DNA of 64,000 nucleotides from the NCBI GenBank assembly GCA_003650815.1, contig QMSB01000001.1, positions 13,374-77,373 of the forward strand, read 5' to 3'. The position numbers and the translations under genes are program-made. This stretch comes from Thermoprotei archaeon. Its GTDB lineage: Archaea; Thermoproteota; Thermoprotei; Thermofilales; B15-G2. The number at the start of each line of letters is the position of its first letter. Within the stretch, counting starts at the first letter, position 1. Shown here one piece after another: positions 1 through 64,000 of the stretch. A model generated the notes under the pieces. The model was not told the origin of the DNA. It saw only the letters and a list, made by a program, of their open reading frames with translations, and ran no database searches.

Positions 1-198
1 CGCTACTTGACATATGCCGCAGATCCTGCTAGCTATCCTAGGAGCTTCCTCGATAGGTCTACCTTCAAGAATTTTTTCGAAGCCTCTGAATTCAAGTACT
101 TTGAATTTTGCTTCTTTAACTGCACCATCCTCAGAAAGCTTTAAAACAACTTTAGCGTGTCCCTCAACTCTCGTGAAAGGACTAATCACTACCTTCAT
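1..198 (-). CDS. mvhA: [NiFe] hydrogenase large subunit, N-terminal fragment (MvhA/VhuA-like); runs off the window start
   Basis: Not in the ORF track because it is open at the window edge. My minus-strand translation from the ATG at 198 is [66 protein letters not shown]. It contains the N-terminal RxCGxC nickel-site motif of [NiFe] large subunits. The start overlaps the stop of the small-subunit gene. Confidence 0.75.
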
Positions 199-1063
199 CT
201 TTCTCCATCCTCTTCAGTATCTCAGGAGTATAAGGTATAGTAGACGAAGGTAGAGTAAATCTATAAAAGTAGCCTAGGGGGTCAGGTATTTTGCGCACTA
301 ATTCCTCTTCATCAATCTTAGAGAATACGCTGGCTATAGATGAAAGCAGTCTTTCTCCCTGATCTACGATCTTAGCAGGAGGTCCTCGGCATCCTCTGCA
401 GGGTACTCCTCGCGAGGGACACTGTGCTTCACATCCGCTGGCAGTGGCTATACCCATGCAGAGAATACCCTGCTCCAGAAAACATCGAGAGAAGTCTACA
501 TCATCTCTTTCTCCGAGTCTATAAACATTCTCCTCGTATACGTCTCTCTTCTTTAACGAGCACTCGTCGCACACAGTTCTCGAGGGAGGCTTAGGAAGAG
601 GCTTCTTCTCATCAACACAGACTAACAGTTCAATGAGAAGCTTATACGGAGGAGGGCATCCAGGTAGCCTGTAGTCTACTTGAACATACTCGCTTACGGG
701 AGCAGCAGCTCTCGTGAGTTTAGGAACTTCTCTGGGATAAGTTCCATAAATTTCTCTCAAGAGCTCAGCTACAACGTAGACATTAGCTAAACCCGGTATC
801 CCGCCGAAGGAGGCGCAGCTTCCTAGAGCAACGAGTAGCTTGCTTTTGTTCCTAGCTTCTCGTAGGACTTCTATGTCGTGTTTCGTTCTAACAGCTCCGC
901 TGACGAGTGATAAGTCTATGTTAGATGGGAGCTTATCAATATCTGCTATTAGAGTAGAGTACACTATCTCTATGCGCGGTAGCACTTCAGAAATTACATC
1001 AGCAAGAGCTACCTCACATCCCGAGCAGTAACCAGAAAGACTCACTAAAGCTAATCTAATCAT
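182..1063 (-). CDS. mvhG: [NiFe] hydrogenase small subunit, F420-non-reducing (MvhG-like)
   Basis: 293 aa. The N-terminus reads [19 protein letters not shown] and the C-terminus has Cys clusters ([32 protein letters not shown]) typical of small-subunit Fe-S ligands. It sits between mvhD and the large subunit with overlapping stops and starts. Confidence 0.75.
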
Positions 1064-1493
1064 GCTCCTCTACCCCCAGCTCACTTATTTTACGGAATTT
1101 GGGAAGAGAGCCCATTTCCTCGAGTTCACGAGTGAACTCGAAAACTACCTTTGCGAACTTATCTCCTTCGGAAGCAGAGATCCACTCTAGCCTAACTCTA
1201 GAGTCTTCTATACCTAGCTGAGATAGCAGTTTCTTAAGTAAAGCTACTCTAGCCCTCGCTTTAAAGTTTCCACTTATGAAGTGACAGTCATAGGGTATAT
1301 GACACCCCGTGAAGAGCACTCCATCAAATCCTTCTCTCAGAGCCTCTAACGCGAAAAGAGCTTCCTCTCTACCAGAGCATATGAGTCTGACAATGTATGC
1401 TGAGGGAGGATACTGGATCTTAGAGACTCCAGCCATATCTGCTCCGGCATAACTGCAGTAAGTACAGGTAAGCACAAGAATCTTAGGCTTCAT
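1056..1493 (-). CDS. mvhD: Methyl-viologen-reducing hydrogenase delta subunit (MvhD/FlpD family)
   Basis: 145 aa. Family-typical motifs are present: CTYCSYAGADMAG, RLICSGR, GFDGVLFTGCHIPYDCHFISGN and WISASEG. Confidence 0.88.
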   Translation of the reverse strand: MKPKILVLTCTYCSYAGADMAGVSKIQYPPSAYIVRLICSGREEALFALEALREGFDGVLFTGCHIPYDCHFISGNFKARARVALLKKLLSQLGIEDSRVRLEWISASEGDKFAKVVFEFTRELEEMGSLPKFRKISELGVEEHD

Positions 1494-1497
1494 AATC

Positions 1498-3453
1498 TCA
1501 CCTAGCTAAAGCCTTAATCATAGCTAAAACCTGTTCTCTAGTAAAGTGTGCTTGCTCTATAGCGCCTGAGGGGCAGGCAGCTGCACATGAACCACAGCCC
1601 TTACAAAGAGCAGTATTAACTTTCGCTACTCTCCTGTCGTTTTTCTCTACTATTTCTATGGCATTGAACTCACACACACTAACACATATGCCGCAGCCAC
1701 TGCAGGTTTCTTCGTCTACGGATACTACGTAGGGTACTGACTCTACGTAACCTTTAGCCAGTAACTCGACTGCTTTCATAGCGGCTGAAGATGCCTGAGC
1801 CACTGTATCTGGGATGTCTTTAGGGGACTGAGCACAGCCGCATATGAAGACTCCTTCAATAGAGGTTTCAACAGGTCTCAGTTTGGGGTGTACTTCTAAG
1901 AAGAAGCCGTCTGTACTCTTAGAGAGCTTGAGTACGTCTCTTATTTTCTCTGAAGCGGGATTAGGCACTAGACCCATTTCTAGTACTACTAGATCTACTT
2001 TAAGTACTAGAACTTCGTCTAAAGAGGGGTCATATACGTAGACTCCTAGACATCCTTCAGGAGATCTATGGACTTCAGAGGCGCGCCCCTTAATTAAGAT
2101 GACTCCCTCGGATCTTATTCTCCTATAGAATTCCTCATAGCCTTTACCGAAAGATCTGACGTCGGGAGCTATGACATATATCGTGGCGCCGGGAATGCTG
2201 TGCTTTATGTACCAGGCGTGTTTAAGCGCGTTCATGCAGCCTACTCGACAACAGTAAGGCAGGTTCTTTTCATCACGGGATCCTGTGCACGCTAGTATTG
2301 CTACTCTTTGGGGTTCTTTATTCTTGCCTGGAACCAGTATTTTGCCTCTGGTCGGCCCAAAGGAGCTAGCTAAACGCTCTAACTGGAGTCCAGTAATTAC
2401 TTCAGTAAACATCCCGTAGCCATATTCCGGGACTTTCCTAGGGTCGTATTCTTCATAGCCTGTCGCGACAATTATAGCCCCTACTTCGATTTCTATAATC
2501 TCGTCTTCCTGCTCGTAGTTTATTGCTTTCACAGGACATATTTTCTCGCAGAGCCTACAGACTCCTTTAGTGAAGTAGAGGCAGTGCTCAGTATCTATAA
2601 CTGGGACACGGGGAACAGCCTGCGGGAAAGGCACATATATGCTTTTTCTTTCACCAAGGCCTCTATCGAATTCGCTAGGGACTCTTGTCGGACACTTCTC
2701 CATGCAGAGCAGGCAGCCCGTGCATTTAGTTTCATCGACTTTTCTAGCTTTCTTCAGTATCTTCACTTTAAAGTTTCCCACATATCCTTCTACCTCTATT
2801 ACTTCTGAGTACGTCAAGAGCGTGATATTCGGATGAGTAGCTACTTCGACCATGAGAGGACCTAAAATACATATCGAGCAGTCGAGTGTAGGAAAAGTTT
2901 TATCTAGCTGGGCCATGTGTCCACCGATAGAGGAGTTTTTCTCGACCAAGTATACCTTAAACCCTGCTTTAGCTACATCGAGAGCAGCCGTTATTCCAGC
3001 TACTCCTCCACCTATAACGAGCACTGACTGCTTTACAGATATCTTCTCTACTCGAATCTCCTCCAAGAGTCTAGCTTTAGCTACAGCAGCTTTCACGAGC
3101 CGTATAGCCTTATCTGTCGCTAACTCCTTCTCGTGTTCATGTACCCAAGAACACTGGTCTCTGATATTCGCCATCTCTAAGAAGAAAGGCGACAGACCTG
3201 CTCTCTTAAGGGCTTCCTGAAAAATAGGTTCATGAGTCCTAGGGGAGCACGCTGCGACAACAATTCTATCAAGATTATGTCTCCTTATATCCTCCGCTAT
3301 CAGCCTTTGTCCCTCGCTAGAGCACATAAAGGGATAGTCTTTGCATACAACAACATCCTCTTCTTTCGCTACTTCCCTAACTATTCTCTTTACATCAAGT
3401 ACTCCAGCTATATTTTTCCCACAGTGGCAAACATAGACCCCTACTCTTGGCAC
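1498..3453 (-). CDS. hdrA: Heterodisulfide reductase subunit A-like flavoprotein (HdrA)
   Basis: 651 aa with a GTG start. Features are an N-terminal Cys motif (VYVCHCGKNIAG), an FAD fold (VLVIGGGVAGITAALDVAKAG) and several 4Fe-4S motifs (CTGCLLCMEKCP, CRLCEKICP, CSGCGICVSVCE, CKGCGSCAAACP). Confidence 0.9.
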   Translation of the reverse strand: MPRVGVYVCHCGKNIAGVLDVKRIVREVAKEEDVVVCKDYPFMCSSEGQRLIAEDIRRHNLDRIVVAACSPRTHEPIFQEALKRAGLSPFFLEMANIRDQCSWVHEHEKELATDKAIRLVKAAVAKARLLEEIRVEKISVKQSVLVIGGGVAGITAALDVAKAGFKVYLVEKNSSIGGHMAQLDKTFPTLDCSICILGPLMVEVATHPNITLLTYSEVIEVEGYVGNFKVKILKKARKVDETKCTGCLLCMEKCPTRVPSEFDRGLGERKSIYVPFPQAVPRVPVIDTEHCLYFTKGVCRLCEKICPVKAINYEQEDEIIEIEVGAIIVATGYEEYDPRKVPEYGYGMFTEVITGLQLERLASSFGPTRGKILVPGKNKEPQRVAILACTGSRDEKNLPYCCRVGCMNALKHAWYIKHSIPGATIYVIAPDVRSFGKGYEEFYRRIRSEGVILIKGRASEVHRSPEGCLGVYVYDPSLDEVLVLKVDLVVLEMGLVPNPASEKIRDVLKLSKSTDGFFLEVHPKLRPVETSIEGVFICGCAQSPKDIPDTVAQASSAAMKAVELLAKGYVESVPYVVSVDEETCSGCGICVSVCEFNAIEIVEKNDRRVAKVNTALCKGCGSCAAACPSGAIEQAHFTREQVLAMIKALAR

Positions 3454-3465
3454 TGCTAAGTTTAA

Positions 3466-3520
3466 GAATCTTAAATATTAAACATTACCCACAGCTAGGG
3501 AGGTGAGATTTTAAAGCCTT
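3466..3520. promoter_or_regulatory. Divergent promoter region between hdrA and cysS with two TATA-like boxes
   Basis: TTAAATATTAAAC (3471-3483) lies about 23 nt from the hdrA GTG at 3453. ATTTTAAAG (3508-3516) lies about 25 nt from the cysS GTG at 3537. This spacing fits leaderless or short-leader archaeal transcripts. Confidence 0.35.
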
Positions 3521-3536
3521 AACCCCAGTTTATATT

Positions 3537-4964
3537 GTGCTAAAGGTATACAATACTCTAACTAAGAGGATTGAGGAATTTGAGCCTCTTGAAGACCGAT
3601 TAGTCAAGATATATGTGTGCGGCCCTACAGTCTATGACTATACGCATGTAGGACATGCAAGAACATACATAGCTTTCGACGTTATAGTCAGATATTTGAG
3701 GTATAAGGGGTATAAGGTAAAGTATGTAGTCAACATAACGGACATAGATGATAAAATTATTAGACGAGCTAGAGAACTGAATATTTCTCCTAAAGAGCTT
3801 GCGAGAAAATTTGAGGAAGAGTTTTTCGAAGACATGAAGGCGCTGGGGCTCATTAAGGCAGACTACTACCCGCGAGTAACAGAGCATATTAGTGACATAA
3901 TAAAAGTTGTCAGAAGACTAGTAGAGAAAGGCTACGCCTACGTAGCCGGAGGTAGCGTATACTTCGACGTAACTAAGTTCCCCGACTACGGCAAGCTCTC
4001 TGGACAGACATTAGAGCAAATCAAAGCTGGAGCTAGAATAGAGCCAGACCCAAATAAAAGACATCCAGCAGACTTTGCTCTATGGAAGAAAGCTAAGGAA
4101 GGAGAGCCCTACTGGGATAGCCCGTGGGGACCCGGCAGGCCTGGCTGGCACATCGAGTGCACTGTAATGTCGATGAAATATCTTGGAGAACAAATAGATA
4201 TCCATGGAGGTGGGACGGATCTAATATTCCCTCACCACGAGAACGAGATAGCGCAGTCTGAAGCCTACTCTGGTAAAAAGCCTTTCGTAAAATACTGGCT
4301 ACACGCAGGCTACCTCATGATCAAAGGAGAAAAAATGTCTAAGTCTCTCGGCAACATAATACCTGTAAAAGACTTTTTAGCAAAATATGAACCCGATGTG
4401 CTCAAACTACTCGTCCTGTCCGCCCACTATCGTAGCCCAATAGACTTCAGCTGGGAAAAAGCAGAGCAAGCTAAGAACTCGCTGGAGAGAATAAAGCGAG
4501 CTGTTGAGAGACTGAGGAAAGTCATGACGTACGAGAGACTTCATTCAGAGAATCTTTCGCCGAAAGAAAAGGAGATTTATGAACGAGTAAATCTTCTCAG
4601 ACAGAAATTCGAAGAAGCCATGGACGACGACTTCAACACTCCTAAGGCTTTAGCTGAGATATTCGAGTTCATATCATATATAAATAAGAAGCTCGACGAA
4701 GACCTTGTAGAGGGAGCTCTAGCCAGATACGCTCACGACACATTAATGGAGCTCCTAAACGTACTAGGTCTACTTCAAAAGTTTAGAGAAGCTGGAGTCT
4801 CAGGTGATGTTGAGCCTCTCATAGAGTTGCTAATTAAAGTGAGGGATGATGCTAGAAAGAGAAAAGACTGGAAGACAGCTGATTACATAAGAGAAGAGCT
4901 AAGGAAGCTAGGAGTAGTTCTAGAGGATACTCCTAAAGGAACCATCTGGAAGTTAGCTAAGTAA
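3537..4964 (+). CDS. cysS: Cysteine--tRNA ligase
   Basis: 475 aa. It starts MLKVYNTLT and carries a class-I HIGH-type motif (HVGHARTY), the KMSKS motif (KMSKSLGN) and CysRS-typical [13 protein letters not shown]. Confidence 0.95.
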
Positions 4965-5060
4965 TTCTGTGTCAATACCTAAAAATCTGTTTATAGGCGA
5001 TTTATTTAAAAATACTTCTCTTTTTGGCAGAAATGATGTAAGGAAAAATGTGCAATAGCA

Positions 5061-5076
5061 GAAAAATATATATACT
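5061..5076 (+). promoter_or_regulatory. TATA-like box upstream of the aromatic-rich ORF cluster
   Basis: AAAATATATATAC is followed by GGAG 7 nt before the ATG at 5107. Confidence 0.3.
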
Positions 5077-5106
5077 TTTTCCTCGAGAGATAACCTGGAG
5101 ATAAGT

Positions 5107-5388
5107 ATGTGGAGTCCAGGCTGGGGTAGAGGCTGGGGTAGAGGAGGCTGGTGGGGTCCTTGGCCAGGAAGAGGACCCTTCAGCTATCTCCCACCCTGGC
5201 AGAGACCAGGCTGGATATTCGGCAGAGGAGCCTGCAGATGGCTATTCCCGTGGATGTTCGGGTACTGGTACTCACCGATGTACTACTACTATCCAGCATA
5301 CTACCCCTACTTCACACCAATGTACTACTGGTATCCATGGTGGATTAGAGGCTACTGGTATCCACCAATATATTACCCCTGGTGGTGA
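5107..5388 (+). CDS. Small Trp/Tyr/Pro/Gly-rich protein with a DUF5320-like GRG/GWG N-terminus
   Basis: 93 aa, of which I counted 17 Trp and 17 Tyr. The N-terminal GWGRGWGRGGWWGPWPGRGP resembles the Gly/Arg-rich head of DUF5320 proteins. A TATA-like box and GGAG lie upstream. The coding status of a low-complexity ORF remains uncertain. Confidence 0.5.
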   Translation: MWSPGWGRGWGRGGWWGPWPGRGPFSYLPPWQRPGWIFGRGACRWLFPWMFGYWYSPMYYYYPAYYPYFTPMYYWYPWWIRGYWYPPIYYPWW

Positions 5389-5394
5389 GATAAC

Positions 5395-5619
5395 ATGTAC
5401 CCGTATTACTACGCTTACCCGAGATACTACTACCCTCTGCCGCCCTTCCCAATGTTTCCAGTAGACCCAATGGCTCTCCTCTACACATGGCCTTATCTAT
5501 GGCTCTGGTACATATCAATGATGTACTACATAGAACTCTACAAAGTAATGATAGATATGTGGAAAAAGTGGGCTGAAACAGCCCTTAGTTCTATGGCTCC
5601 ACCACAGCCAGGAACATAG
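5395..5619 (+). CDS. Small Tyr/Pro/Trp-rich protein
   Basis: 74 aa, starting 7 nt after the previous stop. It begins MYPYYYAYPRYYYPLPPFPMFP and has an amphipathic C-terminus. Confidence 0.45.
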   Translation: MYPYYYAYPRYYYPLPPFPMFPVDPMALLYTWPYLWLWYISMMYYIELYKVMIDMWKKWAETALSSMAPPQPGT

Positions 5620-5700
5620 TAATTTCACCTAATACATTATTTTTGAAAAATATTTTTAGCATATACACAAAATTTATTTTCTTCCTCTAGCAATATATAA

Positions 5701-6054
5701 GTGATTAGTATGCAGCGGGGACGTAGAATGTGGAGATACTGGAGGTACTATCCTCCACTATACTTCATGATGCCTCCTCCGCCTCCAGTCCAGCCCCCCC
5801 AGACCACTCAACAACAGCCAAGTACAACGACCGGTCCTCAGCAGCAGCCAACATACCAGCCCACATACTATCCTCCACCCTACTTCGCATGGCCTCCTAT
5901 GCCGCCGCCAGCATACCCGATGACACCAGAAGAGGAATTAGCGTTTCTCGAAGACTACAAGAAAATGCTCGAAGAAGACCTAGAGGACCTTAAGCAAGAG
6001 CTCGAGAGCGTAGAAGCTAGAATAAGAGAGCTTAGAGAGAAGCTCGGAAAATAG
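5701..6054 (+). CDS. DUF5320-like protein (aromatic/Pro/Gln-rich N-terminal region plus C-terminal coiled coil)
   Basis: 117 aa. The low-complexity region (WRYWRYYPPLYFMMPPPPP...) is followed by EEELAFLEDYKKMLEEDLEDLKQELESVEARIRELREKLGK, which matches the C-terminal coiled-coil layout I recall for DUF5320. The start is GTG at 5701 or ATG at 5710. Confidence 0.6.
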   Translation: MISMQRGRRMWRYWRYYPPLYFMMPPPPPVQPPQTTQQQPSTTTGPQQQPTYQPTYYPPPYFAWPPMPPPAYPMTPEEELAFLEDYKKMLEEDLEDLKQELESVEARIRELREKLGK

Positions 6055-6055
6055 T

Positions 6056-6274
6056 ATGGTGGTGTTCTTGAGTAGTACAACTACAAAGAAGTTTATTTGC
6101 TATGCCTGTGGTCGAGTAATAGAGGTTCCCTACGGAGTACCTAAACCAGTAGCATGTCCTTTCTGCGGTGCACCAGAAGCTATGATCCACAGACTTGATA
6201 AGGGACCTCACAGAAGAGGTAGAGGCAGAGGGGGGCCTCCTTGGCAGAAGAGGCTAAACGAGGAAGAGAAGTAG
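6056..6274 (+). CDS. Small zinc-ribbon protein with a basic RGRGRGG tail
   Basis: 72 aa with CYACG...x17...CPFCG (CxxC-CxxC). The ATG lies 1 nt after the preceding stop. The 3' end overlaps the Mrp ORF. Confidence 0.55.
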   Translation: MVVFLSSTTTKKFICYACGRVIEVPYGVPKPVACPFCGAPEAMIHRLDKGPHRRGRGRGGPPWQKRLNEEEK

Positions 6275-7065
6275 TTGAGGAGATAGAGAGTAAACTCAGT
6301 AAAATAAAGTATAAGCTCATGGTGATAAGCGGGAAAGGAGGAGTCGGGAAAAGTTTCATTACAGCCAACCTGGCAGTAGCTACTGCCTTAATGGGACGCA
6401 AAGTAGCCGTATTTGACGCTGATATCCACGGTCCATCTATTCCCAAAATACTAGGAGTCCATGGTGAGAGATTCCCAGTAACTTCCTCTGGAATAGTACC
6501 AGTTTTAGGTCCTCTAAACATAAAAGTAGTATCTATTGATTTTCTTCTCCCAGGTGAAGATACTCCAGTAATATGGAGAGGACCGCTGAAATTCGCCGCC
6601 ATAAGGGACTTTCTTTCTAAAGTAGAGTGGGGGTTCGCAGACTATCTCTACGTAGATCTCCCACCTGGCACTGGAGATGAACCTCTCTCAGTAGCACAGC
6701 TAGTATCAGGACTGTCGGGAGCCATAGTAGTAACTATTCCCTCAGAACTCAGCCTACTTGTCGTCAAGAAAGCAGTTACTTTTGCTCGCAAAGTAGGAGT
6801 TGACGTAATAGGAGTAATAGAGAATATGAGTGGCTTCACCTGCCCTAACTGCGGCAAAACATTTTTCGTGTTCGGGAAAGGTGCTGGAGAAAAAATAGCA
6901 AAAGACATGGGAGTACACTTCCTAGGATCTATTCCAATAGATCCCAGGATAGCAGAGACCTGTGACCGCGGAGAACCCTTCTTAATAAAGTATCCCGAAT
7001 CTCCCGCAGCTAAGGCTTTAATGAAGATAACTGAAAAAGTCTTAGAAATTGTCGAGTCTAAATAA
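6241..7065 (+). CDS. Mrp/NBP35/ApbC-family Fe-S cluster carrier ATPase
   Basis: 274 aa with the deviant Walker A SGKGGVGKS, the family-typical CPNCG motif and IENMSGF. An alternative start at 6319 (MVISGKGG) would remove the overlap with the zinc-ribbon ORF. Confidence 0.9.
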   Translation: MAEEAKRGREVVEEIESKLSKIKYKLMVISGKGGVGKSFITANLAVATALMGRKVAVFDADIHGPSIPKILGVHGERFPVTSSGIVPVLGPLNIKVVSIDFLLPGEDTPVIWRGPLKFAAIRDFLSKVEWGFADYLYVDLPPGTGDEPLSVAQLVSGLSGAIVVTIPSELSLLVVKKAVTFARKVGVDVIGVIENMSGFTCPNCGKTFFVFGKGAGEKIAKDMGVHFLGSIPIDPRIAETCDRGEPFLIKYPESPAAKALMKITEKVLEIVESK

Positions 7066-7068
7066 GTA

Positions 7069-7082
7069 GATTTTTCTTTTCC
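7069..7082 (+). terminator. Oligo-T tract after the Mrp gene
   Basis: TTTTTCTTTT begins 6 nt after the TAA stop. Archaeal RNA polymerase terminates at oligo-T tracts. Confidence 0.3.
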
Positions 7083-7159
7083 TATACTTAGATTTTTATA
7101 TGAGTTTTATGTTCTAGATATCCGTAGCTATCTATTACACTTAGTCTTAAGGGACCATT

Positions 7160-7498
7160 ATGTGGTGCTGGCGACACGGACGAAGAGGTCCCGGTAGACC
7201 TATGAAACCCCGCTTCATATCAACTTACCTCAGGGGAGTAAAGTTTGTCCCCGTAAGAGAAGACGGCACATTCATTGAAGCACCTCCCATAGTGCTACTA
7301 CCAGATGAACTAGAAGCCTTCAAGCTCGTCTACCTAGAGGGTCTTTCTCAAGAAGAAGCAGCACGCAGAATGGGGGTTTCGAGAGGAACTCTCTGGAGAT
7401 GCCTCAGTAGCGCTAGGAGAAAAATAGCTAGAATGCTCGTCGAAATGAGACCACTAGTGGTAGCATGGGGAGAAGAATATGGGGAACTTCTTAGATAG
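7160..7498 (+). CDS. DUF134/UPF0251-family predicted DNA-binding protein (sigma-70 region-4-like HTH)
   Basis: 112 aa. GRPMKPRFIS...FVP...LLPDELEAFKLVYLEGLSQEEAARRMGVSRGTLWRCLSSARRKIARMLVE matches the DUF134 layout. Confidence 0.75.
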   Translation: MWCWRHGRRGPGRPMKPRFISTYLRGVKFVPVREDGTFIEAPPIVLLPDELEAFKLVYLEGLSQEEAARRMGVSRGTLWRCLSSARRKIARMLVEMRPLVVAWGEEYGELLR

Positions 7499-8810
7499 CG
7501 TAGAGTGGGAAATACTAGTAAAACTAGTCATAGCCTTCGCGACAGGCGCGCTCATAGGCACTGAAAGAGAGAAAGCTAGACTTGAAAGAAAAGACGAAAA
7601 CTTAGCAGACTTCCCAGGTGTCAGAAGCTTTGGATTAATGAGCATCCTAGGAGCTCTCTCCATATGCCTAACTAAGTTCTTCCCAGAAGCCGTGACCCTC
7701 ATAGTACTTGGCTCTATGCTAACCATATCAATATTAATCCTAGCGAGCTTCACTCTCTACAGAGTCTACTACGCTAAAGAACACGGAATAACTACACCAA
7801 TAGCTCTAGCACTAGCATACCTTCTAGGAGTACTCGTTGGAGCAGGACTCCTCCTAGAAGCAGTAGCCACATCTATCTTCGTGACATTCATTCTAGCAAT
7901 CAAGCTAACAGTAGAGAGAGCTTTAAGAGGAATAACGTACAAAGAGCTACTCTCAGCTCTCCAAATAGGCATAATGGTTTTTCTACTGGGACCCTTCGTT
8001 TTAAACCAGGACCTGACGGACCCTATATTTCATTTAGTTAGCTTTAGAACACTATACATATTTTTCGTAGCTATTTTATGCATCTCATACCTTAGCTACA
8101 TGGTACTAAAGCTAAGGAGCAGCAGTGGTCTAGAAATAGTGTCGTTTTTCGGGGGACTCGTAAACAGTGAAGCTACCACAGTCTCATTCACACGACTATG
8201 CTTCAAATCCTCACTTGAAAACATAACACCAGTAGTCTCTAGAGGCGTAATAGTAGCTAACTTAGCTATGATCTCAAGAAACTTCTTCCTAGTCCTCCTC
8301 TTCTTCTCCCTACTGAAGAGAGGAACACCAGACATATGGTACTTCTCCTTCCTAGCCTTCACTACCTCACTCCTTACTGGATACGCGACAATAGCTCTAG
8401 TCTCCCCTAAGAAAAGCAGAGTCAAGCTAGAAGACATGCTAGAATCCCCACTAAGTTACAGAATAGCGTTTAAAGCATGTATAGTCTTCCTCGTAGTCCT
8501 AACAGCTACAGCTCTAGCAGTAAAGCACCTAGGAGAAGTAGGAGTTCTAGCCGTAGGAGGAATAGGCGGAATAGCTAGCACAACAGCCGTAATATTCACA
8601 ATACTATCACTCATAGAAAGAGGCAGCATTGAAGTATCCGCAGGACTAGCAGCCATACTGCTCTCTACAGCAACCGCCGTTCTAAACAAGTTCCTCTACT
8701 TAAAAGCACTTAAAGCTCCTCGAGTACTCTTTAAAGACCTAGGATGGCGACTAGTATTTACATCAATACCACTGTTCCTCTCTAGCATTCTCCTACTTTA
8801 TGCTCTTTAA
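7479..8810 (+). CDS. MgtC/SapB-like N-terminal domain plus DUF4010-type polytopic membrane protein
   Basis: 443 aa and strongly hydrophobic. The N-terminal GALIGTERE...FPGVRSFGLMSILGA matches the MgtC/DUF4010 signature. Confidence 0.6.
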   Translation: MGNFLDSVEWEILVKLVIAFATGALIGTEREKARLERKDENLADFPGVRSFGLMSILGALSICLTKFFPEAVTLIVLGSMLTISILILASFTLYRVYYAKEHGITTPIALALAYLLGVLVGAGLLLEAVATSIFVTFILAIKLTVERALRGITYKELLSALQIGIMVFLLGPFVLNQDLTDPIFHLVSFRTLYIFFVAILCISYLSYMVLKLRSSSGLEIVSFFGGLVNSEATTVSFTRLCFKSSLENITPVVSRGVIVANLAMISRNFFLVLLFFSLLKRGTPDIWYFSFLAFTTSLLTGYATIALVSPKKSRVKLEDMLESPLSYRIAFKACIVFLVVLTATALAVKHLGEVGVLAVGGIGGIASTTAVIFTILSLIERGSIEVSAGLAAILLSTATAVLNKFLYLKALKAPRVLFKDLGWRLVFTSIPLFLSSILLLYAL

Positions 8811-11800
8811 CAATATCCCTACCGCTAATAGTTAAAATTTCATCAAACAGCTCCCTCAGCACACTCTGGTAATCTTTTTCACCTCTCTCAATAAGATCCA
8901 TAAGCTTCTCTAACTTACGTGTCCTCTCCTCTGATACAAGCTTTCCATAGTTTTCAGTGAGATAGTCGTAAACTTCTCTCCCAAGCTTAGTTATTATCAA
9001 GTAGCCTTTCCTCATAGACTTAACATACTTCCTCTCCACAAGTGTCTGAACGATCTTCGCGTAAGTCGAAGGTCTTCCTATGCCCCTCTCCTTCATTAAC
9101 CGCACTACATCACCTTGAGTATACAGCGGTACTAAGTACCTAGAGTACGCCTTCAAGTCGACGACAGAGTACTCTCCACTAGCCAGCCTCTCCTCTGGGT
9201 AAAGCGGAAGCACTTCAGTAAAGCCAGAGTACTTTATGTCGATTACTCTCTCAATCTCTCTTTCCGCTCCCGCAAAGAGTACTTTCGCTTTCTGCTTGAC
9301 TACTCGAGCAGGCTTCATCTGGCTGGCGATAAATCTCCTGAAAATCAAGTTATAGAGAGCTAAATGTCTCCTAGTTATCCTAATAGGAGTAAATATGGCT
9401 TCTTCAGCGAGAAGCTCTCTCACCCTCTCTGCGTCAAGAGGACGTGTAGGTCTTATACACTCATGTGCTCCAGCCTTACCCCAAGTCCTCGGCTGGTATA
9501 GTTCTTCGCCTTTTTCTCCAAAAGCTTCAAGGAGATACTCTCTCGCAATCGCCTGCCCTACAGCCGATACTCTAGTACTATCTGTTCTATGGTAAGTTAT
9601 GAGACCACTCTCGAAAAGCTCCTGTGCGAGCTGCATCGTTAAAGGAGCAGTAAACCCAAGCTGTCTTGAAGCCTCTGTTATCAAAGAGTCTGTTGTAAAT
9701 GGAGGCGGTGGAGGGATTTCAACTTCCCTTAAGTCTACTTCCTCAACTTTAGCCTTCTGATGCTTAAGTTCCTCAGGCTCCTCTACCGACAGCTCGTCCT
9801 TCGTGAACTCAAGTCTAAGCCCGTTACTAAAAGTTACAGCAAAAACTCTCCTATAGCTCTTATTATGCTCCTCTGTTCTTTCCTTAATCCAGCCTAAAAC
9901 AGGAGTCTGGACTCTGCCTGCAGAGAGCCACTTAAGCTTAAAGTACTCCCAAAGCTTAGGGCTGAGCTCATATCCTATCCACCTATCTTCTATCCTTCTG
10001 ACGAGCTGAGCTCTAACCAAGTATATGTCGAGGTCTCTCGGATTCTTAATAGCTTCCTCAATAGCCCTACGTGTTACCTCGTGAAACTCTATTCTCTTCA
10101 CAACTTTAGCGTACGGCGCAAGCACTGCCGAGAGATCCCACGCTATCTTCTCACCCTCAGTATCAGGATCTGTTCCAATAAGCACTAAGTCTACTTCACG
10201 CGCAATATCTCTGAGAATATTAACTATCGCTATCTTATCTAAAGCCTCACCTCCACAGTGAGGACAGCACGCATCCTTCCTCGGATCAACAAATTGAAAG
10301 CCGCACTTAGAGCACCTCTTAAGTGTAGCGTAGTAGGGATAGAAGAACCTCTCACCATTCTTCTCCTCTATTAAAACCCCGTGGAAGTGAAATCTATCCC
10401 CAAGAACAGACTCAGGTACTGTAGGAAGATCAAATATATGACCCATAGAGGAGGCTATCATCAAAGTCCAGGAACCAGTAGAAACCTCATACACCTTCAG
10501 CCCCTTATATACCCTAGCCGAGGGCCTTCCAAAGAAGTTCGCTATAGTCTTAGCCTTAGTAGGAGACTCAACTACAACTAGCGCAGTCTTCGAGAGATCC
10601 TTAAGCTCCCCCCTTATCTTCCCCTCTCTGATCAACCTCACCTGAAGGCGGTCACGGTCTATCTCCTCTATCAGCTTCTTCACATCTATTTCATCTAAAG
10701 GAGTCCACGTAGTCTCAGCAACCCACTTACTCCTCCTAATCAATCCATTAAGCAGAGGCTTGTAGTCAACTACAACTATAGAGGCTCCTTTGGTTAGTCC
10801 TCTAACGAAGAGCCTCGAAGTCCTACCACTAGCCTGCAGATAAGTCATTATATCAGGTATCAGCACATAGCGTCTACCAGACTCCTCAATAAAGACCACT
10901 TCTCCGCTTTCCTTCAACCTCTTAACTACATCTGGCCTCGTGAGAAGAGACTTCGTATACTCAAGTGCTTTAACAAACTCTCTCTCAAGATACGTCTCAG
11001 CAGGCTTCTCACCAGATAGAACCTTCTGAAGCTGCATTATCGCCGCAACACTGCTTGTCTGAAGCCTTCTCCTCAATCTAGCTAACAGCGCCTCTACTTT
11101 CCTCTTCTCCTCCTCCTCTACAGCATCCCTCAGATAAGCGAGCAGTCTAAGAACCCCTATAGCTGAGATTTCCTCAAGCATAGAACTGAACTTAAACCTA
11201 GGTACACCCGCGAAAACAGCATATCTCACGACCTCAGGTAAGTCAAGCCCCCTAACCAGTATACCGTAGTACGTAGCTACACCAACCAAGACGTCTACTT
11301 CTCCCTTAGCGAACTTCTCTAACGCTCCCTTCGCCTTAGCGTGAGCAGCCGCCGCATTAACACCGTTCTCAACAAGATAATTCGCAAGCTCCTCAGCATA
11401 CTCAATACCCTTATCTACAGGAACATAAATTATACCGCCCTTACCAAAGAGACGAACTATCTCAAGAACCTTCTCCTCTAAAGAGTTCTCAGGGATAACG
11501 TATATGTCCTGTATATTTCTTAGAGTTTCAGACCTACTACCTATGTCAAAGGAGAGAAGTTCTCTAAACAGCTTTACTCTCAGACCCCTAGGCCTACCCG
11601 TAGCTGTAGAGACTACCAGCACTCCCTTAACCTGCTTCCTCTCCCTCTCTATTGTCTGCTCAAGCTCCGCGATCTTCTTAGCAGTATCCTCTATCTCCTC
11701 CCTATTCCTCGAAGTAGCATAAAGCCTCGCCAACCTTATTTTCAGCCTAACAACCTCCATAGCAGACCTTACAGTCTCCTCACTAAATCCAAGCAACATT

Positions 11801-12498
11801 AATACACGGTCAACATTCTTAGAGCTCTTTATAATAGAGTCCACGTCATCTGCAAAAATAAATGAAAAAACCTTGTCTTTAATTAAATCAAATCTAGAAG
11901 ACACAAACTTAGACGTGACTATCAAGACATCGAAGTCACCCTCCTGAATCCTCGAAGCCATCTCCTTTTTCTTAGACGGAGAAAGAGCCCCATAAAAAGC
12001 TATAACCCTTATACCCAGCTTCTCAGCAAAAGGCTGTATCCTCTCATAAACCTGCTTAACAAGAGGAACTGTAGGCTCAATAATCAAGCATTTCCCGCCC
12101 TTAGACGCAATGTACGCTGACATAATTATACCAAACACTGTTTTACCAACACCCGTCGGAGCCAGCGCAGTGAAACTCTTCCCTAACAGTACTCTCTTAA
12201 CCCAAGTCCTCTGTATACTCCAAAGATGACTTCCCGTAACCTCGTTAAATATCTTGTCTACCTCCTTAAGCTTCTCCTCTACTTCAACTATCTCCCTATA
12301 ATCTTTAAGATTACCTATTTTCTTAAGCAACTTATAAACAGTGTTCTTTATCTTCACAGAGCTCTTAGACGCCACTTCCTCCATACTTATAGGTAAGCAT
12401 ACCTCGCAGGGCAAAGAGTAAAGCAATCTCTCGTCTTTAATCTCTCCCCCACAGTTAGGGCAAAGATTCGCATACACTGTGTGAAAAAGCTTTCCCAT
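8782..12498 (-). CDS. rgy: Reverse gyrase
   Basis: N-terminal zinc finger (CPNCGGE...CEVC). Helicase-like module (APTGVGKT Walker A, DDVD). Topoisomerase IA module (Toprim VVVESPTKAKTI, second zinc finger CSKCG...CPHCGG, active-site ITYHRTDS). I place the start at the internal ATG (MGKLFHTVYANLCPNCGG, 1238 aa) because TTTTTTAATAA sits about 35 nt upstream of it. The ORF track extends to 12558. Confidence 0.95.
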   Translation of the reverse strand: MGKLFHTVYANLCPNCGGEIKDERLLYSLPCEVCLPISMEEVASKSSVKIKNTVYKLLKKIGNLKDYREIVEVEEKLKEVDKIFNEVTGSHLWSIQRTWVKRVLLGKSFTALAPTGVGKTVFGIIMSAYIASKGGKCLIIEPTVPLVKQVYERIQPFAEKLGIRVIAFYGALSPSKKKEMASRIQEGDFDVLIVTSKFVSSRFDLIKDKVFSFIFADDVDSIIKSSKNVDRVLMLLGFSEETVRSAMEVVRLKIRLARLYATSRNREEIEDTAKKIAELEQTIERERKQVKGVLVVSTATGRPRGLRVKLFRELLSFDIGSRSETLRNIQDIYVIPENSLEEKVLEIVRLFGKGGIIYVPVDKGIEYAEELANYLVENGVNAAAAHAKAKGALEKFAKGEVDVLVGVATYYGILVRGLDLPEVVRYAVFAGVPRFKFSSMLEEISAIGVLRLLAYLRDAVEEEEKRKVEALLARLRRRLQTSSVAAIMQLQKVLSGEKPAETYLEREFVKALEYTKSLLTRPDVVKRLKESGEVVFIEESGRRYVLIPDIMTYLQASGRTSRLFVRGLTKGASIVVVDYKPLLNGLIRRSKWVAETTWTPLDEIDVKKLIEEIDRDRLQVRLIREGKIRGELKDLSKTALVVVESPTKAKTIANFFGRPSARVYKGLKVYEVSTGSWTLMIASSMGHIFDLPTVPESVLGDRFHFHGVLIEEKNGERFFYPYYATLKRCSKCGFQFVDPRKDACCPHCGGEALDKIAIVNILRDIAREVDLVLIGTDPDTEGEKIAWDLSAVLAPYAKVVKRIEFHEVTRRAIEEAIKNPRDLDIYLVRAQLVRRIEDRWIGYELSPKLWEYFKLKWLSAGRVQTPVLGWIKERTEEHNKSYRRVFAVTFSNGLRLEFTKDELSVEEPEELKHQKAKVEEVDLREVEIPPPPPFTTDSLITEASRQLGFTAPLTMQLAQELFESGLITYHRTDSTRVSAVGQAIAREYLLEAFGEKGEELYQPRTWGKAGAHECIRPTRPLDAERVRELLAEEAIFTPIRITRRHLALYNLIFRRFIASQMKPARVVKQKAKVLFAGAEREIERVIDIKYSGFTEVLPLYPEERLASGEYSVVDLKAYSRYLVPLYTQGDVVRLMKERGIGRPSTYAKIVQTLVERKYVKSMRKGYLIITKLGREVYDYLTENYGKLVSEERTRKLEKLMDLIERGEKDYQSVLRELFDEILTISGRDIVKEHKVGEC

Positions 12499-12732
12499 AC
12501 AGCTCAAAGGGTCTACGGTCAAGCTTATTAAAAAATCTTTTGCAATATAAGCGACCATATATAGCCCTTCAAGTACCTAATAACCAGAACTAATCCGCAG
12601 ACCATCAAATAAAAGGTTACATATGTAACAGCCACTCAGTAACCGTAATCAAAAGAGAACAGCGAGTACACACATTTACCACAACAACTCTGGCGCCGAA
12701 GTGGCGGAAGAGTATTTAAGGTTTTCGTAAAC

Positions 12733-12748
12733 CCTTATAAAATTTTTT
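12733..12748 (+). promoter_or_regulatory. TATA-like box for the first OPT-like gene
   Basis: CTTATAAAATTTTTT is centred about 25 nt upstream of the GTG at 12764, which suggests a leaderless transcript. Confidence 0.4.
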
Positions 12749-12763
12749 CATGTAGGTAAAAAT

Positions 12764-14725
12764 GTGAGCTCGGAAGAAAGGAAAGTTGAATATGCAAAAG
12801 GACTAACCCCCCTCGCTCTCGGCCTCGGCATAATTTTAGTAATAATTGGAACATACATAAACACCATGTGCTGGCTAGGAGCTGGCGTTACACTAGAACC
12901 ATGGTTCGCTGGACGAATCGGCTCACCCATATACCCACCATTCGCCCTCGCCTTCCTGTTAGCAATCCTAGCATACCTAATGAAAGGAAAGCTCTCACCA
13001 CAAGAAATAGCAGTAGTAACAATAATGGTCTTCCTCACAATGGACGCTCCCTTCGTAATAATGACCTTCCTCGAAATACCTGTTGGCGCCACCTACCAAG
13101 CACTAAAGAAACCACAAATCAAAGAACTATGGGACCTAATGCCAGACTACTGGACACCTAGAGACCCAAGCCTAGTAGAGCCACTATACGTCGGAGGAGC
13201 AGTAAACTGGGGCGCACTAACACCCTACATAGGACTAGCAATATTCCTCCTCCTAATATACCTCCTCCTAGTATTCTTCCTCACAACCGTCATCAGAGAA
13301 TACCACATCAAAGTAGAGAAACTACCATTCCCGAACATCCTACCAGTAGTTGAAGTAGTTAAATACGGCGTAGTAGAAAAAACACTCTTCCAAATAGGCA
13401 AAATGATACCATTCTACATAGGCTTCATTATAGGCCTAATAGTCGCTGGCATATCAGTAATGAACTACATCGCACCAGTATTCCCAGTATTCTTCGCCTG
13501 GGGCCAGTACTACCTAGGACCAACCCTAGGCAGATTCCTCAAGAGCGTCTGCCCCTCGATCAGAGGATGGTGGATGTTTATTCCCGCGGACGTCGCTGTA
13601 TTCTACTTAGCTCCTCTTGATGTACTGTTTACAGGAACTGTATGGACCTTCTTGGGCGCCATATTACTGCCAATAATATTCGTCTCAGCTGGTGTTGTTC
13701 CAGCAGGCAAGAACGTTGGATTTAGTGGACCATTCCAGTGGGCTAGGATGGCTAGATTCTATGTGCCAATAGCTGTAGGTATCTTCGCCGTACTATTCGG
13801 TTTAAGAACATACATAACAAGCCTGAGGAAAGCTATTAAGGGCGAGAAACCTGAAGAAGGAGAGCTGCATCCTCTGCTAGTATGGGGAGGCTTCATCGCG
13901 TTGTTCATAATATACTTAGCTGTGTGGAGTGCTATAGGAGCTCCAGCAGTAGTAGCTTTTGTAGCACTACTGGTATGGGTGATTGACAGCATTGGTTCAG
14001 CAAAGATCGTAGGTGAGTCTGGTACATGGCCAAGCCTCGGCGGAAGCTATGTTAACATGCAGGCTATTGCCTACCAGACTGGTATGGCTTTAGGAGTATA
14101 TCCAAGCAACCCGTATAAGTCTACAAGTAGCTGGGCTCTAGGAGCAATGGTTGCTTACACTCTACCAGGCTATGCTTACCAGTCTCCTGCAACTGTCTGG
14201 GGCTGCTTAACAGGCTATGCTCTAGCAGAGCACCTTAAGGTGAGGACTAAAGATATATTCATTGCAATGCTTGTAGCCTTCCTTGTGATGGCTTTCATTG
14301 GTCCATGGGAAGTACTAGGCTATGTCAGTAAAGCTGGTATAAACAACCTGAGGCTAGCATGGGGCATGGGTGACGCTAGATTCATCAGAATGAAGCAAGT
14401 ACCTTATGTACTTAAGTCAGGCTACATAATATCGGCTGAGCACGCCACATTCTTCATTACAGCGATAATACTTGTCGGTATACTGTGGTTCCTTAGAATG
14501 AAGTTCCCATGGTTCATACTAAACCCAGTGGGCCTATTCTTCTACGACGGAATGTGGCTGCTCAACGTAGGCACTGCTTTCATACTCAAGATAATAACTA
14601 TCAAGATCTTTGGAGCTAAGGCTTACGAGAGAGTAGGGGTGCCATTAGCAGTAGGATTCCTCATAGGACTAGGACTAGGAGCATTCCTCGGAATGACCGC
14701 ATACACGTTTATTAAGGCTCCATAG
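12764..14725 (+). CDS. Polytopic membrane protein, possibly OPT-superfamily-like (module A, partner 1)
   Basis: 653 aa with many hydrophobic segments. The N-terminus (KGLTPLALGLGIILVIIGTYINTMCWLGAGVT) resembles OPT N-termini, and VEKLPFPN resembles the OPT LPFPSG motif. It is paralogous by eye to 19359-21275, 36492-38333 and 38315-40300. Confidence 0.8.
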   Translation: MSSEERKVEYAKGLTPLALGLGIILVIIGTYINTMCWLGAGVTLEPWFAGRIGSPIYPPFALAFLLAILAYLMKGKLSPQEIAVVTIMVFLTMDAPFVIMTFLEIPVGATYQALKKPQIKELWDLMPDYWTPRDPSLVEPLYVGGAVNWGALTPYIGLAIFLLLIYLLLVFFLTTVIREYHIKVEKLPFPNILPVVEVVKYGVVEKTLFQIGKMIPFYIGFIIGLIVAGISVMNYIAPVFPVFFAWGQYYLGPTLGRFLKSVCPSIRGWWMFIPADVAVFYLAPLDVLFTGTVWTFLGAILLPIIFVSAGVVPAGKNVGFSGPFQWARMARFYVPIAVGIFAVLFGLRTYITSLRKAIKGEKPEEGELHPLLVWGGFIALFIIYLAVWSAIGAPAVVAFVALLVWVIDSIGSAKIVGESGTWPSLGGSYVNMQAIAYQTGMALGVYPSNPYKSTSSWALGAMVAYTLPGYAYQSPATVWGCLTGYALAEHLKVRTKDIFIAMLVAFLVMAFIGPWEVLGYVSKAGINNLRLAWGMGDARFIRMKQVPYVLKSGYIISAEHATFFITAIILVGILWFLRMKFPWFILNPVGLFFYDGMWLLNVGTAFILKIITIKIFGAKAYERVGVPLAVGFLIGLGLGAFLGMTAYTFIKAP

Positions 14726-14744
14726 AATAGTTAAGTATAATATT

Positions 14745-14759
14745 CTTTTTAATTTTTTA
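14745..14759 (+). terminator. Oligo-T tracts after 12764-14725
   Basis: TTTTTAATTTTTT lies about 20 nt after the stop codon. Confidence 0.3.
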
Positions 14760-14886
14760 TGAACTACTTATGGATTGTTTTCAGAGAACTTTATGTTTTC
14801 AGAGGAGTGGTATTTTATTAAGCAGAGAAATTTTTCTTTGGAAGTAATATTTATATAAGGTTACGGAAGGGTATTTTGGTGTCGTT

Positions 14887-17800
14887 GTGTCTCGAAGGTG
14901 TTTAGCTGTATTTGTACTACTACTGATGATCAGTGCTCCGTTGTTCGTAAGTGTTGCGGCAGAGAATCAGGAAAGTCTAGTGGATATGAGTAGGGTAGTT
15001 AAGCACTTGAAGTTTTTCGCCAGTCTTAAGTCAAGGTTCGTGGGTACTGAGGGCTACTATAAGGCGGCTAGTTATATTGAGAGGTATTTTCGTGAAGAGC
15101 TGGGGCTGGAGGTTAAGAGACATGAATTTAGAGTGCTGGTTCCTTTAGAAGATAAAACTACTATAAGTGTGGGAGGAAGCGAGTATTCTTTGTATGCTAT
15201 TTATCCTAACTTAGTGGCTCCGTCGAAGGCGCCTCCAGAGGGTATCAGGGGGAGGCTTGTTTATGCTGGTAAGGGTACGTTGAGGGAGTTTAGTGGGATT
15301 GACGTAGAGGGAGCTATAGTTCTCTTAGATATTGATGGGTGTGAGAAGTGGGTTAATGCTATGAAGCTTGGTGCTAAGGCTGTTATTGTTCTAGGTAACA
15401 GGGAGGTTGATAGACTGCACTTGGAGAGTAGCTTGACTATTGCTGCGCCTGTTCTGTTTCCTAGGTTTTATGCTGAGGGGGAGGTTGCGTTAGAGCTTTT
15501 GAAGAAGGCTAGGGAGGGAGCTGAGGCTGTGATATATGGGGGACATGTGTGGAGAGAGGTTACTGGAGTGAACTTAGTGGCTGTTGTTAAGGGTGAGAAG
15601 TATCCAGGTAAAGTGGTTTATGTGCTGGCACACTATGATTCATTCTCGTATGTTCCGTCGCTAGCCCCTGGTGCGGACGAGGCGTGTGGGATTTCTCTTC
15701 TTTTAGAGCTGGCTAGGGTTCTTAAGGAAGAAGGGCCTGCTATGACAGTGTATTTTGTCGCTGTGGGGAGTCGCTGGCAGGGGCTGGCTGGAGCGAGGTA
15801 CTTTGTTGAAGACTACTTGTTTAGTGAAGATATTGGCACTAAGGTGTACCCCTACTTGGCTATTGGAATAGATATTTCTACTGGGACAAATAAGGTGAGT
15901 TTTGCTGTAACTGGTTACATGTATGCTATGGCGCACTCTACTCTCTACGATAAGTTGTTGTCGCAGATGTTCCTGTTCTCGAGGAAGGTTGTGAAGGAGT
16001 TTAGTCGAGAGTATAGTAGTGTTTACAGTAGGATAGAGAGCCGTGAGCTGAAGGATGTTGTTGGACTTACTCTCGGTAGCTGGAGTGCGGGCTACGTAAT
16101 GCCTTATGTCTTAGATACGGAGCCGTTTAATGTTGCTGGCTTGCCTGCGTTTAGCTTCATTACATTATTTGATATCAGGGGGTTCTGGCTTACTCCGTTC
16201 GATACTTTAGAGAAAGTGAATTTAGAGAATTTAAGGGATCAGAGCGAGTTTATTGCTTACTACTTGCGTAAGCTGCTTGTAGAGGGTTCTCCGCAGGACA
16301 TATACAGGGGTTCTTGGAAGGACTTAAAGCCTATGAGGAAGAAGGAGGGTGTTGCTGGTGCTTACTTTGGCTACGATAGACTAGTGGTAGAAGTTGTGAA
16401 ATATGATCCTACAACTCCTAGGCTCTATAGACCAGTGCCTGGCGCTATTGTTGTGGTTCATAAGGTGACTGGCTGGTACTCTAAACCAGCTGCTTACAAT
16501 AAGTATAATATGTTTGCTTGGATATTGGCTAAAGCCAATGAGAGTGGAGTAGCTTTTATTGTGGGTGTTCCTTGGGAGCAGGCTGGCTGTGGAGATACTT
16601 ATGTTGAGGCGTACAAGGTGGACGAAGATACTGGTAGAATAGTTTTTGCTCCTGATGAAGGAAGTTACGGTGCGGGTACTTACCCTCATACAGTGATGGT
16701 TAAGGGTGATCTTCAGAGGAGTAGGACTGTGATCTTTGAGTGTGCTACGATGGTTGTGCCTGATATCTATTATCCGTATTCTCTTCAGAAGAACATTTAC
16801 TTGACGCCGTTTAAGGCGCCGACTAACCCTATTCCCTACGCGTCTTATGATACTAAGGTTTCAGTTGATGTTTTGAGAGCAGAGGCTTTTAATCCTCTGA
16901 TGTCCTATGGCTGGGCTTATGATCCGCTGACATCTACGCTTATCTTGTTTGTTCCACCGGAGACTAGTTTTGTCGCTGTAGTTAAGTTTATGGGGCAGGC
17001 GTTTATCGGCGCGATAATATGTAACTCGACGAGAGAAGAGCCTCTAGGGGAAGGGTTTACTTTACGTGAAGTAGGTGAAGTGCGTGTTCTCAGTATGTCT
17101 CCTGTTGTTTTTGCGAGGGAGCTCACGTCTATAACTGAGCCTAGGTATAGGATAGCTTATGCTTTTAAGATTCTTGATCCAGCGCTTATCGACTACTATA
17201 CTCTGGCTAGGGAGTTTATAGAGGAGAGTGGGAGATATATTGAGGCTAAAGACTACACGAGGGCTTACTACAAGTCTATACTGGCATGGTGTTATTCACT
17301 TAAGGCTTACGAGAGGTCTAGGGACGTATACTTAGACTCTGCTTTCAGCATTACTTTCGCTTTGCTGATAATACTGCCGTCGATAGTGCTTATCGAGAAG
17401 CTTCTAGGTAGACTCAGGGGCTTCAGTAGGTTGACGATACTAGTGTCGGTGGGCGTAGTTTTCTTCGTAATACTCTGGATGCTTCACCCAGGTTTCAGTA
17501 TTATTGGGAGTACTCCAGCTCTAGTTACAGGAACTATAGTGCTGGTCTTAGTCGCGCCTGTCTTAGTGCTTGTGATTTCGCAGGCTTCTTTCGGTGTCAG
17601 TGAGATAAGGAAGACTCAGATAGGTTTACACTTCCTAGAGCGCTCTAGGCTGGAGATGATTGTTTCAGCTCTGGGTATTGGAGTAGAGCATATGAGGAGG
17701 AGGAAGCTGAGGACTTCGCTGACTTTATTCACGGTAATAGTGGTGACTTTCTCGCTTGTTTCACTGACTTCGGTCACTCCGCTCGTGATAGTGAAGCCTA

Positions 17801-19362
17801 ATGTGTATCCAGTGAAGCCAGCCTATAAGGGTATTTTAATAGAGTCTCCTGAGTTTACTCCTCTTGAAGAGAGCGTAGTTTATGTTGCTAGAGGTCTTTT
17901 CACGGACGCGAAGGTGTGTGAGAGGATATGGGCTTATCCGGAGCTCAGTGAGGGCGCGGAGAGCACGTTTACTTTATTTGCTAAAGGCAAGGTGGTGTAC
18001 CTTAAGGCGATTATAGGAGTTTCTGTAAATGAGAAATATGCTTTAGCGAAGCATATGATTGAGAAGGCTTGGGTCGGCGGCGACTGGTTCGACTACGACT
18101 ACGAGTACTCGTGTATTGTTCCGCGGAGCATTAAAGAGGGCTTAAACATAGAAATAGGTGATGCAGTGCTGCTTAACGGTCTTAGATTTATAGTTAAGGG
18201 AGTTTTCGACGACAAGCTTCTGAGCAGTGAGGAGCCGCTTGATTTAGACGGCTATAGCTCCTTTAGACCTCTTTTCAGGGAGGAACTTCAGGCGCTTCAG
18301 ACGCTTGATCCTGAGGTGAGGATTTCTTGGAGCAATATTGTTTTGATTCCAGTAGGTATAGCTAAAAGTTTTCCAGGGGCTTATTTAGCGTCAGTAGCTG
18401 TGGTCACTAAGGCTCAGGATAGCGAAATAGAGGCTAAGGCCAGGGAAGTTTACACTTGTTTAGATAACTTGATTGTACACGCTGGATTAAGTGATAAAGT
18501 AGAGGTTTACGCTAAGGCGTATGCTCAAGTGGTCAGCGGGTTCTCTATGATAGTTCCACTCATTATAATAGGCGGCTTAGTAATACTGACAACTATACTC
18601 GGCAATACTTATGAAAGGATGAGGGAAGCTGGTATACTCAGCGCCTTAGGTTTATCTCCAATACATGTCTCGGGAATGTTCTTTGCTGAAAACGTTGTTT
18701 ATGCTTTAGTAGGAGCGTCTATAGGCTATGCTCTAGGACTAGTAGGAGCGAGGGTGTTTGCAGCATATAATATCTTGCCAGAGTATGTTGGAGTGAACTA
18801 TACTTCAACAAGCGTGATATTCTCTATAGGTGTTGTGATGATAATGGTCTTATCGTCGTCTCTGTATCCGTTCTATAAGGTATCTAAGCTGGTTACACCG
18901 AGCCTTGAGAGGAGGTGGAAGCCGCCCACAAAGCCTAAGGGCGACAAGTGGGAGATTTTGCTGCCGTTCACTTACCTTGACTTCAACGAAGTTCTAGGAC
19001 TGGTATACTATCTCTCAGAAGTCTATAGGGAGCACACTATCGAGAGGGCTGGCGCATATACTGTAGTTGAGCACAGAATGTTTAAAGAAGAGGAGAGGGC
19101 TGGAATAGAGTCTATTATATGGCTACCGCCTTACGAGCTTAACGTTAAGCAGAAGTCTCTGTTAGTTCTTTATAGGAGTAAGACTGAAGGAAAGTACATG
19201 ACGACACTTGTCTTAGAGAGGATAAGTGGACCCTACGTTAACTGGGTCAACTCCAACTTAGGCTACATAGACGAGCTCAGGAAGCAGTTTCTCACATGGA
19301 GGCTCCTGAGGCCTGAGGAGAGGCGTAAGTATATAGAGAAGGCTTTGTCTGCTCTACGGTGA
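14887..19362 (+). CDS. Fusion protein: signal peptide, M28/PA peptidase-like ectodomain (catalytic residues apparently lost), TM bundle, FtsX/MacB-type permease, cytoplasmic tail (module A)
   Basis: 1491 aa. Signal peptide: MSRRCLAVFVLLLMISAPLFVSVAA. M28 motifs: LAHYDS and PGADEACGISLLLELAR. A PA-like insert: GRLVYAGKG...GAIVLLD...GAKAVIV. FtsX TM1: RRRKLRTSLTLFTVIVVTFSLVSL. MacB-PCD-like domain: IGDAVLLNGLRFIVKGVFDD. FtsX core: ERMREAGILSALGLSPIHVSGMFFAENVVYALVGASIGYALG. Confidence 0.85.
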   Translation: MSRRCLAVFVLLLMISAPLFVSVAAENQESLVDMSRVVKHLKFFASLKSRFVGTEGYYKAASYIERYFREELGLEVKRHEFRVLVPLEDKTTISVGGSEYSLYAIYPNLVAPSKAPPEGIRGRLVYAGKGTLREFSGIDVEGAIVLLDIDGCEKWVNAMKLGAKAVIVLGNREVDRLHLESSLTIAAPVLFPRFYAEGEVALELLKKAREGAEAVIYGGHVWREVTGVNLVAVVKGEKYPGKVVYVLAHYDSFSYVPSLAPGADEACGISLLLELARVLKEEGPAMTVYFVAVGSRWQGLAGARYFVEDYLFSEDIGTKVYPYLAIGIDISTGTNKVSFAVTGYMYAMAHSTLYDKLLSQMFLFSRKVVKEFSREYSSVYSRIESRELKDVVGLTLGSWSAGYVMPYVLDTEPFNVAGLPAFSFITLFDIRGFWLTPFDTLEKVNLENLRDQSEFIAYYLRKLLVEGSPQDIYRGSWKDLKPMRKKEGVAGAYFGYDRLVVEVVKYDPTTPRLYRPVPGAIVVVHKVTGWYSKPAAYNKYNMFAWILAKANESGVAFIVGVPWEQAGCGDTYVEAYKVDEDTGRIVFAPDEGSYGAGTYPHTVMVKGDLQRSRTVIFECATMVVPDIYYPYSLQKNIYLTPFKAPTNPIPYASYDTKVSVDVLRAEAFNPLMSYGWAYDPLTSTLILFVPPETSFVAVVKFMGQAFIGAIICNSTREEPLGEGFTLREVGEVRVLSMSPVVFARELTSITEPRYRIAYAFKILDPALIDYYTLAREFIEESGRYIEAKDYTRAYYKSILAWCYSLKAYERSRDVYLDSAFSITFALLIILPSIVLIEKLLGRLRGFSRLTILVSVGVVFFVILWMLHPGFSIIGSTPALVTGTIVLVLVAPVLVLVISQASFGVSEIRKTQIGLHFLERSRLEMIVSALGIGVEHMRRRKLRTSLTLFTVIVVTFSLVSLTSVTPLVIVKPNVYPVKPAYKGILIESPEFTPLEESVVYVARGLFTDAKVCERIWAYPELSEGAESTFTLFAKGKVVYLKAIIGVSVNEKYALAKHMIEKAWVGGDWFDYDYEYSCIVPRSIKEGLNIEIGDAVLLNGLRFIVKGVFDDKLLSSEEPLDLDGYSSFRPLFREELQALQTLDPEVRISWSNIVLIPVGIAKSFPGAYLASVAVVTKAQDSEIEAKAREVYTCLDNLIVHAGLSDKVEVYAKAYAQVVSGFSMIVPLIIIGGLVILTTILGNTYERMREAGILSALGLSPIHVSGMFFAENVVYALVGASIGYALGLVGARVFAAYNILPEYVGVNYTSTSVIFSIGVVMIMVLSSSLYPFYKVSKLVTPSLERRWKPPTKPKGDKWEILLPFTYLDFNEVLGLVYYLSEVYREHTIERAGAYTVVEHRMFKEEERAGIESIIWLPPYELNVKQKSLLVLYRSKTEGKYMTTLVLERISGPYVNWVNSNLGYIDELRKQFLTWRLLRPEERRKYIEKALSALR

Positions 19363-21275
19363 TAAGCGTGGCTGAGTCCAGTGGCAGTAAAGTAGAGGAG
19401 CTGAAGCCTGGCTTAACGCCAGTATCGCTTTTCGCAATACTCTACGCGACAGTAGTAATGACTCCAGTGATAATATTCCTGAGGATAATGGCTGGTGTCG
19501 CCGACGTAATAAGATTCATACCAGTGTTCATTACGCTCCTTCTTTTCACAGAAGTAGGCAGATTTACGTATAGGTACGTCACTAGCCAGGAAGCGTTCAT
19601 AATATACTTCATGGCGGAAATGGTCGCCTTTGATGCTCCCTACTTCGGCGGATTCATATATACCTTGTATCTCAGAAAAGCTCCGTACACAAAGCTCTTT
19701 GGGCTAGCAGAAAAGATCCCGACGTGGGCGGCGCCTCCGCTGAACAGCTATGGCGCTGTATTTAGGACATTTATTGCTCCTGAGTGGGCTACACCTATAG
19801 CAGTAGCTCTCATAGGGTTTACTGCAGGAATGTTGATAGACTTTGCTCTCTCCTTCATATTGATACAGCTCTTCATAGAGATAGAGGACTTGCCTTACCC
19901 TGTAGCTCCGATAGATGCCCAAGCAATAACTACGCTGACTGAGAGAACTCCCGAGAAGATAACATGGTTCTCGATAGCAGCAGTAATAGGCTTTATATAC
20001 GAATTTATCCTATACGGAATGCCCAGCATAACCGAGACCTTCCTTAAAACAAAGATACACTTTATACCTTACCCGTGGATAGACCTGACGTCTCTAATAG
20101 AGAAAGTCCTCCCTGGAGCTATGTTTGGAATAGCAACAGACATATCGATGTTCGTTGTCGGCTGGGTAGTTCCATTCGATGCAGCGATGTGGATTTTCAT
20201 AGGAAGCCTCTGCACATTTGTCATAGGGAACTTCCTTGCCCTCAAGATACCTCACCCTGCTTTCGCTGAGTGGCAGAGAGAGTGGACTCCAGGACTCAGT
20301 TTAAGCTGGCTCTGGCAGAGAAGTGTCTACAATATATGGGCGAGTCCGCTGATAGGATTGACTCTAGGCGCATCGCTCTACGTGTTCGTCAGGTCGATAA
20401 AGTACATGGGTAAAGCTCTTGATAGCCTCAGGAAGTTAACGGAGGTCTCAAGGGCTAAGGGGTATCTTTCGCTCAAGTACGTGTTGCTCATGTGGATCAC
20501 AGGAGTTATTCTAGGAATAGCAATCGACTGTCTGCTAGTACCGGAACTCTGGTATGTGTGGTCCTTTATATGGGCTATAGTGCCGTTTCTCCAAGCAATA
20601 CTTGTCGGAAGAATGATAGCTGAAATAGGTATAGGCACGGGAATACCGTATATCAGGGAGGCGCTTCTACTGGCGACTACTTCTCCAGGATATGTGGATC
20701 CGTGGATGGTGCCTAGTAAAACTACTACAGCTGCAGGTATTATAGCCCACAGAATTAAAGTAGCTCTGCTCACTAAGACAAAGCCAATAGACTACTACAA
20801 GGCATCTGTGATAGCCATACCTGCAATAATCTTCGCCAGCTTCGTCTTCTGGAGCCTCTTCTGGTCTATGGCTCCAATACCATCTGCCATGTACCCGTGG
20901 ACTGCGATAAGCTGGCCAGTACAGTCTCTAAACTTCGCGCTCTGGGTATCACGTTCTCTCCAGATATTTAAGCCAGTTCAAATAGTAAGTGCTATAGTAT
21001 TTATCTTCGTCATAAGCGCTATTGCAGAGAAGTTCAAACTACCCTTCAGCTACCTAGGCTTCGTCGCTGGAGCAGGAATGGTTCCACCCTTCGCACTGAA
21101 CTACTTCCTTGGAGCACTTGTCGGCAGGTATATCGAGAAGAAGGTAGGAAAAGAGCGCTGGGAAGTATTGAGATCAGTAATCATAGCAGGACTTTTCTGT
21201 GGAACAGGACTCGCTGTAGGGCTCGCTGTAGCGATACTGCTTGTAGGCAGAAGCATCTGGGGAGCACCGTATTAG
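19359..21275 (+). CDS. Polytopic membrane protein, possibly OPT-superfamily-like (module A, partner 2)
   Basis: 638 aa. Its GTG start overlaps the upstream stop (GTGA). IEDLPYPVAPIDAQAITTLTERTPEKITWFSIAAVIGFIY aligns by eye with REKLDFPMQVAVAEGLSAVVGEDPAKVKMFSISAILGIVY of 36492-38333. Confidence 0.8.
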   Translation: MISVAESSGSKVEELKPGLTPVSLFAILYATVVMTPVIIFLRIMAGVADVIRFIPVFITLLLFTEVGRFTYRYVTSQEAFIIYFMAEMVAFDAPYFGGFIYTLYLRKAPYTKLFGLAEKIPTWAAPPLNSYGAVFRTFIAPEWATPIAVALIGFTAGMLIDFALSFILIQLFIEIEDLPYPVAPIDAQAITTLTERTPEKITWFSIAAVIGFIYEFILYGMPSITETFLKTKIHFIPYPWIDLTSLIEKVLPGAMFGIATDISMFVVGWVVPFDAAMWIFIGSLCTFVIGNFLALKIPHPAFAEWQREWTPGLSLSWLWQRSVYNIWASPLIGLTLGASLYVFVRSIKYMGKALDSLRKLTEVSRAKGYLSLKYVLLMWITGVILGIAIDCLLVPELWYVWSFIWAIVPFLQAILVGRMIAEIGIGTGIPYIREALLLATTSPGYVDPWMVPSKTTTAAGIIAHRIKVALLTKTKPIDYYKASVIAIPAIIFASFVFWSLFWSMAPIPSAMYPWTAISWPVQSLNFALWVSRSLQIFKPVQIVSAIVFIFVISAIAEKFKLPFSYLGFVAGAGMVPPFALNYFLGALVGRYIEKKVGKERWEVLRSVIIAGLFCGTGLAVGLAVAILLVGRSIWGAPY

Positions 21276-21373
21276 GCGCTGACTTATTTTAAATACTCTT
21301 TTCTTTAATTGCTTTGATTTCGAAGTAAAAAATATAATTGAGAGGCTTTTCCTTCAAAGAGGTAGGTAAACCT

Positions 21374-24082
21374 ATGACCATTCCCTGGCATAGGCTCACA
21401 GTAGAGGAGGTTTTGGAGAGGCTTAAAACTAGTCTTAAAGGTCTCGACGAAGAGGAGGCTAAGAAAAGACTTGAGATTTACGGATATAATGAGATACCAG
21501 AAAGGAAGGCTAGAGGCCCTTTAAGTATACTTCTAGACCAGTTTAAGAGTATTTTAGTTCTGTTACTCCTAGTTTCTACAGCTGCATCTTTCGCTTTAGG
21601 TGAAATAAAAGACGGTACTGCTATCTTAGCGATTGTAGTTATTAACGCAGTTCTCGGCTTTATACAGGAGTATCGGGCAGAAAAGGCTGTTGAAATGCTT
21701 AAGAAGCTGGCAGCTCCTAAAGCCGTAGCTGTTAGAAGTGGTGTAGAGAGAGTTTTGCCTACTCGAGAACTTGTACCGGGTGATATCATAGTACTTAAGT
21801 CGGGAGATAGAGTGCCAGCAGACGCTCGTGTAGTAGAGGCGGTTAATCTCAAAGTGGATGAAGCAATACTTACTGGCGAGTCTATTCCAGTGAGTAAGAT
21901 AAGTGACCCTATCCCCACAGAGGCACTTCAGATAGCAGATATGAGAAACATTGTGTTCATGGGTACTCTAGTGACTTACGGCAGAGGTAAGGCTGTAGTA
22001 GTGGCTACTGGAACTAAAACCGCTTTTGGTAAAATAGCGGAGGCGGTTCAGAGAGAAGAGAAAGAAGAGACTCCTCTTCAAAGGAAAATGGAGCACTTTG
22101 GAAGGATACTAGTAGCTGCAGTCTTTATACTAACTTTAATAGTCTTCCTTGACGAGTTCTTTTTCGGAGTAGATTTATTCGAGGCTTTTATGACTGCTGT
22201 GAGTCTTGCTGTGTCAGCTGTGCCTGAAGGTCTGCCAGCTGTAGTGACTGTTACTCTTGCTCTAGGAGTTCAGAGAATGGCTCGGAGAAACGCTATTGTA
22301 CGAAGGCTCTCAGCCGTAGAGGGTTTAGGCAGCGTTACTGTAATATGTAGTGATAAAACAGGCACAATAACAAAGAACGAGATGACTGTAGTCGAAGTAT
22401 ACGCAGATTTTAAGGAAATAAGAGTGACTGGCGCAGGTTATTCTCCCGTAGGAGAGTTCTATTACAACGGAACCAAGATAGACCCTCTGCAGTCTCCTAC
22501 ATTAAGTATGTTGCTTCAAGCAGCCGTGCTGTGTAATGACGCGAAACTGCATCGTGAGGAAAACGAGTGGAAAATCATAGGGGATCCTACTGAAGGGGCT
22601 TTAGTAGTACTAGCAGCTAAGGCTAGAATATTGAAAGAAGACTATGAGAAAAAGTACCCTAGAGTAGACGAAATACCGTTTGAATCTGAGAGAAAGAGAA
22701 TGACTACTATTCATGATGTAAATGGAGAGCGCTACGCTTTCATGAAAGGAGCTCCCGAAGTAGTGATTTCTTTATGCAGTAAAATTATGGTTGAGGGTTA
22801 TGTAAGAGACCTCACAGAAGACGATAGAAAGAAGATCTTAAGTAAAGCCTCGCACATGGCTGACAGAGCTCTAAGAGTCCTAGCCTTAGCTTACAGAAAG
22901 CTACACGATAATATAGAAAAGGGGGAAGTAGAGTCTAGTATGGTTTTCTTAGGCTTAGTCGGAATGATAGATCCTCCTAGACCTGAAGTGAAGAAAGCAG
23001 TACAGACCGCTAAGAGCGCTGGAGTCGATGTAATAATGATCACGGGAGATCATAAGGCAACTGCAGTAGCCATAGCTAAGGAAGTGGGGATCATAGAGGG
23101 GGATGACTATCTCGCTCTCACGGGAGATGATTTAGATAAAATGAGTGATGAAGAGCTCTACAAAATAGTAGACAAAGTAAAAGTCTATGCGCGTGTGTCT
23201 CCAGAACATAAACTGAGAATAGTGAAGCTGCTTAAAAAGAAGGGGCATGTAGTCGCCATGACGGGAGACGGAGTAAACGACGCGCCAGCAGTCAAGCTAG
23301 CTGATATTGGAATAGCGATGGGTAGGAGAGGATCTGATGTCACTAGAGAAGTTGCTGACATAATACTTGCTGACGATAATTTCGCTACAATCGTAGCGGC
23401 GATAGAAGAAGGCAGAGGGATCTACGAGAATATTAGAAAGTTCCTCAGACTACTGCTTTCAGCTAACTGGGATGAAATATTAGTAGTTTTCGTGTGCTCT
23501 ATGCTAGATCTCCCTATACCATTCACTCCTCTCCAAATACTTTGGATAAACCTCTTAACAGACGGTTTGCCCGCGCTCGCACTAGGACTAGATCCTCCCG
23601 CGCCTGATGTGATGAAGAGGCCTCCTAGAGATCCTGAAGAACCTATCTACAGGGGAATGGAGCTCTTTATAGCGTTTTCAGCAGCTTTAGCTCTATTTGC
23701 TTGGATTACTCCGTTCTGGATTGCATTAAGTATGGGTAGACCCTTAAAAGAGGCGAGGAGTATAGCATTTACGCAGGCAGTACTCTTTGAGCTAATACTC
23801 TCGTTTAACTGTAGGTCTGAGAGAGAATATGCCTTTAAATCTATTAAACTTCTCACAGCAAATAAGTACCTTGTTTTAGCTGTCTTTGCGTCTCTCGTTT
23901 TACAGCTGACTGTAATATATGTACCTTTCCTTCAACAGTTCTTTAAAACATTACCACTCACCACGTGGGACTGGGCTATGGTACTATGCTTCGCAACAAC
24001 TAGTCTTCTGCTATATCCAGGGCTTTTTGATACCAGAAGGGTTTACAGAAAGAGAGTGAAGCTATCGTCGAAATGCAGATAG
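21374..24082 (+). CDS. Cation-transporting P-type ATPase (type II, Ca2+-ATPase-like)
   Basis: Motifs are TGES (LTGESIP), the phosphorylation site CSDKTGTITKNEM, MITGDH and MTGDGVNDAPAVKLADIGIAMG. I use the ATG at 21374 (MTIPWHRLTVEEVL, GAGGT upstream). The ORF track begins at a TTG at 21338. Confidence 0.9.
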   Translation: MTIPWHRLTVEEVLERLKTSLKGLDEEEAKKRLEIYGYNEIPERKARGPLSILLDQFKSILVLLLLVSTAASFALGEIKDGTAILAIVVINAVLGFIQEYRAEKAVEMLKKLAAPKAVAVRSGVERVLPTRELVPGDIIVLKSGDRVPADARVVEAVNLKVDEAILTGESIPVSKISDPIPTEALQIADMRNIVFMGTLVTYGRGKAVVVATGTKTAFGKIAEAVQREEKEETPLQRKMEHFGRILVAAVFILTLIVFLDEFFFGVDLFEAFMTAVSLAVSAVPEGLPAVVTVTLALGVQRMARRNAIVRRLSAVEGLGSVTVICSDKTGTITKNEMTVVEVYADFKEIRVTGAGYSPVGEFYYNGTKIDPLQSPTLSMLLQAAVLCNDAKLHREENEWKIIGDPTEGALVVLAAKARILKEDYEKKYPRVDEIPFESERKRMTTIHDVNGERYAFMKGAPEVVISLCSKIMVEGYVRDLTEDDRKKILSKASHMADRALRVLALAYRKLHDNIEKGEVESSMVFLGLVGMIDPPRPEVKKAVQTAKSAGVDVIMITGDHKATAVAIAKEVGIIEGDDYLALTGDDLDKMSDEELYKIVDKVKVYARVSPEHKLRIVKLLKKKGHVVAMTGDGVNDAPAVKLADIGIAMGRRGSDVTREVADIILADDNFATIVAAIEEGRGIYENIRKFLRLLLSANWDEILVVFVCSMLDLPIPFTPLQILWINLLTDGLPALALGLDPPAPDVMKRPPRDPEEPIYRGMELFIAFSAALALFAWITPFWIALSMGRPLKEARSIAFTQAVLFELILSFNCRSEREYAFKSIKLLTANKYLVLAVFASLVLQLTVIYVPFLQQFFKTLPLTTWDWAMVLCFATTSLLLYPGLFDTRRVYRKRVKLSSKCR

Positions 24083-24558
24083 AGTTTCGTGTTTTTGAGA
24101 ATTCTTGATAAGGCTTCAAGAACTTCTACAGAATCATCGTGTACTTCTATTACATTTACTAAGCTCTTAATTACATCGCATTTATACTCGTAGTCTTTTC
24201 TAAAATCTCCTTTTCTCCTAAAGAAAAAGGATATTTGAGAAACAGGGAGACCAAAGGACTTCAGTTCTAAAATAGTAGCTCTGCGGAGACTAGCAGGACG
24301 GCCAGTTACAACGACTACGCGTCCTTTCTTTAACCTATCTAATAGAAGATCAATACCTATTTCCCTGGGTTTATCGTATATAATGTAGTCTTCAGATAAG
24401 AATAATCTCCAGAACCTCGACCTGATTTTAGGATCTAGGTCCTCGGGATCACGGGCATCGAGTTTAAGTTTTTTCATTACTACGCTTATTTTCTCACTGA
24501 CATCTACAAGTACCCCGTCTACATCAAAGACGTAAATAGGTCTTGTATCAAAAAGCAT
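24043..24558 (-). CDS. HAD-superfamily hydrolase/phosphatase
   Basis: The DxDG motif IYVFDVDGVLVD lies right after the internal ATG (MLFDTRPIYVFDVDG), and motif II is VVVVTGRP. I prefer the start at 24558 because the track's start at 24639 would overlap the divergent gene. Confidence 0.7.
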   Translation of the reverse strand: MLFDTRPIYVFDVDGVLVDVSEKISVVMKKLKLDARDPEDLDPKIRSRFWRLFLSEDYIIYDKPREIGIDLLLDRLKKGRVVVVTGRPASLRRATILELKSFGLPVSQISFFFRRKGDFRKDYEYKCDVIKSLVNVIEVHDDSVEVLEALSRILKNTKLYLHFDDSFTLFL

Positions 24559-24577
24559 CAGCAGTAGTACTGTAGCT

Positions 24578-24589
24578 AATTTAATAAGG
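24578..24589. promoter_or_regulatory. Single shared TATA-like element midway between divergent starts
   Basis: AATTTAATAAGG has its core (24580-24587) centred about 26 nt from both the minus-strand ATG (24558) and the plus-strand ATG (24610). Confidence 0.4.
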
Positions 24590-24609
24590 TTCTCTCCTAA
24601 CAAAGTAAT

Positions 24610-25131
24610 ATGATAATAGGGGTTGTCGCAGATACTCACGATAACCTAAATAAAGTTTCAAAAGTAATAGAAGTTTTTAAGGAGAAAAATATTGAAATAG
24701 TGTTACATGCAGGAGACTATATAGCTCCCTTTACTTTAAAGAAGTTCTCTGAGCTAGGTGTCAAGCTGATCGGTGTTTTCGGTAATAATGACTGTGAAAA
24801 ACCTCTGTTGTACAAAGTAGCGTCAGGTCTTGGTTACGAGCTCTACGGACAGCCAGTTGAGCTAGTACTGGACAACAGGAATATACTACTGCTTCACGGT
24901 TTTGGAGGAAAGAAGTTTACAAGGCTCTTTGTTGATGCAGCGGCAGCTACAGGCGAATATGATCTAGTAGTTTACGGGCATACCCATGAGAAGGATTGTA
25001 GAGTATTTAAGAAAAATTCGCGGAAAACAGTTATATTGAATCCAGGTGAGGTCTGCGGGCTTCTCTCAGGTAGATCAACAGTAGCTATAGTGAACCTTGA
25101 TACTCTCGAAGTAGAGGTAGTAGAGGTTTAG
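24610..25131 (+). CDS. Metallophosphoesterase, YfcE/MJ0936 family
   Basis: 173 aa with the ordered motifs ADTHDN, HAGDY, GNNDCE, LLHG and GHTH. Confidence 0.85.
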
Positions 25132-25511
25132 CTTTCTTTATATGCAATAAAGCTTATCTCTATCAGAGCTCCCTTAGGGAGGTTTGAGACCTCAACTGTT
25201 GTTCTTGCCGGAGGTTTTTCCTTAAAGAATTTGGCGTATTCTTCATTGAATGCAGGAAAGTCTTCCAAGTCCTTTAAATACACGAATGTTGCGGCAACGT
25301 CTTCGAGAGAATAGCCAGCCGCCTCGAGTATGTTCTTAATGTTTTCTAGGACTCGTCTAGTCTGTTCTCGAATATCTTTTCCTACGAGCTTCCCTGTCTC
25401 CGGGTCTATTGCTATTTGACCTGCTCCGAAGAGGAGAGGACCCGCCTTTATTGCCTGAGAGTAGGGTCCGATGGGCTTAGGGGCTTTTTCTGTAAGAATT
25501 ACCTTCTTCAC
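25128..25511 (-). CDS. RidA/YjgF/UK114-family reactive-intermediate deaminase
   Basis: 127 aa with a GTG start. [15 protein letters not shown]...[18 protein letters not shown] is the family signature. Confidence 0.88.
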
Positions 25512-25592
25512 ATTAGTAATAGGGCAGAATACAATAAATAAGCTTGGGAGAAGTAGCGCTAAAAAATATATTTTCGCAGTCAGAAGACTCCA

Positions 25593-26345
25593 GTGCGCCT
25601 AGGTTTCTCTACTTGGGGATTTGAAGGAGATTTAGTTGAGGCAGCGAGTATCATTTCGAAGTATTTTCCTGTAGTTGAAGTCTTTGTCAGAAGTCTCTCG
25701 CACTTAAATAAGATTGATGTATATGGGCTTAAGAAATTGAGTGTCTCGTACAGTGTACACGCCCCTGAGCAAGCTAGCTTAACGCTTCCAGATGAAGATG
25801 GATTGAAAAAGAGTATTAAAGCACTGCAGGCCTCTATAGAGCTTGCTTATGTTTTAGACTCAGACATAGTAGTGTTCCACTCAGGCAGGAATTACGGTGA
25901 AGGTAGTTTCGAGAGGCTAGTCTACGCGCTTAAGAAGTGTTGTTCTACTGCAGAGAGCTATGGAGTCTACCTATGTTTAGAAAATGGGTGGGGTAGAGGA
26001 CTAGTACATACTCTTGAACAAATAAGGAGAGTGTTAGATGAGGTAGGATCAGATTACCTCAAGGCGACGCTCGACACAGGTCACTGTTTCATAGCGGGAA
26101 TAGATCCCCTAAAAGAATACGAAAATAACTATGATATAGTATTTGAAATTCATCTTCATAGCAACTATGGCAATAGTGACGATCATCTTCTCCCTCACGT
26201 CGGTTTACTTGATTTAGAAGGTCTAGTCGATATTCTACAGGGGAAAATGTTTAACAGATACGTTGTGCTAGAAGTGAAGACGGGTAAAAATCCAGAAGAA
26301 TTTATTGCTTACGCGAAAGAGGAGCTAGAGCGGTACTTCGTATAG
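25593..26345 (+). CDS. Sugar phosphate isomerase/epimerase (xylose-isomerase-like TIM barrel)
   Basis: 250 aa. The pattern VVFHSG...LCLEN...LDTGH...HLHSN is typical of AP-endonuclease-2/XylA-like TIM barrels. Confidence 0.65.
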
Positions 26346-27362
26346 TATTACTCTATCTACTTCCAGGTTTACTCCAAGATCTTTACTATAAGTTGGATCT
26401 ATTGATTCAACGTAGATCAGGTATCTGTCTTTGAAGGGATCATAGACTATGTCTACGTAGCTGTGAATAGGATAGTCTTTTCTCTCGTAGGGAGACTTCG
26501 GAGTCCACTCTCCCACGAAAATAGTTTCTAGATTAATGTTCCTGTAGTCTATTATGTAGGCTTCAAAAGTCTTTGCAACGGCAGCTCCATTTACTACTGC
26601 ACGGCTAGCCGCGCCAATAAACATGGCTCCTAGTCCTGATGAGAATATGTTTCCGTACAGAAGCAAGTAATCAGGCTGAGGTTTTCCGTCTATTTCAAGT
26701 ACTCCTAGCTTTCTCCAAGACTTCCCATCGCTGCTGACTGCTAGCGCCATATTAACTCTCTTTCCACTATTAGCTTTATATAGCGCAAAGAATTTTCCGT
26801 CCACGAAGCTTATTGTAGCGTCTCTAGCTTCGAGTAAATCATAATCCTCTCCTCTCTCTAAGACTACTCTTTCAGAGGTCCATGGGCCTCTGGGATCATC
26901 TGCTGAAAGAAGTAGAGTACACCAGCCCGGTTTTTCATCATCTATAGCTAGGTACAGGTAATATCTGCCTGTTAGCGGGTCTAACAACATCTGTTGTCCC
27001 TCAATACTCTTTATCTTTCTTCCACAAAGCTCGCTTACTTCTTCCTTAGACATAAAGTATGTAAGGCTATAGTCTTCTCCATTAGTGGATCGGTATATTT
27101 CAACACCATATCCACGAACACCTACTTTCCTAGGTCGAGTAGTCAGCCAGAATTCGTGTGTATCGTAGTCTACTAGCACGTTGCCTGCTCCTCTCCACGA
27201 TCCGGGTTCAAAGGAGGGAGGCTCGAGAACTACTTTAAGGAACTTTCTCTGAGAGAGGAGGTAGTGTGGTGGCACTATTCCGTAAATTCTCCAGCCCTCA
27301 AGTTTATTTCTCACATACAGATAGGTTATATCTTTACGTATAATACTTTCACCGCAGTTCAC
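26325..27362 (-). CDS. Beta-propeller protein, glycoside-hydrolase-like (GH32/43/130-type fold); function unknown
   Basis: 345 aa with repeated blade-like segments (YRSTNGEDYSL, LLSADDPRGPWT, AVSSDGKSWRKLG). The GTG start overlaps the upstream stop (GTGA). Confidence 0.35.
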   Translation of the reverse strand: MNCGESIIRKDITYLYVRNKLEGWRIYGIVPPHYLLSQRKFLKVVLEPPSFEPGSWRGAGNVLVDYDTHEFWLTTRPRKVGVRGYGVEIYRSTNGEDYSLTYFMSKEEVSELCGRKIKSIEGQQMLLDPLTGRYYLYLAIDDEKPGWCTLLLSADDPRGPWTSERVVLERGEDYDLLEARDATISFVDGKFFALYKANSGKRVNMALAVSSDGKSWRKLGVLEIDGKPQPDYLLLYGNIFSSGLGAMFIGAASRAVVNGAAVAKTFEAYIIDYRNINLETIFVGEWTPKSPYERKDYPIHSYVDIVYDPFKDRYLIYVESIDPTYSKDLGVNLEVDRVILYEVPL

Positions 27363-28156
27363 ACTATTCCGAACTTAGAGTAGATTTCAGGTCTCCTCTG
27401 GTATATAGCTGGAATTACTTTTCGTACAGCATCTACTCGACTGATATCTAGTTCTACTGTAAGTACTCTTTCTCCTGGACCTAAGTCGAGCATTACGTAG
27501 CCTAATGGGTCTATAGCTAAGCTTCTTCCAATAAAGTCTTCTCCAGCGTGACAGCATGCTAGCACGTAAACTCCGTTTTCGTGAGCTCTAGCTTTCAGTA
27601 AAGTAAGCCACTGCTCTTCTTTGAGGATTCCTTTGTACCAGCCCGCGGAAACAGCTATTACCTTAGCTCCATTCAGAGCTAGTATTCGGGCAAGCTCAGG
27701 AAATCGAATATCGTAGCATATCTCGAATCCCACGTTAACGCCGTTTACTTCTACTAAGACTATGCTATCGCCAGAGCTGAAGATACTAGATTCTCGATAC
27801 TTGAAGGCATCAAATAGATGTATTTTTCGATAAACAGCCTTAATCTCGCCATCGGCGCCGATCACGACTGTTGAATTGAATACCTTGTTTTGTTCTAACT
27901 CCTCTATGTTAATAGCTACGTTTACTTCAATTTCCTCAGCAGTTTTCCTGACAGCTTTTACGAACTCTCCTTCAAGAGGCTCAGCTACTTTCTTTACAAA
28001 TTCTCTATTGAACGGCTTGCCATACGCCATAGTGTATTCAGGAAATAACACTAAGTCACTCCCTTGACTTTGCTCATTTAGCACTCTAAGTACTTTCTTC
28101 AAGTTTTCTTCTTTATCAGGACCAGTAGCTATCTGAGCTAGAGTTACTCTAAACAC
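27359..28156 (-). CDS. Carbon-nitrogen hydrolase (nitrilase-superfamily amidase)
   Basis: 265 aa. Glu-Lys-Cys triad contexts are LVLFPEYTM, YRKIHLFD and GFEICYDIRFPE. Confidence 0.85.
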   Translation of the reverse strand: MFRVTLAQIATGPDKEENLKKVLRVLNEQSQGSDLVLFPEYTMAYGKPFNREFVKKVAEPLEGEFVKAVRKTAEEIEVNVAINIEELEQNKVFNSTVVIGADGEIKAVYRKIHLFDAFKYRESSIFSSGDSIVLVEVNGVNVGFEICYDIRFPELARILALNGAKVIAVSAGWYKGILKEEQWLTLLKARAHENGVYVLACCHAGEDFIGRSLAIDPLGYVMLDLGPGERVLTVELDISRVDAVRKVIPAIYQRRPEIYSKFGIV

Positions 28157-28172
28157 GGGTAGACAGAAGCAC

Positions 28173-29285
28173 CTATCTATTAAATAATTTTATAACGTCG
28201 CGAGTTTTTGCTTCAAGGCCTTTCAGCAGTATTGCCTCATGACAGTACATGAATACTGGTTTCTGCCAAGCGAGTTCTCTTCCTATCCACTTCTCATATG
28301 AAATCTCAGACATTTTTTCAGTATTTTTAAGGTCTATTATAACATACTCCTTTTCATATCGCTTCCACATCGATGTAAGTTTTAGCTCATCAATGTTGCT
28401 TGCTTTGCATAGTTCTTCTATAATATTGTTTACAGGTTTTCTGATAGACAGGGCTTCATCTATAATAATACTCTTTAGCTTTTTCAAATACTTTTCAAAT
28501 ATTTTTTCTAAAATCCAGTCAGAGGATACTAGTTCAAGTGTCAATCCTGTGTTTCCTCCACATAGCTTCCAGGCATCTTCAAGAGCTAAGGGACACTTTA
28601 TTTCTTCAAGTAGAGAAAAGTAGTCTTTTTTATTCAAATTCCAGAACAGTAGTGTTTCAGTAGCAGGAACTACTTTACGAGAAGTTATGACTACTACTTT
28701 GAGGGAGCCTCCGTGGCGCCTAACTTTACTTAAATACTTTTCTCTAAAGCTTTTTTGAAATCTATCTATTTGTGCTTTTAAATCTCTTTCCTCTAAGACT
28801 TCATCAATAGCGTCTACCACGACTAGATGTCTCTTCTTTAGTCTACTTTTGAAAAAAAGCCTAGATTTGGTGACTACTTTAAGTATGGAAGAGGGGCTCA
28901 CAAACCCTAGGAGTTCTGCTCCTTCAACAGGCTCGTGAGACCTGCTGACTAACCTATGGTACTTTTTATGTAACTTAATAAAATCTTTTACAATAGATTT
29001 ATTTGTTGAAAAGACTCTCGTATATAGGTTATATCCCCTCCTCAAATAGCCTATGTAAGTTAGAATTATTTCTCCACGAGTTTTCTTTAAGTAGAATGCT
29101 GTTGCTTCAATAAATTTAGTTTTCCCACATCCCAAAGGGCCTAAGATCGTGTAGATTTTAAAGTTTTCTAGCTCTAGTAGTTTCTGTAGCTCTTTTTCTC
29201 TATCGTGAAACGTTGAGCCTATGTCTGGTACTCGATAGCTTCTAAGTATATGGGATGCTCTCTCCATGGGTGCTATAAATATCAC
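28173..29285 (-). CDS. Archaeal ATPase family P-loop protein (Arch_ATPase/ATPase_2-like)
   Basis: 370 aa with FHDREKELQKL, then Walker A ILGPLGCGKTKF and Walker B-like LVVVDAIDE. The start is GTG at 29285 or ATG at 29267. Confidence 0.6.
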   Translation of the reverse strand: MIFIAPMERASHILRSYRVPDIGSTFHDREKELQKLLELENFKIYTILGPLGCGKTKFIEATAFYLKKTRGEIILTYIGYLRRGYNLYTRVFSTNKSIVKDFIKLHKKYHRLVSRSHEPVEGAELLGFVSPSSILKVVTKSRLFFKSRLKKRHLVVVDAIDEVLEERDLKAQIDRFQKSFREKYLSKVRRHGGSLKVVVITSRKVVPATETLLFWNLNKKDYFSLLEEIKCPLALEDAWKLCGGNTGLTLELVSSDWILEKIFEKYLKKLKSIIIDEALSIRKPVNNIIEELCKASNIDELKLTSMWKRYEKEYVIIDLKNTEKMSEISYEKWIGRELAWQKPVFMYCHEAILLKGLEAKTRDVIKLFNR

Positions 29286-29322
29286 ATCTTCAGAGCTATA
29301 TGTTTCTATTGCTTTAAGTTGT

Positions 29323-30879
29323 TTAGCAAGGCTCTATTGTTGATGGAGGTTTAGGCGTGATAGCATAGGTAACCATAGTGACTTTCTCTATCTCCTTGTA
29401 AATTCGGCTAGCTATGCGGTCTAGTACTTCGTAAGGAAGTCTAACATAGTCAGCTGTCATTCCGTCAGAGCTCTCTACTACTCTGACTATCACTATGTAT
29501 CCTTCTTCGCGGCTGTCTCCCTTAACTCCAACCCACTTACTGTCACTCACTACCGCGAAGCCTTGCCAGACTTTCTCATAAAGTCCTGCTCCCTGAAGTT
29601 CTTCTTCGACTATTTTCGAGGCCCGCCTCACGATCTTCAGCTTCTCCTCAGTTACTTCACCTATAATCCTAACAGCTAGTCCAGGGCCCGGAAAGGGATG
29701 TTTTCTCAAAAGTGTCTTCGGAAGCCCTAGCTTCTCGCCTATTTTCCTCACTTCGTCTTTATAGAAGTACTTGAGAGGCTCTACTACTTTTAATCCAAGC
29801 CACTCAGGTAGACACGCTACGTTATGATGGCTCTTTATTTTCGCAGAGTGTTTTTCTCTTCCGCTCTCGATTACATCAGGATATATTGTTCCTTGGGCGA
29901 GCCACTTTATTGAGGGATCTTTTTCAACGATCTCCTTGAAAATTAAAGCAAACTCTTCTCCAATAATCCTTCGTTTCTCCTCAGAATTTTTCACACCTCT
30001 CAATTTTCTTAAAAACCTTTCTTTCGCGTCTATGAAAACTACGTTTAAGCCTATATTCTTAAACATCGCCAAGGTTTCTTCAACTTCTCCTTCTCTGAGG
30101 AGGCCATGGTCAACGAATACCGCTAAGAGGCGTTCTCCTACGGCTCTCTTGACGATTACAGCGGTGACAGTAGAGTCTACACCGCCACTAACAGCGCACA
30201 GGACTTTTCCTTCTCCCGAAGTTTTTCTTCGAACTTCAGCTATCAGTTCTTCAATAACGTCGCCGGGCCTCCAAGAGGGTTCGCAGCCAGCTATTTTGAA
30301 CAGAAAGTTACTCAGTAGTAGCGAACCTTTAGGCGTATGAGAGACTTCCGGATGAAATTGAACTCCATAGACTGGTTTATCTTTGAGCTTGAAAGCCGCT
30401 ATCACGTTATTCTCTGATAATGCTAGGACTTTTGCTGAAGAAGGTAGTGAGCTCACGTGGTCTCGATGGCTCATCCAAACATCTTCTTCCAGATTCCAGC
30501 TCTCAAAGAGAGTGTCTTTAGTCAGAACTCTAATTTTAGTTCGCCCGTATTCTCCTACACCTTTCTCTGTACAGCCTCCTAAAGCAGTTGCTAGCAGCTG
30601 ATGTCCATAACATATTCCGAGAACAGGGACTCCTAGCTTTAAGATTTCAGAGACTACACTGTAGTTAGCACTAGACGCGCTCATAGGGCTACCCGAGAGA
30701 ACTACGGCTTTGAGTCTAACTCTTCTCATGTAGTCCTCGCAAACTTGCTCGTAGTCTACGAGCTCTGAGTATACTCCTAGCTCTCTAATTCTTCTGGCTA
30801 TTAAGTGTGCGTACTGTCCGCCAAAATTCACTACGGCTACAGTATCGTGTTTAAGAGAAGGCGTCCAGCCTGCTCTCAT
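29323..30879 (-). CDS. guaA: GMP synthase (glutamine-hydrolysing), fused GATase and ATP-pyrophosphatase domains
   Basis: 518 aa. The GATase nucleophile is GICYGHQLL, the PP-loop is SGGVDSTV, and the C-terminus ends in a conserved ...TIEPC-type motif. ATGA overlap with guaB. Confidence 0.95.
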   Translation of the reverse strand: MRAGWTPSLKHDTVAVVNFGGQYAHLIARRIRELGVYSELVDYEQVCEDYMRRVRLKAVVLSGSPMSASSANYSVVSEILKLGVPVLGICYGHQLLATALGGCTEKGVGEYGRTKIRVLTKDTLFESWNLEEDVWMSHRDHVSSLPSSAKVLALSENNVIAAFKLKDKPVYGVQFHPEVSHTPKGSLLLSNFLFKIAGCEPSWRPGDVIEELIAEVRRKTSGEGKVLCAVSGGVDSTVTAVIVKRAVGERLLAVFVDHGLLREGEVEETLAMFKNIGLNVVFIDAKERFLRKLRGVKNSEEKRRIIGEEFALIFKEIVEKDPSIKWLAQGTIYPDVIESGREKHSAKIKSHHNVACLPEWLGLKVVEPLKYFYKDEVRKIGEKLGLPKTLLRKHPFPGPGLAVRIIGEVTEEKLKIVRRASKIVEEELQGAGLYEKVWQGFAVVSDSKWVGVKGDSREEGYIVIVRVVESSDGMTADYVRLPYEVLDRIASRIYKEIEKVTMVTYAITPKPPSTIEPC

Positions 30880-32297
30880 AGTCCTATGTCTAGAACTATG
30901 TCGTGTGGTAGCACTTCTCTAAAACCGACTGAAGTCAATCTAGCAAATCTTGCCTTCTGCCAGAGCTCAGGAATATTCTTAGCACCCACGTAGCCTAAAG
31001 CAGCTTTAAGTCCCTCTCTAAATTCTCTAACCACCCCCTCTACAGAACCCCTGTAAGGCACTAATCCCTCAACTCCTTCCGCTATTTTCTTGGATGGAGC
31101 AGAGTATCTGTCGGCCGAGTATCTCTCTGCTAAAGCGCTTTTACTACCCATGCCTCTATAGAGCTTGTAGAGTCTTCCACCAACTCGTATTAGGGGGCTG
31201 GAAGCTTCGCTAGTTCCAGCCAGCGCCCTACCCAACATCACTGAAGATGCTCCAGCAGCAAGTGCCTTAGCAGCGTCCCCAGGAGAGCCTATTCCTCCAT
31301 CAGCTATAATAGGTATTTTTGATGCACCGTAATCTTCAAGAGCATCTCTGACACTGGCTACTGCGAAAAGAGTAGGAGCAGCTACTCCAGTAACTATTCC
31401 TGTAGAACATATGCTGCCGCTAGCAATACCTACTCTCAGTCCAGCGACATCGTCTAGAGAGGTAATTATATCAACACATGCTTCGTAAGTACCTATATTT
31501 CCTACAACTACTTCTCTAGAAGTTTTCTTTAAAAGTTTCTTTGTGGCACTAATACAGTTGATATTATGAAAGTGTGCCACATCCACTACGAATGCATCTA
31601 CCCATTTCTCTAGTAGTTCTACTCTTTTTTCGCTGAAAGGAGATATTGCGGCAGCTACTGCTAGCCTACCTTCTTCGTCTAATAGAGAAACAATATCTTC
31701 GTCTCCCTCATTCGCTAAAACACCAAATAGACGACCGTTATCGTCGACGACAGCAATGTTCTGAGAATTAAGAGAATTTTTCTCGAGATCTTTTATTCTC
31801 AGAACAGGGCCTTTTTCAGCACACTTGTATACATGGTCTTGCGGATCACAGGAAGACAGCTTTCTTCTGCTTAGATATCCTACAAAGGAGCCTGTTTTAT
31901 TGATAACAGGTACGGATTCTAGTTCAGTTTTTCTAAAGACTTTTTCTGCTTCTTCTATTGTCGAATGCGAATAAAGGTATACTTTCTTCAAGCACCTTAC
32001 TTCAGCCTCTTTAACTTTCTTAACCATGTTGACCTGTTCTTCAGAAGAGCAGTTTCTATGTATGACTCCTAATCCGCCGAGCATAGCCATTGCTATGGCT
32101 AAAGCACTTTCAGTTACAGTGTCCATAGGCGACGATACTATCGGTGTACTTCCTCGAAGATTTACCGTTATGTTTGTTGACAAATCTACTTCTCGGGGTT
32201 CAATAGTACTAAATGAAGGAAGTAGTATCACATCCTTAAACGTAAGAGCTAGGGGGGAGTTCGCTATTCTCTCCAAGTATTTTCCCACTGCTTTCAC
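30876..32297 (-). CDS. guaB: IMP dehydrogenase (with CBS pair)
   Basis: 473 aa with a GTG start. The catalytic loop is GIASGSICSTG, followed by ADGGIGSPGDAAKALAAGASSVMLG, and a CBS-like insert is present. Confidence 0.92.
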   Translation of the reverse strand: MKAVGKYLERIANSPLALTFKDVILLPSFSTIEPREVDLSTNITVNLRGSTPIVSSPMDTVTESALAIAMAMLGGLGVIHRNCSSEEQVNMVKKVKEAEVRCLKKVYLYSHSTIEEAEKVFRKTELESVPVINKTGSFVGYLSRRKLSSCDPQDHVYKCAEKGPVLRIKDLEKNSLNSQNIAVVDDNGRLFGVLANEGDEDIVSLLDEEGRLAVAAAISPFSEKRVELLEKWVDAFVVDVAHFHNINCISATKKLLKKTSREVVVGNIGTYEACVDIITSLDDVAGLRVGIASGSICSTGIVTGVAAPTLFAVASVRDALEDYGASKIPIIADGGIGSPGDAAKALAAGASSVMLGRALAGTSEASSPLIRVGGRLYKLYRGMGSKSALAERYSADRYSAPSKKIAEGVEGLVPYRGSVEGVVREFREGLKAALGYVGAKNIPELWQKARFARLTSVGFREVLPHDIVLDIGL

Positions 32298-32419
32298 CTT
32301 TGTTAAGCCTTCACTTAAATAAGATATTTAAAGTTTCCGGTTAATGAAGACCACTACTTTAATCAGTTAATGAAAAATATCTGACTCCGAAAACTATATC
32401 TATGTAAAATAGAGAGTAG

Positions 32420-32480
32420 TTTTAGATGATGAGCCATTGCAGATAGGAGCTGTGACTTGAGGTTTCCGGGCTGATATCTT
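32420..32480 (+). ncRNA. Candidate C/D-box sRNA (weak internal boxes)
   Basis: C box ATGATGA (32426-32432) and D box CTGA (32471-32474) are separated by 38 nt, identical to the spacing in the strong sRNA at 44662-44710. The internal D' (AGGA) and C' (TGACTT) are poor. Confidence 0.35.
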
Positions 32481-32551
32481 AAGCCATGTAGTCGAATTTC
32501 CTGTATGAGGGAAGATTTATATCTCGCTCGCTTAGAAAGCCTACGTCAATA

Positions 32552-35500
32552 ATGAGCAGAAAGTTCGCTGTTCTTGCTCTGATAATACTTTTAGCTTTTT
32601 CCCAGGTAGAGCTTTCGTTAGCTAGCAGTAAACTAGACTATAGAAAGCTAAAGAGATTTCTATCTTTAATAGACTTTGAAGAAGTAGTAAAACATACAGA
32701 ATTTTTTGCTAAATGCAGGTCTAGGGTTCCAGGATACAGAGGCTATTACAGTGCTGTAAGCTATATTACAGAGTATTTTAAAAAGCTCGGGATAAGTCAC
32801 ATTTTAGAGAACTTTAGTGTGACTGCACCTTTTGAAGAGAAGGCTTACATAAAAGTTATTGAAACAGGCGAGATCATAGAAGCACACGCTCTCTGGCCAA
32901 ATATGATAGTTCCACCTAATTTTAATGGAACAGGAAAGCTTGTTTACGGGGGAAAAGGTAGGCTTTTGGAATATAGTGGTAGTGAAGTTGAGGGATCTAT
33001 TGTTCTCCTAGACTTTAACTGTAGATGGTACTGGATAAATGCTTTCTCCCTAGGAGCGAAGGCTGTAATCTTTATAGAAAATGAGAGTACTCTGAGACAT
33101 GATGCCTGGCTCAAAGTATTTTACATGCCGGCACACTTTCCCCGCCTTTATGTTTCTAAGAAAGACGGCTTAAAGTTGATAAAATACGCTAAAAACAACT
33201 ATAGAGTTGAAGTACACTGCAACATGCGCTGGGAGGAAGTTGAAGCTACTAATATTATAGTGACTATACCGGGAAGCGATACCCTCTTGTCAAGAGAAGC
33301 TGTGTGTATTATTGCTCACTTAGACTCTTTATCACCAGTACCAGCAGTTGCTCCAGGAGCTACAGAAGCCTACAACCTAGCTTTAGTTCTCGAATTAGTG
33401 AAAGCCTTAGTGGAGTTTAAGCCTAAGAGGACAGTAGTATTTCTCATAACAGGGGCTCACGGACTGGCTTTAGCAGGAGCTCGCGAATTTGTCTCGGCTC
33501 ACTTTAATGAATTAGGCACAAGGGTAAGGCTAGCCATTGAGCTAGATATCGACTGGACGGGAAAAGAGCTAGCAGCTCAGTACTACGGTCTTTTCTATAG
33601 CTTAGTGAGCTTTGTCCCAGGCTATGAGTCTAGGTTTAAGTGGATCAGAGACCGAGTACTCGAGTATTTATCTCTCATAAAAGAGATTACGGGAGAGAAT
33701 AGTGTAGTATACGATACTTTAGCTCTCACTTACTTTTACTACGAGCCTGTGCCATGTTTTCTCGACTGTGAAGTCTTTACTTTAGCGGGAATCCCAGCTT
33801 TTGCTTTTAGAACCTTCTACACTTTCAGACCCTACTTGTATACTCCCTATGATACTCTAGAGAAAGCCGATCTTTCTTCAGCGAAAATGCAGGCAATGAC
33901 TGCGCTCCTACTAATATGCTGTTTCTTAGAGGATTCAGACACTATGCCCTCTTCTAACCCCGTCACAGCTGGAGTTGGCTACGGCTTTTCTTATGTTCGT
34001 GGAAGAGTTTATCGGTACAATAGAACTAAGGGATGGTTTAAGCCAGTAAGCGCTATTGTAGCTTTACCCATGTGGCCTTATAACTTAGGGATTCTCACAG
34101 ACTTTAACGGAAGCTTCATAGTTAAAGGAGCTAGATACAGTGGATACTACTGGTTTTTAGGCTTTAAGCTGAGCAAAGAGGGATTAGTAGAAGCCGCAAA
34201 TGAGTACGGAGGACTAGGCCCTGCTCTTCCAATGCTCTTCGGAGTGAGCGTATATAAAGATGTATCTGAAGTCAACTTGAGGATTACTGACTGCGGAGGA
34301 TTAATTATCATAAATGCTTATGATCCCAGATTCTTCGTCCCCGGCTATCTCTCTTACTCTGTTCTAAATGCTACTCATCACACAGCTTTGATTAGCTGGG
34401 GACCGCAATACTGGTACTGGTATTCTCAAACAATTTTACTACCTGCTGGTACTAGGGTCGAAGTATTGGTTAAAAGAGGACTAGATGTTGTAGCTATAAT
34501 AAATAATGCTTCAGCCGAGAGCCCCCTCGGAACAGGATATCTTGTTAAGAAGGGTAGACAGATACTCATCAAGAACTTTCCTCTTGAAGCCGCGGAAACT
34601 TTCTCAATAATACTGGATCATAGAATAAATAGCACAGGTGTATCTAGCCGCAGAGTTAAAGACTATCATTTGGAAGCTAAGAGACTGGTAGGAAGAGCCA
34701 AAAAGCTATTAAAGAGTAGAGAATATGGGCTCGCCTATGCTTCTATGATGAGAGCGTGGGCAATGGAAGCACACGCCTATAACTCATTCCATTTCCTGCT
34801 GGGAGATACTTGCTTTGCTCTGATAATCCTAGTAATTGTCTTATTTATAGCATCTATGAGGCTTAAGCTCTTCTTCTCTGAGAAAAACAATACAGTAGCT
34901 TTCATCTTCTTCACAGCATCTATGCTCATTGTTGTATTATCTCACCCTGCTCTCAGGGCCTGCTCTATTGGAGTATTTATAGTACCATCAGCCAGCGTCC
35001 TGTTAATAGTAGTTGTAGTAGTAATCTCTCTCATAAGAACTTTCATGGAGCATGTAATGAAAGTAAAGAGAAGAACTCCAAGATTTATTTCGAAGAGAGC
35101 TTCAGCTGAAATAGCCATCTTTTCTCTCATCCTAGCTTTTAGCATATTTTATTCAGTAAATCTAACATATGTTACTCACTTGAGCGAGGCTTACGTAGGC
35201 AAAGGTTCCTATAGAGGTATCATGTTGAGAACATTTCCTTGGAAATGTCTCTGTGAAGCTGAGTATGATGCTTTTAGGAGTGAGGTTAAGAGTCTTGGCG
35301 GATACTCTTCGATGCGTATATGGATATATCCTCATTATGGAGAAGTGAGAGTGAGAAATACTACCATAGTTAAGGCTTTTCTAGGAGTTAGTGTTGATGA
35401 AGCTAAAATTTCTGGTATTAATTCTTTTATAGTTAAAGGAAGATGGTTTAGTAGCGACTATGCCAGGGAGTGTCTGATTAGTCGTTTTCTATCAAAATTC

Positions 35501-36511
35501 TTAAACGCCTCAGTGGGAGACAAAGTAGTGATTTATGGAGTTAAGCTAAAGGTTGTAGGAGTATTTGATGAGGATAGACTGGCTTCTTTCACGGATCTAG
35601 ATGGAGAGCCTATTACTCCGCGAGACATAATGATTCCTCGTAGCGAAGAAATACCAGTACATGTCTCGCCGAAATATGTTGTTATTATTCCGGCGGAACT
35701 AGCAAGGGAAATGGGAGGAGATATATATAGCATCGCGGTTGCTTTCGAAGATGATACTCTTATACTAAGGTATGCGAGAAACCTAGCCTATATTCTCGAT
35801 GGAGCATATGTCTACTGCTCGATTGAGGGAAAAGTTCTTATTATAGCTGCACACAACGCCTTAGGCTTCGTCGTCTACAGGCCTAAAGACCTTCTACTGG
35901 CTTTTCTCTCGGCTACTGCCATAGTAGCAGTAGCTTTTCTAGAGAAGAAGTTCTTTTTCTCAGACGCTCTTCAGGCGAGCTTTGTTGGTGGAGTAGCAGG
36001 ATATGTAATACACTTAGCGCTAGGAAAGCTAGGATTATGTGAGCTAAGCGTTGTAACTGTGGCTCCTCTGTTGAGTTCTATCTCAGGATTTTTGCCGGTT
36101 CTCGTAGCTAAAGGGCTAGCTGAAAAAGTGAAGGAGCTGAAGGAAGTCGCTATTGAGGCTGTTCCGAGAGAATATAAAATTAGAGTAGAGGTTGCTCCAT
36201 CTAAGGCGCTTGAGTTTATTGAGGAGGTAGCCAGAGAAGTCTTTACAGAGGAGCATGGGTATTTAATTAAGCGATGGAGGAGAACAGGGGAGTCTTTCTC
36301 TGTACTAGTGCAAATACTGCCGCGAGAGCTGTTTCTCTTCTATAGAATCACGTTTGAGCCAATAATTGTTGATGGAGAAACTTTCATATTAATTGAAGTA
36401 GTTGGAAGAGGACTTGGAGCTAGAAGAATTCGCAGGAGAATAATTCCCGATATGATAAAGTTGCTAGAGGCTAAAATAGAGGAAAAGCTGGGTGGGAGCC
36501 TTGAAGAATAG
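32552..36511 (+). CDS. Fusion protein paralog: signal peptide, M28/PA-like ectodomain (degenerate), TM bundle, decayed FtsX-like unit, tail (module B)
   Basis: 1319 aa. It is collinear by eye with 14887-19362: VVKHTEFFAKCRSRVPGYRGYYSAVSYITEYF vs VVKHLKFFASLKSRFVGTEGYYKAASYIERYF; AHLDS; GAKAVIFIEN; VGDKVVIYGVKLKVVGVFDED...LDGEPITP. The ERxREIGxLxALG motif of FtsX is absent. Confidence 0.85.
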   Translation: MSRKFAVLALIILLAFSQVELSLASSKLDYRKLKRFLSLIDFEEVVKHTEFFAKCRSRVPGYRGYYSAVSYITEYFKKLGISHILENFSVTAPFEEKAYIKVIETGEIIEAHALWPNMIVPPNFNGTGKLVYGGKGRLLEYSGSEVEGSIVLLDFNCRWYWINAFSLGAKAVIFIENESTLRHDAWLKVFYMPAHFPRLYVSKKDGLKLIKYAKNNYRVEVHCNMRWEEVEATNIIVTIPGSDTLLSREAVCIIAHLDSLSPVPAVAPGATEAYNLALVLELVKALVEFKPKRTVVFLITGAHGLALAGAREFVSAHFNELGTRVRLAIELDIDWTGKELAAQYYGLFYSLVSFVPGYESRFKWIRDRVLEYLSLIKEITGENSVVYDTLALTYFYYEPVPCFLDCEVFTLAGIPAFAFRTFYTFRPYLYTPYDTLEKADLSSAKMQAMTALLLICCFLEDSDTMPSSNPVTAGVGYGFSYVRGRVYRYNRTKGWFKPVSAIVALPMWPYNLGILTDFNGSFIVKGARYSGYYWFLGFKLSKEGLVEAANEYGGLGPALPMLFGVSVYKDVSEVNLRITDCGGLIIINAYDPRFFVPGYLSYSVLNATHHTALISWGPQYWYWYSQTILLPAGTRVEVLVKRGLDVVAIINNASAESPLGTGYLVKKGRQILIKNFPLEAAETFSIILDHRINSTGVSSRRVKDYHLEAKRLVGRAKKLLKSREYGLAYASMMRAWAMEAHAYNSFHFLLGDTCFALIILVIVLFIASMRLKLFFSEKNNTVAFIFFTASMLIVVLSHPALRACSIGVFIVPSASVLLIVVVVVISLIRTFMEHVMKVKRRTPRFISKRASAEIAIFSLILAFSIFYSVNLTYVTHLSEAYVGKGSYRGIMLRTFPWKCLCEAEYDAFRSEVKSLGGYSSMRIWIYPHYGEVRVRNTTIVKAFLGVSVDEAKISGINSFIVKGRWFSSDYARECLISRFLSKFLNASVGDKVVIYGVKLKVVGVFDEDRLASFTDLDGEPITPRDIMIPRSEEIPVHVSPKYVVIIPAELAREMGGDIYSIAVAFEDDTLILRYARNLAYILDGAYVYCSIEGKVLIIAAHNALGFVVYRPKDLLLAFLSATAIVAVAFLEKKFFFSDALQASFVGGVAGYVIHLALGKLGLCELSVVTVAPLLSSISGFLPVLVAKGLAEKVKELKEVAIEAVPREYKIRVEVAPSKALEFIEEVAREVFTEEHGYLIKRWRRTGESFSVLVQILPRELFLFYRITFEPIIVDGETFILIEVVGRGLGARRIRRRIIPDMIKLLEAKIEEKLGGSLEE

Positions 36512-38333
36512 CTTAGTGATTTTAACTGTAGTCGCCTTATCAGTCACTATAATTCCTCTTATCCTATACTCTAGTCTGATAGGAGCTGGCTTTACTCAAG
36601 TAAACTCGTGGCTAGTAGTGATAGCTGTATCCGAAATAGCTCTATGGCTAGGAAGAAAGCTTAAGCGGGGAGAAGTATTTCTCATACAAGTTCTCTTACC
36701 TCTGACTATAAGCCAGGCGCTCTTATTCTACAACACTCTCTACTACAGCTACATAGTGTGGAGCCCCTTTGTCAAAGAGTTCGGGTTCAAGGAAACAGCT
36801 TGGTGGTTTCCCTCCACTTCACTTCTTCAAGTAAAACTCAGAACTTTCTTTCAGTCTGACTACTCGCCAATAGTGACGATATTTGTGTTATCGTCTCTAC
36901 TCAACGTTGTATCAGGACTTGCTTTAGGCTATATGGGCTATGAGCTACTAGTAGTCAGAGAAAAACTAGATTTCCCAATGCAAGTTGCTGTAGCTGAGGG
37001 ACTTTCAGCTGTTGTAGGAGAAGACCCCGCTAAAGTCAAAATGTTTTCTATTTCCGCTATACTCGGTATAGTTTACGCGTCTCTGGCTACTCTAATACCT
37101 ATTTTAGCTATGGGGCAGGTTCCAGCTCTCCTTCCAATATTCACTTATGACTTAACGCTCGTGCTCGAGCATTTCATGCCAGGAGCAGCACTTGGAGTAG
37201 ACTTTAACTTACTGACATTTTCTTCTGGACTAGTAATACCTTTGAGAAGAGCCGCTCTCCTGTTGGCTGGATCTATACTTGTATACGTTATTGGAAATCA
37301 CTTACTAGTAGTCGCAAGTTACTGGACTCAAAGTCCTATAGGTAGGTGGATGCCAGGCTCTAATCTCTTTTACTGCATTAGATGGTCGTCTTTTAACTTC
37401 TGGACTAGCTTCAATATGGGTGTAGCTCTTTCAGCAGCTATTCTCCCCCTGCTTGTCAAAAGAGAGACAGTTAAGGAAGTATTCTTTACAATTACTCGAG
37501 CAGCTAAAAGAGAGACAGGCTACGCGTCAAGAGCCCTACTAGTGTTTCTGGGGGTTTCTGCTATTAACATACTGGTGCTAACCGTAGCTCTGCCTAATTT
37601 TCCCATATACATACTGGCAGTCTTCATGATACTATGGCCCCTGGTCTCTACTCTAGTCTCAGCGAGCTCTATAGGCTCCTCGGTCTACGGCTTTAACATA
37701 CCTTATGTTAAAGAAGGTCTGATAATTGCATCTAGATACAAAGGTCTTGATGTGTGGATCTACCCACTAACACTAGATCCTGGAGGAGCTAAATACACCG
37801 CGAACTTCAAGACGGCGGTCCTGTGTGGAGTTAAGCCGAGAGATTACATAAAATTCTCTCTGTTAGCGGTTTCAGTAGGCATTATCTTAAGTCTATTTTT
37901 CACGTCTTTACTCTGGTACATGCACCCAATACCTTCGTGGAGTTATCCTGCAACTGCGTATAACTGGCAAATATCTACCTATAACTTCCTACTGAATATC
38001 TCGTGGATGAGCAGAGGTGAGATCATAAGACCTCACATAATACTTCTCGGAGCTTTAGCTGGAGGAGCTGCCTATATAGTCTCGTATTTCTTTAATAAAG
38101 AGCCTCTATTCTTTTCTCTCGTAGCAGGGCTTTCACTAGCTCCTTCAGCAGCCCTAACAACTTTTATAGGGTCTCTAGTTAGTTCTCTGCTGATGGCTAG
38201 AGTGTTTAAGGAAAAGTGGGGGGAGTACGTAGGGAGCGTTACTTCAGGGCTTACTGCAGGATGGGGAGCAGTTAGTTCTTTTGCCTCAATAATAGCATTT
38301 CTTCAGAGGGGAACATGGGTTCTCCCGTACTAA
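36492..38333 (+). CDS. Polytopic membrane protein, possibly OPT-like (module B, partner 1)
   Basis: 613 aa. The GTG start overlaps the upstream gene by 20 nt. It carries the REKLDFPM motif and appears paralogous to 19359-21275. Confidence 0.8.
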   Translation: MGALKNSLVILTVVALSVTIIPLILYSSLIGAGFTQVNSWLVVIAVSEIALWLGRKLKRGEVFLIQVLLPLTISQALLFYNTLYYSYIVWSPFVKEFGFKETAWWFPSTSLLQVKLRTFFQSDYSPIVTIFVLSSLLNVVSGLALGYMGYELLVVREKLDFPMQVAVAEGLSAVVGEDPAKVKMFSISAILGIVYASLATLIPILAMGQVPALLPIFTYDLTLVLEHFMPGAALGVDFNLLTFSSGLVIPLRRAALLLAGSILVYVIGNHLLVVASYWTQSPIGRWMPGSNLFYCIRWSSFNFWTSFNMGVALSAAILPLLVKRETVKEVFFTITRAAKRETGYASRALLVFLGVSAINILVLTVALPNFPIYILAVFMILWPLVSTLVSASSIGSSVYGFNIPYVKEGLIIASRYKGLDVWIYPLTLDPGGAKYTANFKTAVLCGVKPRDYIKFSLLAVSVGIILSLFFTSLLWYMHPIPSWSYPATAYNWQISTYNFLLNISWMSRGEIIRPHIILLGALAGGAAYIVSYFFNKEPLFFSLVAGLSLAPSAALTTFIGSLVSSLLMARVFKEKWGEYVGSVTSGLTAGWGAVSSFASIIAFLQRGTWVLPY

Positions 38334-40300
38334 AGACAATACTAAGGTTCATTAGCCGCAAGGATCTAAGGGATTACGCGTTAGCTATATTTATATCAGT
38401 GATATTCTCATCTCTGTCGACTAGAATAGTATGTATTAGAAGTACTGGTTTTGGACTAATGTTACCCATATACTTGAATTCCATAGCAATTTTTCTAATA
38501 CTATTATTGGCATACTTCTCTGATGTTCTTTCGAAAGCGGGTTTCAGACCTAGTATCGAAGAAATAGCCTACACGTACCTAGTAGTATATATTTCAACTT
38601 CTGTAGGTGGATTATGGCTTCTTGCAGGGTCTATAGGAAGAGCTCTTTTTCTAGCCTATCAAGAGCCATTTAAGACTATCACTGAGGGTCTCAGGCCGCC
38701 TTTTTGGGCTCCTCCAGCAAAGTGTATAGCTCAGATTCTAACTTCTTCTATTCAGGTAGACTGGTTTCTCTGGATTCTTCCTCTACTCTACTGGTTTATA
38801 CTTTCCCTTACTGCATGTATTCTCTCTATTTCAGCAGCACGTGTTCTAGCACCTATGCTTATAGATCTAGAGGAGATGCCGTTTCCAACAATAGTTTTAT
38901 ACAGAGGTATAAGAGAGTCTATTAAAGAGGAGGATTTTTTACGAAAAGTATTCTTATTTTCTACAGCAATATCATTTTTAATAAACTTACCGACATTAAT
39001 AAGACTAGCTGTACCATGGTTTCCCCTACTACCGTTTCCTCAGGCGTACGGCTATACTATGACTATAGATCTCACAGCTATCAGAGAGCTGAGAGTTTTT
39101 ACTATGCCTAACGCCGTAATAGTACTCTCAGTTAATCCCCTCTGGATAGCTGCCTGTTATCTTTTACCATTAGATACATTGCTTACATGGTGGATAGTCT
39201 ACGTAGTTCTAAACGTAGTCTACCCGCTGATAGCAGTCTACTTAGGACTACTTCCTCCAATGACACCACCTTTCGGCGCGCAGAAAATATGGGTCTTCCA
39301 GAACTTTAAGTATGGTCCTTTAAAACCGTATATTGCTTTCACAGTAGGAGGACTTGCAGCCCTCGGAGTGACAGCTTTCATTAAGCTTCTTATTCTCACT
39401 AAACGGACTGCTAAGAAGTTCTCCTATCTTCTCGTCGCCTCGTGTATAGCGCTAGCAGTCTTCTCCTCTATGAACTACTTAACTCTAAGGTCTCTCTCTT
39501 TATCGCTAGCAACTTCTTTTATAACTTTAACAATGTACCTTGGAGCTCTCTCCCTGCTAGGCGAGAGCTTCATTATACCTGTTATGCTGTCTAGACCGAT
39601 GAATGCTGCTCTAGGCCAGTATCTGAGCGAGTATCTTGCACTTAGCTCTCCAGAGGCTTTCTCACCTCAACACATACTAGGAGTTCTCTTACTAGGCGAA
39701 GCCTCCTACTCTCTTCTTTCCCCAGGAGTGGCGCTTCTCGAGAGTTTCGCTCTCTTAAGGACCAGACCAGCTGTCAAAAAGAGTCCTAGGGAAATTAGAA
39801 GGACTAGAAATAGGCTCGCGAAGCTAGCTATTTTAGTTGTGGCTCTTTCACTCTTCTCTTCCTACTATACAATGATCCTCGTGGCTCATGAGTACAGCAT
39901 AGCTAATTTACCGGGATTGAAGACAATAATATTCGAGTATGGAAAAGCAGAGGCAGATTTTCTAATGAACGCTGCTAAAATCATGGTTGATGAAAATTGG
40001 TGGATAAGCTTCACTATAGGAGCAGTCTCAATAGCTCTGGTCTCTCTTCTACGTCTTAAACTACTAGTATTTCCTCTGTGTCCAGTGGGTCTAGTCTTAT
40101 CAGCTTCCGAGCTATCTCTCTACGGAATGTGGTTCTCTGCTCTCATAGCATACACATTAAAGAGAACAACTCTAGCTCTAGGAGGACTGAAATTATATAT
40201 GAGAGAAGGGCGGGCTATAGCGGCTGGTATCATAGTAGGTTATTCGCTAAGCTACATAGTCGCCTCAGCATTAAGCTATGCTCTCTACTTTATCCACTAA
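38315..40300 (+). CDS. Polytopic membrane protein, possibly OPT-like (module B, partner 2)
   Basis: 661 aa, overlapping the upstream gene by 19 nt. It carries the LEEMPFPT motif and is highly hydrophobic throughout. Confidence 0.78.
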   Translation: MGSPVLKTILRFISRKDLRDYALAIFISVIFSSLSTRIVCIRSTGFGLMLPIYLNSIAIFLILLLAYFSDVLSKAGFRPSIEEIAYTYLVVYISTSVGGLWLLAGSIGRALFLAYQEPFKTITEGLRPPFWAPPAKCIAQILTSSIQVDWFLWILPLLYWFILSLTACILSISAARVLAPMLIDLEEMPFPTIVLYRGIRESIKEEDFLRKVFLFSTAISFLINLPTLIRLAVPWFPLLPFPQAYGYTMTIDLTAIRELRVFTMPNAVIVLSVNPLWIAACYLLPLDTLLTWWIVYVVLNVVYPLIAVYLGLLPPMTPPFGAQKIWVFQNFKYGPLKPYIAFTVGGLAALGVTAFIKLLILTKRTAKKFSYLLVASCIALAVFSSMNYLTLRSLSLSLATSFITLTMYLGALSLLGESFIIPVMLSRPMNAALGQYLSEYLALSSPEAFSPQHILGVLLLGEASYSLLSPGVALLESFALLRTRPAVKKSPREIRRTRNRLAKLAILVVALSLFSSYYTMILVAHEYSIANLPGLKTIIFEYGKAEADFLMNAAKIMVDENWWISFTIGAVSIALVSLLRLKLLVFPLCPVGLVLSASELSLYGMWFSALIAYTLKRTTLALGGLKLYMREGRAIAAGIIVGYSLSYIVASALSYALYFIH

Positions 40301-40380
40301 TAGAACTACTCGACTATAGGGCTCGAAACATTCTTAGGGAATAAAGGCAGAAATAAATACCTGTCCTATGTAGAGTCTCT

Positions 40381-40698
40381 GTGGAAATTCCACAAAAAAT
40401 AGCATCTAGGTTACAGCAGCACGTTAAAAGCGAAGTAATAAATATATGCAAAAAAGCTGGGTTAACGAATGTTGCTTACACTAAAGTAGGTATAGTAGAA
40501 AGAGAAGGAAAATTCTATCTCTATGTTAAATTAAAGCTTTTAGGAAAGATGCCCTACGAGGTCTTAGACAGTATAGCTAAATTGATGAGAGAGAAGTACG
40601 CTAGAAAAATTATGATAGACTCTCCTCATTTACACGCCATAAGGCTGTCTGGAGAAATTAGAAAAGAGGTTTTTAAAGAGTTTAAAAAGCGTGTATAG
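40381..40698 (+). CDS. Hypothetical protein
   Basis: 105 aa with a GTG start. It is Lys/Glu-rich with no motif I recognise. Confidence 0.4.
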   Translation: MEIPQKIASRLQQHVKSEVINICKKAGLTNVAYTKVGIVEREGKFYLYVKLKLLGKMPYEVLDSIAKLMREKYARKIMIDSPHLHAIRLSGEIRKEVFKEFKKRV

Positions 40699-40700
40699 GA

Positions 40701-40850
40701 CTACTTGATATATTTTAGTACTACTTCACTACCTTTAAGTAACACTTGAATTCTTGAACCAGCTTTAAGACCTAACTTAACTCTGATGTCTTTTGGTATC
40801 ACTATGCGTCCTTTAGAGTCCATTTTTACCACATAGACGTCTTCCTCCAT
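40701..40850 (-). CDS. AbrB/SpoVT-type (MazE/VapB-like) DNA-binding domain protein, 49 aa
   Basis: Absent from the ORF track because it is under 60 aa. My translation is MEEDVYVVKMDSKGRIVIPKDIRVKLGLKAGSRIQVLLKGSEVVLKYIK*. GRIVIPKDIR..LGL..G is the SpoVT-AbrB swapped-hairpin signature. Confidence 0.7.
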   Translation of the reverse strand: MEEDVYVVKMDSKGRIVIPKDIRVKLGLKAGSRIQVLLKGSEVVLKYIK

Positions 40851-41149
40851 TTAAATCCCACGCAGTTTAACAAACCTACTAAATATTTTTTCCTATTCTC
40901 TTCATGTAACTATTGCTCTCTAAGCGACTACTTAACTAATACTAGAGCTTTACTCTATCTATAACTTTTAAATAATACCATGAAGTCGTATCTTCATGCT
41001 CAGTAAATGCGTCTGGAGTTAAGTAAAAAAGCAAGCAGCTCAGGATTGTTCATGTAGGTTCACTTCTTAATTACTAGAGATTTCGGCTAATCATACTTCG
41101 AGACAGGCAAGCTTATTACCTAACAGAAACTATTCTATAGGGACACTTA

Positions 41150-43462
41150 ATGAGATTAGAAAGATGTTCAATAGCCTTGTTGCTGCTCATAGTTCTCTCA
41201 CAATTGCTTCTCTGCTTTCCTCAGTCGAGAAAAATAAAGATAGTCTTTATAGATGAGGAGAGCGGAAATCCTGTTAACGGTGTATTCGTAGTTAAAAGAG
41301 GAAGTAAGCTAACTTATGTTAAGACAGGGAGTAAGGGTGAGATAACTGTAGATGAGGGAGCTATAATATATGGTCCAAGAGTATCGAAAAAACCTTACTT
41401 TCCCGTTGAAATCATAGCTATAAAGAATGCTACTATAAAACTAAAACGGGCGTATTTTGTTATACTTAAAAGGTACTTAGCAGTACTTGATCCGGTAAAA
41501 TCTAGTAGAATAGTTATTCCCGTAGGTGTCGTGGAATTTAAAATAAATAACATGTCATTTGGACATGGGAGTTCTGTGAGATACTTAGGGCTCAACTCTT
41601 CTACTGGGCTTGCTCCTCTTAGAGGAGGCTTAATGTCAGTAAAAGTCAAAGACTTTTTCATTAACATAAGTTTACCGAGCTTAGATTGGGGAGAGACTTA
41701 CTTCCTTGATCTTCGTGAAGTGAGTTTAAAGTACAACGAGCTCGCTTTTAATAAGAGCATAAGCTTCATAGAGAAGAAGATAAGTGAATTAGAAAAAGAC
41801 GGCATATACCTAGGTTTCTGCAAAGTATACTTGGAAGAAGTAAAGAAGTCTTTAGCGGAAGCATTACAGAAAAAAGACATAGAGGATATTTTGCTCGAAT
41901 ACGAGAAGAGCTACCTATTGTATACTAGCATTAAAGAACGCTTAAGCTTTTTCGAGGAGAAAAGCAATGAAGTGGTTCCACTGATGTCAATACTAATAGC
42001 TGTTTTAAGCTACTTGATTGCTTCACTATTTTTTGATAAATCATCTAAGAAACTTGTTTTCTACTCGATGCTCTATTATACATTAATATTAAGCCTATTC
42101 ACAGTATATCCTTTCCTAAGAGAAGGAAATCCGTATTTCACAGTATCACCGATGTTCGTTTACTTATTCACATTGATTCCAGCAGTGCTCTCAGATAAAA
42201 TTCCAGACTATTATACACAAGAAGGATTTTCCTTGCTCTCTGGAGCTACTGCATCTCTTTCAATGATATTAAGGAGTGCAAGAAGGAGAAGACTAAGAAC
42301 AGGTTTAACACTCTTTACAGTAGCACTAGTAGCCTTTTCTGTACACACCTTAAACTTAATGACTACGATGTACTGGTCGTTTGAAAAAGAGTTGAAATAC
42401 TCTGTCTCAGTAAAACCTAATACAGTTCTAGTAGTTAAGCCAAAGTACGGAGACTATCCCTACTCTCCTCTTTCAATAGTTTTCATTAGATTGCTTTCAG
42501 AAATAGGTCATACAGAAGCTCTCTGCATTAAAAGAGAGAGTTCTCCTACACTGAAGGAGATAAGGCTTGAGTACAGGGGAAGAGAGACATATGTGTCAGG
42601 CGTTATAAGCTATACTAAAGGAGTCACTAAATTTATTCCATTAGAAAGCATTGTAATGAAAGGACGGCTTCCTGAAGAGGGCCTAGAAGTAATGATAAGC
42701 AATAACATCGCAAACCTACTGAGCATCAATGTAGATAAAAACATTACTATAGGCAAATACACAGCGAAAGTAGTAGGTATTTTTAGGGGGAAAAGTCTAG
42801 ATGATCTAAGAGATCTAGATGGAATGAGCATTACACCCACAGTAGTCATTCGCGAAGGAGGAGCGAAGACTGTTGAAAGGCTGTCTGGTGACTCTATAAT
42901 TATATGTTCTGATGAACTAGCTTCTCTACTCAAAATTCCTCGCTACAAAGTTTACATAAAGCCTAAAGAGAATCCCTTCTTTTACGCAGAGAAAGTAGCT
43001 TTCATATCAGATTCATGCACATATGTGTTTTACAAAAACACTGTGAAGTACTATACGGTAGCACCAGTAATCATAGTTAAAGGAGAAAGCCTAGTAGTTC
43101 CACTAATTATAGCTATACTTACAGTTTTTGTGTCAATTATGGAAAATGTCTATGAGAGGAGAAAAGAAATAGAAATACTATCGTCTTTAGGGCTAAATCC
43201 ATCACATATAGCATACCTATTCTCCCTTGAGGGCATAGTGCTCGGCTACGTGGGCTCTGGTATAGGTCTCTTATCAGGATTTATAGCATTTAAGTTACTT
43301 AATATGAGCAGTGTAGTAATTCCAGTAGACTTTAAGCTGTCAATCTACGAAATACTGTTTACAGTATTTCTAGCAGTTGGGGTCTCTTTACTAGCTGCTC
43401 TCCCACCAGCCCTTAAAGCATCTACATTAGTTACTCCTAGTTTAGAAAGAAGATGGAAGTAG
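41150..43462 (+). CDS. Signal peptide, Ig-like (CarboxypepD_reg-like) head, TM bundle, FtsX/MacB-type permease (module C); ends at an in-frame TAG
   Basis: 770 aa. Head: KIKIVFIDEESGNPVNGVFVVKRGSKLTYVKTGSKGEITV. FtsX TM1: RRRRLRTGLTLFTVALVAFSV. PCD-like domain: NITIGKYTAKVVGIFRGKSLDDLRDLDGMSITPT. FtsX core: ERRKEIEILSSLGLNPSHIAYLFSLEGIVLGYVGSGIGLLSG. It ends in VTPSLERRWK, the same motif found internally in 14887-19362. Confidence 0.85.
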   Translation: MRLERCSIALLLLIVLSQLLLCFPQSRKIKIVFIDEESGNPVNGVFVVKRGSKLTYVKTGSKGEITVDEGAIIYGPRVSKKPYFPVEIIAIKNATIKLKRAYFVILKRYLAVLDPVKSSRIVIPVGVVEFKINNMSFGHGSSVRYLGLNSSTGLAPLRGGLMSVKVKDFFINISLPSLDWGETYFLDLREVSLKYNELAFNKSISFIEKKISELEKDGIYLGFCKVYLEEVKKSLAEALQKKDIEDILLEYEKSYLLYTSIKERLSFFEEKSNEVVPLMSILIAVLSYLIASLFFDKSSKKLVFYSMLYYTLILSLFTVYPFLREGNPYFTVSPMFVYLFTLIPAVLSDKIPDYYTQEGFSLLSGATASLSMILRSARRRRLRTGLTLFTVALVAFSVHTLNLMTTMYWSFEKELKYSVSVKPNTVLVVKPKYGDYPYSPLSIVFIRLLSEIGHTEALCIKRESSPTLKEIRLEYRGRETYVSGVISYTKGVTKFIPLESIVMKGRLPEEGLEVMISNNIANLLSINVDKNITIGKYTAKVVGIFRGKSLDDLRDLDGMSITPTVVIREGGAKTVERLSGDSIIICSDELASLLKIPRYKVYIKPKENPFFYAEKVAFISDSCTYVFYKNTVKYYTVAPVIIVKGESLVVPLIIAILTVFVSIMENVYERRKEIEILSSLGLNPSHIAYLFSLEGIVLGYVGSGIGLLSGFIAFKLLNMSSVVIPVDFKLSIYEILFTVFLAVGVSLLAALPPALKASTLVTPSLERRWK

Positions 43463-43480
43463 AAGGAAACTAAAGAGTTT

Positions 43481-44296
43481 ATGGAGGAAGGAATTACAGA
43501 AAGGCTACCTGTCAGAATACCTTTAGGTAAAAGCAGAGACTTTGTAGACTTCATACTAGGAAGATTTAGAGAATTGAGCTTCGGGCTTACACAAAAAGTA
43601 GAAGTAATGTCTATTGAAGAACTTGGAGACAGAGAATACAGGATATCATTCAAATACTACAGGGGAAGCGACATAAGCTACCAGGCATGTTTCACTGAAA
43701 ATACCCTGGAGGTCTACAAGGTCTCAGAAGACACTTATGGTGTGAAAGTGACATCTAGGCCTGTGACGCAGCATAGTAAGCTTGGTCTATACTATGTACA
43801 TGAAACACTATCCTTCTTAAGAAAAATAGCACTTGAGTGGAGTTCAAGGGCTCTTAGAATAGTAGTAGCGCTAGGCGAAAATCCCTCAACACTATATACT
43901 GTTATAAAACACCTAGACCCCTATGAAGTAATAGTTGTTACTGAAGCAAGAAACTTAAAAACCGTAGAATACGTTAAGAAAGCATTAATGGAAGAAAAGA
44001 GGAGAACTCCCGCTATAAAAACTTACTTAATATCAAGTCTAAAAGACATAGAAAAAGTACTGTCGGAGCTAAGCTATTATATAAGAGAGTCTCAATACAC
44101 AGTAATCAGCTATGATTCAGGGCTTGCTGGAGTACTACTATCCATAGCGTCTAGTGCAGTCCGCAAAAAAATACTTCTATTAACTGATAAGCGTAGCTTA
44201 CGTGAAAAAATAGCGTATCCACTTAAGGAAGCAGAGATCTCCGAAATATCGCCTCTCGAAATAGATAAGATGCTAGAAAAAATTAAGACTGAATAA
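43481..44296 (+). CDS. Detached cytoplasmic tail domain of the module-C permease plus a Rossmann-like (Csa3-N/CARF-like?) domain
   Basis: 271 aa, in the same reading frame as 41150-43462 and separated from it by TAG plus 6 codons. The N-terminal ~120 aa correspond in position to the tail of 14887-19362. The C-terminal half (RIVVALGENPSTLYTVIKHL..EVIVV...VISYDSGLAGVLL) has an alternating beta/alpha pattern. Confidence 0.7.
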   Translation: MEEGITERLPVRIPLGKSRDFVDFILGRFRELSFGLTQKVEVMSIEELGDREYRISFKYYRGSDISYQACFTENTLEVYKVSEDTYGVKVTSRPVTQHSKLGLYYVHETLSFLRKIALEWSSRALRIVVALGENPSTLYTVIKHLDPYEVIVVTEARNLKTVEYVKKALMEEKRRTPAIKTYLISSLKDIEKVLSELSYYIRESQYTVISYDSGLAGVLLSIASSAVRKKILLLTDKRSLREKIAYPLKEAEISEISPLEIDKMLEKIKTE

Positions 44297-44314
44297 CTTT
44301 TATAACAAGGCATT

Positions 44315-44650
44315 GTGTATAGTAATGGTAATATGAGTAGGGAGCTCACTTATATGAAGTTTAAAAGCCTAGAGGACTTGGTAAAACTAATAGTAACTAG
44401 CCAGAGACCACTACTTTTTCACAGCAAGTACGGGGAAAACAAGCATATTTACTATATCTACGGAACAGCTGGTCAGAGGCTAATAATATACTATACGGTA
44501 CTAGAAAAACCAATAGAAAAGAAATATATTTACTATAGCGTACTTGAAGGAAAAATCTCTTTCGGCGACGAGCTTAACAAGGACACAAGGTTCGTCAATA
44601 TACCAGTAATAGAGGTCGAAGATGAAAACATATTAAAGGAAATACTGTAA
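44315..44650 (+). CDS. Hypothetical protein
   Basis: 111 aa. Alternative starts are 44333 and 44354 (MKFKSLEDL). No motif recognised. Confidence 0.45.
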   Translation: MYSNGNMSRELTYMKFKSLEDLVKLIVTSQRPLLFHSKYGENKHIYYIYGTAGQRLIIYYTVLEKPIEKKYIYYSVLEGKISFGDELNKDTRFVNIPVIEVEDENILKEIL

Positions 44651-44654
44651 TTAA

Positions 44655-44715
44655 CACTGAAGTGATGAATATGCAGCCCTCTGAGCGGTGAGGACGTTAC
44701 TAGGGACTGATACCT
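44655..44715 (+). ncRNA. C/D-box sRNA (2'-O-methylation guide)
   Basis: The architecture is canonical. C box GTGATGA (44662-68); 12-nt guide ATATGCAGCCCT; D' CTGA (44681-84); 4-nt spacer; C' TGAGGA (44689-94); 12-nt guide CGTTACTAGGGA; D CTGA (44707-10); then a CTTTTTC T-tract. It is intergenic. Confidence 0.75.
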
Positions 44716-44995
44716 TTTTCAAGCCTACTTCTAAATAATATGCTCTTACTCTGTATTTTCAGCAGATTTTCTTCGATTTTCATAGTCTAAGTCAAAATAC
44801 CTGCTATTTCTACTTTCTCGATTTTACTGAAAATCTTAGGCGATATTCTCTATGTATTTTAGTATCCTAATACCTATGTGAACCATGTTCATAAACTTGC
44901 TAGTAAGAAATACTGGCTATTTAAAAATACTTATGTGAAGACTCTAGTTCTGTTCATGTCTAAAGGCTTAAATTCTCTTTAAGGGAGTTATTTTT

Positions 44996-46045
44996 GTGAA
45001 GCCTTTAAAACTAGGTCTTATTGGAGCCGGAGTAGGAGCAGACTTTGTCGCTAGGGCGGTCTCAGTAATAAAGGAGGAAAATATAGTAGAGCTAGTAGCC
45101 GTAGCTAGTTCACATCCTGAGAGAGCTAAGGCTTTTGCAGAAAAACACGGGATTCCTAATTGGTATTCTGATTACAAAGAGATGTTGAGGAAAGCTGGTA
45201 TAGAGGCTGTAGCGATATGTACTCCTCACTACCTTCACTTCCCTATGGCTATAGATGCTATTGAAGAGGAGCTCCATGTTCTAGTAGACAAACCCATGGC
45301 TATCAGCATCAGAGAAGCAGATGAAATGATCAGAAGGTCGGAGAAGAAGGGAGTAAAACTAGGAGTTATTCTCCAGAGCCGCTTTGACCCCAAGTTTAGG
45401 AAAATGAAAGAACTAATAGACTCCGGTGAACTAGGCAAAATAATTCTCGGCGAAGCTGTAGTCAAATGGCATCGTACTCAAGAATATTACGATAAAAGTG
45501 TTTGGCGTGGACGATGGGCTACAGAAGGCGGAGGAGCTCTGATAAATCAAGCAATACATACAATCGACCTATTAATATGGATGCTCGGTGAACCAGACTA
45601 TCTATGGGCACAAATAGACACAGTAGCACACAACATAGAGGTAGAGGACTTAGCCACAGCAATAATTAGGTTCAAGAATGGAGCACTAGGGGTAATTGAA
45701 GGAAGCACTGCTACTTACCCAGGTTTCCCGACTCGCTTAGAGGTTCATGGAACTGAGGGAGCTATATTAATTGAAGGCGAGACAGTTAAATTTGCTGAAG
45801 CTAAAGGCAAGAAACTAAAAATAGAGGAAGAAAAGACAGGGAAGTTGGCTTCATGGGCTAGACCAGAGCTCGTACCTCCTGAAAACCACGCTAGACTAAT
45901 AAAAGACTTCGCTCTAGCAGTAAGAGAAGACCGTAAACCTTACATAGATGGCTATGAAGGCAAGAGGGCCGTCGAAGTAATATTAGCAATATACGCTTCA
46001 GGAAAGAGAAACGAGCTAATAAGATTCCCCTACAAAGACTACTAA
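44996..46045 (+). CDS. Gfo/Idh/MocA-family NAD(P)-dependent oxidoreductase
   Basis: 349 aa with a GTG start. The N-terminal Rossmann motif is LKLGLIGAGVGADFVARA, followed by CTPHYLH and LVDKPMA. Confidence 0.85.
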   Translation: MKPLKLGLIGAGVGADFVARAVSVIKEENIVELVAVASSHPERAKAFAEKHGIPNWYSDYKEMLRKAGIEAVAICTPHYLHFPMAIDAIEEELHVLVDKPMAISIREADEMIRRSEKKGVKLGVILQSRFDPKFRKMKELIDSGELGKIILGEAVVKWHRTQEYYDKSVWRGRWATEGGGALINQAIHTIDLLIWMLGEPDYLWAQIDTVAHNIEVEDLATAIIRFKNGALGVIEGSTATYPGFPTRLEVHGTEGAILIEGETVKFAEAKGKKLKIEEEKTGKLASWARPELVPPENHARLIKDFALAVREDRKPYIDGYEGKRAVEVILAIYASGKRNELIRFPYKDY

Positions 46046-46173
46046 AGAGCTTCTCTAAATATTATTTTAGCTATTTATTTAATGTTATTAAACATAAAAA
46101 GTATAAATGCATTATATTTTACAGTAATAAAGTTATTTAGTAAATAAAAATTAAATTAAATTTTAAGATTTAC

Positions 46174-46260
46174 TTAAAGGTATTTACCGCAGTTATAGCA
46201 GTACCAGCGTTTATACTGCTCAATCCATGTAGCGGGTTTACCACATGTAGGACAAAATAG
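46174..46260 (-). other. Zinc-ribbon coding segment in the +1 frame relative to the PRC-barrel ORF
   Basis: My translation is LFCPTCGKPATWIEQYKRWYCYNCGKYL* (CxxC-x14-CxxC). This frame has no ATG and is open back to about 46373. Removing one A from the AAGAAAAAG run would join it to the PRC-barrel ORF. Confidence 0.6.
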
Positions 46261-46591
46261 GAGCCTCCTTTTTCTTACCAAATAGTCCAAAACCCTTTTT
46301 CTCTTGAGGAGCTGCAGTTGGCGCTGTTGGAGTAACAGCTGGTGCTGCTGGAGCAGCTGGTGCTGAAGGTATCTCTACCTTTTCTTTCAACAGAATGATA
46401 TCTCCTATTTTAGACACGTTTTCCCACGAGACTTCAATTGTAGCTCCCGTTTTCGCACGTATTATTAAAGTGAACGTTGCTTCGCCTGGAACGAGCCCAA
46501 GATCCACTACGTCTCCGACGTACTCAGCATCGGGGTCGTATACTTTCATACCTATTATTTTTGATCTAGGAATACTTTTTTTCTCGCTCAT
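46238..46591 (-). CDS. PRC-barrel domain protein (apparently truncated by a frameshift before a C-terminal zinc ribbon)
   Basis: 117 aa. The N-terminal IIGMKVYDPDAEYVGDVVDLGLVP...WENVSKIGDIILL is PRC-barrel-like. A Pro/Ala/Thr linker follows, then the ORF stops after KKKEAPILSYMW. Confidence 0.7.
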   Translation of the reverse strand: MSEKKSIPRSKIIGMKVYDPDAEYVGDVVDLGLVPGEATFTLIIRAKTGATIEVSWENVSKIGDIILLKEKVEIPSAPAAPAAPAVTPTAPTAAPQEKKGFGLFGKKKEAPILSYMW

Positions 46592-46653
46592 TTTCCTCGT
46601 AATAACTTATGAAAGCGTAGAATTTAAACTTATTGAATTTAATATGTATACTG

Positions 46654-47256
46654 ATGATGATTCCTAAGGAATGGCTTAGGCGTAAGAAGGAACGTTTAAA
46701 GCGAATAGAAAGAGATAAGAGTATAGGTTATTTTGATGAAAAAATAGATGAGTTGGTTAACTTAATAAATGCAGTACCCGACTTAAGTACCACCAGTAGT
46801 TGTAGCGGTAGAATAATTTTCTATGAGTCTGAGGGTCCCTGGGGCTTTGGCCACGGAGAAATTATAGCTAAATTCCACGACATTATTACAGAGGAGCTGT
46901 TAGAGAATGTTCTGAAAAAGCCTGTAAAGAAAATTCTATGGGCATCTGCTCAAGGACCAATAATTCATGTCGCCTGCAGGGACATATATTCAGCGAGCTG
47001 GCTCAATAAGCTGGCTAGAAGAGTAGGATTTAAGCATGGTGGAATAATTTCGGTAGAAGATGAAGTAGTACTGGAGTTAAGAGCAGTGGATAGAGTAGAT
47101 ATTCCTCTTAAATATCGTGAAGCTCTATTAGTGAACGATCTGAGTGTGATAGCTGATATCTTGAACAGTGTTCTAAAAAGGGGATGGGAGAAGATAGAGA
47201 AATTGTCTAGTCTTTTATCAAATATAGATGAGTATGAGTTTTTAAGAGAGAAGTAG
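46654..47256 (+). CDS. taw3: tRNA wyosine-derivative biosynthesis methyltransferase Taw3 (TYW3 family)
   Basis: The TYW3 signature TTSSCSGRI is present. I use the ATG at 46654 (MMIPKEW). The ORF track starts at a TTG at 46633. Confidence 0.8.
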   Translation: MMIPKEWLRRKKERLKRIERDKSIGYFDEKIDELVNLINAVPDLSTTSSCSGRIIFYESEGPWGFGHGEIIAKFHDIITEELLENVLKKPVKKILWASAQGPIIHVACRDIYSASWLNKLARRVGFKHGGIISVEDEVVLELRAVDRVDIPLKYREALLVNDLSVIADILNSVLKRGWEKIEKLSSLLSNIDEYEFLREK

Positions 47257-47258
47257 TG

Positions 47259-48611
47259 TTAAGGAGCTGAGCATACTTTGCTAACGTAGTTTAGTGCTCT
47301 TTCGATAAGCTTATTGTATTCTCCTAAAAAGTTTTCAGGCTTTAGAAGTCTAACTAAATCTTCTTTGCTGAGGTATTTTCGAATAAAGTCATCTTTTTCT
47401 AAAACTTCTCTGAAACTTACCTTCTGTACAAGAGACTTCTCTACGAGTTTCTTCACATGAAAGTAGGCCTTTCTCCTGTCTACACCTCTATAGAAGAGCT
47501 CTGCTACAATAGCTTCTGAGAAAGCTCTGCCGTCTGTTAACCATAAATTCTTGTTGATGTTTTCTGGAAATACCTTAAGGTTTTCTATGACATTAGTAAT
47601 AGATAGTAGCATTTCATCTAAAATTATGAGTGATAGCGGTATTATGAAACGTTCGCAGGAAGAGTTTGTTAAGTCCCTCTCATGCCATAGAGGGATGTTC
47701 TCTAAAGCGGGAACAGTGAATCCTCTCAGCACTTTAGCTAAGCCTGAAACTTTCTCACATGTAATAGGATTAGTTTTATGAGGCATAGAGCTACTTCCAA
47801 CCTGTACTCCGTACTTAAAGCCCTCGGCTACTTCCATGATTTCAGTTCTCTGAAGATTTCTTATCTCTGTGGCTATTCTGTCTAAACTTGAGGCTGTTAA
47901 TGCACACCACAAGACGAGTTCTGCGTAACGGTCTCTATCAAGAACCTGTGTATAAATCTCTGCTGGAGGAAGTTCTACGTACTCTGCGAACTTTTTCTCT
48001 ATGCTTAGACCTAAGTCTCTGTAGGCGGCCATAGTTCCCACTGGTCCTCCTAGTTTACACACTAAAACTCTTTTCTTTAGCTCACGTAGTCTTTCCAGGT
48101 TTCTAGCTACTTCACATGCGTATACCGCGAACTTAAATCCGAGAGTTATGGGTGAAGCATGTTGCCCGTGAGTTCTGCCAATCATTACTAAGTCTCTATA
48201 TTTCTTCGCTTTCCTCTTTAACAGTAAGGCTAAACGCCTTAACCTTCTCTCAATTATGGTTAAAGAGTCTCTGAGCTGCATACTGGTGGCTGTGTCTATT
48301 ATATCGTTACTGGTAGCTCCGAAGTGTAAATATTTTCCATAGTCTCCTGAGACCTCGTAGAGGGCCTCAACGACTGCCATTAACTCGTGCTTTATTTTCT
48401 TCTCGATTTCCTTAACTCTATTTAACTTTACTCTCTGAGCAGCTTTTTCCACAGCTTCCCCTGCTCCGGGAGGAGCTAGTCCGTGGTCTTCAAGAGCCTT
48501 TACTAAGGCAATTTCGGCTTTAAGTAGGTACCTCAGGCGGCTTTCCTCATCGAAAACAGCCTTGATTTCGCTACTGCCGTACCTACTTGTATCCACGGGA
48601 CAGATAGGCAT
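47259..48611 (-). CDS. purB: Adenylosuccinate lyase
   Basis: 450 aa with the fumarate-lyase signature GSSSMPHKTNP and TSNDIIDT. Confidence 0.93.
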   Translation of the reverse strand: MPICPVDTSRYGSSEIKAVFDEESRLRYLLKAEIALVKALEDHGLAPPGAGEAVEKAAQRVKLNRVKEIEKKIKHELMAVVEALYEVSGDYGKYLHFGATSNDIIDTATSMQLRDSLTIIERRLRRLALLLKRKAKKYRDLVMIGRTHGQHASPITLGFKFAVYACEVARNLERLRELKKRVLVCKLGGPVGTMAAYRDLGLSIEKKFAEYVELPPAEIYTQVLDRDRYAELVLWCALTASSLDRIATEIRNLQRTEIMEVAEGFKYGVQVGSSSMPHKTNPITCEKVSGLAKVLRGFTVPALENIPLWHERDLTNSSCERFIIPLSLIILDEMLLSITNVIENLKVFPENINKNLWLTDGRAFSEAIVAELFYRGVDRRKAYFHVKKLVEKSLVQKVSFREVLEKDDFIRKYLSKEDLVRLLKPENFLGEYNKLIERALNYVSKVCSAP

Positions 48612-48750
48612 AGTTAAATCACGTGTCTGTCTATAAGAAAATGTCCGCTGAAATATAGCTTAGCCTTTAGTTTACGGTCATATATAGTGTAAAAATTGAA
48701 AATTTAAAAAGGCACAAAGATTATTTATTCGCTCTGAATAAATAAATGGA

Positions 48751-50067
48751 ATGAAGATATCAGTACTGAGCAGAGACGATGTGTGTGGAACCGCCATACT
48801 AGTTGAAGATAAAAACAAATCTATTTTAGTCGACTTTGGGCTTAAAGTTCACGAAGAGGAAGAAGGGGTTATTTTAGGCGGAGCACTTAAAGACTTAAGA
48901 AATATTGTTAGCAAGATTAAGGGAGTCTTTATCACGCACGCCCACCTTGATCATACAGGCGCCCTCCCTCTTCTATGTAAGTGGGGCTATGATGGCTTCA
49001 TATACTCTACTGAGCCCACACGTCCTCTCACTAAGAGGCTCTTACTGAACAGTGTTAAGGTTTCTAGGAATAAGCCTTTCTTCACGGTAAGAGATATTCT
49101 AGTAGCAAGAGAGAGAATGCGGGCAGTAAGGTTTTTTGAAGAAGTTGACCTCAGTGGAATTAAAGTAATTTTTTACAGCTCTGAGCACATCATAGGCTCA
49201 GCAATGGTATTTATTAAAGGGGAGAAGAGAGTTCTCATAACTAGTGACTTCAAGTGGGAGAAGACTATGCTTCACCACGGTGTTCAGAGTAAAATAGCGG
49301 GGTCACTTATTTATGAAGAGCTAGAGCGCTGCGACTTAATGATAATGGAATCTAGTTATGGTAATAAAAGGCTTCAGGGACTTAAAGAACTCACGCTTAA
49401 GCTTTCTAAAGAGATTTCTAGTACTGTAGATAAAGGAGGAACAGTATTAATTGTAACAGGAGCTATAAATAAGCCCGCAGAAGTTGCTTTAATGATTAAA
49501 AGGGGTGTTGAAAAAAATATTATTCCTAAACACATTAAAGTCTACATAGACGGACTCGCTGCAAAGTTCTATGACATGTTAATAACATTTAGACGCTTTA
49601 CTCGAGTGAAAAATAGTAGAGTACTAAGCAGAGCTGTAAAAAAGGTCTCTCTCGAGGAGAGAGAAGAGCTCATAAGCAATAATGAGCCTAAGGTTATAAT
49701 TTCAAGTGGAGAGTACTTAGGAGGAACCACTAGTCTCTACTATTTTAAGAAGTTAGCTCAAGATCCTAAGAATACTATCATTTTTGCTTCATCGAATATT
49801 CCTGAAGGAACTCTAGCACATACAATAGTTTATGGAAAGCAACACAGGGTATTCATTGAAGGCGATTCCGTTAGAATAAACGCCAGAGTAGTTACTATTC
49901 CTATATCTCTTCACAGCGACTATCGCGGACTAGTACAGTTTGTGAAGTTAATTAAGCCTAAAAAGTTAGTCTTAATTCACGGTAGCAAGGAGTCTAAGGA
50001 ATTCCTTGCACGTTACCTAAAAAACTATGACCCCGTAATAGCAAGTGAAGTGAGGCTGAAAATATGA
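48751..50067 (+). CDS. Metallo-beta-lactamase / beta-CASP family nuclease (aCPSF2-like, no KH domains)
   Basis: 438 aa with HAHLDHTGALP (HxHxDH). The length and later ESSYG and LIHGS motifs fit a beta-CASP layout. Confidence 0.7.
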   Translation: MKISVLSRDDVCGTAILVEDKNKSILVDFGLKVHEEEEGVILGGALKDLRNIVSKIKGVFITHAHLDHTGALPLLCKWGYDGFIYSTEPTRPLTKRLLLNSVKVSRNKPFFTVRDILVARERMRAVRFFEEVDLSGIKVIFYSSEHIIGSAMVFIKGEKRVLITSDFKWEKTMLHHGVQSKIAGSLIYEELERCDLMIMESSYGNKRLQGLKELTLKLSKEISSTVDKGGTVLIVTGAINKPAEVALMIKRGVEKNIIPKHIKVYIDGLAAKFYDMLITFRRFTRVKNSRVLSRAVKKVSLEEREELISNNEPKVIISSGEYLGGTTSLYYFKKLAQDPKNTIIFASSNIPEGTLAHTIVYGKQHRVFIEGDSVRINARVVTIPISLHSDYRGLVQFVKLIKPKKLVLIHGSKESKEFLARYLKNYDPVIASEVRLKI

Positions 50068-50633
50068 GCTTAGTCTTAGATCCCTACATATTAGTCAATT
50101 TAACAAGAAAATTCTATGTCCGACTTAAAGGAAATAGCAAGGAGCCAAAAATAGCTAGAGGAAAATATCTTATCGAAAATTCAAGCTGTGCTGAGGCCTT
50201 GAGAGAAGCTCTCTTAAATGATAATAAAATCAAAAGCATAATATTATATGTTTATAGAGACCGCGTGAAAATAGTGCTTAAGACTGTTGAAGGAGAGTAT
50301 GTTCATTTACATGGGAGCCCGACAGTCTATGAAGTAAACACAATATTTTCTACATGTAAGCTTCCAATAAGATTACATAAAAAACCAGGCCCTGTTTTAA
50401 CGAAAATTATAAGGGGGGTGTCACACGATGTGTTCTACCTTACTAAGCTTAAACCGAGTATAATTAAGCTCATAGCTAAGTGGGCGGAAAATCATCCTGG
50501 ACACAGGATCAAAGTATATTGCTGGTCTAAAAGATACGCTAAGATAGCGAGACTAATCTTCTGTAAGAGACGCAACGTTAAAATCATATTTATTAAAAGT
50601 GAACACTACAGGGGAAGCTCTAGAGGGAGATGA
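50064..50633 (+). CDS. Hypothetical basic protein
   Basis: 189 aa with ATGA overlap to the beta-CASP gene. No motif recognised. Confidence 0.5.
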   Translation: MSLVLDPYILVNLTRKFYVRLKGNSKEPKIARGKYLIENSSCAEALREALLNDNKIKSIILYVYRDRVKIVLKTVEGEYVHLHGSPTVYEVNTIFSTCKLPIRLHKKPGPVLTKIIRGVSHDVFYLTKLKPSIIKLIAKWAENHPGHRIKVYCWSKRYAKIARLIFCKRRNVKIIFIKSEHYRGSSRGR

Positions 50634-51313
50634 GATTTCTCGAGTAAGATGTCTCCTTTTCTGTTCATGACTACATTAAACGCATAAGCTTCTACACCTT
50701 GAGACAGAGCAGATCTGAGAAGTCTACCGTATTCTGGTGAAATCTCAATGAATGGTCTGAAAGCCCTTACTCCTGGAAAAGATGCTGCAAACACTACTAC
50801 ACTTCTGTAGCCCATTTTCCTAAGTCTTATCAAAGTATACAAGTGCCTTATTCCCCTAGGTGAGGGCGCGTCAGGGTACATTGCATAAACTCCGTTAGAG
50901 TGGACTGCGCTTTTAAGTTCGATAAATCCTATGAAGTCGCTCGATTTAATTAAGTAGTCTAGAATAGACTCATAGGCTCGTGGATTTCGCTTAACTATAG
51001 TCCAGTTTTTCATCCAGGGGAAAGTATCTTTATGGGCTAGCTTCTCAAATATCTTCATGTGAAGAGAAGTATCTAAAATCGAGTACAGGCCTCTTTTCAC
51101 TTCAACACAGAGCAGAATATATCTAGTCTTTCCTGTACTCTTTGGAATACAGAAGGCTTTCGCGCCTTTGTTAAGCAAGCCAGCTAATCTCCCAGTGTTT
51201 CTGAGGAGAGCTCTGTGGATGCTATTCTCGATGTTCACTAATACGGTAAACAGGGTCTCTCTTCTGAGTATTCTACATTCAACTACTCTCGGTAGCTGAA
51301 GTATCTTTACCAT
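50606..51313 (-). CDS. sfsA: SfsA-family nuclease (sugar fermentation stimulation protein A homolog)
   Basis: 235 aa. ILDYLI...FIELKSAV...MYPDAPSPRGIRHLYTLIRL...VVVFAA matches the SfsA pattern (FPDAPTxRGxKHL). Confidence 0.8.
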   Translation of the reverse strand: MVKILQLPRVVECRILRRETLFTVLVNIENSIHRALLRNTGRLAGLLNKGAKAFCIPKSTGKTRYILLCVEVKRGLYSILDTSLHMKIFEKLAHKDTFPWMKNWTIVKRNPRAYESILDYLIKSSDFIGFIELKSAVHSNGVYAMYPDAPSPRGIRHLYTLIRLRKMGYRSVVVFAASFPGVRAFRPFIEISPEYGRLLRSALSQGVEAYAFNVVMNRKGDILLEKSHLPLELPL

Positions 51314-51938
51314 TAGTCTCTTCTCTAGCTGAACAGATATTTAAGTATTCACAGTACTCGCATAGTTTAGACTGTTCTGGCTCTGGGATAGCTCCCTTCT
51401 TTAAGGCGTCCGAAAACTTCTTCACTCGCTGTAATAGGCTAGCTATAGCTTCTTCGTCTCTAGCTATCTCATACGCTTTAACGCGCCCATCGCTTCTGCT
51501 GACATATACTATATATGCTTTAGGCTTGTTGAAAAGCCACATGTATAGCTGAGACTGCGCGACATGACTGTCATAAGGCTGCTTCGGAATACGTGACACT
51601 GTCTTGAATTCTATGAGAGAGTCTTCTAAGAGCCTGTCTACTCTACCTCTGATTTTAACTCCCTCATATTCTCTTTCTACTAGCTCCTCGCCAGCACCTA
51701 GAGGAAAGCTCTCTTTCAGCAAAAAGTGGGCGCCATCGCCCATCACCATTAAGACTACTTTATTGTCGCTTGGAGGCTCAGCTAAAGTACGCCGATACCA
51801 GCTTTTTCTAAGACACTGGGTTATCTCAGTAACATAAACTATATCGCTCGGTGGAGGAAATCCTCCTCTATCCTCCTCCCATGCTCTCCTAAAAGAAGTG
51901 TAGACTATTTTTTCGAGAAGCTCGCCGCTTATCATCAC
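51279..51938 (-). CDS. Cas4-like PD-(D/E)XK exonuclease with a 4-Cys cluster (stand-alone)
   Basis: 219 aa. An N-terminal Cys (ITQCLRKSWY) plus a C-terminal CEYCEYLNIC, and the core GRVDRL...IEFKT. The start is GTG at 51938 or ATG at 51935. The 3' end overlaps the sfsA start by 35 nt. Confidence 0.75.
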   Translation of the reverse strand: MMISGELLEKIVYTSFRRAWEEDRGGFPPPSDIVYVTEITQCLRKSWYRRTLAEPPSDNKVVLMVMGDGAHFLLKESFPLGAGEELVEREYEGVKIRGRVDRLLEDSLIEFKTVSRIPKQPYDSHVAQSQLYMWLFNKPKAYIVYVSRSDGRVKAYEIARDEEAIASLLQRVKKFSDALKKGAIPEPEQSKLCEYCEYLNICSAREETNGKDTSATESS

Positions 51939-51995
51939 TACTTAGATTTACTTATAAAAATATTAGATTATTCTCAGAGGGTGGCGAAAGTAGTC

Positions 51996-52568
51996 TTAGA
52001 CTGCCTTGTAACCCTCATCAAAAGCTCTGAAGTTCACTTCAAGATATTTATGCTTAATGTTCTTCTTAAGAGACTCTAGTAGCTCTTCTTTACTGAGGGG
52101 GAGTATACCTAGCTTGGCTACTGAGCCTAAGATCACAGTATTTGCTATTAGACGCGGTCCCAGGGAGTCTGCTATCTTGTTTGCTGGAATGAGGTAGAGT
52201 TTTCCTGTATTTTCTTCAATTAGCTTAACTATCTCTTCTTTACTGGGGACACTCACTCCGGGGACATTAGGGGGGTAAATCCAGTCATTTGAGATGACTA
52301 TTCCTCCTCTCTTCAGCAAGTAGAGGTATCTAGTACACTCTAGAAGTTCTAAAGATATTAGAGCTTTAGCCATGCCATGGGATGGTCTGGGACAATCTAC
52401 GTCACCATATCTTATGTAGGTTACAACACTTCCTCCTCTCTGAGCCATTCCATGAACTTCAGCTACTCTAACTCTGAGACCCTTTTTCACTAGAGCATAG
52501 CCTATTATTTTAGCCATTGTTAAAATACCCTGTCCTCCAACACCCGAGATTACTATAGTCTCCATCAT
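51996..52568 (-). CDS. iorB: Indolepyruvate:ferredoxin oxidoreductase subunit beta
   Basis: The start is MMETIVISGVGGQGIL, with ATGA overlap to the iorA stop. The ORF track extends upstream to 52619. Confidence 0.88.
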   Translation of the reverse strand: MMETIVISGVGGQGILTMAKIIGYALVKKGLRVRVAEVHGMAQRGGSVVTYIRYGDVDCPRPSHGMAKALISLELLECTRYLYLLKRGGIVISNDWIYPPNVPGVSVPSKEEIVKLIEENTGKLYLIPANKIADSLGPRLIANTVILGSVAKLGILPLSKEELLESLKKNIKHKYLEVNFRAFDEGYKAV

Positions 52569-54418
52569 TTTCTCACCCTTATAGCTCCAAACGGACATAT
52601 TTGTGTGCAAACATTGCATCCAAAGCAGAGACCTTCATCTATCTTTACTTTACCATCCTCGACGATAAGCGCGGGACACGCAAACGTGTTTACACAGACC
52701 ATACAGCCTCTGCAGTCTTCTACTACTGGCGGTTTTCCTCTGAGACCTTTCCTAGCGGCAACTAATGCACATAATCTTCGTGCTACTACTACAGCAGGCT
52801 TTCTCTCCCTTTTCGCGTACTCCAGGGCGTCCTTAATTACTTGAATAGTTTCCTTCAAGTTATAGGGATCTACTACTCTGACGAACTCTACTCCGCAGGC
52901 CCGTGAAATATCTTCGATTTTAATGACCTTAGACCGCTTGCCTGTAGCTGTCATACCTGTGCCTGGATGAGGCTGATGTCCTGTCATCGCTGTTACCCCA
53001 TTATCCATGACTACGGCGACCAAGGGTGCTTGTATGTAGACAGCATTAATTAAGCCAGGAACCCCAGCATGATAGAAGGTGGAGTCTCCTATAGTTGCTA
53101 CTACTGGTTTTCCAGTAAATCTAGCTATTGCAGCGCCTTCTCCTATACTAGCGCCCATGCATGTTGAGGTGTCTTGTAGCTGGAAAGGTGGATTAAATCC
53201 TAGGGTATAGCAGCCTATGTCCCCAGTGCACGGGATACGCTCTCCTAGTTCTTTCATAGCTTGTTTAATTGCGTAAAAGGTAGCTCTATGAGGGCATCCA
53301 GGACACATTGTAGGAGGTCTAGTGGGTATTTTTCCAGATAACTTTTCTTCAAGAGATATGCTTTCAGAGGGCTCTTTTACTTCTACTCCAACCAGTCTTG
53401 CTACAGCTCTCATAACTGAGAATAAGTCTAGCTCTCCAGCTACGGGCAGGTAGTCTCCCTTACCGTGCACAGGAATCTGTACTCCTAGATCAAATAGCTT
53501 TTCCTTAACCCTCCGGAGGACGAAGGGATCTCCTTCCTCGACAACGAGTATTTTCTCGACGCTTTCTATAAATTTCCTAAAGAGCTTAGCAGGCAGAGGA
53601 TTTGAAGAAGCTAGTTTCAGTACTCTCACTTTACCCCATAGCCCTAAAGCCTTTAGTGCGTCACGAGTATACGCGTATCCTATTCCAGAGGCTATTATAC
53701 CGACTTTTCCTTCGCCCTCAAGTCTATTAAACTCAAATGACGATAGAACATCTTCTAGTTTCGTTATTCTTTCAAGCATTTTGACTCTAAGTTTTCTCGA
53801 GTTTACTGGAAGAAGAACCCAGCGAGAGGGATTGTAAGTAAACTCAGCTTTTCTCTCAATTCTACGGATCTCGCCTAAGACAACGTCTCCCCTAGTATGG
53901 CATATTCTAGTAGTTACTCTAAAGAGAACAGCTGTTTCGTATTTCTCAGAGAAATCATAAGCGGTAGTCAATAGGTCTTTAGCTTCCTGAGGACAGTAAG
54001 GCTCAAAGCAGGGAATATATGACATGAGACTGTAGTATCTGTTATCCTGTTCGTTCTGACTACTGTGACACCCAGGATCATCCGCTGAGACTACTACTAA
54101 GCCTCCTCTCACTCCACTGTAGCCTATAGACATAAAGACATCCGCCGCCACGTTCAGTCCCACATGCTTCATTGTTGCTAGAGCTCTGAGCCCGCACATC
54201 GACGCGGCATAGGCTGTCTCTAGTGCGACTTTCTCGTTAACGCACCAGTCGACTATCATTCCGATCCTGTCGGCTACTTTAGCTAAAGTGTCTATTATTT
54301 CGGTAGAAGGTGTTCCGGGATATCCAGCAGCTACATGTACTCCTGCTTCAATAGCTCCTCTAGCGATAGCCTCATTGCCTAAGAGAAGAGCTCTCTCTCC
54401 AGGTGATCCGAGTATCAA
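52565..54418 (-). CDS. iorA: Indolepyruvate:ferredoxin oxidoreductase subunit alpha
   Basis: 617 aa with a TTG start. Motifs are LLLGNEAIARGAIEAGV, the TPP motif GDSTFYHAG, and two C-terminal 4Fe-4S motifs (CRGCMVCVNTFACP, CFGCNVCTQICP). Confidence 0.92.
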   Translation of the reverse strand: MILGSPGERALLLGNEAIARGAIEAGVHVAAGYPGTPSTEIIDTLAKVADRIGMIVDWCVNEKVALETAYAASMCGLRALATMKHVGLNVAADVFMSIGYSGVRGGLVVVSADDPGCHSSQNEQDNRYYSLMSYIPCFEPYCPQEAKDLLTTAYDFSEKYETAVLFRVTTRICHTRGDVVLGEIRRIERKAEFTYNPSRWVLLPVNSRKLRVKMLERITKLEDVLSSFEFNRLEGEGKVGIIASGIGYAYTRDALKALGLWGKVRVLKLASSNPLPAKLFRKFIESVEKILVVEEGDPFVLRRVKEKLFDLGVQIPVHGKGDYLPVAGELDLFSVMRAVARLVGVEVKEPSESISLEEKLSGKIPTRPPTMCPGCPHRATFYAIKQAMKELGERIPCTGDIGCYTLGFNPPFQLQDTSTCMGASIGEGAAIARFTGKPVVATIGDSTFYHAGVPGLINAVYIQAPLVAVVMDNGVTAMTGHQPHPGTGMTATGKRSKVIKIEDISRACGVEFVRVVDPYNLKETIQVIKDALEYAKRERKPAVVVARRLCALVAARKGLRGKPPVVEDCRGCMVCVNTFACPALIVEDGKVKIDEGLCFGCNVCTQICPFGAIRVRK

Positions 54419-54647
54419 ATTTACACCATGTCTCTATTGTATATGAGTTTAATTTGTCTTTTTATGAAAAATAAGCGCATTTGCCTCAAAGTTTCTTGAC
54501 AGAACTTAAGCATTGCTTTAACAAAGTATTATATAAGAGAGTTAAAAGTCAGCGTACCGACCCGCATGATCTGCCATATCTTTTCTTAGACATACAGCTT
54601 CCTTTTGCTGAGAGACTAGCTTTAAATAAAGGAGTCTCTTCTATTAG

Positions 54648-55076
54648 GTGAGCTTAATGCAAAAGAATATCTCAGTATCTATAAGACTAAGCTATATACA
54701 CGGAGAAAGACTTGTGGAAGAAACTCCTAGAGAGCTTCAAGTACAGCTTCAAATGGCTCTACCTAGCGGAGAAATAGTGCTTAAAGAGAATAAACTTGAA
54801 ATTCCGTACCTAGTCTCCTTAGCAACTACTCCGCCAGCGGCAAATATCACTGTTAAAGGAGTAGTTTTGATTAGTGGAGATAAATCAGAGTTAAGGAAGC
54901 TGAGAGAGGAGATAAAGAAGAAGAAAGTGCCTCCATTCATAATGAATACTTTAATGCAGTTTGCTTTCTTTGAGATAATGTTACTGGCTCGTGAACTAGG
55001 GCTACCTCCTCCAGTACCTATTCCTCAAATTTCTCCTAAGCAAGTGAAAACAGGAAAACCACCATATATAACCTAA
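54648..55076 (+). CDS. Hypothetical protein
   Basis: 142 aa. The start is GTG at 54648 or ATG at 54657. No motif recognised. Confidence 0.45.
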   Translation: MSLMQKNISVSIRLSYIHGERLVEETPRELQVQLQMALPSGEIVLKENKLEIPYLVSLATTPPAANITVKGVVLISGDKSELRKLREEIKKKKVPPFIMNTLMQFAFFEIMLLARELGLPPPVPIPQISPKQVKTGKPPYIT

Positions 55077-55146
55077 AGCTAAAGCTATAGGTAGTTCGTT
55101 CAATAAAGTTTTTAAGTAAAGAGCTTACTCTTCTATAGGTGTCTTA

Positions 55147-56175
55147 ATGACCTTAGCGCTAGGCAAAGTACCATACTCTCTCCTTGAGAAAAAAGTGTTC
55201 ACTAGGTTAGGTGTAAAAGACGAAGCCGTTATTCTAGGACCTGGAATAGGGCTAGACTCAGCTGTAATAGACTTAGGGCCGAGAGTTCTAGTTATTCACT
55301 GTGATCCTATCACCGAGGCTAAAAAGCGTATAGGATGGCTTTCAGTTCACATATCAGCTAACGACGTAGCTGTATGCGGAGCGAAACCACGGTGGCTTCT
55401 TTCAGTGATTCTACTCCCAGAGGGTTCAGATGAGTCAGTATTAGATGAGATAACAGCTGACATAGATAGGGCGGCGAAGGAAATTGAAGCCAGCATTGTG
55501 GGGGGGCATACTGAAGTAACTCCAAGGCTGGATAGACCAATGGTCATAACTACTGCTGCTGGAATAGTATCTAAGAAAAGACTTGTTACAGCAACAGGAG
55601 CTAAGCCCGGAGACTTAGTTATAGCTACGAAGAGTGTGGGAATAGAAGGTACAGCTATTATTGCAGAAGATTTCGAGGAAGATCTAAGGAGTAGAGCCAT
55701 ACCTGTTAGAATAATTGAGAGAGCAAAGACGTTCATAGAGGATATAAGCATAGTGAAGGAAGCCATCGCAGCCATCCATACAGGCGGAGTTACTGCAGCA
55801 CATGATCCTACTGAGGGAGGCTTTATAGGAGGACTAGTAGAGCTTGCAAAGGCCTCTAATGTTATGATAGAGGTTCATGAAGATAAGATACCGGTTAGGA
55901 GTGAAACTAAGGTGATATGCGAGGCATTAAGTATAGATCCCTTCAAACTAATAAGCTCAGGTTCTCTGATACTTACGGTAAAAGAAAACATGTTTGAATC
56001 AGTAATGAGTGCTATCAGAAGAGAAGGAGTAGATGCTTATATGGTAGGAAGAGTAGTAGAGGGGAGCGGAGTAAAATTTTATAGAAAAAGCGGTAGCGTT
56101 GAAGTATACGAGGAAATGATAATAGATGAAATCACAAAGCTATGGGAGAGAGAAAAACATGATAGCATTTATTAG
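55147..56175 (+). CDS. AIR-synthase-related protein (PurM/HypE/ThiL superfamily)
   Basis: 342 aa. GPGIGLDSAVIDLG...VIHCDPIT and GGHTEV fit the PurM-like fold. The HypE C-terminal Cys motif is absent. Confidence 0.65.
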   Translation: MTLALGKVPYSLLEKKVFTRLGVKDEAVILGPGIGLDSAVIDLGPRVLVIHCDPITEAKKRIGWLSVHISANDVAVCGAKPRWLLSVILLPEGSDESVLDEITADIDRAAKEIEASIVGGHTEVTPRLDRPMVITTAAGIVSKKRLVTATGAKPGDLVIATKSVGIEGTAIIAEDFEEDLRSRAIPVRIIERAKTFIEDISIVKEAIAAIHTGGVTAAHDPTEGGFIGGLVELAKASNVMIEVHEDKIPVRSETKVICEALSIDPFKLISSGSLILTVKENMFESVMSAIRREGVDAYMVGRVVEGSGVKFYRKSGSVEVYEEMIIDEITKLWEREKHDSIY

Positions 56176-56497
56176 TAAGAATAAAAATAATAAGAATGTG
56201 GATAAGCTACAGCTAATCAAATGTCTTTATAACTTAAGCGACCTTGACATTAAAGTATACAAGACGCTTGTAGAGCTAGATGGTGCTACAGTTAAAGAGC
56301 TAGCTGAGAGACTAAACTACAGTAGGTCTTCTATACAGAAATCACTTTACAAACTTATTTCGAAAAAGCTTGTTGAAAGAAAGAAGATTTTAGGTAAAAG
56401 AAACTACAAGTATCTATACTTTCCTATTCCTCTTACAATATCTCCAGAGCTAGAGAAAGCTATTAAGAGGAGTAAAGAAGGTGAGGAGAAGCATTAA
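56159..56497 (+). CDS. Winged-helix transcriptional regulator (TrmB/MarR-like)
   Basis: LSDLDIKVYKTLVELDGATVKELAERLNYSRSSIQKSLYKLISKKLVER. I prefer the ATG at 56159. The ORF track starts at 56126, inside the upstream gene. Confidence 0.65.
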   Translation: MIAFISKNKNNKNVDKLQLIKCLYNLSDLDIKVYKTLVELDGATVKELAERLNYSRSSIQKSLYKLISKKLVERKKILGKRNYKYLYFPIPLTISPELEKAIKRSKEGEEKH

Positions 56498-56532
56498 AGT
56501 AGTTTTATATGTTTAGCTAGAAATCCTTTTCT

Positions 56533-57840
56533 GTGTGGAAAGTAGGATTTAGTGAAGTAGATGTAACTCCACCTCTAGACCTAGAGCTATGGGGTTATGC
56601 TGGAAGAATATCATTTGTGTCTAGAGGTGTACATGATCCGCTTAAGGCACATGCTCTAGCTTTATCTCTAGAAGGAAATATCTTTGTTCTAGTTTCAGTA
56701 GACATTGGTGCAGTGCCCTTTAGAGTTGTTAGAAATGTGCGAGAGAGACTTAGGGACATGTATGGACTACCCGAGGAAAACGTCATGATTGCTGCTACTC
56801 ACACGCACTCAGGACCAGCCGTTACTCCATTGAGAAGAGCTGGAGAAGCAGTTGACGAAAACTATGTATCTGTCTTTGAGAGGAAAATATTTACTGCGGC
56901 TAAAGAAGCTATAGAAAATCTATCTAATGGGACTATCTACTACTCTAAGGGAGTCGCAGAGAATTTGTCTTTCGACCGTAGGAGAAAGAGCGAACCTGCA
57001 GACAAAGAAGTCATAGTACTATCCTTCTTCAAAAATGATAAGGCAATAGGATTTGTAGTAAACTTTCCGTGCCACCCAGTATGTCTAGGGGAAGATAATC
57101 TGCTAGTAAGTGCAGATTACCCTCAGTATCTGTACGCTACTCTCAAGAAGGTTTACGGGGAGAACACAGGAGTACTGTTCTTGACCGGAGCTTGCGGCGA
57201 TATAGACCCTGTTTGGAGAGGTCGAGGCTACAGATATGCTGAAAGAATGGGTAGAGCTATAGCTGGAGAGGTTATTAAGATTGTAGAAACCAGTAGGGAG
57301 GAAGTATCGGAGGAACTTAAGGCGACAAAGGATATAATCGAACTAGATACGGGGCAGCTCCCTGACTTAAGTGAACTTATTAAAGAGAGGGATAGACTTA
57401 TTGATGAAATAAGTAGACTGAGAAGAGAGTTTGCTGTAGTTACTTCAATAAAAGAAGCACTTGAGCTACACTCTAGGGAGGCTTTTCTATCGTGGACACT
57501 AGACGCTATTAAGGCAGTCGAAAAAGGATATAAGTCATCTAAATATCTGCTAGAAATCCATGTAGCGAAAATAGGGGATCTGTACCTCGTAGGCTTATCT
57601 GGAGAGACTTTTGCCGAAATAGGTGTTAAAATAAAGGATGCTTGCGGAGGAAAAGCGGTTGTAGTGAGCTATGCGAACGGAGACATAGGATATCTGCCTA
57701 CAGACGAGGCCATAAGAGAAGGAGGGTATGAGGTAGAAAATGCTTTCAAATACTATAAAGAGTACCCATATCCTCCTAAAGAAAGCTGGGAAAAGAAGAT
57801 ATTAGAAACAGTCTCTGAGCTAGTCTCCCGGCTTAAGTAG
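56533..57840 (+). CDS. Neutral/alkaline ceramidase-like N-terminal-domain hydrolase
   Basis: 435 aa with a GTG start. KVGFSEVDVTPP...GYAGR...HDPLKAHALAL and ATHTHSGP resemble that family. Confidence 0.5.
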   Translation: MWKVGFSEVDVTPPLDLELWGYAGRISFVSRGVHDPLKAHALALSLEGNIFVLVSVDIGAVPFRVVRNVRERLRDMYGLPEENVMIAATHTHSGPAVTPLRRAGEAVDENYVSVFERKIFTAAKEAIENLSNGTIYYSKGVAENLSFDRRRKSEPADKEVIVLSFFKNDKAIGFVVNFPCHPVCLGEDNLLVSADYPQYLYATLKKVYGENTGVLFLTGACGDIDPVWRGRGYRYAERMGRAIAGEVIKIVETSREEVSEELKATKDIIELDTGQLPDLSELIKERDRLIDEISRLRREFAVVTSIKEALELHSREAFLSWTLDAIKAVEKGYKSSKYLLEIHVAKIGDLYLVGLSGETFAEIGVKIKDACGGKAVVVSYANGDIGYLPTDEAIREGGYEVENAFKYYKEYPYPPKESWEKKILETVSELVSRLK

Positions 57841-58569
57841 CTTCTCAGCTAATTTCCTACAAGTCGTTACTTCTACTTTCTCTAGCTTCTCAGCCAGTCT
57901 TAAGAGCCCATCAAGCACTCTTATTCTACTGCCTCTGCCTATCACTTGAGGATGAGCTGTGAGGACAAATAATGTCTCATTTTCAATGCACCACTCGAGC
58001 TCGTATGTCCACGACCTTAAGACAATATCTGGTGGAAACTGTTTTTCTTCGAAGAGAACCCAGTCGTCTAAATGGTAAGATACAGGTATTTCGACAAGCT
58101 TTCTGCTTCCTAGCTCTAGTGTGTAGGCGAAGTCACTATCCATTAAGCTACTATCGTAGATAAAGCCTTTTAATGCTAGTAGTTCTAAAAGCCACTTTTC
58201 CAGCCTCCAGTAAGGTGCTCTAAAACCGATTACAGAGCCAAACTTGCTCAGAATATTCTTGCTCTTAGTTAAGACTTCCTCAGCCTCACTGGCGCTTAGC
58301 TGGCTGAAGTCTTCGTGAAGATATCCGTGTGACGCTACTTCATGTCCTCTCCGAGCTATTTCATATACATCTTTCTCGTGCATCTCAGCTACATAGGCTG
58401 AAATAAAGAAGGTTGCCGGAATCCTCCTTTTGTCTAGAACCTGAAGTATTTTATAAAGACCGGTCTTTACTCCATATAGTCCTCTAGTCACTTGTACATA
58501 GTCTCTCTTTTTTAAGATATAAGGTGCTTCTCCGTCGAGATCGAATGTTAAAAGCATGTAAGCCGGCAT
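57820..58569 (-). CDS. Polysaccharide deacetylase (CE4 family)
   Basis: 249 aa with LTFDLDGE, TFFISAY and EVASHGYLHE. Confidence 0.75.
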   Translation of the reverse strand: MPAYMLLTFDLDGEAPYILKKRDYVQVTRGLYGVKTGLYKILQVLDKRRIPATFFISAYVAEMHEKDVYEIARRGHEVASHGYLHEDFSQLSASEAEEVLTKSKNILSKFGSVIGFRAPYWRLEKWLLELLALKGFIYDSSLMDSDFAYTLELGSRKLVEIPVSYHLDDWVLFEEKQFPPDIVLRSWTYELEWCIENETLFVLTAHPQVIGRGSRIRVLDGLLRLAEKLEKVEVTTCRKLAEKLLKPGD

Positions 58570-58579
58570 TTTCTCAGCC

Positions 58580-58858
58580 TTACTTAGTTAAGTCTAGTTC
58601 TCCCTTAAGGACTCTCTCAGTTTCCTTTGGTGTTAAAGTAGTTCTCGCACTGATTTTGTAGTGCCAGTCGTAGCAGCACCATCTAATAATCTTGACCTTA
58701 GCTCCCTTAAGCGACTCAGGAAGTTTTTCATGAGGAGTTCTCTTGCTAAAACCTATTAGCTCTACAGTAAAAATACATTTCTCCCATTTCTCTCCGTTTC
58801 TTTCTCTATACTCGCCAGTTCTCTCGATCTCTACTACTATACCCTGAAGCTTTCTCAC
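58580..58858 (-). CDS. Hypothetical protein
   Basis: 92 aa with a GTG start. No motif recognised. Confidence 0.4.
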   Translation of the reverse strand: MRKLQGIVVEIERTGEYRERNGEKWEKCIFTVELIGFSKRTPHEKLPESLKGAKVKIIRWCCYDWHYKISARTTLTPKETERVLKGELDLTK

Positions 58859-58935
58859 GTCTACTCTACGGAATGTCGGTAAAAAAGTATTCGCGTAATT
58901 ATTTTATTTGATTAAAGTAGTTAGGGTTAGGTAAA

Positions 58936-59922
58936 ATGAACAGTAGAGCACTAGTAGAGAGCGCTCTTGCAGGGGACCTTCTCAGCGAAGTACCTGTAGC
59001 ACCTCTCATAGGAGGACATTCAGCTAAGCTATATGGAGTCTCTCTCAAGGAAGCTTACAGGAACCCTGATCTCATGGCAAGACTTCAAGTAAAAGCTGCG
59101 AAATACTACGACATAGACATAGTCTTCCACTATATGGACACTACTCTAGAGCCAGAGGCTTTAGGAGTGAAAGCAGGGCTCAGAAATGGTCTTCCCACAG
59201 TACTTGAACACTTAATATATCTCCCCGAGCCCGTATTCGAGGAAAAAGGAAGAATGAGTGTTTTCGTAGAGGCTCTAAGGAAGATCTCTGAGGAACTGTC
59301 AGCAGAGAAGATTATTGGAGGCTATGTGCTAGGTCCCTTTACGCTAATATGTCAGCTGCTCGGTTTATCTAGAGTATTTGTCGAGGTTATGAGGGGAAAG
59401 GGCTCATTTGATGAATCCTACTTAATGAAGTTAGCTAACTACAGTAAGGGGTACGTGGATCTGCTAGTAGACCGAGGCAAAGCTGACTTAATAATGGTAT
59501 TAGAGCCCTGTTTATCTCTAGTTAGACCGAGCATATTTCAGAAGTATGCTCAGAGACCTCTAGCGAATCTGCTTCAATACATTAAGAATAGGGGAGTAAT
59601 ATCAGCTTTACATGTATGCGGGAGATCAGGTAAAGTACTGCCCTACTTTAAGGAACTAGCCTTCGATATTATTCAAATAGACTGCTTTATCAAAATAAGT
59701 GATGCTAAAGGACTACTCCCTGAAAAATGTATCCTAGGTAACTTAGACACTAAACTATTCACAGATGCTGAGCCTCATGAAATTATTGAACAAGCGAAAA
59801 TGTGTATAAAGGAAAGTCAGTGTAGAAAGCATATATTAAGTGCGGGATGTGAAGTTCCTTTATCCTCTAAGCCTGAAAACATTAAAGCTCTCGTTAAAGC
59901 AGCGAGGGAGGTCTATGCCTAG
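58936..59922 (+). CDS. Uroporphyrinogen decarboxylase (URO-D) family protein, MtaA/MtbA-like methyltransferase
   Basis: 328 aa. The size and overall pattern (LEPEALG..., GPFTL, HVCG, SAGCEVP) resemble methylcobamide:CoM-type URO-D family members. It is translationally coupled to a RACo-type activase. Confidence 0.55.
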   Translation: MNSRALVESALAGDLLSEVPVAPLIGGHSAKLYGVSLKEAYRNPDLMARLQVKAAKYYDIDIVFHYMDTTLEPEALGVKAGLRNGLPTVLEHLIYLPEPVFEEKGRMSVFVEALRKISEELSAEKIIGGYVLGPFTLICQLLGLSRVFVEVMRGKGSFDESYLMKLANYSKGYVDLLVDRGKADLIMVLEPCLSLVRPSIFQKYAQRPLANLLQYIKNRGVISALHVCGRSGKVLPYFKELAFDIIQIDCFIKISDAKGLLPEKCILGNLDTKLFTDAEPHEIIEQAKMCIKESQCRKHILSAGCEVPLSSKPENIKALVKAAREVYA

Positions 59923-61660
59923 AATAATCATAAAGAATAAGGGAAGTGGGCTAATTTGTGAAAAGAATTCTCTTCTGCTAGATGTCTTAAGAAGAAATGG
60001 AATTAACATACAAGCTATTTGCGGAGGATTAGGTCTCTGTGGATTATGCAGAGTGAGAGTAATGAGTGGAGCTGTATCAGAGCCGACAGAACACGAAAAG
60101 AGAATTCTAGGAGGACTTTTATCTGAGGGCTGGCGCCTCGCCTGCCAGACAAGAGTTCTTGGAGACCTAGAGATAATTGTTCCCGAAGCCAGAAAATATA
60201 TTCTTGAGGAGTACAGAGTTGGGAGAAAAGTAAAGGTCAGTCCTTTGCTAAAGGTTCTTGAAATAACGTACTGTAGGCAAAAAGCGTCGCATACCGAAAG
60301 TGTGATGTCGTGTATATCTCCTTACATAGACTTCAAATTTTCTCATACAGCACTATCTAAAATACCAGAGCAGCTTTACCTACATGGTAAAGCGTGTCTT
60401 CTCTACGACGTAGAGTCCAGAGAAGTACTAGACTTAGAGGAAAACGACAGAACATATGGTGTAGCAGTAGACTTAGGGACAACTACTGTTGTAGCGGCAC
60501 TAGTAGATCTGAAGTCGGGAAGCGTCCTAGGAGTGAGGTCGACTTATAATAAGCAGATACCTTACGGCAATAATATTATTTCCAGAATATCGTATGCTAT
60601 TAAAGGTAGAGAATATTTAGCTGAAATCTCGAGAGCCGCTATAGACACTGTAGAAGAGCTTATAGATAATCTTGCTCCTGTGGACAGGGAAAATATCTAT
60701 GAGCTAATAGTAGCGGGAAACACTGTAATGACTGCTCTTTTCCTAGGAATTTCTCCTCACACGCTAGGTTTCTACCCGTTCTCACCGCCTTTCACCGGAA
60801 TGCTAGAGTTTAAAGCTAGAGAACTGGGATTAAAATTGCACAAAGAAGCGTTAGTGAAAACGCTCCCAGTGATAGGAAGCTACATTGGAGGAGATATTGT
60901 AGGAGATATAGTCACATCGGGAATACTTGAAGACACTACAGCGTTGCTAGTAGACATAGGGACTAATGGAGAAATAGTCTTAAAGAAAGGAGACAGTATT
61001 TACGCTACCTCAGTTCCGGCAGGACCGGCCTTTGAGGGAGCAGGGCTTTCCTCAGGAATGCTCGCAACAGAAGGAGCCATACATAGAGTTTTCCGCAGTA
61101 GAGACGGGATTGAATACATTACGATAGGAAATGTAGAGCCTAAGGGAATATGTGGGTCAGGTTACATAGACTTGCTAGCAGAGCTTCTCAGAGCGGGCGT
61201 TATCACGAAAAGCGGGCGACTACAGAGCAAAGACCCCTGTGTCCGCAGAAGAAGGGGAGTCTTAGAGTACGTTGTGTGCGATAATGTGGTTTTAACACAA
61301 AAAGATGTTAGAAAGCTACAGCTAGCTGTAGCTACTTTTAAAGTAGGTCTCCATATACTACTATCTAAGACAAAAACTTCGCCAGAAGACCTAGAAAAAA
61401 TCTACGTAGCAGGAAGCTTCGGCTATCATGTGAACCCATATAATGCTATCGAAATAGGACTATTACCTAAAGTAGATCCCTCGATAGTAGAGTTCATTGG
61501 AAACGGGTCTCTGGGAGGAGCAGTCATGTACCTTATTTCAGATGAAATAAGAAGAGAATGTAGAGATGTATACAAGAAAGTAGAGGTCTTAGAAGCTCCG
61601 CTTGAGAAGAGCTTCCATAAACTGTTTATCGAGAGTCTAGCTTTTGAGCCAGTAACCTGA
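59915..61660 (+). CDS. Corrinoid reductive activase-like protein (2Fe-2S ferredoxin plus ASKHA/DUF4445; RACo/RamA-like)
   Basis: N-terminal plant-type 2Fe-2S motif CGGLGLCGLCRVRV...C. ASKHA phosphate-1 motif YGVAVDLGTTTVVAALVDLKSG. Later DIGTNGEI and GICGSG. I use the ATG at 59915 (MPRIIIKNKG), which overlaps the upstream stop by 8 nt. Confidence 0.75.
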   Translation: MPRIIIKNKGSGLICEKNSLLLDVLRRNGINIQAICGGLGLCGLCRVRVMSGAVSEPTEHEKRILGGLLSEGWRLACQTRVLGDLEIIVPEARKYILEEYRVGRKVKVSPLLKVLEITYCRQKASHTESVMSCISPYIDFKFSHTALSKIPEQLYLHGKACLLYDVESREVLDLEENDRTYGVAVDLGTTTVVAALVDLKSGSVLGVRSTYNKQIPYGNNIISRISYAIKGREYLAEISRAAIDTVEELIDNLAPVDRENIYELIVAGNTVMTALFLGISPHTLGFYPFSPPFTGMLEFKARELGLKLHKEALVKTLPVIGSYIGGDIVGDIVTSGILEDTTALLVDIGTNGEIVLKKGDSIYATSVPAGPAFEGAGLSSGMLATEGAIHRVFRSRDGIEYITIGNVEPKGICGSGYIDLLAELLRAGVITKSGRLQSKDPCVRRRRGVLEYVVCDNVVLTQKDVRKLQLAVATFKVGLHILLSKTKTSPEDLEKIYVAGSFGYHVNPYNAIEIGLLPKVDPSIVEFIGNGSLGGAVMYLISDEIRRECRDVYKKVEVLEAPLEKSFHKLFIESLAFEPVT

Positions 61661-61705
61661 AGAGCGCTGGTCAGACTTATATGAGTTTAAACGAATATCT
61701 TTAGT

Positions 61706-63700
61706 GTGAACAAAAAACCATTGCTGCTGCTTACAGTAATATTTCTTTCACTTCTAGCAGAGACTATTGCTTCAGTACTCGATGGGCCTAGACTCAGAGT
61801 AGTCGTGGGAGTACTAAAGGAGCTTAAGATTAAACCTAAAGTTTTCTTCAAGCCAGGAGACATAGTCTACGTGTACTGGAGCTACAGACCCTACATAGTT
61901 AAAAGGGGGCTAATTTACGAGTATGACTTCGCAGCAGAAATCGTTATCTACGATCCCCTAGGCTACGAGTTGTATAGATACTCGTCAAGAAACTCTAGTA
62001 AAACAAAATATTCGTCGATAGTTCTCAAAGAATACCTTGTCTTTACTATTAGAGAGTACTATCTTAACGGCATTTACCGAGTACGAGTCTTAGTGCAAGA
62101 TTTTAAAGAGAATGCAAGTCGCGTCGAAGAAGCCTTCTTCATAGTAGCTAACGCGACTCCAAAAATACTCAAAGTAAACATAGTCCAGGAGGCAAAAGTA
62201 AAAAATATGCTCTCAGAAACAAGTACACTGACTTACCTCTACCTAGCTGTTATTCCGGATACAATATACCAGAAGGTTATCGAAGAGCCTGTGTTCAACA
62301 TAAAGCCAGCAGAAATACTAGAAGACGGCTTCGGCAACAAGTATGCTGTATACAAGTACGTGAAAATACCTCCACACGGCTACCTCCACATAATAGCTGA
62401 GTATCCGGTAGTGCTCTACGCGAAAAGAGTAGACTTGAACAAAAGTATCGGTAGTCTGTCTGCTGTCCCCAGCAGTGTGGAAAAATATCTCTATCCAAGC
62501 GAGAAGATAGAGTCAGATAATTTACTCATAAAGTCTAAAGCGCTTCAATTATCTTCAAACAAGTCTTCTCTACTTGAATTACTGACTTCAATAGGAGACT
62601 TTGTATCAACGCACATAAAATACAAGCCTATGGAAAAAGAGACTAGTGCTTTAAAAGCCCTACTATCCGGCGAAGGAGACTGCACAGAGTATTCACTACT
62701 CTTTACTGCTCTATGTAGAGCCTCTGGTATACCAGCTCGATCAGTATCTGGTTGTGCTCGGATAGCTCCTCACAGAGGAGAAGTGATAATATACGAAAGG
62801 CATGCTTGGGTAGAAGCCTACATACCGGGAGAAGGCTGGGTTCCCATAGAGCCGCAGCAACCGAAATATATAGGCTTAACATACTACTACGCCAACGGCT
62901 ATTATCTAACTATTTCTAGGTGCCCTGGAGAAGAAACATGGATTAGAGGAGTAAAAGTTAGAGTAGGTTTCCTCATAGCATACTACAAGAAAGGAGCATT
63001 TTCTCTTGAACACTACATTAGAGTAATATTTACTAAAAAAGATAAAATAAGAATAGAGGTCTCTGAAATAAGGCAGCTCGACGGAGAGATCTGGGTGAAA
63101 GGAAGTCTCTCGGAGCCTGTAAAAGGTGAAATTTACGTCCTCACGCTAACTTCAAGTGGACGCAGCCTACTCACTAGCATGAGCGTAGAGAATGGAGTAT
63201 TTGAAGGAAAAGTGCCTATAAGTGAGAGAGGTCGAGTAAAGCTCTACATCTTTTTCGACGAGCTTGAGGACTACGAGGCATCAGTATACTCAACAAGCAT
63301 CTTTATTGAAAAGAAGAAGTCTTCAATAAAAGCAGAATATCCAACAAATGTCTACGAAGGAGATAAAGTAGTGATCAAAGGATATCTATCACCTCCTCTA
63401 CCTAATCAGATAATCTTGGTCAAGATCGCTGGACCTGGAGAGATCATAGTAGACTACAGTACTTGTACAAAGGAAAATGGTGAATTTATACTAGAGCTGA
63501 GTTTCCCGAGAGCTGGGACGTGGACTGTACAACTTTCGTGGCTAGGAACTTCAGACTACTCTCCAGCCGAACTAAAGTTAACTATCCAGGTAAGAGAGGC
63601 TTATCAAAAATACATGATCTTGATTATACTAACTGCCGTCATAGCAGTAATTATAGTTCTTTTACTAGCAATTATTGTGAAAACGAGACATAGATACTAA
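61706..63700 (+). CDS. Secreted/anchored transglutaminase-like protein
   Basis: 664 aa with a GTG start. It has an N-terminal signal/anchor, a transglutaminase core (GEGDCTEYSLLFTALCRASGIPAR...HAWVEAYIPGEGWVPIEP) and a C-terminal TM (MILIILTAVIAVIIVLLLAIIV). Confidence 0.8.
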   Translation: MNKKPLLLLTVIFLSLLAETIASVLDGPRLRVVVGVLKELKIKPKVFFKPGDIVYVYWSYRPYIVKRGLIYEYDFAAEIVIYDPLGYELYRYSSRNSSKTKYSSIVLKEYLVFTIREYYLNGIYRVRVLVQDFKENASRVEEAFFIVANATPKILKVNIVQEAKVKNMLSETSTLTYLYLAVIPDTIYQKVIEEPVFNIKPAEILEDGFGNKYAVYKYVKIPPHGYLHIIAEYPVVLYAKRVDLNKSIGSLSAVPSSVEKYLYPSEKIESDNLLIKSKALQLSSNKSSLLELLTSIGDFVSTHIKYKPMEKETSALKALLSGEGDCTEYSLLFTALCRASGIPARSVSGCARIAPHRGEVIIYERHAWVEAYIPGEGWVPIEPQQPKYIGLTYYYANGYYLTISRCPGEETWIRGVKVRVGFLIAYYKKGAFSLEHYIRVIFTKKDKIRIEVSEIRQLDGEIWVKGSLSEPVKGEIYVLTLTSSGRSLLTSMSVENGVFEGKVPISERGRVKLYIFFDELEDYEASVYSTSIFIEKKKSSIKAEYPTNVYEGDKVVIKGYLSPPLPNQIILVKIAGPGEIIVDYSTCTKENGEFILELSFPRAGTWTVQLSWLGTSDYSPAELKLTIQVREAYQKYMILIILTAVIAVIIVLLLAIIVKTRHRY

Positions 63701-63724
63701 TATTCAAGAGGCGCAGATAATAGC

Positions 63725-64000
63725 GTGTCTCGACGGCTCATAGATGTAAATGTATGTACTCGAGACCTGAGAGCTACTAAGAGACTTCTAGTATATGGGA
63801 AGTGTGTAGAAGAAGAATATCCCTCAATATTCTCCAAGTACTCGGAGGGCAGAGTAGCACTCTCAGTATGTCTAGAAGCAGAACACATGAATACGGTAGG
63901 ATTTAAGCTCGCGTCTATAGTCGCCAGAATAGATCTTGAAGAAATAGTTATCCTTACAGTAGACGGCTCACCACACTGCATACAGCTACATTTCATGGCA
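63725..64000 (+). CDS. Hypothetical protein, N-terminal fragment (runs off the window end)
   Basis: Not in the ORF track. It runs from a GTG (GAGG about 14 nt upstream) to the window end with no stops: MSRRLIDVNVCTRDLRATKRLLVYGKCVEEEYPSIFSKYSEGRVALSVCLEAEHMNTVGFKLASIVARIDLEEIVILTVDGSPHCIQLHFMA. Its composition matches local genes, unlike the antisense ORF at 63697-63996. Confidence 0.5.
   Translation, partial: MSRRLIDVNVCTRDLRATKRLLVYGKCVEEEYPSIFSKYSEGRVALSVCLEAEHMNTVGFKLASIVARIDLEEIVILTVDGSPHCIQLHFMA

Follow-up and report, generated by a model that had tools for sequence, protein, structure and literature searches.

Three consecutive small ORFs (A, B and C) on the forward strand of the window, which is the whole 64-kb stretch of Thermoprotei archaeon DNA that was analyzed, encode proteins of strongly biased composition. 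On sequence comparison, A and C each correspond to one half of an archaeal DUF5320-type protein, which elsewhere is a single chain. B belongs to a separate orphan family, and the genes around the three form a neighborhood of the IssA/ORP type; none of these assignments was part of the initial annotation of this DNA. The composite reading favored here, held with about even confidence, is that A, B and C are real genes, that A and C represent a split DUF5320 protein within a lineage variant of a wider anaerobe cluster, and that their products act as a disordered scaffold for Fe-S storage or trafficking, by a mechanism that we infer. The features on which the argument draws are the following.

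5049 to 5082, forward strand: promoter-like block upstream of ORF A, including the TATA-like AAAAATATATATA at 5062-5074
5107 to 5388, forward strand: ORF A, 93 aa, of the N-terminal-half type of archaeal DUF5320
5395 to 5619, forward strand: ORF B, 74 aa, starting MYPYYYAYPRYYYPLPPFPMFP, of an orphan family
5637 to 5645, forward strand: T-rich stretch TTATTTTTG after ORF B, as read from the sequence
5653 to 5681, forward strand: 29-nt block TTTTTAGCATATACACAAAATTTATTTTC upstream of ORF C, identical in sister species L087
5710 to 6054, forward strand: ORF C, 114 aa from ATG 5710; the ORF opens at GTG 5701, and gene callers start it at 5728
6056 to 6274, forward strand: ORF D, a small CxxC...CxxC zinc ribbon with a GRGRGRGGPPW tail, abutting the stop codon of C
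6241 to 7065, forward strand: Mrp/NBP35-type Fe-S cluster carrier ATPase (PF10609, 311 bits), overlapping the end of D
7160 to 7498, forward strand: DUF134 protein with a sigma-70 region-4-like helix-turn-helix (PF02001, 68 bits)

Alignment of the window with the corresponding locus of the sister species L087 bears directly on the reading frames. Only the called frames of A, B and C are open in both species, and the indels that separate the two are in frame. Nonsynonymous divergence is well below synonymous divergence in all three genes (pN 0.188 vs pS 0.549 for A, 0.188 vs 0.669 for B, and 0.209 vs 0.792 for C). The alternative frames and the opposite strand, examined as candidates, contain stops in at least one of the two species, most of them in both, and show lower identity. 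The frame check proposed in the initial annotation thus comes out in favor of the A, B and C frames, and the alternative ORFs at 5151-5348 and 5730-5993 are not conserved. The 6-nt gap between A and B that it described was also recovered, at 5389-5394.

Blocks of the flanking non-coding DNA are also conserved. The TATA-like box that had been noted ahead of A is indeed present and lies within a block, 5049 to 5082, that is near-identical in L087 despite the near-saturation of synonymous sites in the genes beside it, suggestive of a promoter. The identical 29-nt block upstream of C is likely to be a promoter or an operator. Between the two, the T-rich stretch at 5637 to 5645 is possibly an archaeal terminator that would divide an A-B unit from a C-D-Mrp unit. 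The case that A, B and C may be expressed consists of these conserved promoter-like blocks. A scan for sigma-70 promoters, a model not applicable to an archaeon, found nothing.

The 93 residues of ORF A include W17, Y17, F5, P16, G14 and R7, such that Trp and Tyr together exceed 35% and the 39 aromatic residues make up 42% of the chain. The count of 17 Trp and 17 Tyr in the initial annotation was reproduced exactly, and the runs it quoted are present. The long ORFs of the window average 1.2% W and 4.5% Y, rates at which a 93-residue protein would be expected to contain about one Trp and about four Tyr. The protein has a pI of 9.6, a single Cys, no Asp or Glu, seven Arg and no Lys. Three segments can be distinguished: GWGRG repeats at residues 5-13, an invariant core at residues 17-46, and a Tyr/Trp/Pro tail that ends in WW. 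The core corresponds to an invariant motif of about 32 residues, GPWPGRGPFSYLPPWQRPGW-GRGAC, with a single invariant Cys, Cys43.

Homologues of ORF A number 206 in a protein search and 284 as genomic relatives, the core motif being carried by 284 archaeal species genomes. The tail, in comparison, is kept in composition only and not in sequence. Mean contents in the tails of 56 unfused homologues are 24.7% Y, 19.6% P and 15.0% W, and the aromatic-rich composition is therefore a trait of the family rather than a chance property of one sequence. An AF2 model of ORF A has a pLDDT of 49 and no usable fold, and the protein is predicted to be disordered. The ORF A profile has no meaningful match in the PDB, and neither Pfam nor NCBIfam contains a match to the protein. 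Invariance of the core across phyla suggests that it engages a specific partner or site, rather than serving in loose electrostatic wrapping.

The identity of ORF A is provided by its longer relatives. DUF5320 (PF17253) comprises uncharacterized proteins of ~100 aa with a G/R-rich N-terminus and a C-terminal coiled coil. ORF A itself does not match the Pfam model, but the fused relatives that share its core do: over model positions 12-99 they reach 27.3-32.3 bits, where the gathering threshold is 27 bits. ORF C supplies the other end of the model, with residues 63-103 aligned to model positions 58-98 at 25.9 bits, just under that cut-off. The DUF5320 lead offered in the initial annotation was accordingly sound, for C directly and for A through its full-length relatives. 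The fused single-chain form occurs in 9 of 70 loci, and an unfused A with a separate C within 3 kb in 45 loci, gene order being variable. C-like genes were found in 67 loci.

ORF C begins with a Trp/Arg N-terminus, followed by a poly-Pro stretch, a Gln/Thr/Pro/Tyr linker and the DUF5320 C-terminal coiled coil. The clean, heptad-like coiled coil previously described at its end stands, and the start requires revision: ATG 5710 is the likely initiation codon, rather than GTG 5701, because L087 has ATA at the position equivalent to 5728 and the sequence is conserved from the equivalent of 5710 onward. Low complexity is again a property of the family, with means of 28.5% P, 13.9% Q and 13.7% Y in the N-terminal parts of 35 C homologues and a 10-fold enrichment of Gln in the linkers. 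In common with DUF5320 proteins, the split pair has the coiled coil at model positions 58-98, archaeal relatives with the A core that match above the cut-off, and the same gene neighborhood. It differs in being encoded by two genes with a third, B, between them, and in having gained low-complexity regions, Tyr/Trp/Pro in A and Pro/Gln/Tyr in C. The GRGxC-type motif, here GRGAC (residues 39-43), is found on A and the coiled coil on C, where DUF5320 proteins have both on the same chain; as A has no coiled coil of its own, that feature belongs only to the A and C pair. A literature search for DUF5320, PF17253, DUF134 and COG1149 retrieved no functional study.

In ORF B (Y14, P12, M8), the N-terminus is disordered and of Tyr/Pro composition, residues 25-67 form a single long helix rich in aromatic residues and Met, and a DP motif is present. 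Its AF2 model is a single helix with a core pLDDT above 90, uninformative for a fold search, and the protein has no match in Pfam, NCBIfam or the PDB. An exhaustive profile search of 1.84 billion proteins identified 14 representatives of the family, and a word-indexed search only two. B-like genes are confined to Thermoproteota and always follow an unfused A, directly 3' in 19 non-identical loci. Assignment as a membrane protein was considered and rejected: the best 19-residue Kyte-Doolittle mean of ~1.0, against a usual cut-off of ~1.6, leaves a classical transmembrane helix unsupported. The interfacial propensity of the protein is high.

Downstream of C, three further genes follow on the same strand. 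ORF D is conserved in L087 (pN 0.152 vs pS 0.562), carries a precomputed PF27353 (MJ0401) label and has weak zinc-ribbon Pfam matches; outside the D family, its RGGPPW motif is seen solely in NifX-like proteins, within their N-terminal extensions. The Mrp ATPase finds its best NCBIfam match in MrpORP (342 bits over model positions 1-252 of 365), and stays under the 450-bit cut-off because it has no NifX-like domain. The DUF134 protein is the presumed regulator of the cluster.

Relatives of ORF A are found in similar company. Of 70 loci, 47 have a DUF134 gene within 3 kb of the A homologue, often divergent and right beside it; NifX-like genes lie within that distance in 37 and MinD/Mrp genes in 28. 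In the wider relatives' loci, NifX-like genes are present in 44 of 80 and MinD/Mrp-class ATPases in 40 of 80, the latter mostly as ferredoxin-insert pairs. Genes for FeoA, FeoB, and DtxR-type, NifU_N and EncFtn-like proteins also recur near A homologues. Radical SAM genes, which would bring to mind a RiPP precursor, are present in 9 of 80 loci, a weak linkage compared with that of the NifX-like and ATPase genes. Domain fusions connect the families physically: proteins that combine the coiled coil and a G/R-rich linker with a NifX-like domain exist in either arrangement (loci L072, L043, L078, L071 and L054; L037, L028 and L035), and P0198-P0223 carry PF17253 together with PF02579. Among 63 NifX-like neighbors, none has the A core fused directly to the NifX-like domain. 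An HMM built from these 63 proteins detects nothing in the 64-kb window. Neither the window nor the sister locus has a NifX-like gene or a MinD-ferredoxin ATPase pair, leaving Mrp as the only member of the ORP-type set in the window.

These observations can be accommodated in a model in which A, B and C, together with D, Mrp/NBP35 and DUF134, would constitute a lineage variant of the anaerobe cluster of DUF134, NifX/IssA-like, MinD-ferredoxin and DUF5320 genes, which probably belongs to one kind with the ORP complex of Desulfovibrio and the IssA system of Pyrococcus. ORF A would serve as a free-standing IssA-like tail, its Arg residues holding anionic inorganic Fe-S species, either thioferrate or clusters, with aromatic stacking and Cys43 steadying the assembly. 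Multimerization of the disordered arms into a multivalent scaffold would fall to the coiled coil of C and possibly to the B helix. Mrp may shuttle clusters into or out of this scaffold, with DUF134 governing expression of the gene cluster. B, a one-helix protein specific to Thermoproteota, is an insertion downstream of A genes in their unfused form. Counting against the model are the lack of NifX-like and paired MinD-ferredoxin genes in the window and at the sister locus, the invariance of the A core, the N-terminal position of its Gly-rich part and the negative homology searches between A and IssA tails. Of the functions suggested in the initial annotation, metal or cofactor binding fits best, since both the gene neighborhood and the domain fusions suggest a role in handling Fe-S; pi-stacking assemblies and condensate behavior are speculative, and nucleic-acid binding is without specific support. 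A more ambitious version of the model is speculative and rather unlikely. It would have A to D build the scaffold of a storage body for iron sulfide, made of several components, in Thermoproteota. This would be a modular counterpart of the IssA nanoparticle in which free-standing disordered chains, aromatic in as many as 42% of their residues, co-condense with polymeric inorganic Fe-S above 80 °C, according to an RGG/Tyr/Gln "sticker" grammar.

The same neighborhood can be read differently. The A core might act as a short linear docking motif for a P-loop ATPase of the MinD/ParA/Mrp class and regulate that enzyme, with the tails and coiled coil serving only to tether or localize and with no direct mineral binding. 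Such a role would suit a core that is invariant yet predicted to be unstructured, and Mrp adjoins the genes here, as MinD-type ATPases do within 3 kb in the 28 loci mentioned above. Small partners stimulate ParA and MinD, and the Arg-rich N-terminus of A recalls the basic activator peptides of this ATPase class. ATPase docking leaves the NifX-like fusions and the IssA-like composition unexplained, however, and many loci have NifX-like genes yet no ATPase within 3 kb; it is unlikely. Somewhat less probable still is that A and C are a co-regulator or sensor partner of DUF134, for example a Cys- or Fe-S-dependent anti-activator, with a regulatory and not a structural task. DUF134 is the commonest neighbor and has a sigma-70 region-4-like helix-turn-helix, and the A core offers a single invariant Cys, but a divergent regulator beside an operon usually just controls that operon. 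Moreover, the fusions are to NifX-like domains and not to DUF134, and extreme low-complexity tails are atypical of anti-factors.

Composition alone suggests another role, in which A, B and C would be generic self-associating disordered proteins that form a heat-stable condensate or fiber, their linkage to Fe-S genes being incidental. Eukaryotic FUS-like regions combine Arg/Gly repeats with Tyr- and Gln-rich disorder, and A and C resemble such phase-separating regions by analogy; A is, in addition, predicted to be disordered and keeps its composition while its sequence varies. The differences from FUS-like regions include the lack of homology, the lack of an RNA-binding domain and the hyperthermophile setting. 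Because linkage to Fe-S genes is strong, extends over several phyla and is backed by domain fusions, an incidental association is decidedly improbable. Finally, the idea that A, B and C are open only by accident, in a stretch of odd composition, or that the true gene lies in another frame, is effectively refuted by the stops and lower identity of the other frames, by a pN far below pS in all three genes and by the invariant motif that hundreds of A homologues share in the called frame, even though the window has alternative-frame ORFs and gene callers passed over A and D in L087 and picked an alternative-frame 34-aa ORF there.

The preferred reading, a split DUF5320 protein as a disordered Fe-S scaffold, would have implications beyond this locus. 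DUF5320, DUF134 and non-nitrogenase NifX-like genes form one of the most widespread uncharacterized gene clusters of anaerobes, and the link to the IssA tail and to ORP/Mrp proteins provides a first concrete hypothesis for DUF5320, as a multivalent disordered binder of inorganic Fe-S species. Storage of the thioferrate type has so far been characterized for a single protein, from Pyrococcus; it may be modular and much more widely distributed among Archaea. As natural extremes of composition that are under purifying selection in a hyperthermophile, A and C are also useful test cases for low-complexity sequences at high temperature.

Comparison with the two characterized systems shows what is shared and what differs. 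The tail of IssA, a thioferrate storage protein, is proposed to wrap thioferrate electrostatically with the assistance of aromatic residues (PMC5524996). Thioferrate-like iron forms even in cells that lack IssA (PMC8219758), a finding that counts against the preferred reading. In P. furiosus IssA (PF2025, Q8TZG9), the 70-aa tail comprises W8, Y5, F1, P11, G15, R6, K1 and C1, with no Asp or Glu; it contains GWGRGWGKG and ends in GWW, the counterparts in ORF A being GWGRGWGRG and PWW. Both sequences are disordered and Pro-rich in one stretch; each has seven cationic residues and none that are acidic, a single Cys and ~15 Gly, contains the pattern GWGRGWG[RK]G and terminates in WW. In a Thermococcus-like MAG (L048), two A-type genes lie between two IssA-like genes. 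In contrast to IssA, ORF A is a separate polypeptide without the NifX-like domain (IPR003731), has more aromatic residues (39 vs 14 for the IssA tail), places its Gly/Arg part at the N-terminus and possesses its own invariant core, PFSYLPPWQRPGW, which is absent from IssA. No PF02579 match, the signature of that domain, was obtained for A, B or C. Vaccaro et al. (2017) define the family by a pI of 9 or more, a Cys count below 5 and a Gly content of 20% or more over the final 40 residues. This definition does not extend to ORF A, whose last 40 residues are rich in Tyr, Trp and Pro and whose Gly-rich part is N-terminal. Homology of A to the IssA tail was tried and rejected: BLASTP gave no significant alignment to the tail and hhalign a probability of 2%, such that the likeness may be convergent or only compositional.

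The ORP complex of Desulfovibrio comprises the MinD-ferredoxin ATPases Orp3 and Orp4, the NifX-like orange protein Orp8, the MrpORP protein Orp9, and Orp5; MrpORP, which has been characterized, is a fusion of Mrp and NifX-like domains (PMC6345978). No report of a DUF5320-type protein as a member of this complex was found. The system described here differs in its regulator, DUF134 rather than a sigma-54 activator, and the window is without Orp3/4- and Orp8-like genes. At the level of the family, the loci of relatives bring together the corresponding set, namely Mrp, NifX-like proteins and MinD-type ATPases that occur in pairs and carry a 4Fe-4S insert, and the Mrp protein of the window itself scores best on the MrpORP model.

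The initial annotation singled out three small ORFs, A, B, and C, for their extreme Trp/Tyr/Pro content, and a recount agrees for A: its 93 residues include 17 Trp, 17 Tyr, 5 Phe, 16 Pro, 14 Gly, 7 Arg, and one Cys, with zero Lys, Asp, Glu, and His, against a background of 1.2% Trp and 4.5% Tyr in the long ORFs of the window. The B and C sequences quoted there were confirmed on re-reading. The source is a hyperthermophilic Thermoprotei MAG with reverse gyrase encoded downstream of the cluster (~8780 onward, minus strand; labeled in the precomputed Pfam annotation of L001, an identical contig). The cluster is ordered as follows, with a 6-nt spacing between A and B and a 20-nt overlap between the last two genes.

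ORF A: 5107-5388, plus strand, 93 aa
ORF B: 5395-5619, plus strand, 74 aa
ORF C: frame open from 5701, end 6054, plus strand
ORF D: 6056-6274, plus strand, short zinc-ribbon protein ending in GRGRGRGGPPW; PF27353 (MJ0401) by precomputed Pfam label
Mrp: 6241-7065, Mrp/NBP35 Fe-S carrier ATPase
DUF134: 7160-7498, helix-turn-helix protein
MgtC/DUF4010: 7479-8810, membrane protein

Sequence comparisons show that A, B, and C are real genes, read in the frames called. Nine metagenome contigs carry exact copies of A in unchanged gene order, and A, B, C, and D are intact, with unchanged frames, in a sister species (L087; CysRS identity 85%). Between window and L087, Nei-Gojobori proportions (pN/pS) are 0.188/0.549 for A, 0.188/0.669 for B, and 0.209/0.792 for C, compared to 0.090/0.857 and 0.145/0.766 for the flanking CysRS and Mrp genes; these values show purifying selection on all three. 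Every indel comprises whole codons. Frame +0 is the sole stop-free frame of six in both species and also has the highest identity, identifying the called frame as the conserved one and the alternative-frame ORFs, flagged at the outset, as shadows. On the sister-species contigs, automatic annotation overlooked two intact genes: A (L087 5720-5994), in whose place it called a 34-aa ORF in another frame, and D (L087 6672-6869); databases probably under-annotate small low-complexity genes of this kind. The most likely start codon of C is ATG 5710: L087 has ATA at the equivalent of 5728, yet its conservation extends back to the earlier ATG. For D, TTG 6068 is a possible start, matching that of its L087 orthologue, and DUF134 could begin at 7160 or, per the gene call of the identical contig, at 7202.

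Two intergenic blocks, 5049-5082, which contains a TATA-like box (5062-5074), and 5653-5681, are near-identical between window and L087, with synonymous sites close to saturation, and resemble promoters or operators. Both have TAGCA with an A/T-rich box after it, and they may share an operator, e.g. for DUF134. The last codons of A are TGG TGG TGA (Trp-Trp-stop; window 5380-5397, L087 5986-6003), and its end spells GGTGGTGA, with a Shine-Dalgarno-like GGTGA 7-8 nt ahead of the B ATG that is kept in L087. Because its codons give this conserved element, the terminal WW of A may be under double constraint, from the protein and from translational coupling to B.

ORF A has 206 homologues in the protein collection, and archaeal species genomes supply 284 relatives, which come from Thermoproteota, Bathyarchaeia, Hadarchaeota, Nitrososphaeria, Korarchaeota, and Methanomethylicota as well as from a few Thermococci and two bacterial MAGs. 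Alignment of 30 members reveals an almost invariant core, GPWPGRGPFSYLPPWQRPGW[LI][FY]GRGAC[WR]WL, preceded by GWGRG-type repeats. Beyond the core, two architectures are found: a Tyr/Pro/Trp tail without a coiled coil, as in A, or a linker and C-terminal coiled coil. The latter, with the A core, matches Pfam DUF5320 (PF17253) at model positions 12-99 (27-32 bits), and the coiled coil of C aligns with the C-terminal part of that model at 25.9 bits (cut-off 27). Since these fused relatives match 12-99 and C the C-terminal part, profile matching identifies A and C as the halves of one DUF5320-type protein. Of the 70 loci where the core ORF is clean, 9 have the fused form and 45 an unfused A with a separate C-like gene ≤3 kb away. 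Neither order nor strand of these genes is fixed (A-B-C, C-A, or C on the opposite strand), indicating independent genes kept together by selection.

Even given the 30-sequence alignment, AF2 predicts disorder along the whole of A (pLDDT 49). The low-complexity parts conserve composition, not sequence. Unfused A-type tails (n = 56) contain 24.7% Tyr, 19.6% Pro, and 15.0% Trp, and the last residue is aromatic in 49, with a WW end in 24. In C-type proteins, a Trp/Arg-rich N-terminus precedes N-parts (n = 35) of 28.5% Pro, 13.9% Gln (10 times background), and 13.7% Tyr. Hyperthermophiles usually avoid Gln; C-family linkers (window 5770-5850; homologues in loci L018-L066) have 13.9% vs. 1.3% background in hyperthermophile hosts. 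B-like genes occur solely beside unfused A genes (18/18 within 1 kb) and are confined to Thermoproteota-type loci. Searched exhaustively with a profile, 1.84 billion representatives yielded just 14 B members, and Pfam, NCBIfam, and PDB gave no relative. The AF2 model of B has a disordered Tyr/Pro N-terminus and a single long helix (25-67; core pLDDT above 90), too low in hydrophobicity for a classical membrane span.

Clustering of all ORFs from 80 related loci places this family in an Fe-S and iron context. DUF134 is found in 46 loci, NifX-like Nitro_FeMo-Co proteins (PF02579) in 44, and MinD/Mrp-class ATPases, mostly pairs with a 4Fe-4S ferredoxin insert, in 40, followed by FeoA, FeoB, a DtxR-type repressor, NifU_N, and EncFtn-like genes. 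Each family is rare per genome, so this linkage is far above chance. Neither a NifX-like gene nor a MinD-ferredoxin pair was found in the 64-kb window or the sister locus. Among related loci, RGGPPW is restricted to D homologues and N-terminal Gly/Arg extensions of NifX-like proteins (L019, L025, L066). Among non-identical loci, DUF134 pairs with MgtC/DUF4010 in the sister species alone (L087-L089), the phmmer matches being exact-copy contigs. Upstream of CysRS (1-3453, minus strand) lie an Hdr-like FAD/Fe-S protein, FlpD, and [NiFe]-hydrogenase subunits (Pfam labels, L001). GC is 0.37-0.39 in 40001-48000 vs. 0.44-0.45 across the first 22 kb, and this segment may be of different origin.

Several neighbours are natural fusions in which a DUF5320-type coiled coil, a Gly/Arg/aromatic linker, and a NifX-like domain are combined in either order. 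The chain runs from a Trp-rich N-terminus and coiled coil through a GYGWGRGRG linker to the NifX-like domain in L072 (6292-7038), L043 (6193-6891), L078 (6250-6990), L071, and L054; the opposite order is seen in L037 (5272-5877), L028 (4161-4745), L035, and database proteins P0198-P0223, labeled PF17253 + PF02579 in precomputed annotation.

The tail of IssA, the thioferrate storage protein of Pyrococcus furiosus (P0180; final 52 residues PAMYGPVYPPFGWGRGWGKGRGWGRGWGSILGYCPWTGMPSRRALRWYYGWW), is disordered, cationic, aromatic, and Gly-rich and carries the only Cys of the protein; it is proposed to wrap an anionic (FeS2-)n chain electrostatically, with aromatics stabilizing the assembly (PMC5524996). 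Its compositional grammar is present in A.

Composition of the IssA tail (70 aa) and ORF A (93 aa)
Trp/Tyr/Phe: IssA tail 8/5/1; ORF A 17/17/5
Pro: IssA tail 11; ORF A 16
Gly: IssA tail 15; ORF A 14
Arg/Lys: IssA tail 6/1; ORF A 7/0
Cys: IssA tail 1; ORF A 1
Asp + Glu: IssA tail 0; ORF A 0
Common pattern: IssA tail GWGRGWGKG; ORF A GWGRGWGRG
C-terminus: IssA tail GWW; ORF A PWW

In L048, from a Thermococcus-like MAG, a pair of A-type genes is flanked by two IssA-like genes, beside a MinD-ferredoxin ATPase pair, and one NifX-like neighbour (L020) ends in ...WGRGRCGFGRGYGYSGPYYPYHPPFF, a miniature of A. Formal homology is unsupported: BLASTP gave zero significant tail alignments, and hhalign of the A family against 14 IssA tails a probability of 2%. 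The likeness is one of pattern and chemistry. The role of IssA is itself debated, because Pyrococcus lacking it still forms thioferrate-like iron (PMC8219758).

Most likely, A would act as a free-standing counterpart of the IssA tail, its Arg residues binding anionic inorganic Fe-S species and its aromatic residues and Cys43 stabilizing the assembly. Multivalency would come from the C coiled coil and perhaps also from the B helix. D carries a related RGGPPW tail. Clusters would be loaded or unloaded by Mrp, with DUF134 as the putative regulator. The invariance of the A core speaks for a specific site or partner, which fits two other readings, in which A would carry an ATPase-docking motif or be a partner of DUF134.

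DUF5320 is a catalogued family, for which a literature search found no paper on function. The split A/C architecture, the orphan protein B, the extreme aromatic tails, and the link of DUF5320 to IssA and ORP systems appear to be new. The hallmark of IssA, a Gly/Arg-rich extension on a NifX-like domain, is present in 22 of 63 NifX-like neighbours (16 N-terminal, 6 C-terminal). The Desulfovibrio ORP complex comprises the MinD-ferredoxin ATPases Orp3/Orp4, the NifX-like orange protein Orp8, and Orp9 (MrpORP), from which Fe-S cluster transfer to its partners has been demonstrated (PMC6345978). This gene set agrees with the neighbour families of the related loci, and MrpORP is the best-scoring model for the Mrp of the window, although the latter is without a NifX-like domain.

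Follow-up and report, generated by a model that had tools for sequence, protein, structure and literature searches.

A CARF_m8-family membrane protein gene of a Thermoprotei archaeon, split by an in-frame TAG in a metagenome-assembled genome

The window, i.e., the whole 64,000-nt stretch of archaeal DNA analysed here, contains three copies (A, B, and C) of a gene for an FtsX-type membrane protein. Copies A and B encode M28/PA-headed proteins and have paired OPT-like genes. The original prediction described copy C as a minimal, head-swapped version without such partners, comprising a 770-aa open reading frame (ORF) and a detached tail ORF. What, then, does the copy C locus encode, and what could its product do? 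All parts of the copy C locus given with coordinates below are on the forward strand.

One gene interrupted by a TAG codon

The 770-aa ORF was confirmed at positions 41150–43462 of the window. It terminates with an in-frame TAG (43460–43462), and a 271-aa ORF (43481–44296) resumes in the same frame six codons on. The supposedly detached tail is thus the in-frame continuation of copy C, parted from it in this assembly by the TAG and six codons. TAG is an ordinary stop codon in this genome, where it closes 409 of 1224 long frames.

Contigs of the covering public runs X1, X3, and X4 all had T in place of A at position 43461 (3/3), which turns the TAG into TTG (Leu). This base was the single difference between the X1 contig and the window over 3701 bp. 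Two uninterrupted database proteins of 1048 aa, P0016 and P0022, were identical to the products of the two ORFs except for a Leu at the TAG. Two orthologs with approximately 50% identity, P0004 (1066 aa) and P0005 (1053 aa), were likewise continuous with a Leu at this position, and the copy C ortholog in a sister genome of the same genus (G001) was continuous as well. Positions 41150–44296 are therefore a single gene of 1048 codons, encoding a polytopic membrane protein of the CARF_m8 family. The TAG stems from one base that is peculiar to this metagenome-assembled genome, as an error of the assembly or as a minority variant, and does not mark a natural gene boundary.

As contigs drop rare variants, a real nonsense allele may nevertheless exist in part of the population. 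If the TAG were real in the strain, the gene would either be split in two, with a 770-aa membrane part and a 271-aa soluble tail restarting at an ATG, or be a decaying pseudogene. The deposited contig does have the TAG and is annotated accordingly, with genes of 770 and 271 aa; the ATG six codons downstream occupies a site that is Ile in the orthologs; in a second assembly, the gene is independently frameshifted near codon 243; and a contig break falls over the site in run X6. However, two of the three runs with TTG are possible sources of this very DNA, the uninterrupted form was present on at least five contigs, and the tail matched 47 places in 40 genomes with internal stops in only two. 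Moreover, apart from the TAG, both halves are intact and match the full-length form exactly. We consider a genuine TAG quite unlikely. In the annotation, the called genes of 770 and 271 aa should accordingly become one gene of 1048 aa.

Domain architecture and the relation to copies A and B

From the N-terminus, the gene product comprises a signal peptide, two β-sandwich domains, a three-helix bundle, three transmembrane (TM) helices, an FtsX unit, a KA1-like domain, and a CARF-fold domain. The N-terminal hydrophobic segment (residues 1–25, 41150–41224, with a hydropathy peak at residues 6–24) is likely the signal peptide. β-sandwich 1 (residues 28–98, 41231–41443) was modelled with a pLDDT of 89.5 as a transthyretin/CarboxypepD_reg-like fold. 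With VIA-align, residues 1–80 of the model matched the SusC NTE (Z 6.9, rmsd 2.3, 74 aligned), CnaB2 (Z 6.5), duck carboxypeptidase D domain II (Z 6.0), and the human CPD transthyretin-like domain (Z 5.9); a domain of 75 residues would be expected to yield no more than such modest Z values. PF13620 had no match in the copy C head at E ≤ 0.1 and matched five of 17 aligned relatives in the same columns (best E 7.1e-10). The Ig-like, CarboxypepD_reg-type head proposed in the original prediction thus agrees with the model, the structural matches, and the aligned relatives. The region of approximately 170 aa that had been placed after it was modelled as β-sandwich 2 (residues 100–187, 41447–41710, from model strands and Foldseek) and a three-helix bundle, the latter replacing the "helical hairpin" of the earlier description. 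Foldseek matched the stalk to tandem β-sandwich proteins, namely SlaB, pilins, and the C-domain of an A. fulgidus lipase. The three-helix bundle (residues 188–274, 41711–41971, helices at model residues 163–191, 197–215, and 219–249) leads into the membrane and had only generic helix bundles as structural matches.

The three extra TM helices (residues 275–348, 41972–42193, with hydropathy peaks at 275–293, 302–320, and 330–348) align with the corresponding stretch of copy A. They are followed by the MacB/FtsX unit (42305–43408), which was delimited by Pfam, hydropathy, and profiles and consists of TM1 (residues 386–404), an extracytoplasmic PCD (approximately 405–645), and TM2–TM4 (646–753). 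The presence of a full unit had been predicted, and the searches bore this out: Pfam FtsX (PF02687) matched residues 650–759 with an E-value of 1.4e-15, MacB_PCD (PF12704) matched residues 387–562 at E 2.6e-5 (25.0 bits, just below the cut-off of 27), and PDB profiles of LolF, MacB, LolC, LolE, and YtrF chains matched with E-values down to 1e-16. The coupling loop between TM2 and TM3 is nearly invariant across the family. The cytoplasmic α+β domain (β-α-β4-α, 43493–43849) had KA1, AMPK-CTD, and the AP-2 appendage as VIA-align matches at Z 9–10, based on a model of the tail with a pLDDT of 92. Copies A and B share this KA1-like domain with copy C, as do further paralogs, among them one on contig C119 that has it fused at the corresponding point. 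The CARF-fold, Rossmann-like domain (tail residues 124–271, 43850–44293) comes last.

The original prediction held that the copies share a chassis, and this similarity persisted under profile alignment. BLASTP aligned residues 368–770 of copy C to residues 927–1345 of copy A (27% identity, E 2e-27), while only the PCD part aligned to copy B (E 2e-8). An hhalign comparison of C-type and A-type alignments returned a probability of 100 and an E-value of 1e-57 over 883 columns, the KA1-like domain included. The common chassis thus begins with the Ig-like stalk, includes the FtsX unit, and ends with the KA1-like domain. Its heads do vary among relatives, which have M28/PA, GH2, or DUF4185/DUF5005 modules or the CarboxypepD_reg-like stalk alone. 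The idea of a head swap fared less well. The Ig-like region of copy C aligns to copy A from approximately residue 497 onward, i.e., past the M28/PA module, although alignment confidence is moderate there; copy C therefore lacks a distal head and does not carry a replacement. In agreement with this, Pfam found neither M28 nor PA in copy C, and the hhalign match begins past the M28/PA region of copy A. Judging from these alignments, copy C is the chassis of the window's larger M28/PA copies in its basal form, without a head. Without a bulky head, it would also be a convenient small family member for expression and structural work. It is not minimal in every respect: the full protein of 1048 residues ends in a CARF-fold domain that is missing from copies A and B, so the copy once called minimal actually carries a sensor domain more than the other two.

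A CARF domain outside a CRISPR context

The assignment of the C-terminal domain was based on structural and profile comparisons. VIA-align of tail residues 124–260 gave CARF proteins in all top eight rows (Z 10.3–12.5), including Sso2081 (Z 12.5, rmsd 2.6, 134 aligned), Csa3 (Z 12.3), and Can2 (Z 12.0); the best non-CARF Rossmann match was MurG (Z 8.6). Foldseek found Cam1, Sso2081, and Csa3 with the tail. PADLOC profiles matched tail residues ~121–253, with E-values of 7e-7 for CARF2, 2e-5 for CARF1, 0.0036 for CARF6, and 0.018 for Csx1, and Pfam CARF models had no match to the tail at E ≤ 1. In the CARF signature, strand 1 is followed by a polar Ser or Thr and strand 4 by a basic residue. 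In the family, the loop after strand 1 contains Gly, and the acidic/Gly loop after strand 4 includes D212, present in 26 of the 36 sequences, and shows neither a conserved Lys nor a conserved Arg.

If the assembly-specific TAG is replaced by the Leu of P0016, P0022, and the orthologs, the sequence is that of an FtsX–CARF fusion. This fusion is already catalogued. P0016 matched the PADLOC-DB v2 profile PDLC01991, "CARF_m8--CARF_LolE_TM", at E 6.9e-270, with residues 203–1028 covering profile positions 3–809 of 810, and the tail alone matched it at E 2.2e-77. Copy C follows this profile from the three-helix bundle through the CARF domain, with the FtsX unit, α+β domain, and CARF domain in the same order. 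A sister profile, PDLC01990 ("CARF_m8--CARF_Beta-galactosidase_LolE_TM"), was matched by GH2-headed relatives. By these profile matches, copy C belongs to the catalogued but uncharacterised CARF_m8 family of proteins joining an FtsX/LolE-type permease to a C-terminal CARF domain. We take the profile names to go back to Makarova et al. (2020; NAR 48:8828), who classified CARF proteins. We found no experimental work on the family in the literature searched. No feature speaks for placing copy C outside the family; copy C lacks a distal enzyme-like head and is interrupted by the TAG in this assembly. Since CARF_m8 has been catalogued, the locus adds only incrementally to what is on record. FtsX was present in 30 of the 36 tail-carrying proteins, the other six being the tail ORF of the window itself (the query) and five proteins of at most 284 aa. 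The tail was retained in 16 of 161 genera.

CARF domains are known to receive CRISPR second messengers, and the protein could be an ancillary effector of type III CRISPR or cyclic-oligonucleotide signalling, in which cyclic oligoadenylate would bind the CARF domain and the membrane module would damage or depolarise the membrane, as in Cam1. The CARF fold is indeed close to that of cA4-binding proteins including Cam1 (Z 10.3; Foldseek E 5e-5), the family profile is housed in a defence-gene database, and Cam1 and other membrane CARF effectors also join a cytoplasmic CARF fold to a membrane part. The membrane part of Cam1 is a small helical pore, whereas copy C spans the membrane with a MacB/FtsX module that bears a large ectodomain. 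Cas10 (TIGR02577, TIGR02578) was not matched in either of the two genomes of the genus, G000 (the genome of the window, 85% complete) and G001 (99% complete). Among the 40 genomes carrying the tail, 35 had no Cas10-like match and five had one (three above the cut-off), compared to 92 of 401 genomes overall; in one family, the tail was present in 13 of 17 genomes and Cas10 in none. No cas genes were seen among the scanned neighbours of 14 family loci, which were housekeeping and sugar-related genes, and the gene order around copy C is kept between the two genomes of the genus. These observations make a CRISPR effector role very improbable.

Could the FtsX-type module and stalk instead be a passive anchor, merely tethering and dimerising ectodomains at the surface, with cytoplasmic domains that play no part in signalling? 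This would fit the best Foldseek match of the stalk, the S-layer anchor SlaB with its β-sandwiches, and the enzyme-like heads carried on the same base by relatives. Copy C, however, has no distal head to anchor; the loop at the usual CARF ligand site is conserved, and the tail has been kept across genera. A purely passive role therefore strikes us as unlikely.

Gene neighbourhood and a putative ligand-responsive switch

Two OPT-like/DUF6785 genes (36492–40300, same strand) directly precede copy C and follow copy B, and the order copy B, OPT-like genes, copy C is conserved in G001. The statement that no OPT-like genes follow copy C was accurate, and copy C has no downstream OPT-like genes of its own, unlike the paired genes of copies A and B; it may still have such partners in the two genes that lie 850 bp upstream. 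DUF6785 genes were also found near family members at loci L071 and L075, with a homologous 696-aa gene at L072 (BLAST). Two small conserved ORFs flank copy C. One of 105 aa (40381–40698), between the DUF6785 gene and copy C, has a syntenic counterpart in G001 with 68% identity. The other, of 111 aa (44315–44650, likely true start at Met codon 7), is 76% identical to the ORF at the same position in G001 and was not found at 14 other family loci. Neither matched a Pfam or NCBIfam family. Copy C is more AT-rich than copy A, as had been noticed by eye (GC content 0.371 versus 0.454). Against the genome (GC content 0.402, sd 0.024 for segments of 3.1 kb), copy C is unremarkable at the 8.6th percentile, and it is copy A, at the 98.4th, that is the outlier.

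MacB/FtsX modules are known as ATP-driven force transmitters. Like the type VII ABC transporters and mechanotransmitters (MacB, LolCDE, FtsEX, YtrEF), copy C has a four-helix FtsX unit in which TM1 and TM2 flank an extracytoplasmic core domain. It differs from them in having no fused or neighbouring ABC ATPase and in its three additional TM helices, N-terminal stalk, and two cytoplasmic C-terminal domains, and it scores far under the cut-offs of the NCBIfam LolCE/FtsX models (e.g., 32.6 versus 362 bits). A LolD-type HMM run over 16 loci (the window, L021, and 14 family loci) had its sole match in an unrelated Znu cluster, so that no ABC ATPase was found in the window, L021, or 13 of the 14 family loci. 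No LolD-like ATPase was detected on the 83.5-kb contig at E ≤ 1e-20, and the ABC_tran domain occurred in none of the 36 family members, among the 25 families listed.

Copy C could still be a conventional type VII ABC permease subunit driven in trans by an unlinked LolD/FtsE-like ATPase, with the CARF-fold domain merely modulating the ATP cycle. The FtsX unit is complete, the nearly invariant TM2–TM3 loop would fit an ATPase partner equally well, and G000 encodes five LolD-like ATPases of at least 230 bits. Against this, each of the five adjoins its own gene of 187–390 aa on the same strand, and of the 14 matches to P0004 in G000, two were conventional FtsX permeases beside LolD-like ATPases, compared to five such ATPases. 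We regard ATP-driven operation in trans as possible and lean against it.

The account that we consider probable overall is a single headless CARF_m8 gene with an assembly-specific TAG, whose product would be a ligand-gated dimeric switch. Our best guess for the function is accordingly a putative ligand-responsive transmembrane switch. The two β-sandwich domains and the three-helix bundle are located outside the cell; the membrane holds the three additional TM helices together with a single MacB/FtsX unit, whose core domain is extracytoplasmic; and the KA1-like domain followed by the CARF-fold domain is inside. The protein may dimerise like MacB-type proteins, and the paired CARF domains would bind a small cytoplasmic ligand other than the cyclic oligoadenylate of type III CRISPR. 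Through the KA1-like domain and then the TM helices, the resulting rearrangement would reach the extracytoplasmic domains, or it would run along this route in reverse. In this way, a process at the cell surface and a signal in the cytoplasm would be linked even though no dedicated ATPase is encoded nearby. This part of the account, i.e., the MacB-like dimer, the ligand, and the coupling of cytoplasm and surface, is tentative, and we give it somewhat less than an even chance.

A bolder extension, which we offer as speculation with little expectation that it holds in full, is that CARF_m8 proteins are MacB-type mechanotransmitters switched from the cytoplasm by a CARF dimer rather than by an ABC ATPase. 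Movements of the extracytoplasmic domains would then be gated by a nucleotide-like metabolite with no connection to CRISPR signalling. Copy C would serve as the stripped-down engine of a modular system that, with its glycosidase- and peptidase-like-headed sisters, might control archaeal cell-surface processing. The CARF_m8 family unites a CARF domain with a MacB/FtsX module, with no neighbouring ATPase at the loci examined and a Cas10-like match in few of the genomes that carry it. If its CARF domain senses another ligand, CARF signalling would extend past antiviral defence, and the family would drive or gate its type VII ABC-like scaffold by a novel mechanism.

Extent of the copy C gene

The membrane part of copy C was listed as a 770-aa ORF with an ATG start (41150–43462, + strand) ending in a TAG at 43460–43462. 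Six sense codons further, a 271-aa ORF opens in the same frame (the tail, 43481–44296, + strand), followed by a small 111-aa ORF (44315–44650, + strand). The original prediction regarded the tail as a detached ORF, a view that did not survive comparison with related proteins, in which it is an in-frame continuation. A database search identified two orthologs, P0004 (1066 aa, 51% identity) and P0005 (1053 aa, 49% identity), that span both ORFs as a single chain and have Leu where copy C has TAG. Clustering at 90% groups the window's own protein with two unbroken 1048-aa forms, P0016 (on four contigs) and P0022, which match the two ORFs exactly except for Leu in place of the TAG. The same cluster includes a 770 + 271 aa pair on an 83,501-bp contig and, from another assembly, a 259 + 801 aa pair (P0017 and P0003) with a frameshift near codon 243. 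Thus, two assemblies carry different disruptions, and at least five contigs are intact. In the second genome of the genus (99% complete), an unbroken 1053-aa gene lies at the equivalent place.

Contigs of four public sequencing runs (X1, X3, X4, and X6) were compared with the window over 41000–44700; run X2 was left out. Position 43461 was T rather than A in all three runs covering the site (X1 and X3, which are possible source runs, and X4, which is independent), and this base was the sole difference between the X1 contig and the window over the compared stretch. The X6 contigs had a gap over 43320–43479 and were uninformative either way. TAG is an ordinary stop in this genome, ending 409 of 1224 long frames. 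Another in-frame TAG had been noted in the paralog of contig C119; it proved to be that paralog's normal stop and so gives no hint of TAG reassignment. We conclude that the natural gene comprises 41150–44296 (1048 codons), and that the TAG at 43460–43462 stems either from misassembly or from a minority allele; the comparison of contigs leaves room for a rare variant.

A membrane chassis shared with copies A and B

The FtsX/MacB unit claimed for copy C was recovered by Pfam: FtsX matched residues 650–759 (E = 1.4e-15), and MacB_PCD matched residues 387–562 (E = 2.6e-5) at 25.0 bits, just below the cut-off of 27. Hydropathy indicated a signal-like segment at residues 6–24 and seven transmembrane (TM) helices (275–293, 302–320, 330–348, 386–404, 646–664, approximately 696–714, and 735–753), which together place the tail in the cytoplasm.

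The structure of the ectodomain was predicted for residues 26–275 from an alignment of 17 sequences (pLDDT 89.5, pTM 0.79). The model comprises two β-sandwiches (approximately 28–98 and 100–187), then a three-helix bundle (188–274) that enters the first TM helix. A wide VIA-align comparison returned mostly helix bundles and barely tested the β part, for which Foldseek and a second VIA-align comparison were used. Foldseek returned tandem β-sandwich proteins, among them SlaB (E = 2e-5), the C-domain of an A. fulgidus lipase, Gram-positive pilins, and DUF3823. VIA-align paired model residues 1–80 with the NTE domain of SusC (Z 6.9, rmsd 2.3, 74 aligned), with CnaB2 (Z 6.5), with domain II of duck carboxypeptidase D (Z 6.0, rmsd 2.0, 70 aligned), with the transthyretin-like domain of human CPD (Z 5.9), and with transthyretin (Z 5.1). 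Pfam gave no match on the copy C head at E ≤ 0.1; PF13620 was matched in five of the 17 aligned relatives (best E = 7.1e-10), in columns aligned with this head. Based on the VIA-align matches and the PF13620 matches in relatives, the proposed N-terminal Ig-like domain of CarboxypepD_reg type holds at the level of fold.

Copies A (14887–19362, 1491 aa; M28, PA, and FtsX) and B (32552–36511, 1319 aa; M28, PA, and MacB_PCD) are larger relatives of copy C in the window. Copy B had no Pfam FtsX match, and its last membrane segments look degenerate. BLASTP aligned residues 368–770 of C with 927–1345 of A (27% identity, E = 2e-27) and, in the comparison with B, only the PCD part of C (E = 2e-8). The tail gave nothing significant against A or B by BLASTP (E = 0.11 and 0.039); the relation surfaced only through the C119 paralog and profile comparison. 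When a profile of 14 C-type proteins was compared by hhalign to one of five A-type proteins (A, B, and three database relatives), columns 50–972 of the C-type alignment matched columns 468–1426 of the A-type alignment (probability 100, E = 1e-57, 883 columns), so that the chassis similarity between the copies was upheld.

The match places the first β-sandwich of C on copy A from residue ~497 onward, past the M28/PA module. From there it covers the three-helix bundle, the three additional TM helices, the FtsX unit, and finally the first cytoplasmic domain. Its confidence is moderate for the β region and becomes high at the bundle and beyond. Copy C had been described as head-swapped; with its β region aligned after the M28/PA module of A (at moderate confidence there), it appears headless instead. 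Since the match begins past this module, the "head" of C is probably the family's common membrane-proximal stalk, on top of which A and B carry an M28/PA module. The genus is rich in large FtsX-fusion paralogs, with 14 matches in the window's genome (paralogs on contigs C5, C14, C18, C119, C124, C139, and C142) and 12 in the second genome; two of the 14 are ordinary FtsX permeases beside LolD-like ATPases.

Tail domains and the CARF_m8 family

With the 271-aa tail as query, an exhaustive HMMER search yielded 35 representative proteins (E ≤ 1e-3), in which the tail is C-terminal, a few short proteins excepted. FtsX was found in 30 of the 36 aligned tail sequences, the other six being the window's tail ORF used as query and five proteins of at most 284 aa. 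GH2 domains were present in 10 of the 36 (1715–2091 aa) and CarboxypepD_reg-type domains in three to four, and ABC_tran was absent among the 25 families listed for these sequences. The tail itself had no Pfam or NCBIfam match.

A model of the tail based on the 36 sequences (pLDDT 92, pTM 0.70) consists of two domains. Domain 1 (tail residues 5–123) has a β-α-β4-α arrangement, a common one, with VIA-align matches of the KA1, AMPK-CTD, and AP-2 appendage type (Z 9–10); it is also found directly after TM4 in the C119 paralog, which stops there. Domain 2 (tail residues 124–270) is Rossmann-like and has the CARF fold. Its best eight VIA-align matches were all CARF proteins, led by the Sso2081 ring nuclease (Z 12.5, rmsd 2.6, 134 aligned) and including Csa3 (Z 12.3), two Can2 structures (Z 12.0), VC1899 (Z 11.9), Cad1 (Z 10.8), Card1 (Z 10.4), and Cam1 (Z 10.3), against Z 8.6 for the best non-CARF Rossmann protein. 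Foldseek independently returned Cam1, Sso2081, and Csa3 for the tail. The whole-family profile reached CARF chains in the PDB only at E = 0.25–1.1, which is not significant.

The full copy C protein belongs to a family of PADLOC-DB, matching CARF_m8--CARF_LolE_TM with residues 203–1028 on 3–809 of 810 profile positions (E = 6.9e-270). The tail alone matched the same profile (E = 2.2e-77) as well as the canonical profiles CARF2 (E = 7e-7) and CARF1 (E = 2e-5), and the GH2-headed relatives matched CARF_m8--CARF_Beta-galactosidase_LolE_TM. Canonical CARF domains have a basic residue after strand 4. In the 36-sequence alignment, the loop that follows strand 4 shows conservation (D212 in 26 of 36 sequences), and no conserved basic residue was seen in it, a pattern that would fit a different ligand, or none.

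The CARF_m8 profile names go back to the classification of CARF proteins by Makarova et al. 2020. The article PMC9704534 cites this work as its reference 39. We found no literature linking CARF to FtsX or naming CARF_m8, and CARF together with MacB led to unrelated papers only. Copy C is a representative of a kind already catalogued as CARF_m8 but unstudied, apparently headless and mis-split in this assembly.

Surroundings, partners, and possible mode of action

The gene order around copy C is conserved in the second genome of the genus: B, OPT (613 aa), DUF6785/6784 (661 aa), a 105-aa ORF, C, the 111-aa ORF, and a Gfo/Idh/MocA oxidoreductase, located at 44996–46045 in the window. Copy C had been predicted to lack OPT-like partners; none follows it, but a pair lies 850 bp upstream in the same orientation. 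Near relatives of the neighbouring DUF6785 gene aside, DUF6785 proteins occur close to family members in loci L071 and L075, and L072 has a homologous 696-aa gene by BLAST. The small ORFs flanking C (44315–44650, with a start probably at its seventh codon, and 40381–40698) share 76% and 68% identity between the two genomes, versus approximately 52% for C; they had no Pfam or NCBIfam match and were confined to this genus among the loci compared. Further downstream, a 207-aa ORF (46633–47256) matched PRK04235-type and Taw3 (tRNA wyosine methyltransferase) NCBIfam models below their cut-offs. Reverse gyrase, encoded at 8782–12558, marks a hyperthermophile-type archaeon.

Copy C was confirmed to be more AT-rich than copy A, with GC (GC3) of 0.371 (0.329) versus 0.454 (0.462); copy B is at 0.413 (0.363), and the genome at 0.402. 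Among 3.1-kb genome windows (mean 0.404, sd 0.024), the percentile is 8.6 for C and 98.4 for A, making A the unusual locus. Copy A lies in a GC-rich block formed by the window's first ~22 kb. Horizontal acquisition of C, as could be read from its low GC, was rejected because of its percentile and the synteny kept within the genus.

Neighbours were scanned in 12 of 14 fetched family loci, approximately three on each side and more in two of the 12; L074, of the same genus as L072, was left out, and the initial scan covered a single neighbour of L072. No cas genes were seen among these neighbours, which were housekeeping, often sugar- or polyprenol-related genes. In other genera they include a PMT-type mannosyltransferase divergent from the family member (L071:4468–6021), BacA overlapping the family member on the same strand (L068:5055–6032), UbiA prenyltransferases (L066 and L068), and other glycan-related genes (GalT with an epimerase; Gfo/Idh/MocA, DegT, and GH57; loci including L067:4080–6047 and L069:5320–9536). 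Next to GH2-headed CARF_m8 genes in four genomes lies a conserved neighbour of ~770 aa, divergently transcribed each time (L064:3821–6112, L065:11419–13749, L066:3768–6095, and L068:11469–13811; 35–53% mutual identity). Its identification as OPT-like was rejected (hhalign probability 0.2); the sole Pfam hint was PTPS_related (E = 0.089), and no PDB relative was found.

The family showed no link to Cas10 in the genomes examined. The Cas10 models TIGR02577 and TIGR02578 had no match in the window's genome (85% complete) or the second genome of the genus, whereas control genomes responded. A genome search detected the tail in 40 of 401 genomes and 16 of 161 genera of the phylum. Cas10-like matches were obtained in 92 of the 401 genomes at E ≤ 1e-5 and 63 at E ≤ 1e-8, and, when the two lists were compared by eye, in only five of the 40 tail carriers (G263, G335, and G086 over the cut-off, G123 and G160 weakly). 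One family of 17 genomes had the tail in 13 of them and Cas10 in none. Together with the lack of cas genes among the scanned neighbours, these distributions make it very improbable that the copy C protein is a defence effector.

No ATPase adjoins the family genes in the loci examined. Five LolD-like ATPases with scores of 230 bits or more are encoded in the window's genome, all of them on contigs other than the window's own and each adjoining its own gene of 187–390 aa. An HMM built from ten such ATPases was run on the window, L021, and the 14 loci, taking all ORFs no shorter than 120 aa; it gave a single match, in a ZnuA-type cluster of L067. An ATPase acting in trans could power the copy C protein, although we consider this somewhat doubtful; that the protein is a passive anchor seems improbable.

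MacB-type proteins (MacB, LolCDE, and FtsEX) act as dimers that relay cytoplasmic conformational change to extracytoplasmic domains, and CARF domains bind ligands as dimers, as in Csm6, Csx1, Can2, and Cam1. By analogy, we tentatively suggest that in the copy C protein a CARF pair beneath an FtsX pair may form a ligand-operated switch, whose ligand would be other than CRISPR cyclic oligoadenylate.
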